Shown here: in pieces, positions 1 through 35,437 of the stretch | How the letters are laid out: the number at the start of each line of letters is the position of its first letter | Numbering within the stretch: position 1 is the stretch's first letter | IMG/VR virus record: IMGVR_UViG_3300045988_182483 | Location: 1-35,437 of that record | Length of the DNA: 35,437 nucleotides | Reading direction: 5' to 3' (one strand) | Source of the DNA: a virus | Position numbers and translations under genes: made by a program | The notes under the pieces: generated by a model | Database searches by the model: none | What the model saw: only the letters and a program-made list of their open reading frames with translations | What the model was told of the DNA's origin: nothing

Positions 1-119
1 ACGGAGAGGGAGGCCGTAGTGGTGCCGACGATAGCGCCCCCATTTTTGCCCCCATATTAAGAACATTTACACCACAGTTTTATATGTTCAATATCATACA
101 TTTTTCGCATAGCATACTC
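1..119. repeat. Left copy of exact 119-bp terminal direct repeat
   Basis: acggagagggaggccgtagtgg...ttttcgcatagcatactc is identical to 35319-35437. Confidence 0.97.
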
Positions 120-263
120 CTCTTTTTTGCCTTTGTTATAGCCCTGCACCGGGCGCAAATACCCCACAACGCGGCTGTAAACCTCACACTTGGTTCCATG
201 GCAGTTAGCTTTCGCTTTTTTCAGTTCGGCAATTTCTTTTAGTAGTTCTGCTTTTGTTTTCAT
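57..263 (-). CDS. 68-aa stand-alone protein resembling the C-terminal glycyl-radical domain of anaerobic ribonucleotide reductase NrdD
   Basis: CHGTKCEVYSRVVGYLRPVQGYNKGKKEEYAMRK matches the remembered NrdD C-terminal pattern (Cys pair, then R-V-x-G-Y, then N-x-G-K-x-x-E-x-x-x-R). SD AGAGGA upstream. Start coupled (ATGA) to the upstream micro-ORF. Confidence 0.6.
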   Translation of the reverse strand: MKTKAELLKEIAELKKAKANCHGTKCEVYSRVVGYLRPVQGYNKGKKEEYAMRKMYDIEHIKLWCKCS

Positions 264-400
264 GAGTTATCCTCTTTTTTGCATTTTTCACATGCCAACC
301 GGCAGGGTTCCCCTGTTTTCAGGCACATGTATTCCCAAAAATAGTGGTCGTATTCCGCGTATTTGCAACGCCCGCGCGCGGCAAGTTGCGTTTTATTCAT
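260..400 (-). CDS. 46-aa Cys-rich micro-ORF (MNKTQLAARGRCKYAEYDHYFWEYMCLKTGEPCRLACEKCKKEDNS), below the ORF-track cutoff
   Basis: Hand-translated. GGAG 6 nt upstream of the ATG at 400. Stop TGA overlaps the ATG of the 57..263 gene. Contains C-x3-C-x2-C. Confidence 0.45.
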   Translation of the reverse strand: MNKTQLAARGRCKYAEYDHYFWEYMCLKTGEPCRLACEKCKKEDNS

Positions 401-450
401 TTGTCACTCCTACTATCGGGCGTATATCAAGGGAATATTTTTCCGCCCAC

Positions 451-642
451 CTACTCACACACTTGCTTAAAAACCACCAACGCGCGCAGGTTTTGCTCGT
501 TTAAGGCTTCAATGCCCGCGTCTTGGTAGTCAAACTGTATGCGGCACACCGCGGCATTACTTTTTATGCTCGCGCAACCGCATAAGCAAATCAGCCCGAT
601 TAAGCCTAGCCACATGGCGCATAACTTCGTCCACTTTTGCAT
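451..642 (-). CDS. o-spanin (outer-membrane lipoprotein, Rz1-like), internal start MQKWTK...
   Basis: Signal peptide plus lipobox-like LCG|C (MQKWTKLCAMWLGLIGLICLCGCAS). Further Cys residues. Overlaps the 3' end of the i-spanin gene in another frame. Confidence 0.65.
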   Translation of the reverse strand: MQKWTKLCAMWLGLIGLICLCGCASIKSNAAVCRIQFDYQDAGIEALNEQNLRALVVFKQVCE

Positions 643-760
643 CTTCCCTCTCCTTGGCCCGCAGGGCCTTGTTTTCCGCCGCTTTACGTCCGGAGCGGTA
701 CATAACCGCCCCGAACGCAACCAATCCGCCAATAACTCCGATTATTGCCCACGGAGTCAT
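557..760 (-). CDS. i-spanin candidate (N-terminal TM plus charged helical tail)
   Basis: MTPWAIIGVIGGLVAFGAVMY followed by a Lys/Arg/Glu-rich helix. ATGA coupling to the upstream gene. Overlapped by the lipoprotein ORF. Confidence 0.55.
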   Translation of the reverse strand: MTPWAIIGVIGGLVAFGAVMYRSGRKAAENKALRAKEREDAKVDEVMRHVARLNRADLLMRLREHKK

Positions 761-981
761 TTTCCGGCCGCCTTTACTTTGTCCGCTTCAAAGCCGAACT
801 TCGTCAGCCAGCTAATCAGCTTGACGGCCACGGTGCGGATTTTTTCCACCACCGCAATAGCACGCGCGCTATCGCACCATTTAACGATAATTTCCGCCGC
901 GCCGATTAAGCACGCCCACAGGGCCAGTACGCTGTCCCAATTGGTTTTTAACCATACAACTGCTTCTTTGATGTGTTCCAT
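757..981 (-). CDS. Small membrane protein in the lysis cassette (holin/antiholin candidate)
   Basis: Hydrophobic segment VLALWACLIGAAEIIV. SD AGGAGAG. Lies between endolysin and spanins. Confidence 0.45.
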   Translation of the reverse strand: MEHIKEAVVWLKTNWDSVLALWACLIGAAEIIVKWCDSARAIAVVEKIRTVAVKLISWLTKFGFEADKVKAAGK

Positions 982-982
982 T

Positions 983-1396
983 TTACCACTCTCCTGTTTT
1001 CATAATTTCAGCGTTCAGCCGCGCGCGGTGTACCACCTGTCGGCCGTACTTGCTGTCCAGCATTTCTTCGGCGGCCTTGTCAAAGTCGCCGGATTCAATA
1101 GCGGCAAGCATTTTTTTGAAGCCTTTTAAGCCCGCTTGGCCCATATTGAAAGCCATATCCACTAGCACAAATTGCCGTGCGTCGTCCAGTTTCCACCACC
1201 ATGGGAACGAGTCTTTGACGGCTCGTTCCGCGCGCGCTAAATCCTCTTGCAAGATAAACTCAGCAGCGGCCGCGCTGATACCATTTTCCAAATTATGCCC
1301 GTAGCCAATGGTTAAATGGCCTGTGGGGCACTTGTAGGGGAGTTTTGAAAAACCCTCATAGCGGCGCAAGTAAGCCGCTGCTTTTACGTTATCCAT
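983..1396 (-). CDS. Endolysin, T4-lysozyme-like (GH24) muramidase
   Basis: YEGFSKLPYKCPTGHLTIGYGHN fits the E-x8-(D/C)-x5-T catalytic triad. No N-terminal TM. SD GGAGG. TAATG coupling to the upstream gene. Confidence 0.88.
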   Translation of the reverse strand: MDNVKAAAYLRRYEGFSKLPYKCPTGHLTIGYGHNLENGISAAAAEFILQEDLARAERAVKDSFPWWWKLDDARQFVLVDMAFNMGQAGLKGFKKMLAAIESGDFDKAAEEMLDSKYGRQVVHRARLNAEIMKTGEW

Positions 1397-1626
1397 TAGT
1401 TGCCTCCGTTGTGGCGTTGTAAAATAAACCCTTTAATGGTTTTTACGTCGTCAAGTATAATATCCACCTTAACGTCGGTTTCCGTCATTTTGCGTTCGTG
1501 TTCGGCTACCATGCGCTCTAACTTATCCACCCGCGGAGGCAGACCGTAAATGGTAAAGCACCAAAAGGCCACCGCACCAATCACTCCCGCCAGCCACACC
1601 CAACCTTTTACTGTGTCTGGGTTCAT
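1396..1626 (-). CDS. Holin candidate (single N-terminal TM, charged C-terminus) immediately upstream of the endolysin
   Basis: WVWLAGVIGAVAFWCFTIYGL. SD GAGGAGG. Position. Confidence 0.5.
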   Translation of the reverse strand: MNPDTVKGWVWLAGVIGAVAFWCFTIYGLPPRVDKLERMVAEHERKMTETDVKVDIILDDVKTIKGFILQRHNGGN

Positions 1627-1742
1627 AAGACCTCCTCGGTTTGGGGTTCAGCCGGAGCGGATACCTCCGGCACCCCGCGCAACGGATTAGCCAAAGCCGC
1701 CCATTGTATTTTTTCCACATGCATATTTATTTTTCCCTTTTT

Positions 1743-3344
1743 TTATTTAATTTCCATTTTAGGAGTGTTTACATCAAGCACGCCTGTCGCCAGTAAGTCT
1801 GGTAAAACGCTTAAACTATTGCATCGCATATTAAACACGCCCGTTTTGCCTGTGCTTGTGCTTTTCTGCTTTACGCCTAAGAAGTAATCTTTGTCGGTAA
1901 AAGTAAAATGCCGTTGATAACTAAAACCAATAGCCACACCGTAGCCGCAGATACTTTCGTCATCCGTATCTACTCTTAACGCATTACCATTTTTTGCGAA
2001 AACCATAAGGCCGCCTATTCTGCCGTCAGTGCCGCTAGTAGAAAGTACACTTGAGTCTTTCAAACCAACGGTATCGTTTACAGAAAAAGCGCCAGTGTTT
2101 TTATTATATTCAAGCACTCCGTCTTGGCCATAAATCGGGCATATCCACGAAAAAGTGCCGTCACCATTGTTCGCTACTTGGAATTGCACCCCCGTCACAC
2201 TCGCGCTTACTGTTGAGGTACCGCCGTAAAAAGCACAGATGTTCTGTACCCTAGCAGAAAAAACAGACAGCATATTTTCCGGGGAGTACAGCGTAATTCT
2301 ATGAAACATACCCATGCTATAAATGCTAGTTGAGGTGTTTTCGTTTTCAATTTGGCTACCCACTAACAGCTGGCTCCTAGGCTCAAAAAATGCCGTGCTA
2401 ACTTTACCAGATATGTTTTGAAAAGTCTGTACCGTTTCGGCATCAAAATCGTATTTGATTTTGCGGTAGCCAAAATCGCTGGTAGGTGCGATACCGACAA
2501 AGTCAGTTCCCTCAATAAAAAATAATTGATTGTAATAAAAACTGCTCCAGCTCGCGTTCAGTTCCTTTGCTAACGACACGCTACCAATAGTCGTGCCGGC
2601 TTGCGCGTTCCAAAACACATACTTATCGCCGTCGTTAGTCGTGGATAAGCTTTGTCCCTGCGTATCTTGCGCGGCTACCGTCGCGGTCGTCGTTATATCG
2701 TGTTTTAAGGTTAGCGTTCCGGCTACTTTGTCAATTTCGTAGATGTGCAGTTTATTGTCATCAATATCCGTAATCAAAAATCTTTCGTTTTGGGAAATGC
2801 CCAAAGCACGCATACGAGAGGTACTGCTCGCCGCCGGAAGAGTAATCGTAGAGGTCGCCGCTAAAATAGCCGCGTCAATCGTGTTATAATCGCCGTTGCG
2901 TACATAGCTTAAAGTGTTCGCCGCTTGGTCTAAAATGATAACATCACCCATTTGGCCTTTTTTAGCATTGCAATATTGGAAAGTATATCTTTTGCTATTG
3001 TTCGTGTTTTCCACCGCCGTTATTAATTTCCCAATAAGCGCGGTTTTCTGTCCGTCAATAACAAGGCTGTTTACTTTATCCGCCATAGATACCAGAGTGT
3101 CCGTCGGCGCACATTCTACCCCTTTTTCGTTCAACCGTTGCGCTAATAAGTTTTTACCGATAGAGGTGGCCAGCGCAAGTTCTGTTAGTGCGCCTTGGGT
3201 GTTTAAGTCCGCCACTTTTTGTGCCAGCATAGATACCGGCACTCCCTGTGCTTCGTCTTTATCGGCTTGCGCCACCGCCAAAATATCCCCGTTGTTCAGG
3301 GCCGCGGCCCTATTCAGTTCGTCTATTTGTTTTGTCGTTGCCAT
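1743..3344 (-). CDS. Tail fibre / receptor-binding protein (distal)
   Basis: 533 aa, last structural gene before lysis. Ser/Thr/Gly/Asn-rich beta-type composition. SD AAAGGAG. Confidence 0.6.
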   Translation of the reverse strand: MATTKQIDELNRAAALNNGDILAVAQADKDEAQGVPVSMLAQKVADLNTQGALTELALATSIGKNLLAQRLNEKGVECAPTDTLVSMADKVNSLVIDGQKTALIGKLITAVENTNNSKRYTFQYCNAKKGQMGDVIILDQAANTLSYVRNGDYNTIDAAILAATSTITLPAASSTSRMRALGISQNERFLITDIDDNKLHIYEIDKVAGTLTLKHDITTTATVAAQDTQGQSLSTTNDGDKYVFWNAQAGTTIGSVSLAKELNASWSSFYYNQLFFIEGTDFVGIAPTSDFGYRKIKYDFDAETVQTFQNISGKVSTAFFEPRSQLLVGSQIENENTSTSIYSMGMFHRITLYSPENMLSVFSARVQNICAFYGGTSTVSASVTGVQFQVANNGDGTFSWICPIYGQDGVLEYNKNTGAFSVNDTVGLKDSSVLSTSGTDGRIGGLMVFAKNGNALRVDTDDESICGYGVAIGFSYQRHFTFTDKDYFLGVKQKSTSTGKTGVFNMRCNSLSVLPDLLATGVLDVNTPKMEIK

Positions 3345-3345
3345 A

Positions 3346-3921
3346 CTATGCTCCTTTCGTCAATTTCAAATTTTTTATTTCTTCCCAATCTGCCCATACT
3401 TTCAGCTTTCCACAAGTTAAACTTGGCAGTTCTTCCGCGCTGTTGTGCAGGGTAAAGTTTTTACCGTTTACCGTCAGCACCATTTGTTGGCCGTCTTGTT
3501 TTAACAAAACGCTATTCCAACCGGCAAGCAGCGTGCCGGCAGGAAGGTTCTTCCACCTAGGCACAGTGTCCCAAGCAAAAGCAAACGCCAAGGTGGCGGC
3601 TTCGCTTTTTACACGCACCACTCCCGCCAGTTCAAACAAATAGTGCGTACCGGCATTTTGCGGCTTTACGGCAAACTGTATTTCAAACGGGGCACGCCCC
3701 AACGCGCTTAAGCTTAAATGGTCACACACCACTTGCGGTGTATTTCCAAAGCCCCAAAAATAGTTTTTTCCAAGGCGCAAAAACACGTTCTTTTTGGCCA
3801 ACAGATATTTGTTATAGTCCGGCATCAGCATTACCAATTTATTATTAAAATAAGCGGTAGTAAATTCCTTGCCGTCCAAATAGGCTTTTACATATTTTTT
3901 CCCATTCAAAAAAATCGTCAT
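3346..3921 (-). CDS. Tail-fibre-associated protein, possible lectin/jelly-roll fold
   Basis: 191 aa between two fibre genes. Beta-rich sequence. Function inferred from position only. Confidence 0.4.
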   Translation of the reverse strand: MTIFLNGKKYVKAYLDGKEFTTAYFNNKLVMLMPDYNKYLLAKKNVFLRLGKNYFWGFGNTPQVVCDHLSLSALGRAPFEIQFAVKPQNAGTHYLFELAGVVRVKSEAATLAFAFAWDTVPRWKNLPAGTLLAGWNSVLLKQDGQQMVLTVNGKNFTLHNSAEELPSLTCGKLKVWADWEEIKNLKLTKGA

Positions 3922-3930
3922 AATAGGCCC

Positions 3931-5601
3931 TTATTTTATTTCTTCTTCAATTAAAGAAAGTTCGCGGGTGGGTTTTTCCACCAAGGCATCCCAAGCGTCG
4001 CGCGTATAAGTTTGCACGGTAATAAACCCGCCGTTGTGTTTTATCATTCCCTCAATGGCATTGGCGGCCACCACCCACGGGTAGTTATACTGGTTATCTT
4101 CTTCATGCAACCCCAAACACGGCACAAACCACATAGTGACCGCATCTTTATAACCGTTCAATGCGTAGGTATCATTTTTTTTCACACGCAGGAAGGTAGC
4201 ATTGGCGGAGCCGTTATTGTGTTTGCTTTTGTTGCTTTTGTTTAATGGGAAAGTGACTCCGTTGATAGTAATTTGTCCGTATCCTTCCCCATAGTTCCAG
4301 CTATATACCAACAAATAGCCGTCTTGGCTAACCGTACCGCTTCTGCCCGCGTCTTTGGTTTTACTCCAATCCGGCGCCGTAGCCGTCACCAAAGCCCCGC
4401 TGGAAGCGGTATGTCTTTTTAATGTCGGCAAACGCAAGTTTCCATCTGCCTCGTCGTCTTTTATATAAAAGGGCACTTCCCCGTTTTTTGCCAACAGCTC
4501 CTCGTACTCTGCTTTTGTTTTTTGTAATTCCGGATGCGCGGCCACAAATTTGTATAAAGCCGGCCAATAAGTTTTAGCGTCTTCTACCCGTTGGCCGGTC
4601 CATGCGGGCAAGGCCCCCGCATTATCCGCCGGCAACGCGCTTTGGCTTTGGTAAACCTCGCCAATTTGTTTTGGCACAAAAGTTTCCGCGCTTGCTTTAG
4701 CCGCCTCGGCACTTTTTGCGCAGGCCGCGGCGCTCTGCTGGGCCTGTTGGGCCGCCATAGCGGCTTGTTGTGCAACTTCGCCCCCCGGCATAGTCAACGT
4801 GTCCGAGAACATAAACACCAATTGGTCCCCTGCTGTTAGCGGGGTATTAAACCGCACCGTATCGCCGTAATCATCCCCGCTTTGGGCCAGTTCTTGGCTT
4901 ACTACTTCCACATAATCTTTATCCGCGCCTTGGCGCAGCAGTTTACCGTTTACAAATACTTTTAAGGTACACCCGTCTGCCTTATAGGATTCGTTCAATT
5001 TTACCTCTGTCAAACCGCCGTCATAGTTTAGGCTTGGGGTTCCCGCGTCGTAATACTCCACGGTGGCATATAACTTTTCGGCCTGTTCGTAGGCTTCCAC
5101 GGCGGCCTTAATAGCCTTTTGCGCTTCTTCACGGGTTATATCTGTCTGCTTCAAAATATCACCGTATAACGCGCGCATATCACTTATTAAAGTTTCCACG
5201 GTGGGGTTAGCCTCGTCCGTCACTCCTACGGCCACGGTGCGCGTTAAACGCTCGCATACTTCTTGCGCAATCATGGTTAGTTTATCTAACGATTTTTCCA
5301 AACTCTCTTTATGCAGTACGGCCTGTTGGATAAGGTCATTTTCTTGGGTGGGTAATGTTTGGCGGTATAAAGTTAGGCGCGCACCTTGGGGCAAAGGGGC
5401 TTCTTCTCCCTTTGGATAAATCAAAAATGCACGGCTGGTATCTATTTGTGTTTTATCACTCACATCCGTTTCCGCGCCGTTTTGGTCGGTCAGCAGGGCG
5501 CGCACATCCCCCACGCTTAAAAACGGGAACGGTATTTCAAAACGGCGGTTTTGTCCGTCACCTTGGTATATTACTTTTGTTTTAGTGGTAGAGATACTCA
5601 T
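3931..5601 (-). CDS. Tail fibre/tailspike with T7 gp17-like N-terminal tail-attachment domain
   Basis: N-terminus KVIYQGDGQNRRFEIPFPFLSVGDVRALL...ARLTLYRQTLPTQ is the usual podovirus fibre adaptor pattern. Ala/Gln-rich coiled segment. SD AAGGAG. Confidence 0.7.
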   Translation of the reverse strand: MSISTTKTKVIYQGDGQNRRFEIPFPFLSVGDVRALLTDQNGAETDVSDKTQIDTSRAFLIYPKGEEAPLPQGARLTLYRQTLPTQENDLIQQAVLHKESLEKSLDKLTMIAQEVCERLTRTVAVGVTDEANPTVETLISDMRALYGDILKQTDITREEAQKAIKAAVEAYEQAEKLYATVEYYDAGTPSLNYDGGLTEVKLNESYKADGCTLKVFVNGKLLRQGADKDYVEVVSQELAQSGDDYGDTVRFNTPLTAGDQLVFMFSDTLTMPGGEVAQQAAMAAQQAQQSAAACAKSAEAAKASAETFVPKQIGEVYQSQSALPADNAGALPAWTGQRVEDAKTYWPALYKFVAAHPELQKTKAEYEELLAKNGEVPFYIKDDEADGNLRLPTLKRHTASSGALVTATAPDWSKTKDAGRSGTVSQDGYLLVYSWNYGEGYGQITINGVTFPLNKSNKSKHNNGSANATFLRVKKNDTYALNGYKDAVTMWFVPCLGLHEEDNQYNYPWVVAANAIEGMIKHNGGFITVQTYTRDAWDALVEKPTRELSLIEEEIK

Positions 5602-5613
5602 TTTATTTGCTCC

Positions 5614-8600
5614 TTATTCTTTGGTATTCGTGGCAATATGGGCGCGGTTTTCGGTGTAGCCCAGCATTTGCAAAAATCCGCGCATTGGGTTTTCGCCGCC
5701 GGCAATATCGCCGGCGCCGGTATAAAACCCCTTGGCATATTTGGTAGGAAGCCCGCCGATTAACTGCCCGCTTTCCACTAGCATATTCAAAACATCCTCG
5801 GCGGCCAAATCGTCCTTTACGGCCGTTTGTCCCATTTTGAACAGGTCACTTACTACCGGCAGTTCCGGGCGTTCCATACGCACTTTATGGTCAAACATCT
5901 TTGCTTTAGCCACTTCTGCGGCCGTTCCCACGGCCATATCCAGCACAGGCAAACAACCGGCCATTTGCACAAACGGGCTAAAAAACAGTTCGTCTGCCAG
6001 AATTTCGTCCGCATCATCGTCGTCATAGTACCAAGCTAAAATTCCCAGCGTCGTCAGGGCAGAGTACATCCACGAGTTAAACAACCCGTAAATAGCCACC
6101 ACCTTGGCCAGTTGCGCGCGGGAAATTTCCCCGCGTTGGTATTCATAAATTGCGTCGGCAATTTTGCGTGCGTATTGGGCGGGTGTATTCTTAAAGGCAA
6201 ACAGGCCGCGCACGATAAAGTTCATATCCCGCGCCTGCAAGGTAGATAAACTGCTGCGCGTATTGGCCTGTTGGCTACGCAGGGTGGACTTTCTAAACTC
6301 GGCAAACGCTTCCTTTTTACTCATTCCCTTGGTCTGCATTAAATAGTCCACATACGGCTTGCCGCCAAACATAATAGCGCCCACGTCGCCTAAGCGCGTA
6401 TTAATTGTTAGTAAGTCTGTAAAGCGCAGGAATTTGCCCCGTGCCGTAAGGGCGTTGGCATCGGCGGTGGCGCGGGCCAAAGCCTCGTTCATAGAACCGC
6501 TTTCATACCGCGCTTTCAAATACGGGTCGCCAGACATCATAAATTCCACCGTTTCTTTGGGGTGCATAATGGCCTTGGTAAATCCGCTTACCCATTGGGT
6601 GGCCGGCATATTTTCCGCATAGTTTATAGAGGAAATCAACTGCTTTACGGCAATCGTCGGTTTTAAGGCAATCGCGCCCTTTACATAGTTGTTAGTCAGC
6701 CAATCGCCCAGTTTGTCCATTTCGTAATTAAGCCGCGGCTTGCTTACGCTAAACTGGTCAATGAGTTCCAGCATACGCTTATAGCAGTCCTCGCCCACCT
6801 GCTCAATAATCGCGGGTTTTAACACCGGGCTTTTGAACACGCGGATAATTTGGTTTAGCTTTTCCGCCTTAAAAGTGTAATCGGCCGCGCGGTCAATATG
6901 GGTAAACAAAATGCCAAAGGGGTTTTCCAGTTTCATTTGCACAAACGCGCTGCTCGCGCGCATTTTGGTAAAAGACGGGTTTTTGCTCATAGCGGCCGCG
7001 GCGTTCAAAAAGTCCAGTTCACTTTCCACGCGCTCCGTTTTACTGGGGAAATAATTTTCCACGCGGGGCAAATCGTAGCCGCGTTCTTTTACAAACACGC
7101 TGTTAATTTGCGCGTAGGTTTTTTCCGCCTCTTTTTGTAAAAAATCCCCCAAGGCCCTGTCCTGCTTATCTAGCAGGGCAAACATATCGTTTAATTGGCC
7201 CCCGTACTGGTTTAATAAGCGGTCCATTAAGTTATCGTTCTTGGCATAGATATAGGCCGTAATAATTTGCAGTTTGTTCAGTTCCTCGGGGAAGGCTTCG
7301 CCCGTGCGCTTTATGGCGCCGGGGTTGGTGTTTTTATCCACCAAGGCATAGTTGGTAAACGTATATTTTTCGTTGCGTAAGGCGTTCATTTTGTTTTGTA
7401 CCTCGCGGTTGCTGCCTAGGCCGTAAATACGCTTTACGCCGTCCATAATTTCCGTTCTGCGCTGCCAAGTGTAGGTAATGGTATCGGCTTCCAAATTAAG
7501 CATGGAGTATTTTTCCTTGGTTTCTTTATCTGTCACCATATCCAAGAAACTTTCCCAGTTGGCTATCCAACTGGCGTACATCTGCTTTAACTTGCCGGCC
7601 TTTTTATTCTTTTTGATAGCGCCCAACACTTCGCTCTTATCCTGCTCGGTGCGAAAGTCTTTAATCATTTTTTCCAAAATTTTAGCCTCTCTGCCGGCTT
7701 TACGCAGGGAGTGAATATCCTCGTAGGCTTGCTTAAACAGTTGGCAGGTCACGTCCTTGCGCGCATAAGCCTGTATGGAAAGCATTTCGTTAATAATTCT
7801 ATCAATCAGGCTGTTGGGTTTATCTACAAGCATACGGTTTTGCAATTCGTCGGCGGCGCTTTGCGGCCCCAAATGTGCTACGCGCCGTAATTCTTCCAAG
7901 GCGCTCATAGTCGTTGGGTCCGTCATGGCGCGGCGGAAATTGCCCCGGCGGTCAAACAAGTTCATATTCAAAAGGGCTTGGATTTTTTTATTCATATACT
8001 GCTTGTAATTGTCCTCTTGAATTTCGCGCGTTTGTTTTATCAGTTCGTCTATCTCGTGTTTCCAAAGTGAGCGTTGGCGGCTAGCGCTGCGCGCGTACTT
8101 GGCCACCAAGCGGCGCACTTGGTCGCTTTCCAACCCGCCTTGTTTACGCAGTACGCTTTCCATAGCCCGCATTAGGGCGGCTTCCAGTTTGGGCTCCGCC
8201 TCTTTTAACACCTTTTCGGCCGCGGTGCGCCGGTGGGCCACTTCTTCGTCTGTCAGATTTTCATAAAGTTTCAGTTGCCCGCTGGAGGCCATATTCAGCA
8301 CGCGCCAAGCCTGCTGTATCTTTTCGTCCACATGTCCGATAGATTCGCTATAAGCGCGCAAAAGTTCGGCGCGCACGTTGTCCCAGTTGGTATTGGGCAA
8401 ATCGGTGCGGCGGCGTTCCTCCTGCCCCTCGTTCGTGCGGTCATAGGCGTCTTCCAAAAAGTCCAACGCGCCCGCGGCCGCGGTTTGTATTTCTTCAAAA
8501 GTTTTGGCCTTTTCCAACTGTTTAATTAAACCGTCTTTGCCCTCAATTTGCCGCTTGTTGAGTTCGGTAATTAAGTGGCGCTTAATCTTGCGGGCCGCAT

Positions 8601-11600
8601 CCAAGGTAGCGGCAGAAGCCTGTTCTTTATTTTGCACGGTTTGGCTCTTGTTATCCAATCTTTCGGCCAAGCGGTTTAGTTCCCCAAGCCGCAAGGAAAA
8701 GTCCGCCAAGTCGCGCTTTTCCACTACGCGGTAGCCTTTTTCTTCCAGTTCCAAAATGGCCTTTAAGGTTTTTTTGGCTTCGCGCGGGTCCCCCCACGCT
8801 TCACGCATAGTATCCATCAGGCTTTTGTAGTTTTCAAAATCGGCTATTTGCTTTTCCGTACCAATGGGATAAATAACCTCTCCGTTTAATGCGCGGTCTA
8901 TCAGGTCGTAAGCCTGTTGGTTGATACGGTCCTGCTCCTCGTAGGTGCGGCCCTCGGCCTCGGTTAGATAGCCGTGGTCGGCCAGCCAACGGGCGGGGTC
9001 GTCGCCAATGCCGCCTTTTTTGTTAAATACGCGGGCATTTTTATAGGCTTCTTTATCAATTTGTCCGGCGTTGGCGTATTCGGCCCCATAACGGCGCAAA
9101 TCTTTAAGCAAGTGGTTCGTGGGCAGTTTGGGCGCGGGCGCGTCCAACGTGCTGACCAAGTCTTTAATTTGCTCCAAGGTAAAATCACCCCGCGGGCTAC
9201 CTTGGCGGATGTTGTTAATTTGTTGTTTTAATTTATCCACCTTACCCGTAAACAGTTTACTGTCCACGCGGCGGGCTTCTTTGGCCAAGAGTTTATCAAA
9301 GAACTCTTGCACCTCGGGCGAAAGGTCCACGCCGGTTAAAGCACCGTAAATATCACGCAACCATGCGGCAAATTTTTCAAACAGGCTTTTATAGGCCGCA
9401 TTGGGGGCTTTGCCGTTGTGAAAGTATTTTTCGGCCTTGGTGGCAAAGTTTTCCCTAAACCCGCGGCGTACAAATTGGGCGGTCGTGTCGTTTTCGTCCA
9501 AAGAATCATTAAAGGCAAGCCGTTTGATGTATTCGTCCCCGCCACGCTCTTTAATGGTTTGTAAAACGCGGGCGCGGGCGGTATCGTTTAGCAGTTTGGT
9601 TTTGCCCAAATACTCCATTACAAAGGGCGCGCTGTCCGCGTGGATTTGCCGCAAGTCCTGCATCATTTGCAAAAATTCGGGCTCCGTGCTTACTTTTTCC
9701 GCCCGGTAAAGGTCACGCTCCCAAATGTGGAAATACTCGTGAACGGCGGTAAATTCGTTGGCCGACGTGCTGGCTACAATAATGGCGCGGTTGCTGTCTT
9801 GGGCAAAAACCACCTTACCCAAAAAGTCCGGCTGGGCCACATTTTGGCCAAAGTTAAACGAAGTATCCCCCTCGTCACTTTCTGCGTAAAGCGTATATCC
9901 ACGCGGGGTTTCGGCCGTTTTTAATGTGTTAAAAAAGCGGTCAAACGCGGCCGCAATAGCGGGCATTTCCGTATCGGTCGGGTACGGGAAACGTTCTTTC
10001 CCGCCTAAGTATGCTTCCGGATTTACAATGTTGGCCAAGTAATCGTTAGAGTGGCCCTCTTGCTTAGCCTTATAAACCAAATAACTTTCAAAGGCGCGGG
10101 CGGTCATTTCCGTGCGGGTACTCCAATAGGGCTTTGAACGCAATTTATCCAAGTTTACACTACGGTTGTAAAACGTGTCCGTAATGGCTTTTAATACGCC
10201 TTGGTAAGCCTCTTTCATTTCCGGGCGCAAGGCGCTGTTAGCCTTGGGGTTTTCCGAGGTCATTTCATTTTGCCCGTCCTGTCTGCTAAAATAGTTATCC
10301 AAGGCGTGCCACCATTCGTGGCCCAAACTGCCCGCACCGTTCTTTTTATTTAAGTTGATAACCACATGGTCGCGTTCGTAATGGGCCAGTTCATTGGCTT
10401 TGCCGCGCGCGCCAAAGGCCAGCCCCAGTGTGCCGTCCAAAGATACGGCCCGTGCCGGTATGCGGATAATATCTGCCATATCCAGCAGCGCATCATAGGC
10501 ATTATTTAAGTCCTGCGCGCGGCGTTCCTGCTCCACCCAGTTGCCAAACTGTACGCCGCGGAAGCCAAACTCTTGGCTAAACCGCTCCGGCGTAATCACC
10601 GTTCCGGCGGGGCGGTATTCCTTGCCCACGCGCGGCGCGTTGGTATCGCGGCGGACGGGGTAAATTTTGCGTTTTTCGGCCAATAGCGCTTCTAAATGCG
10701 CTTGGTTTTTAGTCAAAAAATCAAACGCATCTTTTACGCGCTCAAAGCCACCCTTTAAGTCAATAAATTTGCCCGTGGCAATTTTCTTGCCAATGATAAT
10801 TTCGCCCGTATCGCGCCTTTGATAGACGTCCAATTTGGTAGGTGCTTTGGCGGGCGCGGCCGTTTCGGTCAGCATTTTGCGGGCCAGCGCCACCATTTCG
10901 GCCCTGTTTTGCGAACCGGCCACCCGTTTATATCCGCGTTCCAATTCATAGATAGTAGTAGGCGTATTAAAGCGTGTGTCGCCGTACATTAGATAATCAC
11001 TACTGCGCAACGTATAGTCCTTGGCCTTAGTAAATGCCGGATAGCCGATTTCCAAATAAAAGGCCACGCGGTTGTGGATAGCATCCGTTTTGTCTGTTTC
11101 TTTGAACAGGTTTACCATTTCCGGATGTTGCAACACTTGGTTGGCCGTTTCGCGTGCGGCTTTTAAGCCTTCTGCCCAACGGGCCGCACGGCCCAACAGT
11201 TGCGGTTTGGCGGGTATAGAATCGCGCAAAGCCTTTACAATAGCCAGTTGCTCGGTAGTAATGCCCTTGGCTATGGCCGCTTCATAATTCGGCTCCGGGA
11301 AGTATTGGGATAGCGTAATTTTGCGCACGTCGGCAGGCAGTTCACTCGTCATAGCGGCGCGGTACTTGCCCCACATATCCTTGCGGGCCCCTAAAATCTT
11401 TTCGCCAAAATCCTCTATGCGCTCGGGCTTGCCCGTGGGGGTAAAGGGCGGCAAGTCTTGCTTTAATTCTTCTTCACTAAACAGCCCGTCCGCCGCTTCT
11501 TTGAGTTCGCTGTCCTCTTGCGTAAGTTCGGTCCGTTCCTCCGCGTTGGCTTGCGTATCAAACAAACTCTGCTGTTTATCAAACAGGTTTTGTTGGATAT

Positions 11601-14547
11601 TAAATAAATTTTCCTGCAACAGTTCAGACGAGCCGGAGCCTTTCCCCGAAACATTGTTATTATATTTAGCTATTTTGCGCTTGACAAACCGCACTAAATC
11701 ACCTATACTATTAGTGTACCGCTGTTGGCTGGGGTTATTGATAACGCCAGAGTTACCAGCGGTATATTTATTTTCTTCCGTCTGCAAATCATATAAGTGT
11801 AAATCAGACAAAACTCCGTCTTGTTTGCTCACAAACATAGCATAATATGTTTTTCCACGGTAATTAAAAATATTTCCATAGCGTAGAATAGTCCGGCCAG
11901 GAACATTTTTTACATCTTTGTGCGAAAGAATAAGTTGTGCTGTTTCAAACACATTAAGGGCTTGTGCAACTTGCTCGCCTACATCGTGGTATAACTGCCG
12001 GCGTTCTTCGGTTTGCAGATTATGCTTATTTGCATAATCTTTGGCCGCCGTTATGCTGGTATTTTGCATTTTTTTTACAGAACTGCGACTGAGCAAAAAT
12101 ATTTTTCCGTCCTTTTTAATAGTTATTTGCTCTTTCTTGCCAAAAACCGAATCAATAAGTTGTTTTTTCCCATCAGCCGTATTTTGGGCCATTGGTAAAA
12201 AATCACTCCTTAATTCCACGGGCTTAAATGGTTTAAGGTTCGGATTCATTTCCAACAGGATAGCCTCGCCAGTTTGCTGGTTGTGAATTTCGGTAATTTC
12301 TTCCGGATTTTGCCGGATATTAAATAAATTTTCCTGCAACAGTTCAGACGGATTTTTTGTCTTTCCGCTTTCTTGGGCCTTGACAACATCCTCTTTATTA
12401 GTTATCCTATCTGTACTGGAGCCCTGCCTCAAAGTGCTTAAATGCGCGGAGGCGGGGTTCCTTTTTACACGTACGTTATACAGGTCTAACAAATTTTTAT
12501 CCTGCCCTTTTACGCGTTCCGTAGCTAATTCCACTAAGAAAGGCTCTTTCCCAATTTTTACCAAGGCTTGGAAATACACATATTCTTCTACATTAGCCTT
12601 ATGGGCCAATGTTTTTTTACTGGTATTATGGGACGCGTCCACCTCACCCTTTCTGTCCGTTTTTTGGGCCACATTAACAATTTTTTCCAACGTGGTCAGG
12701 GCGGTTTGGTGGCGTTTTAATTGGCCCCATTTTAACTGGATATTGGAGTTTTTAATATGCAGTTTATTTTCTTTTGTAATTTGTATTTGCAAGGGCGGGG
12801 TTGCCGTATCCATAGCAGAGCCGATAAGGGTGTTCAAGGCAAATTCCACTTTTTCGGCGCGCTGGTCTGCCGGCAATTTGGCAATGTCAGCAAACGGGTC
12901 CGTTAAATCTACCACATTTTTATTTATGCTTTCCTGCAACAAAAAATCCTTTTCTGTTAGCCCCGATTCCGCCAGTTTGCGGTCAAATTCCGCATCGGCG
13001 GCCGCCTTTGCTTGCGCTTTGCGGGCTTGCTGTTCCTCGTATTCGCGCTTCCATTGTTCGTGCTGGGCGGCCACGGCATCCTGTACGGCTTGGGTATTGT
13101 CTTGCACGGGGGCATTTTCAAAATCCACTTCCGTCATTTCAAACTCGCCCGGTTTCAGGCCCGCCACGTTCAGCACGCTGTTGGCGCGGCTTTGTTCCAA
13201 GTTGCCCATCAGTGCCGCGCTGGTCGTATCGTAGCCGGCGGCCAAGGCTTTTTGCTCCGTGCGTTCCGCCACCTCATACATTTTGCGGGTGGTTTCCCTG
13301 TCTGGGTTGCGCGCTTTATCAACGGACTCCTTAAACGCCTGCGCCCCTTGTTCCACATCCCCATGGGGGTAAACAAGCGGGCTGGTGGCGTTGGATAAAA
13401 TCTTATGCACTTGCGCGTTATTTTCAGGTGTGGCCGTTTCTTTGGCCATATTCAGGGCCATTTTATCCGCCGTTTCTTTTTTAATGCCTTTGTCTTGCAG
13501 TTTTTTGCTTGCACGGTTCACCAACGTAGCCACAGGTACCGCCGTTAAAGAGCCAATAACAAACGAATACCCAATGCCCTGTAAGGTGTCGGCCAATTCC
13601 TGCTGGCGGCCGCCAAAGTTTTGCATAATAATTTCTTCGGCGGTCTGTTGGGCGGCTTCTTCGCTGCCTTCACTCAAGGCCGATGCGGCAATACGCCCCA
13701 ATACGCCCGTTTTGGTTAAACTCTTAAACAGCATTTCCATACCCAGTAGTTCAATGCCGCCCTCAAATGCGCCGCCGGCAAGGCCGGCGCGTAATGCCCG
13801 CTCCGGAGCAACCCCATTTTGCAAGGCTTCTTCATAGTCCTGCTGTCCGGCCGTAGTGCCAAAGGCAATAGCGGCCGCCGCGGGGCTGCCCGTCAGCACC
13901 GTAAGGCCAATGGCCGCCATAAGGCTACCGCCAGCGCCAAATAAATCGTACAGGAAGCCGTCCCTTTCGTCCTTTGCAATGCCGGCCAGTTCGCGGAATT
14001 TGGCGTGGTTTTGGCTCATTACCAGTAAGGCATCCCGCCCCAATTTGCGGTTATGCTCATAATCTTGACGGATTTGGTTAAATTCCTGCTCTGCTTGTGC
14101 CGATAAAGCCTCCTTCCGGCTTTCCAAGTCTGGGGCTTGTTCATTTAACTGTTGGTATAATTCCCTGTATTTTTTGCGGGCCGCGCTGTCTTGCTTCATA
14201 TATTCGTATTCGTCTAATATGGCGCCGATACCCCCCGCCATAAGGCGCTCGCCGGCCTGCCACATAGACACGCCCGAATCGGCCACCGCGCGCAAAGGCG
14301 TTTTCCACCAGCGGTGTGTCGTATCGGGGATGCTTTCGTCCAAGCGTTTGAACGCAAAAAAATTATCTTTTGCCTTTTTGTAAAGCTCCGTTTGCAAGGC
14401 GTAGTTTACTTCTTCCGCCCGTTGCAACGTGGTATTTACAATTAACTGTTCTTCGGGCAAATAGATGCTTCTGCGCTCCGGTTCCAAGGCGGCAAACGGT
14501 GCGGGGGTGGTGAAAGGGGTTTTAGCGGTTTGTTCTTGTTCGTTCAT
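5614..14547 (-). CDS. Giant 2,977-aa internal-virion / polyvalent effector protein with two zincin (HExxH) modules
   Basis: Uninterrupted ORF. ATGA-coupled to the upstream gene. Motifs IEDFGEKILGARKD, FGFRGVQFGNWV, GSLGHEWWHALD, TAVHEYFHIWE, FRENFATKAEKYFHNGKAPN. Gly/Ala hydrophobic N-region and hydrophobic C-region. Confidence 0.8.
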   Translation of the reverse strand: MNEQEQTAKTPFTTPAPFAALEPERRSIYLPEEQLIVNTTLQRAEEVNYALQTELYKKAKDNFFAFKRLDESIPDTTHRWWKTPLRAVADSGVSMWQAGERLMAGGIGAILDEYEYMKQDSAARKKYRELYQQLNEQAPDLESRKEALSAQAEQEFNQIRQDYEHNRKLGRDALLVMSQNHAKFRELAGIAKDERDGFLYDLFGAGGSLMAAIGLTVLTGSPAAAAIAFGTTAGQQDYEEALQNGVAPERALRAGLAGGAFEGGIELLGMEMLFKSLTKTGVLGRIAASALSEGSEEAAQQTAEEIIMQNFGGRQQELADTLQGIGYSFVIGSLTAVPVATLVNRASKKLQDKGIKKETADKMALNMAKETATPENNAQVHKILSNATSPLVYPHGDVEQGAQAFKESVDKARNPDRETTRKMYEVAERTEQKALAAGYDTTSAALMGNLEQSRANSVLNVAGLKPGEFEMTEVDFENAPVQDNTQAVQDAVAAQHEQWKREYEEQQARKAQAKAAADAEFDRKLAESGLTEKDFLLQESINKNVVDLTDPFADIAKLPADQRAEKVEFALNTLIGSAMDTATPPLQIQITKENKLHIKNSNIQLKWGQLKRHQTALTTLEKIVNVAQKTDRKGEVDASHNTSKKTLAHKANVEEYVYFQALVKIGKEPFLVELATERVKGQDKNLLDLYNVRVKRNPASAHLSTLRQGSSTDRITNKEDVVKAQESGKTKNPSELLQENLFNIRQNPEEITEIHNQQTGEAILLEMNPNLKPFKPVELRSDFLPMAQNTADGKKQLIDSVFGKKEQITIKKDGKIFLLSRSSVKKMQNTSITAAKDYANKHNLQTEERRQLYHDVGEQVAQALNVFETAQLILSHKDVKNVPGRTILRYGNIFNYRGKTYYAMFVSKQDGVLSDLHLYDLQTEENKYTAGNSGVINNPSQQRYTNSIGDLVRFVKRKIAKYNNNVSGKGSGSSELLQENLFNIQQNLFDKQQSLFDTQANAEERTELTQEDSELKEAADGLFSEEELKQDLPPFTPTGKPERIEDFGEKILGARKDMWGKYRAAMTSELPADVRKITLSQYFPEPNYEAAIAKGITTEQLAIVKALRDSIPAKPQLLGRAARWAEGLKAARETANQVLQHPEMVNLFKETDKTDAIHNRVAFYLEIGYPAFTKAKDYTLRSSDYLMYGDTRFNTPTTIYELERGYKRVAGSQNRAEMVALARKMLTETAAPAKAPTKLDVYQRRDTGEIIIGKKIATGKFIDLKGGFERVKDAFDFLTKNQAHLEALLAEKRKIYPVRRDTNAPRVGKEYRPAGTVITPERFSQEFGFRGVQFGNWVEQERRAQDLNNAYDALLDMADIIRIPARAVSLDGTLGLAFGARGKANELAHYERDHVVINLNKKNGAGSLGHEWWHALDNYFSRQDGQNEMTSENPKANSALRPEMKEAYQGVLKAITDTFYNRSVNLDKLRSKPYWSTRTEMTARAFESYLVYKAKQEGHSNDYLANIVNPEAYLGGKERFPYPTDTEMPAIAAAFDRFFNTLKTAETPRGYTLYAESDEGDTSFNFGQNVAQPDFLGKVVFAQDSNRAIIVASTSANEFTAVHEYFHIWERDLYRAEKVSTEPEFLQMMQDLRQIHADSAPFVMEYLGKTKLLNDTARARVLQTIKERGGDEYIKRLAFNDSLDENDTTAQFVRRGFRENFATKAEKYFHNGKAPNAAYKSLFEKFAAWLRDIYGALTGVDLSPEVQEFFDKLLAKEARRVDSKLFTGKVDKLKQQINNIRQGSPRGDFTLEQIKDLVSTLDAPAPKLPTNHLLKDLRRYGAEYANAGQIDKEAYKNARVFNKKGGIGDDPARWLADHGYLTEAEGRTYEEQDRINQQAYDLIDRALNGEVIYPIGTEKQIADFENYKSLMDTMREAWGDPREAKKTLKAILELEEKGYRVVEKRDLADFSLRLGELNRLAERLDNKSQTVQNKEQASAATLDAARKIKRHLITELNKRQIEGKDGLIKQLEKAKTFEEIQTAAAGALDFLEDAYDRTNEGQEERRRTDLPNTNWDNVRAELLRAYSESIGHVDEKIQQAWRVLNMASSGQLKLYENLTDEEVAHRRTAAEKVLKEAEPKLEAALMRAMESVLRKQGGLESDQVRRLVAKYARSASRQRSLWKHEIDELIKQTREIQEDNYKQYMNKKIQALLNMNLFDRRGNFRRAMTDPTTMSALEELRRVAHLGPQSAADELQNRMLVDKPNSLIDRIINEMLSIQAYARKDVTCQLFKQAYEDIHSLRKAGREAKILEKMIKDFRTEQDKSEVLGAIKKNKKAGKLKQMYASWIANWESFLDMVTDKETKEKYSMLNLEADTITYTWQRRTEIMDGVKRIYGLGSNREVQNKMNALRNEKYTFTNYALVDKNTNPGAIKRTGEAFPEELNKLQIITAYIYAKNDNLMDRLLNQYGGQLNDMFALLDKQDRALGDFLQKEAEKTYAQINSVFVKERGYDLPRVENYFPSKTERVESELDFLNAAAAMSKNPSFTKMRASSAFVQMKLENPFGILFTHIDRAADYTFKAEKLNQIIRVFKSPVLKPAIIEQVGEDCYKRMLELIDQFSVSKPRLNYEMDKLGDWLTNNYVKGAIALKPTIAVKQLISSINYAENMPATQWVSGFTKAIMHPKETVEFMMSGDPYLKARYESGSMNEALARATADANALTARGKFLRFTDLLTINTRLGDVGAIMFGGKPYVDYLMQTKGMSKKEAFAEFRKSTLRSQQANTRSSLSTLQARDMNFIVRGLFAFKNTPAQYARKIADAIYEYQRGEISRAQLAKVVAIYGLFNSWMYSALTTLGILAWYYDDDDADEILADELFFSPFVQMAGCLPVLDMAVGTAAEVAKAKMFDHKVRMERPELPVVSDLFKMGQTAVKDDLAAEDVLNMLVESGQLIGGLPTKYAKGFYTGAGDIAGGENPMRGFLQMLGYTENRAHIATNTKE
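9727..9741 (-). other. HExxH motif 2 (HEYFH) inside the giant ORF
   Basis: Reverse complement reads CAC GAG TAT TTC CAC. Confidence 0.9.
10306..10320 (-). other. HExxH motif 1 (HEWWH) inside the giant ORF
   Basis: Reverse complement reads CAC GAA TGG TGG CAC. Confidence 0.9.
11595..11630. repeat. 36-bp perfect direct repeat, copy A (encodes SELLQENLFNI)
   Basis: ggatattaaataaattttcctgcaacagttcagacg is identical to 12315-12350. Confidence 0.95.
12315..12350. repeat. 36-bp perfect direct repeat, copy B, exactly 720 bp from copy A
   Basis: Identical to 11595-11630. The offset is 240 codons, in frame. Confidence 0.95.
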
Positions 14548-16388
14548 AAAAGTTGCCTGTGTAATACATTGTTGTTCTTATCGCGTTTTACTAAATACGC
14601 GGTGTCGTTTATTTCTTCATAGCGGTAGCCGGTTATATTGTTTTGCAAGGCTATTCCCAAATTAGGGTTTGGTTTAATACCGTAGGACTTAAATGTATTT
14701 TCTCCCACCTGTACGTCCATTACGTCATTACGGTTTATGGTATATCGGTTATCCATATATTGTTTGGCTACCTCCTGTACGGCTTGTTTGGCCAAATTTA
14801 GGGTGTCAGGGTCTTCGGCAAGTAAATTGATGTTTTTTCTTTGCAAAGCCCAAACGGTTTGCTCAATAATAAAACTTTTTTCTTCGGGTAAGAAAAACCC
14901 GCCTATGTTGTAGTCTTCGTAGTTCTTTACTTCGCGTTCTTTTAGTAAAGAAATCCCCTCTACTTCCATGGGGGCCAAACGGCTGGTTGAACCCGCTTCC
15001 CCGCGCACTTTGCCGCCATTAGAAAGCAAATTAGCCTGCCGGACGACCTCGCCATAAACCGTATCGTTGGGTTTGGCTTGCATAGTGCCCAGCGCTTGGC
15101 GCAGTTGGGCCAAATGTTGCTTGGCGGTTTGCGTATCGTTCGTGTTAAAGGCATGGTGCTTAATGGCTCCGTCCAAAGCGGCAATGGTAGCCAACACGGT
15201 TTGCGGGTTGTTCATATCCTTATTGCCTATTTTGGGCGCCTTACCGCTTTTTATTTCCCATTCATACGCGGCAAATTCGCGCTCCACATTTTGCCAGTTC
15301 AAACGTTTGATTTGTCCGGCGCGGGTGTCTGGGCTGTCTAACAAATTATTTTGCACCCATTTGGCATATTCCAAAAGCCCCTTGGCATCCAACGGGCCAA
15401 AGTTTTGGCTGTATTGGGTAAGCGCACTGGCGGGGTTGCGCAAAAGTTGCACAATTTCTTCCTGCAAGGCTTCCGGCTCTTTTTGTGCCATAGCCAAAGC
15501 ACGCTCATAAAGCGGGGCAACCTGTGCGTGGGTAGCCCCTTGCACTTTGGTTTGTTCGGCCTTGTTAATAAGGTTATTTAAGCGGTTGTAATCGTCCGGC
15601 AGTAAGTCTTTCTTTACGCCGTCAAGCACCTGCCTAGCCGCGCGCACATTGGCGTTTATAATGGCCCCGTTTACCGCGGCCGATACGTTGTCGCTCGCCT
15701 GCATATAACGCGCCAGTTGTAATTCCTCGGCGGATAGCCCGCGGCCTTGGCCGTTTTCGTCCGCAATTTTATAGACACTATCCAAATGTGCGCGCATATC
15801 CTGCGGGGTGGAAATCCCACCGGCCATACCGGCCGCGCTCTTATAAAATGCCTGCGCGGCCTTATCGGCACTTTGGCGTTCCTCGTTTAGTTGGTGTACT
15901 ATCGTGCGGTTATAACTCTCCTCAAAACTGCGGGCCAAGGTTTGGCGCACAAAAGCGGCTTCCTCGGGCGTTTTGGCCATAGCGGTATATTTACTTACCA
16001 GTTGGCCGCCTTGGGTATAATAATCGCGGGCGGTGCCCTCGGCATCTTTTAATTTGCGCCCCAAAAAACCGGCGCTTACCGTTTTTCCGTTTTCGTCTAA
16101 TTTTCCGTTTAACAGCTCATTATTTTCCCGTTCAAACCCCAATAAAATTTCACTTTGGCGCGCCACACTTTCACGCTTTTGGCGGCGTTGTTCGGCTAAG
16201 GCTAATTGTTCGTGCAAGGTTTTTTCCCCATGGGCCCACGGGTCACCTGCCTGCGCCAGTTGTGCGCCTATACGGGCCACATTTTGCGCTCCGTTGTCAA
16301 ATAGTTCCGGCTCCGCCGCACGCACCGTATGGCCGGCCGCGCGGGTGGCGTGTAATACGGCTTGGTTTTTATAAACGGGTACTTGCAT
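14544..16388 (-). CDS. Internal virion (core/ejection) protein, 614 aa
   Basis: Position between portal-proximal small proteins and the giant ORF. Helical Ala/Gln/Glu-rich sequence. No enzymatic motif recognised. Confidence 0.5.
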   Translation of the reverse strand: MQVPVYKNQAVLHATRAAGHTVRAAEPELFDNGAQNVARIGAQLAQAGDPWAHGEKTLHEQLALAEQRRQKRESVARQSEILLGFERENNELLNGKLDENGKTVSAGFLGRKLKDAEGTARDYYTQGGQLVSKYTAMAKTPEEAAFVRQTLARSFEESYNRTIVHQLNEERQSADKAAQAFYKSAAGMAGGISTPQDMRAHLDSVYKIADENGQGRGLSAEELQLARYMQASDNVSAAVNGAIINANVRAARQVLDGVKKDLLPDDYNRLNNLINKAEQTKVQGATHAQVAPLYERALAMAQKEPEALQEEIVQLLRNPASALTQYSQNFGPLDAKGLLEYAKWVQNNLLDSPDTRAGQIKRLNWQNVEREFAAYEWEIKSGKAPKIGNKDMNNPQTVLATIAALDGAIKHHAFNTNDTQTAKQHLAQLRQALGTMQAKPNDTVYGEVVRQANLLSNGGKVRGEAGSTSRLAPMEVEGISLLKEREVKNYEDYNIGGFFLPEEKSFIIEQTVWALQRKNINLLAEDPDTLNLAKQAVQEVAKQYMDNRYTINRNDVMDVQVGENTFKSYGIKPNPNLGIALQNNITGYRYEEINDTAYLVKRDKNNNVLHRQLL

Positions 16389-16390
16389 AA

Positions 16391-16801
16391 CTAATCCCCC
16401 AAGCGGCTCTTTTTCCCGCTGGCAGCCGCGCCCAACAACAAGTTGCTGTTTTGGCTGCTTAATGTGGAAATATAGCCCCTGCGTTTTTTATTTTTTTCGT
16501 CCGTAGAAAGGCTCTCCGCCGCGTTGTCGGCCACCTGTTCCCCGCCTTGTGCGGCGGCTATGGCCCGCGCTTCTTCGTTCGCGCGTTGTTGTTCGGCTTC
16601 TGCTCTCTGGGCTGATTGTTGGCCCTTGTATGCGTTTTCACCCTGCACACCTGTTCCGGCGGCAACCGCCCCCCCTAGCGCTAGTGCGGCGGGTAATGTA
16701 GCACCGCCCGTAAACGCGGCCAGTCCGGCCAAAGCGCCCGCACCAATATAGCCGCCAAAGCGGCCCAACGGTTTTTTTACTTTTTTGCTCCACCAACTCA
16801 T
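16391..16801 (-). CDS. Gly/Ala-rich small virion membrane-active protein (start moved to MSWWSKK)
   Basis: AGGAGGG SD before the ATG at 16801. GGYIGAGALAGLAAFTGGATLPAALALGGAVAAGTG glycine-zipper-like segment. Confidence 0.5.
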   Translation of the reverse strand: MSWWSKKVKKPLGRFGGYIGAGALAGLAAFTGGATLPAALALGGAVAAGTGVQGENAYKGQQSAQRAEAEQQRANEEARAIAAAQGGEQVADNAAESLSTDEKNKKRRGYISTLSSQNSNLLLGAAASGKKSRLGD

Positions 16802-16826
16802 CTTTTCCCTCCTGTTAAAAAGCCTT

Positions 16827-17390
16827 TTAAGCTGTTTGGTTGCGTTTCTTTTCGTCTTGCAAATTATCAAAAATCAACCCGCCTGTTTGCACCGCACCCG
16901 TTAAAAGGGTGCCCAACATCTTAAACTTGGCATTGTAGCGCGCCTGTCTGGCGGCAATATCAGCCAATTTGGCTTGGCTTCTTAAACTGGCCGATTCCAA
17001 CGCGCCCTGCTTATTTTGCTCAAAGGCTTGGGTTTCCGCTTGATAGCGCAATAAATTTTCGTCTTCTTTTAGGGCACGCTCACTACTGGAAAGCACCGCC
17101 TGCGCACTGGCGCTGGATAAATCCATGCCACTTGCCGCCATAGCGGCCTTGGCAGAACCTTCCGTTGCCTCACCCTGTTGGCGCAACTGGTGTATTTGGT
17201 TGGCGGCGCTTTCGTTAATATAAGCCGTCTGGCGTGCGGTTTGTATGTCATTTATATCGGCATTGGCAAGGTTGGTTTCTTTAAGCGCTTTGTAATAGGC
17301 GCGCTTTTGTTTTCCTGCCAAATACTGGCTTGCCACGCCGGAAAACGTATCCATTGTCTGTTGCATTACTTTTATTGTTGGGAACGCCAT
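16827..17390 (-). CDS. Internal virion protein, 187 aa
   Basis: SD AGGAGA. Helical sequence with AAMAASGMDLSSASAQ segment. Position downstream of portal. Confidence 0.45.
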   Translation of the reverse strand: MAFPTIKVMQQTMDTFSGVASQYLAGKQKRAYYKALKETNLANADINDIQTARQTAYINESAANQIHQLRQQGEATEGSAKAAMAASGMDLSSASAQAVLSSSERALKEDENLLRYQAETQAFEQNKQGALESASLRSQAKLADIAARQARYNAKFKMLGTLLTGAVQTGGLIFDNLQDEKKRNQTA

Positions 17391-17420
17391 GTGTATCTCC
17401 TGTTTTTATTTTTTGCGCGC

Positions 17421-17735
17421 TTATTGCAATTCTTTTTCTTCCGTGCAGTCTTGCTGCCAAAGGTGCTTTTCTTGCGCACCGGACGGCTTACTTTTAACTT
17501 CTTCGTTCCATTCCCGCCGCATTTGCACAAACGCATCCGGGCTTGCGGCCATAATCAAATCAAACAAATACAAACCCATGGAACGCTGCCCCGCGTGAAA
17601 ACTGGTTGCGTGCGGGTTGTTTGGCACAAACCCATGGCTAAAGGTTTGGCATGTTTGCATTAAATCAAACAGAAACAGGCGCATTTCTCTGTTTTTTAAT
17701 AAATCTCTTACCCGTCTAATTAATTTTTTGTTCAT
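17421..17735 (-). CDS. Portal-adjacent small protein, 104 aa, unknown function
   Basis: SD AAAGGAG. Conserved position only. Confidence 0.4.
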   Translation of the reverse strand: MNKKLIRRVRDLLKNREMRLFLFDLMQTCQTFSHGFVPNNPHATSFHAGQRSMGLYLFDLIMAASPDAFVQMRREWNEEVKSKPSGAQEKHLWQQDCTEEKELQ

Positions 17736-17769
17736 AATCTCCTTTCTCGGCGGGGTTTACCCCGCCGTT

Positions 17770-19407
17770 TTAATACCCCCCTCTAAAATCAAGTCCGGCG
17801 GTCTGTTTGTCGGCGGCGGCCAATTTTTGGCTTATATCTGCCGCGCTTTGGGCCTGCGCAATTTCGGCGGCTGTTTGTTGGGCCTGCGCCCGCTCCTGCC
17901 GGACGGCGGATACTTTATCTTCGTCCAACATCATTTCTGTAAGCGAAAGTTTTTCCGCCACCAACCGGCCCAGCTTGTCCGTATCTAACAAGTCCAAAAT
18001 TTCGGGTTTAATTTGGGCATACTGGCCAAAACTTCCCACCAACATATCCATAGAACGCGTGCCGGAAGCCTTTTGCGCCTCATGGAAAATGGAGTTAAAC
18101 GTAATTTTTAATTCTTCCCCCTGCAAACTTTCGGGCGGTATTAAATCGTCATAAAGGCCCTGTTCGGCATTATAGGCATCGGCCAATTCAATTAAGGGTT
18201 TGTGGCATTCCTCTACCAACCGTTCCAATACAGGCCCCATAATGGCAAGGCGTTCCTGCACCTTTTCGGCCACTTCGGTAGCGGTTTGGTTGGTTTTGGG
18301 GTCGGAAAGCATGGTAGCCATCACATCAACAAAAAATTGGCTTTTTAGGGTTTGTTTTACTTTGCTGACTAACAGCTCGGCCTTGCCCAAATCCATCTGT
18401 GCCTGAAAAAGCGGCTTGAGTCCGTCCGTCACGCTTTGGCTTTGCCACAACACCGCACCGGGGCGCAAGTTAATTTCGCTCTTAAATGCGCCGGCGGTGG
18501 CCAGTAGCGGCGGTTTAATACCCATTTCTACGGCCAGGTATTCGTCCGCCGTCACGCGTTGCAGGCTTTTTACCGCGCCCAAGGCCACCCAACCGGGGCC
18601 CATACCCCAAACCGCGTTGTGGTGTTTCAAATCCCACCGCGGGCAAATTACAGGGAAGCGGTCATACCCGCTTTCCCGCAAATATTCATTTACTCCGCTG
18701 GTCCAATACACAGAGCGGAAGGCTTTGTTCTTATCGTCCAAGGCACCCAGTTTTCTGTTTCTATTCGGCTCAATCAGTTGATACACGGCAATGCGCTCAT
18801 TGGCGGCGCCGTCTTTTTCGGCACGGTCGCGTATATGTTGGGGTACGCGCTGGCCAAACGCGCTTACCATTTCACGCGGGGTAAGCCAATGGGTACAGCC
18901 AAAAGTATCTATTTTGCCCGTTTCACCCACCCCCAAATAAGTTTCCCCAATGGTAAAAGCAATCGTACGCATCACATTTACGGGGTCTTTTTCTACCAAA
19001 AAAACATAAGTCCCCACCGTAGGCAGTTCCATATACATTTTGAAAAGCGTTAAATATACGCCGCTTCTGTGTAGGGTATTTTCAATGCGGGAGCGCCGCT
19101 TTTTTAAGTATTCTGCTTCCTCGGGTGTTTCCCCCCACACGCCTTTATCCGTCCCTAATGAAAACCACTCTCTGGACGGGTTTGTCATGCCGCTCATCAT
19201 ACCGGCCGCCAACCACACAATATAAGTGTTTGGGTCCGCATCCAACAATTTCATATAATCCAGTGTAATTTTATCACTCGGTTTTTGGTTAAAACTGCCG
19301 CAAGTGGGCAAAAAGTGCGTGCAAATATCTTTCCAAACATCATGGTAGCGCGCGCTTTCCTGTTTAATGCTTTCAAAACGTTGTTTCGTTCGGTTATCAA
19401 TGTTCAT
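17770..19407 (-). CDS. Portal protein, T7 gp8-like head-to-tail connector (start moved to MNIDNRTKQ)
   Basis: RYHDVWKDICTHFLP and LAAGMMSGMTNPSREWFSL resemble the connector-family N-terminal signature. ATG at 19407 with AAGGAAAA upstream, 14 nt after the nozzle stop. Confidence 0.75.
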   Translation of the reverse strand: MNIDNRTKQRFESIKQESARYHDVWKDICTHFLPTCGSFNQKPSDKITLDYMKLLDADPNTYIVWLAAGMMSGMTNPSREWFSLGTDKGVWGETPEEAEYLKKRRSRIENTLHRSGVYLTLFKMYMELPTVGTYVFLVEKDPVNVMRTIAFTIGETYLGVGETGKIDTFGCTHWLTPREMVSAFGQRVPQHIRDRAEKDGAANERIAVYQLIEPNRNRKLGALDDKNKAFRSVYWTSGVNEYLRESGYDRFPVICPRWDLKHHNAVWGMGPGWVALGAVKSLQRVTADEYLAVEMGIKPPLLATAGAFKSEINLRPGAVLWQSQSVTDGLKPLFQAQMDLGKAELLVSKVKQTLKSQFFVDVMATMLSDPKTNQTATEVAEKVQERLAIMGPVLERLVEECHKPLIELADAYNAEQGLYDDLIPPESLQGEELKITFNSIFHEAQKASGTRSMDMLVGSFGQYAQIKPEILDLLDTDKLGRLVAEKLSLTEMMLDEDKVSAVRQERAQAQQTAAEIAQAQSAADISQKLAAADKQTAGLDFRGGY

Positions 19408-19421
19408 GTTCGTTTTCCTTT

Positions 19422-22184
19422 TTATGCGTATTGCACCACTAATTTTGTTATATTCAATGGCAACGGCTCTAAGCCATACAAACAAATCTGGGGGTGTTCT
19501 TCATGGGTAGCGCTTATATTAAAACGCACCATACCCGTAAACAGTTCTGCGTCCGTTGCGTAAAACAACGGGTCCGCTTTTTGCCCGTCCGCGCCGGCAT
19601 ATCCGCCGGCACTGCTTTTTAGCCCCACCCGCGCACATACCGGCCGTAAGCGGTTTATAAATTCACCGTTTTGGCCACTCACACATAAAGGGAGCGTTTT
19701 TACCAAACGCACAAAGGGGAGTCCAGCAGCCACGGTTGTAGCGGGCCTTGTCAATGTAATTTGCCCATTTTGCACGGTTTGCTCCGGCTCTACGTTGCCG
19801 TCCGCCAAAATAGCTACGCGGCGGCCTTCCAAATGAGCCAAACCGTCCACCGTTTGGGTAGGCACCTCAAAGGTTTTATGCACCCCGCTATCCACATAAA
19901 ACGCCTTTTCCCGCGCAGTTGGCAGTTGGGTAGCCAAAACCTCAATGGTCCGCACATTGCCGCGTTTTACCGCCAAAAACACGCGGTTTTCGCGTTCATC
20001 AGGCAGTACGCACACTTGTTCCACTTCCCCCTGCGTAGTATGGCGGGTCCACGCCAAAAGGCCGTGTTGGCGCGCATAAGAAAGGCTTAACAGCACGCCG
20101 TTATCCAACACCACCCACACCAGCCCCGTTGGGTCACTTTGGTAATCCAACTGCACAATTTGGCGGCCCTCAAATAAATGCGGGGCCAGCGCGCATAAAT
20201 CTTCGGCTTGGTAGTTATCGCTAGAGTAGTCATACTGCAAATCACAAAGCCGCCCGCCCATTAGTGTGACGAACAGCACCCGCGGCCCCACCAATACGGG
20301 GCGCACCCATGCGCAACCGTAATTGCTTTGTTGTGCAAATCCGCTTTGGGCGGGCGTCAACACCTCAGCCGTATTTACAAATTCGCCGCCGTCCGTCAGC
20401 ACCATTAATTTTCGGGCGCCTATGGCATGGCGTACGCTGCACATTCCGGTAGATTTTAAGTTAGCGGAAATGGCATCATCATCCTTTACTTTTAAGGACA
20501 TCTCAAAATTATAATAATCGTCCGTCTTGGTTAATTCGGCATGAAACCCGTTAAACCAAGCCAACCTTGCCTGAAAGAAACGTACCTCGCTGGGCCAGCC
20601 TTGCCGCTTGCCCCACCGCGGCGCATAAAACTTCATAATATCGGCCGACAGGGCCACCGTTTTGGTATTAGCCGTCAGCTCATAAACACGCACTTCGGCG
20701 GCGGTAGGGGCCTCTGCACCCGCGCACTTAAAAGAAACCGCAAAGCCGTCCACAATTACTGGGTCAAAATGCAAGGTTTGCATATTGGGGGAATTGGCAT
20801 CAAATTCACACGTTCCGGCCTCTTTCCAACCGGCGGTTTTGGAATACACATATCCTTTCATTTGCCAAGCGCCCGCCGTGGGCAAACTTATCCGTGCGGT
20901 TAATTGTGTCATTAATTTAGGCGCGTTAAATTCATACCCCAGTTTTAGGCCGTCCGTATAAGTAAAAACAGGCAATAGGGCACAGGTGTTCGGGTCATTA
21001 TCGCGCGCTTTATAAGCGGTGTCATAAGTAGTCAATACCGTGCCGTCTTCGTGGGTAATAGCCCCTTGATAGCCGGGCTCCACATAAAATGCCCGTCCCT
21101 CCGGCTGCGCATTTGCGCTCATAGCCGGCAAATCATAGTTCAAATACTCCACACTGCCCGCCAAACTCCGGTTTTGTGCCGGCGGATAATTATCCAAGCT
21201 CACATACGCTTGCGCCGGCGCTTTTACTTCGTCTATGCGGCCAAACAGGTTATAGGTAAACGCAGGCAGGCGCAGCTGTATATACGCTGTTCCGGCCGTC
21301 CAATTTGTAGCATTAATGCGCAAAAACTTAATCTCGCCGGATATTTCTCCGTTAGAGTTAAAATTCTGTCCGGTGGCGCTATCCCCTATTTTGAACAAAG
21401 TGGAGGAGTAAGAACGGTAGGCTTTCCAACTTACGCCGTCCGAGCTTTGCTCCACCCTAATTGTTCCCGTCCAACTGCCGGTAGTGTCTAACTGCCAAGT
21501 ACCCGCACAAGCAAATACCTGTTTCAAAAGTTCATTTGCGGTGGCGGCGTTCGTTTGGGTAAAAGATAAACTTTTTGCTTCAAAATCCTTTTCTAACTTA
21601 AAATATCCGCCTTCGTCTTCTTTGGTAAATTGATATGCGGACATTTGGGTCAACAGCAACCGCCCGTCCGCTTCCAAGGTAAGGGCGGCTCTATCCCCGT
21701 TATAAGTATCAAAGGGGCCGTGGGTGTTTTTATAAATTTCCAAAAGCCAATTATCCGCCGCCTTTCGGGTTAAGGTATAAGGCGGTTTGCCCGCACACGC
21801 CAAAAACAACACATCACCGGATTGGTCAAAAGTCAAAAACTTTAGGTCTTCTTTTGTAAAGGGGCTTGCCAACTCATACACGTTCCCATTTTTGGTCTGA
21901 TAGCCGTTTTTCCCCACAAAACGAATGTACTTTTCCCCAAATTCCACCACGCAGTTATCCGTGGGTGAAAACACAAACTTTACCAATGCCACGCCGTCTT
22001 GCGCGTATTTACGCACCGCCACCAAGCGCATACCGGGGCGGGAAAACAGCCCCCCCTGTTCGTGCAGTAGCATATTTTGCGCTACCGCCACGGCAGAGTC
22101 ACTTTTTTCCAAATCCGTACGGCCGTAAAGTTCCGGCGCCAGTTCACCGGCGGCAAAGGAATATTGTGTTTTTGTAAAAGGCAT
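19422..22184 (-). CDS. Tail nozzle / tail tubular protein B (T7 gp12-like), 920 aa with apparent inserted carbohydrate-binding-like domains
   Basis: N-terminus YSFAAGELAPELYGRTDLEKSDSAVAVAQNMLLHEQGGLFSRPG matches the pattern remembered for podovirus nozzle-class proteins. Size. Neighbourhood. Confidence 0.6.
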   Translation of the reverse strand: MPFTKTQYSFAAGELAPELYGRTDLEKSDSAVAVAQNMLLHEQGGLFSRPGMRLVAVRKYAQDGVALVKFVFSPTDNCVVEFGEKYIRFVGKNGYQTKNGNVYELASPFTKEDLKFLTFDQSGDVLFLACAGKPPYTLTRKAADNWLLEIYKNTHGPFDTYNGDRAALTLEADGRLLLTQMSAYQFTKEDEGGYFKLEKDFEAKSLSFTQTNAATANELLKQVFACAGTWQLDTTGSWTGTIRVEQSSDGVSWKAYRSYSSTLFKIGDSATGQNFNSNGEISGEIKFLRINATNWTAGTAYIQLRLPAFTYNLFGRIDEVKAPAQAYVSLDNYPPAQNRSLAGSVEYLNYDLPAMSANAQPEGRAFYVEPGYQGAITHEDGTVLTTYDTAYKARDNDPNTCALLPVFTYTDGLKLGYEFNAPKLMTQLTARISLPTAGAWQMKGYVYSKTAGWKEAGTCEFDANSPNMQTLHFDPVIVDGFAVSFKCAGAEAPTAAEVRVYELTANTKTVALSADIMKFYAPRWGKRQGWPSEVRFFQARLAWFNGFHAELTKTDDYYNFEMSLKVKDDDAISANLKSTGMCSVRHAIGARKLMVLTDGGEFVNTAEVLTPAQSGFAQQSNYGCAWVRPVLVGPRVLFVTLMGGRLCDLQYDYSSDNYQAEDLCALAPHLFEGRQIVQLDYQSDPTGLVWVVLDNGVLLSLSYARQHGLLAWTRHTTQGEVEQVCVLPDERENRVFLAVKRGNVRTIEVLATQLPTAREKAFYVDSGVHKTFEVPTQTVDGLAHLEGRRVAILADGNVEPEQTVQNGQITLTRPATTVAAGLPFVRLVKTLPLCVSGQNGEFINRLRPVCARVGLKSSAGGYAGADGQKADPLFYATDAELFTGMVRFNISATHEEHPQICLYGLEPLPLNITKLVVQYA

Positions 22185-22253
22185 GGGGGTTCCTCAATTA
22201 GCATTTTCTTTCCTCCGCCCTGCCATAGAGCGCAAGGCGGAGGAGGTTTTTAT

Positions 22254-22619
22254 TTACGCGCCCAGTTCTGCGCCCCACCCTACACGGGCAGAAAGCGTAC
22301 CGGCGGTAAAAGTACCTTCGGGGGTCACTTTCAAGCGCACAAACTCCTTGCAAGCAAACGGCAAAGCCGCCTGCAACACAAGGCCGTCCCCAATGCCGGT
22401 GGGAAACTCGGCCAGCGTTTCGGGTGAGGTAAATGCCTCGTCGCTTGCCGTTTCCACCGCCACGGTGGTAGCCGTACCGCCGGCAAGCCCGTGCGCAAAC
22501 ACGGCAATTACCGCCGGATTAGCCGCCGTAGTATGGCCCACACGCACAGACGGGCCTGTAATGGCCGCCCCCTTAATGGGCGTATTATCCAACAATTCCA
22601 GTTCTTTATCGCAAATCAT
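22254..22619 (-). CDS. Small head protein (decoration/cement candidate), 121 aa
   Basis: Immediately downstream of the capsid gene. SD AAGGAGAA. Beta-rich Ala/Gly/Thr sequence. Confidence 0.4.
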   Translation of the reverse strand: MICDKELELLDNTPIKGAAITGPSVRVGHTTAANPAVIAVFAHGLAGGTATTVAVETASDEAFTSPETLAEFPTGIGDGLVLQAALPFACKEFVRLKVTPEGTFTAGTLSARVGWGAELGA

Positions 22620-22628
22620 AGGTTCTCC

Positions 22629-23597
22629 TTACTTCACTACCGCTTCCGTGTTTTTCAGCACGTCGCAAGTATGCACGGGGATGCCGCTTGCTTTTAGCTC
22701 GCTCATTCCGTTTTGTGCCTCACCCAAAGAAAGCATGACATTGGATTTATTCTTGTATGCAATTTCCAACGCGCTCATAATATCACGGTTGGCATAAAAC
22801 ACCGGCTTGCAGGCTTGCAGGTTCGGTATGCGGTTTTTTGCCGTCACCATTAAATCCAACAAGGCATCCGCATTAATGTTGGTGGAATAAATGTTGCAAA
22901 TGCGCACCACAAAGCGCCAATCGCGCACGGTAAGGCCGGTATTTAACTTGTAATGGTTTACATACATATTCAAGTTTCCGCCGTTTTCGTCCTTCCACGG
23001 CCGGACACCCAAGTCCTCATGCTTGATACCGGCGGTGGAACCCTCGGTATAAATACCGTGTACCTTGGAGTCACTCCACCCCACCAGCCAAATGGACGTA
23101 TTTTTGCCATCCGCTTTACTGCCGGCGCTCAACACGTTTTTAACGGCCGGAGCATTCCCAGTCAGCGCGCTATAACGCACCCCAAAACCGTTAAAAACTT
23201 CCGGATTTTTGGCCAAATCGCCATAAAAAAGCGCTTCGGCCCAATCTTGGCCCATTTTTTCCAAAAACCCGTCACTTTCCGTTTTTAAGAAAGCCGCCTT
23301 GTCTTTGGCCAAATTATATAAGTCTTCGTCCGTCGTGGCCCACGCTTCCAGCATACCGCAGCCGTCGCGCACCTGTTTGGTTTCGCTCTTGCTCTGCTTT
23401 ACACCGTAGTTGAGTTTACGCCAGCCCGTTTCGGGGTAGCCGGTGCGGATAACCGATTTGAAGCCCGTTCCGTCGTTGCACTCCACCATCGGCATATCCT
23501 GAATAATTTGGTTGGTTTGGGCCAGCGTCTCGCCCACCGCCAAAATTTGGTCATTATGGGTGCGGGACAGCAAGTCAACAATATTTAAGTTTGGCAT
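22629..23597 (-). CDS. Major capsid protein
   Basis: 322 aa directly after the scaffold gene. SD GAAAGGA. GYPETGWRKLNYGVKQSKSETKQVRDGCGMLEAW resembles a podovirus HK97-fold capsid family as remembered. Confidence 0.7.
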   Translation of the reverse strand: MPNLNIVDLLSRTHNDQILAVGETLAQTNQIIQDMPMVECNDGTGFKSVIRTGYPETGWRKLNYGVKQSKSETKQVRDGCGMLEAWATTDEDLYNLAKDKAAFLKTESDGFLEKMGQDWAEALFYGDLAKNPEVFNGFGVRYSALTGNAPAVKNVLSAGSKADGKNTSIWLVGWSDSKVHGIYTEGSTAGIKHEDLGVRPWKDENGGNLNMYVNHYKLNTGLTVRDWRFVVRICNIYSTNINADALLDLMVTAKNRIPNLQACKPVFYANRDIMSALEIAYKNKSNVMLSLGEAQNGMSELKASGIPVHTCDVLKNTEAVVK

Positions 23598-23614
23598 AAA
23601 AAATATCCTTTCCT

Positions 23615-24445
23615 TTACTTCGCGTTAGGAAACATCCGGTGCGCCAAATCCTTCTTGGCGGCGCCGCCGTTTCCGCCTACAATAAAGCGGTCGTCCGTAA
23701 TGGCTTTTCCGGCCTTTACTACAAACCGCACTACGTCGGGGTGGTTTCCCAAACCGCTTTCGTTCATCAGTTTACGGAAACCCTCGTCGGCAAATGCGCG
23801 CATGGCGCGTGCCACGGCCGCTTCGTTCTCGGCCACTTGGGCAGGGTCCGTGCCCCACTCTTGGTGGACGATTTTTAAGTTTTTCTCGGCCTCTTTGCGC
23901 ACAAACTCGGCCATTTCTTCCTGTACGGCCTGCGTGCGTTTATCGTCGGCCACTTTGGCAAACTTGGCTTGCCAGTCCAAAATGGCCTGCGCGGCTTGGG
24001 GCGAAATTTTATTTTCGGTGCAAAGGGCTTTTAATTCGTCAATTTCGCCCTCTGCGTATTCCAACCCGTCCGCACCTTTAATGTCAGCCAACGCCTCCGG
24101 CGCGGCCTTATTTACGTCTTTTCCGGCGGTTTTATCGTCCGCCGGCCCTGCTGCACCCGGTTGGCCCGTGGTGTCCAAAATGGTAGTGTTTGCGGTCGGT
24201 TGTGCGGGGGCCGCGCTACTTTGCGCGGGGGTTGCCGCACCTTCTGCGGGGGCCGCGCTGCTTTGCGCGGGGGTTGCCGCACCTTCTGCGGGGGCCGCGC
24301 TGCTTTGCGCGGGGGCCGCAGTACCGTCCAAAACGCTGGGAGTGCTTGCGTGCGGCTCTGTACCGCCAGCACCCGCATCAGCGGGAACACCGGCTTGGTG
24401 GGCCAAACAGTTTAGCCCGTCCAAGAGTTTGAAAAGTCTTTTCAT
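23615..24445 (-). CDS. Scaffolding protein with Pro/Ala-rich tandem-repeat linker
   Basis: Position upstream of the capsid gene. Acidic helical body. SD AAGGAGAG. Confidence 0.55.
   Translation of the reverse strand: MKRLFKLLDGLNCLAHQAGVPADAGAGGTEPHASTPSVLDGTAAPAQSSAAPAEGAATPAQSSAAPAEGAATPAQSSAAPAQPTANTTILDTTGQPGAAGPADDKTAGKDVNKAAPEALADIKGADGLEYAEGEIDELKALCTENKISPQAAQAILDWQAKFAKVADDKRTQAVQEEMAEFVRKEAEKNLKIVHQEWGTDPAQVAENEAAVARAMRAFADEGFRKLMNESGLGNHPDVVRFVVKAGKAITDDRFIVGGNGGAAKKDLAHRMFPNAK
24204..24315. repeat. 42-bp tandem repeat, about 2.7 copies (encodes AAPAEGAATPAQSS units)
   Basis: gcgggggccgcgct(a/g)ctttgcgcgggggttgccgcaccttct at 24204 and 24246, partial copy at 24288. Confidence 0.9.
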
Positions 24446-24487
24446 GTTTCTCTCCTTAATTTCTATATACCGTCTGAATTTTTTGGC

Positions 24488-25084
24488 TTATCTGCCCGCT
24501 ACCGGCGGCAAAGCCCCCGGTAGATAACTGCACGCATAACGCGCCACCGTGTCCCCTTCTTCGCGGTTGGTATATTGGGCTTTATCCAACTCCATGAGCT
24601 TTTGGTTTTGGGCCTGTTGCATCAGGGCGCTGTCTTGTGTTAGGGGCAAGGCTAAATCGCAAGCCAAAGTCCACGCAAACACCCGCACAAAACATTCATC
24701 AAATTCGCTCGGGTCCGTGATATGGCGTGTATATACGGCGTACGGCTCTCTGGCGTTGCACAAAATCACACGGCCAAAATCCGGCACCGCCGTAATATGA
24801 AACCCTACCGGCATATTACCCAATGTCACACGCTGCACATGGGCCGCATCCGCAGGGTATTTATACACATATTTCCAACCGGGGGCCTCGGCCGCCAACA
24901 GAGCCAAGGGGGCTGTTGTTTCGGCAAATTTCCACGGGTGAGCGCGCAAGGTTTCCCCCAAAGCCACCTCATAAAATAGTTCGCACTTACGGGCACGCTC
25001 GTTTTCGTCCGTTAAAGCGTTAATAGGCGCCTGCCCCAAGTTGGCCAAAGCCAAGTTGCAAATATCAATTTTGGATATTTTCAT
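24488..25084 (-). CDS. Head-tail adaptor / tail tubular protein A (T7 gp11-like), start moved to MKISKID
   Basis: ICNLALANLGQAPINALTDENERARKCELFY...LRAHPWKFA parallels T7 gp11 VNDILASIGEPPVSTLEGD...IQSRGWTFN. ATGA overlap with the TerL stop. Confidence 0.65.
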   Translation of the reverse strand: MKISKIDICNLALANLGQAPINALTDENERARKCELFYEVALGETLRAHPWKFAETTAPLALLAAEAPGWKYVYKYPADAAHVQRVTLGNMPVGFHITAVPDFGRVILCNAREPYAVYTRHITDPSEFDECFVRVFAWTLACDLALPLTQDSALMQQAQNQKLMELDKAQYTNREEGDTVARYACSYLPGALPPVAGR

Positions 25085-26430
25085 ACACTCCACTCCACCT
25101 CATAAGTTGTCTTTTGCTCCCAAATACTCCGTTGCTCGCGCGAAGCCACCGGCGCGGCAAACGTCAAGGCCAGCGCGTCGGCTAGGTCGGGGCTTTTTCC
25201 CAACCGTGCTTTAATTTTATCTTTGGCTTCCAAGCGCATTTTTCCGGCCTCGTCAAAATCATACACCGCGCTAGCCAGTTCATTGGCTAGGGTGGTTTCT
25301 TGCTCCGGCAAAGCGCCGCCGTGTCTTATCCATTCGGCCATTTCCCCCCACAATTCCGCGCGTTTATTGCGGTAGCGCCCCGCTTGCAAGGGGGCCCCGC
25401 CAAACGGCACTTCCGTCACCTCATAGCCCAGTGAGCGCAACACATCAATCACGCCGGCGCCTTGGCCCGCATCCACAAATACGGCGTCCGGCCGGAAGTC
25501 TTTTATTTCCTGCGCCACCAGTCCGGCCAGTTGCACGTTATCCAGTTTGGCCAGCACACGCGGGGCAAAGCTCTGTAAACCTTGGCGGCGGATAATCACG
25601 CTCCTGTCGTCACCAAAGCGCGCGGGGTCCACGCCCAGTATTTTGGGTGCGCCGCGCAATTCGTACTCATTGTAAAAGCGTTTTTGGGCCGCCAAAACCA
25701 AATCAATCGGAATAAGCACGTCCGTTCTGCTGGCGGTAAAATCACACAAGTATTCTTGGCGAAATAGATTTTCGGGCGTTTCGGTTTGAATACGCGCCAA
25801 TTCGTCCTGCGCAATGATACCTGTTTGGTCGGCGCGGTACATACCGGCCCACCACTCCCCGTGCGGATTTGCGGCAAATTCTTTAGCGGCATGGCAGTAC
25901 ACATCATAAAATTGGTCTTGCCCTTTGGGTGTTCCCAAAAACACACACCACCCTTTGCGGCTGGTAAGCATGGGGCGGATAATTTCGTTAAAAACATTGG
26001 GTTTGATTTGGGCGTATTCGTCTAGCACTATTCCGTCGGCATAAGTACCGCGCATGGCATCGGGTCTATCGGCCCCCAACACACGCACCACCGCCCCGTT
26101 GGGCAAGCGCAGGGAAAGTTTGGCTTCGTTTATTTGGAGCAGGTTTTTTATTTGGCCGCTAGCGGTTGGCATAGCCGCCAACGGCGCGGTAAAACGCTTA
26201 AAATAATCCCACACAAGCATTTCAGCCTGCTTTAGAAAGGGCGCCACATAAAAATATCTTCCGTTGGGCAGATTCAGCATACAGGCTTGTTTGAGCAAGT
26301 GGTTTACGGCGCAAACGGTTTTACCCATTTGGCGGTGCGTGACGAGTACGCAAAAGCGGTGGCTTTCCAGTTGCGGGTGAATTTCTGTTTGGGGGAATCT
26401 GGGCGTGTACGGTATCAGCAAGCTAGGCAT
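25081..26430 (-). CDS. terL: Terminase large subunit
   Basis: Walker A-like THRQMGKT, Walker B-like GIVLDEYA, C-terminal nuclease-like half. Follows TerS. Confidence 0.88.
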   Translation of the reverse strand: MPSLLIPYTPRFPQTEIHPQLESHRFCVLVTHRQMGKTVCAVNHLLKQACMLNLPNGRYFYVAPFLKQAEMLVWDYFKRFTAPLAAMPTASGQIKNLLQINEAKLSLRLPNGAVVRVLGADRPDAMRGTYADGIVLDEYAQIKPNVFNEIIRPMLTSRKGWCVFLGTPKGQDQFYDVYCHAAKEFAANPHGEWWAGMYRADQTGIIAQDELARIQTETPENLFRQEYLCDFTASRTDVLIPIDLVLAAQKRFYNEYELRGAPKILGVDPARFGDDRSVIIRRQGLQSFAPRVLAKLDNVQLAGLVAQEIKDFRPDAVFVDAGQGAGVIDVLRSLGYEVTEVPFGGAPLQAGRYRNKRAELWGEMAEWIRHGGALPEQETTLANELASAVYDFDEAGKMRLEAKDKIKARLGKSPDLADALALTFAAPVASREQRSIWEQKTTYEVEWSV

Positions 26431-27253
26431 GGCGGCCCCCCTCTTTTTGGTCTGCTAGGCTACCCAAGGAAACGGAAAAAGAGCTTGCCGCCTTATCCTG
26501 TTTACGTCCGTCGGCCACTCCGCCCAAATACGCCCCGCGCTTTTCTTCTGTCCGCGTACCTTCGCCGGAAACCATATCGTTGGTCTTACCAAAATGGTTT
26601 TGGCCCTCTTCCCGGCGCGTACCTTCGTTTCCGCGGCAACTGTTCGGAAATTCCGAACAACTGCTTTGGCTCTCTATCCGGCGCGTACCTTCCGCCCCGT
26701 TTGGTCCTGTTGCCGGCTCCGGCGCAGTTGCCCAAGCCAGTACCAACGGTTCACCGGCAGAACCGGGCAGTCCTTTTTCTGCCTGAAACACGCCTTTAAT
26801 TTGCCCAATCATTTTTAAGGCGGCGGTTCTATCCCCATTCTTGCTAGGTTTTCTGGCAATATCGTTTAGAATAGAAAAATACTCCGTCGTACTCATTAGT
26901 GCGCGGGCTTGCAGTTCGCGTTTTATTTCCTCCACCCTTGCTAGCACATTGCTACGGTTGCACGCGCGGGAGGCGTTTGGGTAAAGCGTATTCAGGTTAG
27001 CCGTTTTAGAATCTTTATGAGAAAATTTATAGGCTTCCAAACGGGAATATCCCCGCGCCAAAAATTGCGCGAGGAGTTCGTCCTCAAAATTCCATTTATT
27101 TTTGCCTTTGCGCGCGGCTTTTACTTCGCAGAAATCGGAAAACAGTTGCAGTTGCACGCACGGGGAGCCATACGGCGCCGCTAACAGGCGTTTCATTTCC
27201 CCGTCCAATGCAGTAGTCAGTTGTTCCAAAGGGTCCATTTGTTTTTTAGGCAT
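26423..27253 (-). CDS. terS: Terminase small subunit with low-complexity repeat-bearing C-terminal extension
   Basis: LLAQFLARGYSRLEAYKF...NRSNVLARVEEIK...DRTAALKMIGQIKGVF fits the TerS HTH-type pattern. First gene of the late operon. Confidence 0.7.
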   Translation of the reverse strand: MPKKQMDPLEQLTTALDGEMKRLLAAPYGSPCVQLQLFSDFCEVKAARKGKNKWNFEDELLAQFLARGYSRLEAYKFSHKDSKTANLNTLYPNASRACNRSNVLARVEEIKRELQARALMSTTEYFSILNDIARKPSKNGDRTAALKMIGQIKGVFQAEKGLPGSAGEPLVLAWATAPEPATGPNGAEGTRRIESQSSCSEFPNSCRGNEGTRREEGQNHFGKTNDMVSGEGTRTEEKRGAYLGGVADGRKQDKAASSFSVSLGSLADQKEGGRHA

Positions 27254-27278
27254 AAAAAAACCAACCTTTTACGGTTGG
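27254..27278 (-). terminator. Intrinsic terminator-like hairpin plus T7 run abutting the terS start codon
   Basis: Minus strand reads CCAACC-GTAAAA-GGTTGG-TTTTTTT-ATG. Confidence 0.5.
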
Positions 27279-27347
27279 CGGAGCCCCCAAAACAACACAA
27301 CAGGATTTTTTCCAGAAATCCTTTTTGGTTTAAGCAACTGATACAGT

Positions 27348-27376
27348 ATTATGGAAAATTTTTTTCCAAAAATCAA
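27348..27376 (-). promoter_or_regulatory. Candidate late promoter (TTGATT-17 nt-CATAAT)
   Basis: Read on the minus strand. Lies between the early-operon terminator and terS. Confidence 0.45.
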
Positions 27377-27397
27377 CCCCGCCAAACCGCGGGGCTG
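27366..27397 (-). terminator. Intrinsic terminator after the antitoxin gene
   Basis: Minus strand reads CCCCGC-GGTTTG-GCGGGG followed by TTGATTTTTGG. Confidence 0.6.
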
Positions 27398-27418
27398 TTT
27401 ACCAAAGGAGTCAATCCC

Positions 27419-27760
27419 CTAACGGGACAACGGGTATGCCGTCAGGCCCACACCCGCCATATTCAACACGGCGCATACTGTTGCAAAAGACGGGTTCCCC
27501 TTGGCCGTAAAGGACCGATACAGCCCCGTCCGGCTCACGTGTACCTTGCGGCTTACCTGCGTAGCCCCCAACGCGCGCACGACAATCCCAAGCGAAGTTT
27601 TCAGCAAGTCCATATTTTGGTTGTCGGCGTATTCCTGCAAGCACAGGCTCACATACGCGCGCAAATAGGCAGGGTCACTTTTTAACCGTGCCAGTTGCAC
27701 ATCATCAAATTTAGGAAATTTGGCCAAAACTTTCTTTTGGCGTGCGTTCAAATTAATCAT
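27419..27760 (-). CDS. HTH antitoxin (addiction-module antidote, HigA-like)
   Basis: LGATQVSRKVHVSRTGLYRSFTAKGNPSFATV is an XRE-type HTH. 8-nt overlap with the toxin gene. Confidence 0.75.
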   Translation of the reverse strand: MINLNARQKKVLAKFPKFDDVQLARLKSDPAYLRAYVSLCLQEYADNQNMDLLKTSLGIVVRALGATQVSRKVHVSRTGLYRSFTAKGNPSFATVCAVLNMAGVGLTAYPLSR

Positions 27761-28094
27761 TTTCTACCTCCCGCGTTAAAAAATCCTCTAAATAGGCCCG
27801 CGCCGCCTCAATATCGCGGCTTTGTTCCTTTTTGGTGTTTTTGGTTCCCCCGTTCAAAATCACCAAAATAACATCGTCACACTCGGCAAAATACACACGG
27901 TACCCTTTACCAAACGCCAGCCGTAATTCCAGTAGGCCATCCCCCAGCATTTTGTAGTCACCGTAATATCCGGCGGCGGCTTCGCGCAAGCGTTTATCAA
28001 TACGCGCCAGAGTAAAGGGGTCCTTTAATTTTTTTTGCCACTGCAAAAACGGACTCTTGCCGTTTTTCGTGGTGTAAAATACAATTTCTTTCAT
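27753..28094 (-). CDS. RelE/ParE-superfamily toxin (addiction-module killer, HigB-like)
   Basis: FYTTKNGKSPFLQWQKKL...GLLELRLAFGKGYRVYFAECDDVILVILNGGTKNTKKEQSRDIEAA is the typical killer-protein pattern. The toxin lies upstream of the antitoxin. Confidence 0.78.
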   Translation of the reverse strand: MKEIVFYTTKNGKSPFLQWQKKLKDPFTLARIDKRLREAAAGYYGDYKMLGDGLLELRLAFGKGYRVYFAECDDVILVILNGGTKNTKKEQSRDIEAARAYLEDFLTREVEND

Positions 28095-28108
28095 ATTCTC
28101 TCCTTGAT

Positions 28109-28137
28109 AGTGTAGTATATAAACTACACATTGTCAA
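28109..28137 (-). promoter_or_regulatory. Candidate TA promoter (TTGACA-17-TACACT) overlapping a 7-bp-arm palindrome GTGTAGT-N6-ACTACAC (28110-28129)
   Basis: Read directly on the minus strand. SD AAGGAGAG follows. Confidence 0.45.
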
Positions 28138-28570
28138 GTGCGCAATTTAGTTCCGCCCAACTAAATTCACTTCTTGTTGGGTTTTGTTCGGCCAAATGGG
28201 CAATTTGTGCCACCAAACGCACTTTTTTAGCCACATCTGCCTTTCCCTCGTCATTCGTATACAAATCCAAGGGCAGATAAAAATCACGATATTTTATGCT
28301 AAACCCGCGGCCGGGGGAATAAGGCATATAAAATGCCGGCACCAACTGTTCCGTGCCGTCCGCCGCGCGCCGGCGCAACTTGGGCACCGCACCGCAATAA
28401 ACACATTGTTTCTTCCAAAAAACGGTTTCAGCCGGCTTATCGGGGGCCACACGCAACATAACGGGCAACGCCGCATAGCCCGCCTTGCCGCATTTTTCAC
28501 ATTCGTTTGCCGCCCGCACCGCCGGAAGCGGTTTTTTTTCAGGGCCAAACTCTCGCACAAATTTGCTCAT
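28124..28570 (-). CDS. Zinc-ribbon protein, 148 aa (candidate late-gene regulator)
   Basis: CEKCG...CVYCG. Last gene of the early operon. TAATG coupling to the replication gene. Confidence 0.5.
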   Translation of the reverse strand: MSKFVREFGPEKKPLPAVRAANECEKCGKAGYAALPVMLRVAPDKPAETVFWKKQCVYCGAVPKLRRRAADGTEQLVPAFYMPYSPGRGFSIKYRDFYLPLDLYTNDEGKADVAKKVRLVAQIAHLAEQNPTRSEFSWAELNCALDNV

Positions 28571-29619
28571 TATTCTCTCCTCATTTCGTCCAAATATCCG
28601 GCCACGCGCTCACGCACCGCACGCATGGTATTACACCCTTTACGCCACCCATGGCGCATAACGGCAAAAGCCGTCTGAACCGAGCCGCCGCACAACGCCA
28701 CTATTTTTTCAAAATCGGCCCTATCGTTTTCAAACGCGCTGTTTATTTTTTGATTGTCGTTTTTTAAGAGTTCCGGATTTACCGCCTCTAGCCATGCCAG
28801 AAGCGTTGTTTCCCGCACACTTTTTGGGTGCTTAAAATCCAACACATAAAATTCTTCCCCTTGAGGGAGTTCGTCCTGCCACCGTTTTTGGTTGAGGTAC
28901 GCATCCGCCCGCGGCACAAACTGCCCGTCCTGCTTTACCCATTCCCGCAAGCATTTTTGCTTTTCCAAAACCGGCAAAATCTCACTAGGCTGAAATTTTC
29001 CCCGTTTCCAACGTGCCAAAGCGCGGGCTTTGTTTTTTTTGTTCGGATAAGCCGCCCAAAAAGCCGCAAATCCTGCCAAAAAATCCGTGGGGGACGTACA
29101 GGGGGTTGTAGTTTTCTTGCCGTTATTAATTTCTTTAATACTACTTAAAGGGCGTGTCAAATTTTGATACAGGTGGCATGTCAAATTTTGATACGCTACA
29201 TCCTGTGGCATATCAAATTTTGATACGGTATTTGCGCTTTCGGTATCTCCCAAGGCAAAAAGTTCGCCTTTCGGGGTGGTTGTGCCTGCTTGGGTTTGCC
29301 CCACGGCCGGCCCAACACCCGCCAAAACGCCCGCTAGCGGCTCATTATCAGCCGTTGCCAACGTAATTTTTGTAATGCCCCTATCTGTCAGCTCCACGCG
29401 TATTAAGCCCAACTGCACTAAGCCTTTCAAAGCTGTGCGCAGGCTATTAACACTTACGCACATCCGTTTGGCCAATACGGCCAACGGGGCCGAAATACTC
29501 CAAAACGGATGAACCACCATAACTTTCAACTTTTGATACGCGCAAAACATACCCGCATGTTTCCACAATGCGGGTATGTCTTCCTCGCACCTCCAAAGTT
29601 TTGCATATCCTTTACTCAT
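28570..29619 (-). CDS. Replication initiator/organiser-like protein with N-terminal winged HTH
   Basis: VSVNSLRTALKGLVQLGLI HTH. FWAAYPNKKNKARALARWKRG...YLNQKRWQDE motif common in phage replication proteins. Contains iterons. Confidence 0.6.
   Translation of the reverse strand: MSKGYAKLWRCEEDIPALWKHAGMFCAYQKLKVMVVHPFWSISAPLAVLAKRMCVSVNSLRTALKGLVQLGLIRVELTDRGITKITLATADNEPLAGVLAGVGPAVGQTQAGTTTPKGELFALGDTESANTVSKFDMPQDVAYQNLTCHLYQNLTRPLSSIKEINNGKKTTTPCTSPTDFLAGFAAFWAAYPNKKNKARALARWKRGKFQPSEILPVLEKQKCLREWVKQDGQFVPRADAYLNQKRWQDELPQGEEFYVLDFKHPKSVRETTLLAWLEAVNPELLKNDNQKINSAFENDRADFEKIVALCGGSVQTAFAVMRHGWRKGCNTMRAVRERVAGYLDEMRRE
29155..29227. repeat. Iteron cluster (3 x TCAAATTTTGATAC), candidate origin of replication inside the replication gene
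   Basis: Core copies at 29157-29170, 29181-29194 and 29213-29226. Copies 2 and 3 share the 22-bp GTGGCAT(G/A)TCAAATTTTGATACG. Degenerate 4th copy TCAACTTTTGATAC at 29526-29539. Confidence 0.65.
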
Positions 29620-29620
29620 A

Positions 29621-29827
29621 TCAAATCCCCGCCAAACAGGTCACTTCTTTCATGGCGGCACCATGGCTTAAATAAATATCCTCTGCCAGTATTTCCAAGG
29701 TCTGTCCGTAAGGTGTCAATACACGCGCAACGGCACATTCGCAAGCCGTCCACCCCCACCCCAACAGAACCCCCTTTTTAACGTCCGTTCCCTCCACCCA
29801 AAACACAATTTGGTTTTTATTCTTCAT
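29621..29827 (-). CDS. Hypothetical early protein, 68 aa
   Basis: ORF in an operon context. No motif recognised. Confidence 0.4.
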   Translation of the reverse strand: MKNKNQIVFWVEGTDVKKGVLLGWGWTACECAVARVLTPYGQTLEILAEDIYLSHGAAMKEVTCLAGI

Positions 29828-29948
29828 GGGGCACCTCCAACAGGCTGATAATTCCCCCTACAATGGCATAAATAATCACAAACAGGCCAAGCATTTTTAG
29901 CAATACCCACATACCGGTTCCCCTTAAAAAATTTTTCGGGCGCGGCAT
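29817..29948 (-). CDS. 43-aa membrane micro-ORF (MPRPKNFLRGTGMWVLLKMLGLFVIIYAIVGGIISLLEVPHEE)
   Basis: Hand-translated. One TM. 11-nt overlap with the next gene. Confidence 0.3.
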   Translation of the reverse strand: MPRPKNFLRGTGMWVLLKMLGLFVIIYAIVGGIISLLEVPHEE

Positions 29949-30001
29949 GGAGTCAATCTATGGAGTTGTTCGCGCCCGTCCGGTTCTTTTAGCCGGAAAA
30001 T

Positions 30002-30460
30002 CTAAATCAAAGCTCTTTTAGCGTTCTGCCGTGCCTCTGCGCGGCGGTTCCACGCTTCTATGGCATCTTTTTTGCTTTGCATACTTCTGGTATGGACTAT
30101 CACATCCAAGCGTTCACATTGAACAGTCCAGTAATATCCTTTTGGAAATTTAGGAACTTTATAAATGTGTGGTTTCTTACCACAAAACGGGCAGGCCTTC
30201 GGCTTAACGTTGGTCTTTCCTTCCCGTATGTAGGTTTGTTGGAAAATATCCGGCTTGCAGGGGTAAAATTCGCCCTTTACGCCTTTAATGATAAAGTCCC
30301 CGGTGTTGACCTTCATTTCGCCTTCCAGCGTTTTTATTCTAAAACCGTTCATGTCGTAAATGCGCACGCTTTCCGGCACAAATCTTTGTATTTCCTGCCA
30401 GTTGTCGCCGGTAAATTGTACGGCTTCCACGGTCACGGGTTTTTTGGTGTATCTTGTCAT
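30002..30460 (-). CDS. Fusion protein: N-terminal small beta-rich phage domain plus C-terminal Lar-like zinc ribbon (start moved to MTRYTKKP)
   Basis: AGGAGG SD before the ATG at 30460. KACPFCGKKP...AIEAWNRRA is the Lar-family signature. Confidence 0.6.
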   Translation of the reverse strand: MTRYTKKPVTVEAVQFTGDNWQEIQRFVPESVRIYDMNGFRIKTLEGEMKVNTGDFIIKGVKGEFYPCKPDIFQQTYIREGKTNVKPKACPFCGKKPHIYKVPKFPKGYYWTVQCERLDVIVHTRSMQSKKDAIEAWNRRAEARQNAKRALI

Positions 30461-30468
30461 AAGTCCTC

Positions 30469-30627
30469 CTATTTGCACTCCTTTAACGGGCAAAAATCGG
30501 GCCGTTTTCTTTTTCTAATATCAATTTTTTTTAATGCAAGACCACATTTATATACTGTATTCCAAGTCTCGCTATCAAAAAAACCTTTCTTAAAAGGACA
30601 AATAGTACAGCACCTTGGCATATCCAT
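30469..30627 (-). CDS. 52-aa Cys-rich micro-ORF (MDMPRCCTICPFKK...FCPLKECK)
   Basis: Hand-translated. Starts 1 nt after the upstream stop. No clear SD. Confidence 0.3.
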   Translation of the reverse strand: MDMPRCCTICPFKKGFFDSETWNTVYKCGLALKKIDIRKRKRPDFCPLKECK

Positions 30628-30628
30628 T

Positions 30629-30832
30629 TCAATTTTTACTGTCATTGTTATCCCCCGCGCGGCGGTTCCACGCTTCTTTGGCTTTTTGTTTATCTACATT
30701 CACCGGTCCGCTTGCACCACAAATCAGACAATACCCACAGTGAAAATCCATATTCAATAACCTTCTAAAACGCACTCCTATAAGCTCTGTTTCTCCACAA
30801 AACGGGCACGGTTTCAGTTTAGAATTTTGCAT
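30629..30832 (-). CDS. Lar-family restriction-alleviation-like zinc-ribbon protein (start moved to MQNSKLKP)
   Basis: LKPCPFCGETE...CLICGASGP...AKEAWNRRA. GAGGTG SD. Confidence 0.65.
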   Translation of the reverse strand: MQNSKLKPCPFCGETELIGVRFRRLLNMDFHCGYCLICGASGPVNVDKQKAKEAWNRRAGDNNDSKN

Positions 30833-31034
30833 TTGGCACCTCGTGGTATTTGGGCAATAGAATCCCACAAAAACAACCCTGTCCCCTAAACTGTTTCACG
30901 CGCCCCCCGCACGAACATTTGTCTTTGTCAGAACCGTTGCCACCGCGAGTACATTCACTGCACGCTACGAACACACGTCCTGCTTTATCTCTGAAACTAT
31001 GCATGTGTGCAACCTGTTTTAATTTATTTTCCAT
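30819..31034 (-). CDS. Cys-rich 71-aa protein (zinc-binding candidate)
   Basis: ACSECTRGG...KCSCGG...GCFCG. GAGGTGG SD. Confidence 0.5.
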   Translation of the reverse strand: MENKLKQVAHMHSFRDKAGRVFVACSECTRGGNGSDKDKCSCGGRVKQFRGQGCFCGILLPKYHEVPNAKF

Positions 31035-31206
31035 TTTGCACCACCTCGCACACTTTGCAACTGGCCTGACCGCTCTTATACACGCTATTAATGCTACCCG
31101 CGCGCATACTCCCGCCGATTACCATTCCGCCAAACGCTGAGAGGATGCAAATTACAAACAGGATTGTCAGCAGGTCAACAAAAGGAATTCTTATTTCACT
31201 ATTCAT
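31024..31206 (-). CDS. Small membrane protein, 60 aa
   Basis: FVDLLTILFVICILSAFGGMVIGG. GGAGG SD. Confidence 0.5.
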   Translation of the reverse strand: MNSEIRIPFVDLLTILFVICILSAFGGMVIGGSMRAGSINSVYKSGQASCKVCEVVQNGK

Positions 31207-31296
31207 TTACGCCCTCCAACACATAATTCCCAAAAAAGCAAAGAAGAAGCCCAGCATAATCAAGCAAGTTAAGTTTTGTCCTATTTCCAGAGTCAT
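31207..31296 (-). CDS. 29-aa membrane micro-ORF (MTLEIGQNLTCLIMLGFFFAFLGIMCWRA)
   Basis: Hand-translated. ATGA overlap with the upstream stop. Its stop abuts the next ATG. Confidence 0.3.
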   Translation of the reverse strand: MTLEIGQNLTCLIMLGFFFAFLGIMCWRA

Positions 31297-31598
31297 ACTT
31301 GCCCCACCAATTCGCAAAATGCCTTTAATTCCTGCGGGGTTCTAAAGTACCACCGCCACCCGTGATAAACGGTACTGTATAGGCTTTCCGCAAAAATCTC
31401 TATATCTCCCGCCGGCGCACAAATTTCCTCATTGTCTGGGTCGGTGGCCCACGCATAAACTTGTTTTTCTCCGTCCGTCAGCGTGTCCTCAAAGGGGTAA
31501 AAACTCACGCGGTACGCACCCGCTTTGGCAAATAACGGGGCGGTTGCCCCGCTTTTTATCTGTTCATCTAATTCCTGTTTAGTCACATTCTTCTCCAT
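31293..31598 (-). CDS. Hypothetical early protein, 101 aa
   Basis: ORF coupled on both sides. No motif recognised. Confidence 0.45.
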   Translation of the reverse strand: MEKNVTKQELDEQIKSGATAPLFAKAGAYRVSFYPFEDTLTDGEKQVYAWATDPDNEEICAPAGDIEIFAESLYSTVYHGWRWYFRTPQELKAFCELVGQV

Positions 31599-31726
31599 TA
31601 AAACTGTGCATCAAACGCAGCGCCGGCAAGCACCGCCAACGCCCATACAAACGCCAATCCAACGGCAAATACAGAAGCCGGACTCCATTCTTCCGGCGCA
31701 CTCAGCATATAAAAAAATCTTTTCAT
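31598..31726 (-). CDS. 42-aa membrane micro-ORF (MKRFFYMLSAPEEWSPASVFAVGLAFVWALAVLAGAAFDAQF)
   Basis: Hand-translated. TAATG overlaps at both ends. Confidence 0.35.
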   Translation of the reverse strand: MKRFFYMLSAPEEWSPASVFAVGLAFVWALAVLAGAAFDAQF

Positions 31727-31971
31727 TACCATTTACTCCTTCTGTTGTAGTATTCCTCCACATCTTCCAACACATAAGGCTTAACGCCTTTTATATATCT
31801 AGCCAGTGGCAACAGCCCTCTTTTTTTGGCCGTTGTAGACAATGCCACCAACGAAATCCCAAACACCGCCGCCACCCCTTCGCGCGTGATAAAAATATTA
31901 CCCACGCGGTCCCGCACAATTTCATTGGGTCTAAAACAAGTAAGGGGAATTTTTTTATATACAGCGTTCAT
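31726..31971 (-). CDS. HTH DNA-binding protein at the Cro position (excisionase/HTH_17-like)
   Basis: ITREGVAAVFGISLVALSTTAKKRGLLP. First sizeable gene of the leftward early operon, divergent from the repressor. Confidence 0.55.
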   Translation of the reverse strand: MNAVYKKIPLTCFRPNEIVRDRVGNIFITREGVAAVFGISLVALSTTAKKRGLLPLARYIKGVKPYVLEDVEEYYNRRSKW

Positions 31972-31995
31972 AGTCTAACCTTTTTGCTATAATAA

Positions 31996-32146
31996 AAAAG
32001 CGAGCACCTACTTAACCTTGCTGGAACAAGGCGGCCTTGCGGCCTATCGGCACTCGCTTTTGCATTACTCAGCTTGCTTAAACCACGGTTGTGAGGTTTT
32101 GTACTATACCCCGCCGTAGTGCAAAATTGTATTTGCTGAGTAAAGC
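31996..32146. ncRNA. Candidate structured RNA / structured early leader (strand unresolved)
   Basis: Nested stems: AAAAGCGAG(31996-32004)/CTCGCTTTT(32053-32061) enclosing hairpins CCTTG-N6-CAAGG and GGCC-TTGC-GGCC. Second domain closed by TTACTCAGC(32065-32073)/GCTGAGTAA(32135-32143). Confidence 0.3.
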
Positions 32147-32211
32147 CCCTTTTTGTCGGTGGCATCGTTCCGGTTTCCAGAGCCGGCCGATTAAAAATCG
32201 TTTTTCAGGTC

Positions 32212-32254
32212 CATAATGATAAACCATTCGTACCAATAATTATCATTATGTAAA
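32212..32254. promoter_or_regulatory. Operator-like inverted repeat CATAATGATAA-N17-TTATCATTATG; right arm is part of the 19-mer ATAATTATCATTATGTAAA
   Basis: Read directly. The 19-mer (32236-32254) recurs inverted at 32753-32771. Confidence 0.5.
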
Positions 32255-32275
32255 TAAATTTGCGTTTATAAGTTA

Positions 32276-32304
32276 AATATATCGTTTATAAATTAATTTG
32301 TCAA
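32276..32304 (-). promoter_or_regulatory. Candidate early leftward promoter (TTGACA-17-TATATT)
   Basis: Minus-strand read. Flanked and overlapped by two direct CGTTTATAA repeats (32263-32271, 32283-32291). Confidence 0.55.
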
Positions 32305-32331
32305 GCATTTTATTAAAAACTAGGAGGATTT

Positions 32332-32715
32332 ATGACGGGAAAAAAAGAAAAAGATTTTATAAAAAAATTAAAATTAGCTATGTTGGAAAGCGGTTTTAAT
32401 CAAGTTTCTTTAGCAAAAAAAATTGGCATAAAATCCAATTCCGTCAGCCAATGGCTTACAGGTAAAAACAATCCTAAACTATCCACTTTAGAAAAAGTAG
32501 CCAAGGCTACCGGCAAATCCGTTAATTATTTTTTTGATAATTCGCCCGTCGGAGATGGAAATAATGTCGTTCATGGCAGTCACAACCAGACCGCCTGTAA
32601 AGATACTGTCAGTTTGGAAAAAGAAATTGAACTTCTAAAAGCAAAGCAAGAGGCCCAACATTTAGCAATAGCTAATTTAGCGTTGCGCTTAGAAAAATTA
32701 GAACATAAAAAATAA
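32332..32715 (+). CDS. cI-like repressor: XRE-family HTH plus C-terminal coiled coil, no peptidase domain
   Basis: FNQVSLAKKIGIKSNSVSQWLTGKNNPKLSTLEKVAKATGKSVNYFF. AGGAGG SD. Divergent from the early operon. Confidence 0.8.
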   Translation: MTGKKEKDFIKKLKLAMLESGFNQVSLAKKIGIKSNSVSQWLTGKNNPKLSTLEKVAKATGKSVNYFFDNSPVGDGNNVVHGSHNQTACKDTVSLEKEIELLKAKQEAQHLAIANLALRLEKLEHKK

Positions 32716-32752
32716 AGTTGTTATCGTCCGTTTTTTTATCGCCGGAGCCAAG

Positions 32753-32771
32753 TTTACATAATGATAATTAT
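32753..32771. promoter_or_regulatory. Second full copy of the 19-bp operator-like element (TTTACATAATGATAATTAT)
   Basis: Exact reverse complement of 32236-32254. Confidence 0.5.
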
Positions 32772-32810
32772 AAAACTAGGTTTCGGTCAAAGGGAACCTA
32801 GTTTTTTATT
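32772..32810 (+). terminator. Intrinsic terminator after the repressor gene
   Basis: AAAACTAGGTT-N12-AACCTAGTTTT followed by TTATT. Confidence 0.65.
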
Positions 32811-32859
32811 ATACTTACGCGCGTGCCCCTGTTCCCTCTAAATCTTTTAGGAAAATACT

Positions 32860-33552
32860 ATGAAAAATCCTGCCATTTGGCTTTCAATTTTTGGGGTTAT
32901 TTATGCCGCCTATAACAATGACTACGGTGATAATACTGTATGGATTGTTATTTGTCTTTTTATTTTTGCGTCCTCTATTGCATACAATTTCTATGTAAAG
33001 TTTCGCACGGAAGACGAGAAAGAGGACGAAATCCAATTTATATTAGACCGCCAAGAAGGATATATTGCCCGCACAATTCCTTGTTTGAATCTATTTTTTA
33101 ATATGTTTATGCATGATACTATGTTTAAGACTATTCTTTTTTATAAGGGAAAGGATAATGAAGTTCTGGTAAAACCTTATCTTGCAGATTTAACACCAGA
33201 GAAGATAGAACAAATAGTAAAGACGGTAAAAAATCTTGTACAACATTTTTTTGATACAAACTTTGAACTGCCGGAAAACTTCGTTCAGGCCTCGTTTAAT
33301 ACAATAGAAAGTGTCAAAACAGAAAAGTTTGAAACCCAAATGGAATTAATGGTCCTGCTTTCAAAGCCAGAGGTTCTGTTGCGTCCCAGACGCTACGATG
33401 TTCTTATGTTTCACAAAGCCGTCTTTATTGTTCAGTTTTTTAAGAATGGAAAAATCTTTACCGAGCGCACCTTTCACATAAAACCGAATACCACATACCG
33501 TGATGCGGTGCCCAACTCTACGAGGCAGCCAAATGCACAAACAAATAATTAG
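32860..33552 (+). CDS. Lysogeny-module membrane protein, 230 aa (2 N-terminal TM plus soluble domain), unknown function
   Basis: AIWLSIFGVIYAAY and VWIVICLFIFASSIAYNFYV. AT-rich gene between repressor and integrase. Confidence 0.6.
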   Translation: MKNPAIWLSIFGVIYAAYNNDYGDNTVWIVICLFIFASSIAYNFYVKFRTEDEKEDEIQFILDRQEGYIARTIPCLNLFFNMFMHDTMFKTILFYKGKDNEVLVKPYLADLTPEKIEQIVKTVKNLVQHFFDTNFELPENFVQASFNTIESVKTEKFETQMELMVLLSKPEVLLRPRRYDVLMFHKAVFIVQFFKNGKIFTERTFHIKPNTTYRDAVPNSTRQPNAQTNN

Positions 33553-33943
33553 TATTTTTTTAGTATTTTTAAGTTTTCCGCTGTTTGCCCAACAGCCTAG
33601 CAGTAATTTTTACAAGGTCCGCTTGGGCAAAGTGATAGACGGGGACACGTTCAAGGTATATTTGGCGTGTTCCTACAAACTTTTTTGTAAAAGTGTTTCC
33701 GTGCGCGTGCGCGGCATAGACACGCCGGAACTAACCAGTAAAGATTCCGCCCAAAAGGCCAAAGCCCAAGAAGCAAAAAATTTTACCCGTGATTTTTTAA
33801 CTGGGCATAAAATCACCCTCAAACGCTGCACACGCGGCAAATATTTCCGCTTCCTGTGTGATGTGTATGCGGACAACAAAAACCTTGCAGAAGCTCTTTT
33901 AGGCGCAGGTTTAGCCATTTCCTACAATGGAGGTAGCAAATAA
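33533..33943 (+). CDS. Secreted staphylococcal-nuclease (SNase/thermonuclease) family nuclease (start moved to MHKQIIS)
   Basis: Signal peptide MHKQIISIFLVFLSFPLFAQQ. VIDGDTFKV, VRVRGIDTPEL, GKYFRFLCDVYADNKNLAEALLGAGLA parallel SNase DGDT, [36 protein letters not shown] SD. Confidence 0.85.
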   Translation: MHKQIISIFLVFLSFPLFAQQPSSNFYKVRLGKVIDGDTFKVYLACSYKLFCKSVSVRVRGIDTPELTSKDSAQKAKAQEAKNFTRDFLTGHKITLKRCTRGKYFRFLCDVYADNKNLAEALLGAGLAISYNGGSK

Positions 33944-33945
33944 TT

Positions 33946-35127
33946 ATGCCGTCAAAACATATTAGTTCGTATAAAAAGCCCGGCCGCAACGGCCAGCGTT
34001 ATCGCAAACAAATCGGCAAACGCCGTTATGAAAAGTATTTTTATGGGAATAAGGAACAGCGGGAAGAACAATATAAAAAGTGGGTTGAAAAGTTGATTCG
34101 GGACAATAAGGACCGTCCCTTTGACGGCTCCAAAACATGGAATTTTTTTAAGGAAAAATTCCTCACTTACTTGCGCACCGCAAAAGATAAACGCTCCGGC
34201 CTGAATCTGTTTCGTCCGCGTACCATTTTGGAATACGGCTATGCCTTGGAACATTTCCAAACATTTATAAAACCCCATTATCTTAATGACCTTACTTACG
34301 AAGATATTGCCGCTTTCCGGCGGGAAACTAAAGCCAAGGCGGACAATGCCTCTACGGACTATTACGGAGTCAATAAAGATATGGGTTGCCTTATCCGCGC
34401 GTTTGAATGGGGAATGACGGAAGGCTACATTCCCGTGATTAGTTTGGATTCTCTCAAAAAACGCTTGGATGTCAGCAAAGTAGTGGTATCCGTATTACAA
34501 CCGTGGCAAATAGAATTGATTCTTAAATACAGCAACCCCAATATGCGCGTGGCGGCAAAAATGGGGTATTATGCCGGTTTACGGCCGGAGGAAGCATACA
34601 GCGTGTTGTTATCCAAAATAGATTTTAACACCGGCCTCGTGTGGATTTCCGCCAACGCGGCAGACAAAGAATCCGGCGTTGCCTTTTGGCGTGTCAAACG
34701 GGACAAAGACCGACCCGTCTACTTTCCGCCAGACTTACTGGCCGATATTCAAGCCTTAAAATCCGCCGGCCCCTATGTGTTAATGGATAACAGCAAACCA
34801 CCCAAGCCGTATAATGTAAACAATTTTTCAAAGGCTTGGTCGCAAAATTTGGCCCATGTGAACAAAATGATTATCCGCAACGAGGTCAACACGCCTAAAA
34901 TCACCTGCACATACAAGATATTTCGCAAAACGCATACAACCATGATGCTTAAAGTAGGCGCGCCGGAAAAGGATGCCTCGCTGTATGTAGGCCATGCAGA
35001 CACGCAAGTGACGGAAGAACACTACTTAGACCCCAAAGTGCTAAAAGCACAGCAGGAAACTAAACAAATGGAGCATTTAGAAAAGGTAAAAAAATATCTA
35101 TCAAAACTGCCCGGAACACTCAAATAA
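33946..35127 (+). CDS. int: Tyrosine integrase
   Basis: C-terminal FRKTHTTMMLKVG...LYVGHADTQVTEEHYL (H-x-x-R-type/His/Tyr region). GLRPEEAYSV Arg box. Position at the end of the lysogeny module. Confidence 0.85.
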   Translation: MPSKHISSYKKPGRNGQRYRKQIGKRRYEKYFYGNKEQREEQYKKWVEKLIRDNKDRPFDGSKTWNFFKEKFLTYLRTAKDKRSGLNLFRPRTILEYGYALEHFQTFIKPHYLNDLTYEDIAAFRRETKAKADNASTDYYGVNKDMGCLIRAFEWGMTEGYIPVISLDSLKKRLDVSKVVVSVLQPWQIELILKYSNPNMRVAAKMGYYAGLRPEEAYSVLLSKIDFNTGLVWISANAADKESGVAFWRVKRDKDRPVYFPPDLLADIQALKSAGPYVLMDNSKPPKPYNVNNFSKAWSQNLAHVNKMIIRNEVNTPKITCTYKIFRKTHTTMMLKVGAPEKDASLYVGHADTQVTEEHYLDPKVLKAQQETKQMEHLEKVKKYLSKLPGTLK

Positions 35128-35318
35128 TAGTGTCCCCCATTTTTTTATTACTGTCCCCCACTTTCAGCAAAACAGCAGTCCCCCACGCAAGCCCCCACTT
35201 GGGGGCTTAAAAAGGCCGAATGAGGGTTAATACACCTTACTACAAATTATTGGAGTTCTCGTCGTTAGAACACAAAAAAAGAGCCTGTTTCGTCACAAAA
35301 ACAGGCTCTCGTCAATCC
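35128..35318. promoter_or_regulatory. attP-like region: same-orientation (G/T)CCCCCA repeats plus hairpins
   Basis: CCCCCA at 35134, 35155, 35180 and 35192, and across the junction at 37-42 and 49-54. Hairpin AAGCCCCC-ACTT-GGGGGCTT at 35189-35208. Confidence 0.4.
35274..35308 (-). terminator. Intrinsic terminator closing the late operon (reached across the genome junction)
   Basis: Minus strand reads GAGCCTGTTT-ttgtgacg-AAACAGGCTC-TTTTTTT. Confidence 0.75.
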
Positions 35319-35437
35319 ACGGAGAGGGAGGCCGTAGTGGTGCCGACGATAGCGCCCCCATTTTTGCCCCCATATTAAGAACATTTACACCACAGTTTTA
35401 TATGTTCAATATCATACATTTTTCGCATAGCATACTC
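35319..35437. repeat. Right copy of exact 119-bp terminal direct repeat
   Basis: Identical to 1-119. Confidence 0.97.

Follow-up and report, generated by a model that had tools for sequence, protein, structure and literature searches.

The locus considered here raises the question of why a single giant phage gene contains a perfect 36-nt sequence, GGATATTAAATAAATTTTCCTGCAACAGTTCAGACG, twice in the same reading frame, and what the DNA enclosed by the two copies represents. The window, i.e., the whole stretch of 35,437 nucleotides that was analysed (IMG/VR record IMGVR_UViG_3300045988_182483), is the complete, circular genome of a temperate phage of gut Elusimicrobiales; the GenBank phage collection contained neither a DNA nor a protein match to the region. 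An earlier note on this DNA had proposed a recently acquired or duplicated effector cassette with repeat-defined linker boundaries, subject to plug-in exchange or on/off variation.

The gene (positions 5614-14547, minus strand) is an open reading frame of 2977 aa. Two Pfam domains exceed the cut-off of 27: LPD5 (aa 1189-1325; 10573-10983, minus strand; 97.8 bits), which contains the motif HEWWH, and LPD1 (aa 1466-1545; 9913-10152, minus strand; 75.4 bits), which contains HEYFH. Polyvalent proteins combine several (2-15) distinct conflict-associated domains, those of the LPD type included, in one polypeptide, and with LPD5, LPD1 and two LPD3-like modules the product is, as judged from its sequence, a polyvalent protein sensu Iyer et al. 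(2017). The surrounding genes are virion genes, encoding head-tail adaptor, tail, major head, terminase and tail-fibre-like proteins and a T7 gp14-like internal virion protein (16827-17390, minus strand; PF24072, 28 bits against a cut-off of 27), which defines an ejection-protein gene block; a prohead protease is also encoded by the phage. The giant gene stands between the gp14-like and tail-fibre-like genes, in the order portal, gp14-like, two further ORFs, giant protein and tail fibre. A comparable giant LPD5/LPD1/MuF-C protein, phi24B gp47, is virion-associated (bioRxiv 10.64898/2026.04.10.717836). Based on this gene order and the analogy with the gp47 proteomics, the giant protein is probably an internal virion or ejection protein that is packaged and injected together with the phage DNA.

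The 36-mer occurs exactly twice, at 11595-11630 and 12315-12350; no further copy was found at up to three mismatches, and 0/100 shuffled sequences contained a match. The similarity extends to 41 of 43 nt (11588-11630 vs 12308-12350) at a spacing of 720 nt. Both copies are in frame with the minus-strand ORF and encode SELLQENLFNI (aa 734-744 and 974-984), so that recombination between them would excise exactly 240 codons and keep the frame; the repeat and the geometry of its deletion were thus described correctly in the earlier note. The copy that lies upstream in the gene (12308-12350, minus strand), which is the 'extra' one, encodes PSELLQENLFNIRQ (aa 733-746). The downstream copy (11588-11630, minus strand) encodes SSELLQENLFNIQQ (aa 973-986) and opens the conserved backbone segment ELLQENLFNIQQNLFDKQQSLFD. 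In relatives without module A-L the linker is present only at the boundary of slot and backbone, and the amino-acid sequence of the downstream linker persists in relatives whose backbone is just 64-67% identical, as well as in P0025, P0026 and P0028. A third linker-like motif, DFLLQESINKNV (aa 533-544; 12916-12951, minus strand), lies upstream of module A and is similar in peptide but different in DNA. Since all 11 codons of the two copies in the window are identical, including the four- and sixfold degenerate ones (Ser and three Leu), and the DNA of the third linker differs, the comparison indicates a recent homogenisation of the two copies at the DNA level.

The enclosed unit, module B (aa 745-973, 229 aa; 11629-12315, minus strand), was assigned by family search as an exchangeable cassette that carries a divergent LPD3-family domain, here in the form of allele B1. 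Its core (gene nt 2310-2831; 11717-12238, minus strand) was delimited by blastn breakpoints and protein comparison. The C-terminal part of the module belongs to 'tail B' (11631-11738, minus strand), which consists of the C-terminal helix (…DLVRFVKRKIAKYNN) and a Gly/Ser spacer and is conserved across the family. Upstream in the gene lie the LPD3-like core of module A (aa 583-694; 12466-12801, minus strand), which is also present in L006, L007 and L017, and the inter-module spacer 'tail A' (KRNPASAHLSTLRQGSSTDRITNKEDVVKAQESGKTKNP, aa 695-733; 12351-12465, minus strand). Module A, with the conserved motif D-x-x-H-N-T…H-K…LDLYNV, matches Pfam LPD3 (PF18798) below the 27-bit gathering threshold (E = 0.0023, 18.6 bits), and its homologue P0015 (44% identical) carries PF18798. 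The B copy of the window has no Pfam match and does not reach the LPD3 threshold. Word-indexed protein searches returned very few matches to module B and an exhaustive HMMER search was needed, which placed module B in a family with 49 representative clusters. Most of these are located in other giant proteins, at varied positions; 9 of 16 members match Pfam LPD3 (best E = 2.6e-12), and allele B2 does so with 33 bits. The assignment of the window's module B to LPD3 is one of transitive homology only.

Both peptide modules quoted in the earlier note are present in the translation, and its suspicion of a resemblance to LPD modules of polyvalent proteins went the right way, both modules being LPD3-like; of the PBECR/MuF_C class of predicted RNase domains, neither PF18819 nor the PBECR1-5 models matched the window protein. 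The effector role that it gave the modules is hypothetical: LPD3 has no known function (PMC5512222), the structure models of the two modules are of low confidence (pLDDT 46 and 59), a PDB fold search with them returned nothing (best E = 0.37), a PDB sequence-profile search returned 0 matches, and a search of BFVD gave only weak matches to other polyvalent or LPD3 proteins. The AT-richness of the stretch is real, with GC 0.37-0.43 at about 11.6-12.8 kb vs about 0.50 across the remaining gene, and GC3 0.35-0.44 vs 0.58-0.60. It also spans module A, a module retained by the closest relatives (L006, L007 and L017), and low GC is therefore no marker of the bracketed cassette alone. Cassettes were more AT-rich than the backbone in all three phages examined.

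Comparison of related genomes at the same linker, as the earlier note had proposed, revealed presence, absence and replacement of the cassette at the same junctions, with flanks 86-95% identical. L006 and L015 share 95.4% nucleotide identity with the window over gene nt 1-2309 and 2832-4992, and the core between these segments is replaced by another LPD3 allele, B2, which in L006 is 41% identical to B1; L001 also has B2, and the flanks of the core are 88-95% identical in relatives with this allele. The slot of L007 holds a MuF_C/PBECR domain (75 bits), bracketed by a repeat that corresponds to the second half of tail A. In L017 the cassette is absent: the junction consists of the left flank of copy 1, one linker and the right flank of copy 2, in an open frame of 1310 aa, which is precisely the arrangement expected after the 720-bp deletion, or of an empty site. 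In more distant relatives, the slot holds ART-PolyVal and module B, and further architectures were found in P0028, P0026, P0023, L025 and L026. Every cassette of a relative is flanked by an in-frame repeat of its own, of 43 nt, 91% identical and 708 nt apart in L006/L015, and of 60 nt, 82% identical and 660 nt apart around the MuF_C domain of L007. Where cores differ, the linker and tail sequences are 88-99% identical at the nucleotide level. The idea of a plug-in cassette with linker-defined boundaries is supported by the other allele in L006/L015, the MuF_C/PBECR domain in L007 and the empty slot in L017. The edges are in-frame linkers, as claimed, but the breakpoints of the B1/B2 swap (gene nt 2309/2832) lie within the conserved N- and C-terminal segments of the module, outside the 36-nt repeat.

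In our view, it is probable that the polyvalent ejection protein of this temperate Elusimicrobiales phage contains an in-frame slot for variable cassettes, whose two edges are marked by the 36-nt repeat. The proposed slot lies directly upstream of the conserved backbone, which starts at the ELLQENLF linker and runs into LPD5 and LPD1. Among relatives it is occupied by different combinations of the LPD3-like modules A, B1, B2 and B3, MuF_C/PBECR, ART-PolyVal and a further module, X1, or by nothing; in the window, the LPD3-like B1 is found between two linker copies. Homologous or unequal recombination at short shared junctions may bring modules in, remove them and rearrange them; the candidate junction sequences are the linker, the conserved ends of the module (N- and C-terminal) and tail A. 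Recombination between the two copies of the window would restore the empty slot of the L017 type. The short repeat may be a by-product and not the agent of cassette transfer, since between related phages ordinary crossovers in the long flanking homology would suffice. No phage recombinase was detected among those ORFs that were scanned, a subset of the total. The domains would enter the host together with the phage DNA and exert their effect at an early stage of infection, and their diversity would mirror an arms race between phage and host defence, a view put forward for polyvalent proteins generally.

The most probable alternative, which we nonetheless regard as rather unlikely, is that the linker is conserved for a reason at the protein level, either because the protein is processed or cleaved there or because it forms a flexible joint between domains that act independently, with the DNA repeat a mere consequence and cassettes differing through ordinary recombination of the flanks. 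Such a role would account for the retention of ELLQENLF at the slot/backbone boundary despite the diverged backbones described above; two HExxH domains in the protein and the prohead protease of the phage are compatible with cleavage, and autoproteolytic domain release was proposed by Iyer et al. (PMC5512222). A hydrophobic-[YFL][YFL]-Q junction (NIYYQ, TLFQ, IFYQ, ELLQ) also precedes modules in unrelated giant proteins, which weakly supports the idea of a protease site, but [FYL][FYL]Q is enriched only about 1.6-fold in total (96 observed, 59.6 expected), and in most proteins the excess lacks significance. Moreover, constraint on the peptide leaves the identity at all synonymous positions unexplained. 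This alternative and the cassette slot are compatible and not mutually exclusive.

A programmed on/off, or phase-variable, switch would require frequent RecA-type deletion between the 36-nt repeats and populations that are mixed for module B. The minimum for efficient homologous recombination is generally taken as about 25-30 nt. The repeat is just longer than this, perfect and in frame, and an empty-slot relative exists. However, L017 differs from the window by 8-14% in the backbone and has an additional X1 module, and therefore represents a separate lineage and not a switch variant. Furthermore, at least 24 contigs encode one and the same 2977-aa protein in a single invariant arrangement, which means that deletion is infrequent at the consensus level, and without a donor a deletion would be irreversible. 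The on/off variation within a population suggested in the earlier note left no sign in these assemblies, and we consider a switch quite improbable.

Still less credible is a recent tandem duplication of module A that gave rise to B and left the repeats as scars. Both modules are LPD3-like and share the motif order ([AS]HK … β-hairpin … LYD/N) and a similar order of predicted secondary structures, yet their direct comparison gives a BLASTP E of 0.09 and an hhalign probability of 39%. The missing sequence similarity effectively refutes this reading, which the earlier note had also entertained; in addition, the nearest relatives of B occur in other giant proteins, and A lies outside the repeat-bounded unit. 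More probably, A and B are paralogues of the LPD3-like type that diverged anciently. Least probable of all, and close to negligible, are an assembly artefact, with the repeat chimeric or collapsed, and insertion of a selfish element, for instance an intein or a homing-endonuclease intron: an AT-rich insert between direct repeats does look like a mobile insertion, but the identical protein in at least 24 independent assemblies and a repeat shorter than assembly k-mers rule against the former, and the continuous reading frame, the lack of any intein, HNH or LAGLIDADG match in Pfam or of an Rfam intron, and the occurrence of homologous modules as ordinary parts of many other polyvalent proteins speak against the latter.

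Unexpectedly, variable arrays of slot fragments were observed in host chromosomes, about 400 nt downstream of the tRNA-Ser attachment sites of the phage. The attP core, at window positions 1-13, is the reverse complement of the 3' end of host tRNA-Ser, and together with the integrase (33946-35127, plus strand; PHROG match) it ties the phage to the chromosomal site that bears these arrays; the junction geometry of L001 also bears on this link between phage and chromosome. The array cassettes are 5'-truncated, and some contain complete in-frame modules (MuF_C-like, B1-like or B2); matches to MuF_C were obtained with host-array copies. Tail B forms the right-hand element of the chromosomal fragments and has no significant fold, and no clean microhomology was found at the right-hand junction. 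The left boundary of every fragment is an exact start at a conserved hairpin. In the phage, this hairpin (12418-12466, plus strand) is a stem-loop of 13 bp + 4 bp followed by TTTTT, antisense to the giant gene and located within a coding linker. Its fold has a ΔG of -40.9 kcal/mol (z = -4.77, 0/200 shuffles) and is supported by covariation (92.4% of cells paired, both sides changed in 7/17 pairs, 0/500 shuffles). With a GC-rich stem-loop and a U-run directly after it, as in the sequence definition of Rho-independent terminators, the hairpin is predicted to be terminator-like; its bulged apical part of 18 nt hides it from a simple terminator scanner. One host copy (L013, 16096-16179) stands, correctly oriented, directly 3' of a WYL-domain ORF (15172-16089); in the phage there is no plus-strand gene upstream. 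Rfam gave nothing credible in 11.3-13.0 kb.

Two other interpretations of these chromosomal sequences were rejected. L001-type contigs are not CRISPR-like arrays with long spacers, their 65-72-nt periodic repeats being mutually unrelated, and the phage does not integrate into host nrdD: the NrdD-like ORF belongs to the phage itself, and integration takes place at tRNA-Ser. A type II CRISPR array adjoins one fragment class, and none of its 43 unique spacers matches the phage. The host arrays might conceivably be a silent archive of cassettes from which prophages exchange domains of the ejected protein, analogous to orphan modules of Rhs/CdiA or antigenic-variation cassettes, or a host-side recombination trap or antisense element against the phage, but we think this unlikely. 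If true, diversification of the slot would not proceed by phage-phage recombination alone.

Among known systems, the closest are the polyvalent proteins that phages and conjugative elements encode, among them the mosaic jhp1044 orthologues found in Helicobacter prophages. Iyer, Burroughs, Anand, de Souza and Aravind (2017) had already noted the mosaicism of polyvalent proteins and an analogy to polymorphic-toxin cassettes (PMC5512222). The present protein shares with them the giant multidomain build, LPD5, LPD1 and LPD3-like domains (with MuF_C/PBECR and ART-PolyVal in the relatives), the location among virion genes, and orthologues that differ by gain, loss and rearrangement of domains. It differs in the nucleotide-level junctions, the in-frame repeats around each cassette, the exact empty-site allele, the Elusimicrobiales host and the slot fragments in the host chromosome beside attB.

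In polymorphic toxin loci such as Rhs and CdiA, a conserved motif demarcates the variable part, and the main gene can acquire C-terminal cassettes by recombination from 'orphan' copies downstream. Similarly, a conserved short junction precedes the variable modules here, and the host arrays consist of 5'-truncated modules that retain junction homology. In contrast to Rhs/CdiA, the variable modules are internal and not C-terminal, immunity genes are absent (there is no small gene beside the modules), the truncated copies are located near tRNA-Ser on the host chromosome, neither in the phage nor downstream of the expressed gene, and no toxin activity is known for LPD3. For another polyvalent system, the comparison with polymorphic toxins was drawn by Iyer et al. 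(PMC5512222). With podovirus ejection proteins (T7 gp14-gp15-gp16; phi24B gp47) the locus shares the gene order, the likeness to T7 gp16 being one of position; an accessory-domain slot is no feature of T7 gp16. The 2811-aa phi24B gp47, with LPD5, LPD1, LPD38 and MuF-C, has been found in virions, and a role as ejection protein was suggested for it (bioRxiv 10.64898/2026.04.10.717836). Recent mosaicism at domain boundaries between otherwise near-identical proteins is also known from the shuffling of phage receptor-binding proteins and endolysins (PMC10684548), although the protein class here is an ejected polyvalent protein. Relaxed homologous recombination allows phages to pick up DNA from defective prophages (De Paepe et al., 2014; PMC3945230), and prophage remnants in the host are likewise possible recombination partners here, but these remnants comprise almost only junction pieces of the slot.

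The locus is a clear new example of known polyvalent-protein mosaicism and no new kind of system. Polyvalent proteins are thought to carry the first-strike counter-defence domains of phages, and the turnover of these domains has been known only as 'mosaicism'. Here it can be viewed at nucleotide resolution among near-identical phages, with short repeats at the in-frame junctions, cassettes that exist as different alleles, a precisely empty site and a slot occupied in several ways, which makes recombination rates, fitness effects of cassettes and processing sites accessible to experiment. A temperate phage, its attachment site and its host were thereby identified in the poorly studied gut Elusimicrobiales, together with an unexplained chromosomal store of slot fragments that might participate in the exchange.

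The linker, a 36-nt direct repeat encoding SELLQENLFNI, occurs exactly twice in the window (11595-11630 and 12315-12350; 0 matches in shuffles), extends to 41/43 identity, and has a spacing of 720 nt. Both copies are in the frame of the minus-strand ORF 5614-14547, which encodes the giant protein of 2977 aa, and correspond to aa 974-984 and 734-744, respectively. Between ~11.6 and 12.8 kb, GC content is 0.37-0.43 against ~0.50 elsewhere, and GC3 is 0.35-0.44 against 0.58-0.60. The in-frame repeat, its spacing and the AT-rich region described in the earlier note were thus all confirmed from the sequence. The two copies use identical codons at 11/11 positions, including the 4- and 6-fold degenerate ones (Ser and three Leu), and a third linker (aa 533-544) has a similar peptide encoded by different DNA; together these features point to recent copying or conversion at the DNA level rather than to peptide constraint alone.

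Because LPD5 (aa 1189-1325) and LPD1 (aa 1466-1545) both exceed the Pfam cut-offs, the giant protein is a predicted polyvalent protein sensu Iyer et al. 2017 (PMC5512222). The first and last ~119 nt of the window are identical, and no fewer than 24 contigs from gut metagenomes, some of them ~35.4 kb in length, encode the exact giant protein; therefore, the window is a complete circular assembly of ~35.3 kb, and the assembly artefact that the earlier note named as a possible refutation is excluded for the two-copy arrangement. No within-population variant of the slot, the variable cassette region of this protein, was seen among these contigs, and the on/off variation suggested in the earlier note is unsupported. 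The phage is temperate, and its genes include an integrase (33946-35127, plus strand), repressor-like genes, terminase, prohead protease, major head protein, head-tail adaptor and tail proteins. In one block, the gene order is T7 gp14-like internal virion protein (16827-17390, minus strand; PF24072, 28 bits, cut-off 27), proteins of 159 and 614 aa, giant protein and tail-fibre-like gene. The giant protein thus occupies a T7 gp16-like position, which suggests by analogy that it may belong to the internal or ejection proteins. The phi24B protein gp47, a comparable giant with LPD5, LPD1 and MuF-C domains, was detected in virions. Elsewhere, an adjacent pair of 113-aa ORFs (27419-28094, minus strand) matches the PHROG categories 'transcriptional repressor' and 'toxin' in a toxin-antitoxin-like module, and ORF 30002-30493 contains a Lar-like restriction-alleviation domain.

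The slot of the window, taken as reference, is composed of module A, linker, allele B1 of module B, and linker (A-L-B1-L). In the related contigs L006, L015 and L023 (backbone 95.4% nt over gene nt 1-2309 and 2832-4992), gene nt 2310-2831 are replaced by allele B2 (41% identical; a bona fide LPD3, 33 bits), which gives A-L-B2-L with their own repeats (43 nt, 91%) 708 nt apart. L007 and L024 (backbone ~92% nt) carry X1-A-MuF_C-L, in which MuF_C (75 bits), belonging to a PBECR clade of predicted RNases (PMC5512222), lies between the copies of a 60-nt repeat (82%) with a spacing of 660 nt; all three spacings are divisible by three. L017 (backbone 86-92% nt) has X1-A-L and no B cassette, and its junction consists of the left flank of window copy 1, a single linker and the right flank of copy 2 with the frame intact; this matches exactly the form predicted for a deletion or an empty site. 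Further arrangements are A-L-B3-L in the homologous protein P0028, ART-PolyVal-B-L in P0026, ART-B2like-L in L025 (backbone 67% aa), B2like-L in L026 (64% aa), and MuF_C-B1like on a different backbone in P0023. The slot/backbone boundary always carries the ELLQENLF linker, and therefore the downstream copy in the window is ancestral and the upstream copy extra. Every cassette is AT-rich relative to its own backbone, which suggests that the modules are drawn from a shared, lower-GC pool. The plug-in cassette with repeat-defined boundaries proposed earlier is supported by these natural variants, since related genomes carry B2 (L006), MuF_C (L007) or the exact empty site (L017) at the slot. X1 is an extra ~165-aa module (…HIKEKHH…) upstream of A in L007 (~1090-1600; aa 365-530 of the frame-3 translation) and equivalently in L017; it gave no Pfam match and is a further uncharacterised cassette of the slot.

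Module B itself (aa 745-973) gave no Pfam or PHROG match, and an exhaustive profile search of 1.84 billion proteins retrieved only 49 representative clusters; most are parts of other proteins of 2.5-3.3 kaa, where they are located between aa 600 and 2650. Pfam LPD3 was matched by 9/16 members of the family (best E = 2.6e-12). The family has conserved ends, NPEEITEIHNQ.TGE… at one and …DLVRFVKRKIAKYN at the other; hence 'tail B' (11631-11738) is part of module B. Module A (aa ~583-694) scored 18.6 bits with LPD3, under the cut-off, and its homologue P0015 carries PF18798. A and B have a common motif order without significant sequence similarity (BLASTP E = 0.09; hhalign probability 39%), and the suggested recent duplication is unsupported; they are probably ancient paralogues. 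BFVD yielded only weak matches to other polyvalent or LPD3 proteins. The structure models of A and B are poor (pLDDT 46 and 59), fold and sequence searches of the PDB gave no match, and LPD3 was assigned no function in PMC5512222, so the 'effector' role proposed for the modules is a putative one suggested by context.

A flank common to several short contigs that were found through the modules (L001, L008-L011, L014) maps to MAGs of Elusimicrobiales (Ca. Avelusimicrobium faecicola; a 403-kb contig), which identifies the host as Elusimicrobiales. The attP core (window 1-13, ACGGAGAGGGAGG) adjoins the integrase and corresponds, in reverse complement, to the 3' end of host tRNA-Ser(gct/cga), with genes at L013 8967-9059 and 17894-17980; L001 is an attR-type junction of a relative. 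Also adjoining attP, a 68-aa ORF (57-263, minus strand) matches only the C-terminal glycyl-radical segment of NrdD, the anaerobic ribonucleotide reductase (Pfam NRDD, 40.8 bits, model positions 525-562 of 562), and may be a 'spare part' like GrcA/YfiD. The tRNA-Ser genes of L013 are convergent, ~8.8 kb apart, each followed by a near-identical 400-800-nt inverted repeat (9029-9409 versus 17590-17924); the DNA they enclose, which includes a TPR-like 406-aa ORF and a WYL regulator among other genes, could itself represent an island or a segment capable of inversion.

In host chromosomes, two convergent tRNA-Ser genes each have slot pieces lying ~400 nt downstream, and the content of these pieces differs by strain: only tail A (the inter-module spacer, window 12351-12465) and tail B in L013 (9439-9664 and 16121-16166); tail A-linker-B2-tail B in L001 (629-1451); an open frame in L016 (8218-9412) that is truncated at its 5' end and holds a complete MuF_C-like module, linker and B1-like module; tandem units of module C-terminal ends and tail B in L012 (817-2433) and L018 (3251-2065); tandem duplicated units adjoining another prophage in L022 (6886-8364 and 14294-13966), where one tail A copy is 99% identical to the window; and a fragment in L008 (160-935). 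Complete modules in these arrays (MuF_C-like, B1-like or B2) are in frame, and the arrays resemble orphan cassettes. The simplest reading is that they are old prophage remnants still recombining with incoming phages at the junctions (compare PMC3945230), which is favoured over a functional archive or trap. A second fragment class, a polyvalent-gene piece with the C-terminal half of module A, tail A and an ART-like start, has a type II CRISPR array on one side and tRNA-Arg on the other. The CRISPR-Cas locus (L019 1812-7570, L020 163-7570, L021 1351-7570; Cas9 of 1164 aa, Cas1, Cas2; 36-nt repeat CAAATCTTACCTTACTTCTCGGTGCCTAATAGGAAC, 13-38 repeats) ends ~350-460 nt ahead of the fragment and tRNA-Arg, and 0/43 unique spacers match the phage or its relatives.

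The left boundary of every chromosomal fragment is window 12466±1, the end of a terminator-like stem-loop within tail A (12418-12466, plus strand, antisense to the gene) with 13 + 4 bp followed by TTTTT (ΔG -40.9 kcal/mol, z = -4.77) and a conserved 17-nt apical motif (AAGTGCTTAAATGCGCG). Pairing is kept in 92.4% of cells over ten distinct copies, with both-side changes in 7/17 pairs; 0/500 shuffles were as high, and slid controls reached at most 57%. The covariation support is moderate because independent haplotypes are few, about four. Paired changes result in coordinated protein substitutions (AS…LR, TA…LP, AT…YG). In one host copy the hairpin alone is conserved, directly after a WYL-domain ORF and in terminator orientation, where it is likely a terminator; the linker region thus harbours a host-type, terminator-like element. 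Near-consensus sigma-70-like hexamer pairs (11/12 matches) were noted at 11659-11709 on both strands, within tail B, and at 12380-12408 (plus strand). The plus-strand pair within tail B and the hairpin would mark the two ends of an antisense unit of ~750 nt that covers module B; the hexamers coincide with conserved codons (NSI, FVK, KYN), and their overall count is not above chance.

Exchangeable content lies between short conserved junctions, and the breakpoints are nested: where whole modules differ, the break is at the linker or tail A, and where alleles are swapped, it is within the conserved module ends. Homologous or unequal recombination at junction sequences would produce in-frame gain, loss or replacement of modules, with the caveat that cassette transfer between related phages needs long flanks only; no phage recombinase was identified among the scanned phage ORFs. 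Variants of the junction motif include NIYYQ, NIYFQ, TLFQ, VLFQ, IFYQ and ELLQ (giant protein aa 536, 736 and 976; P0024-P0065 junctions). A complementary and weakly supported reading takes this peptide, hydrophobic-[YFL][YFL]-Q, as a processing site: it recurs ahead of modules in many unrelated polyvalent giants, but its enrichment is only ~1.6-fold, and it may serve such proteins generally as a signal for processing or as a junction. Mosaic polyvalent proteins are already known, with a cassette analogy already proposed (PMC5512222), and domain shuffling in phage proteins is well documented (PMC10684548). Therefore, the slot is an unusually well-resolved new case of the mosaicism already known for polyvalent proteins.
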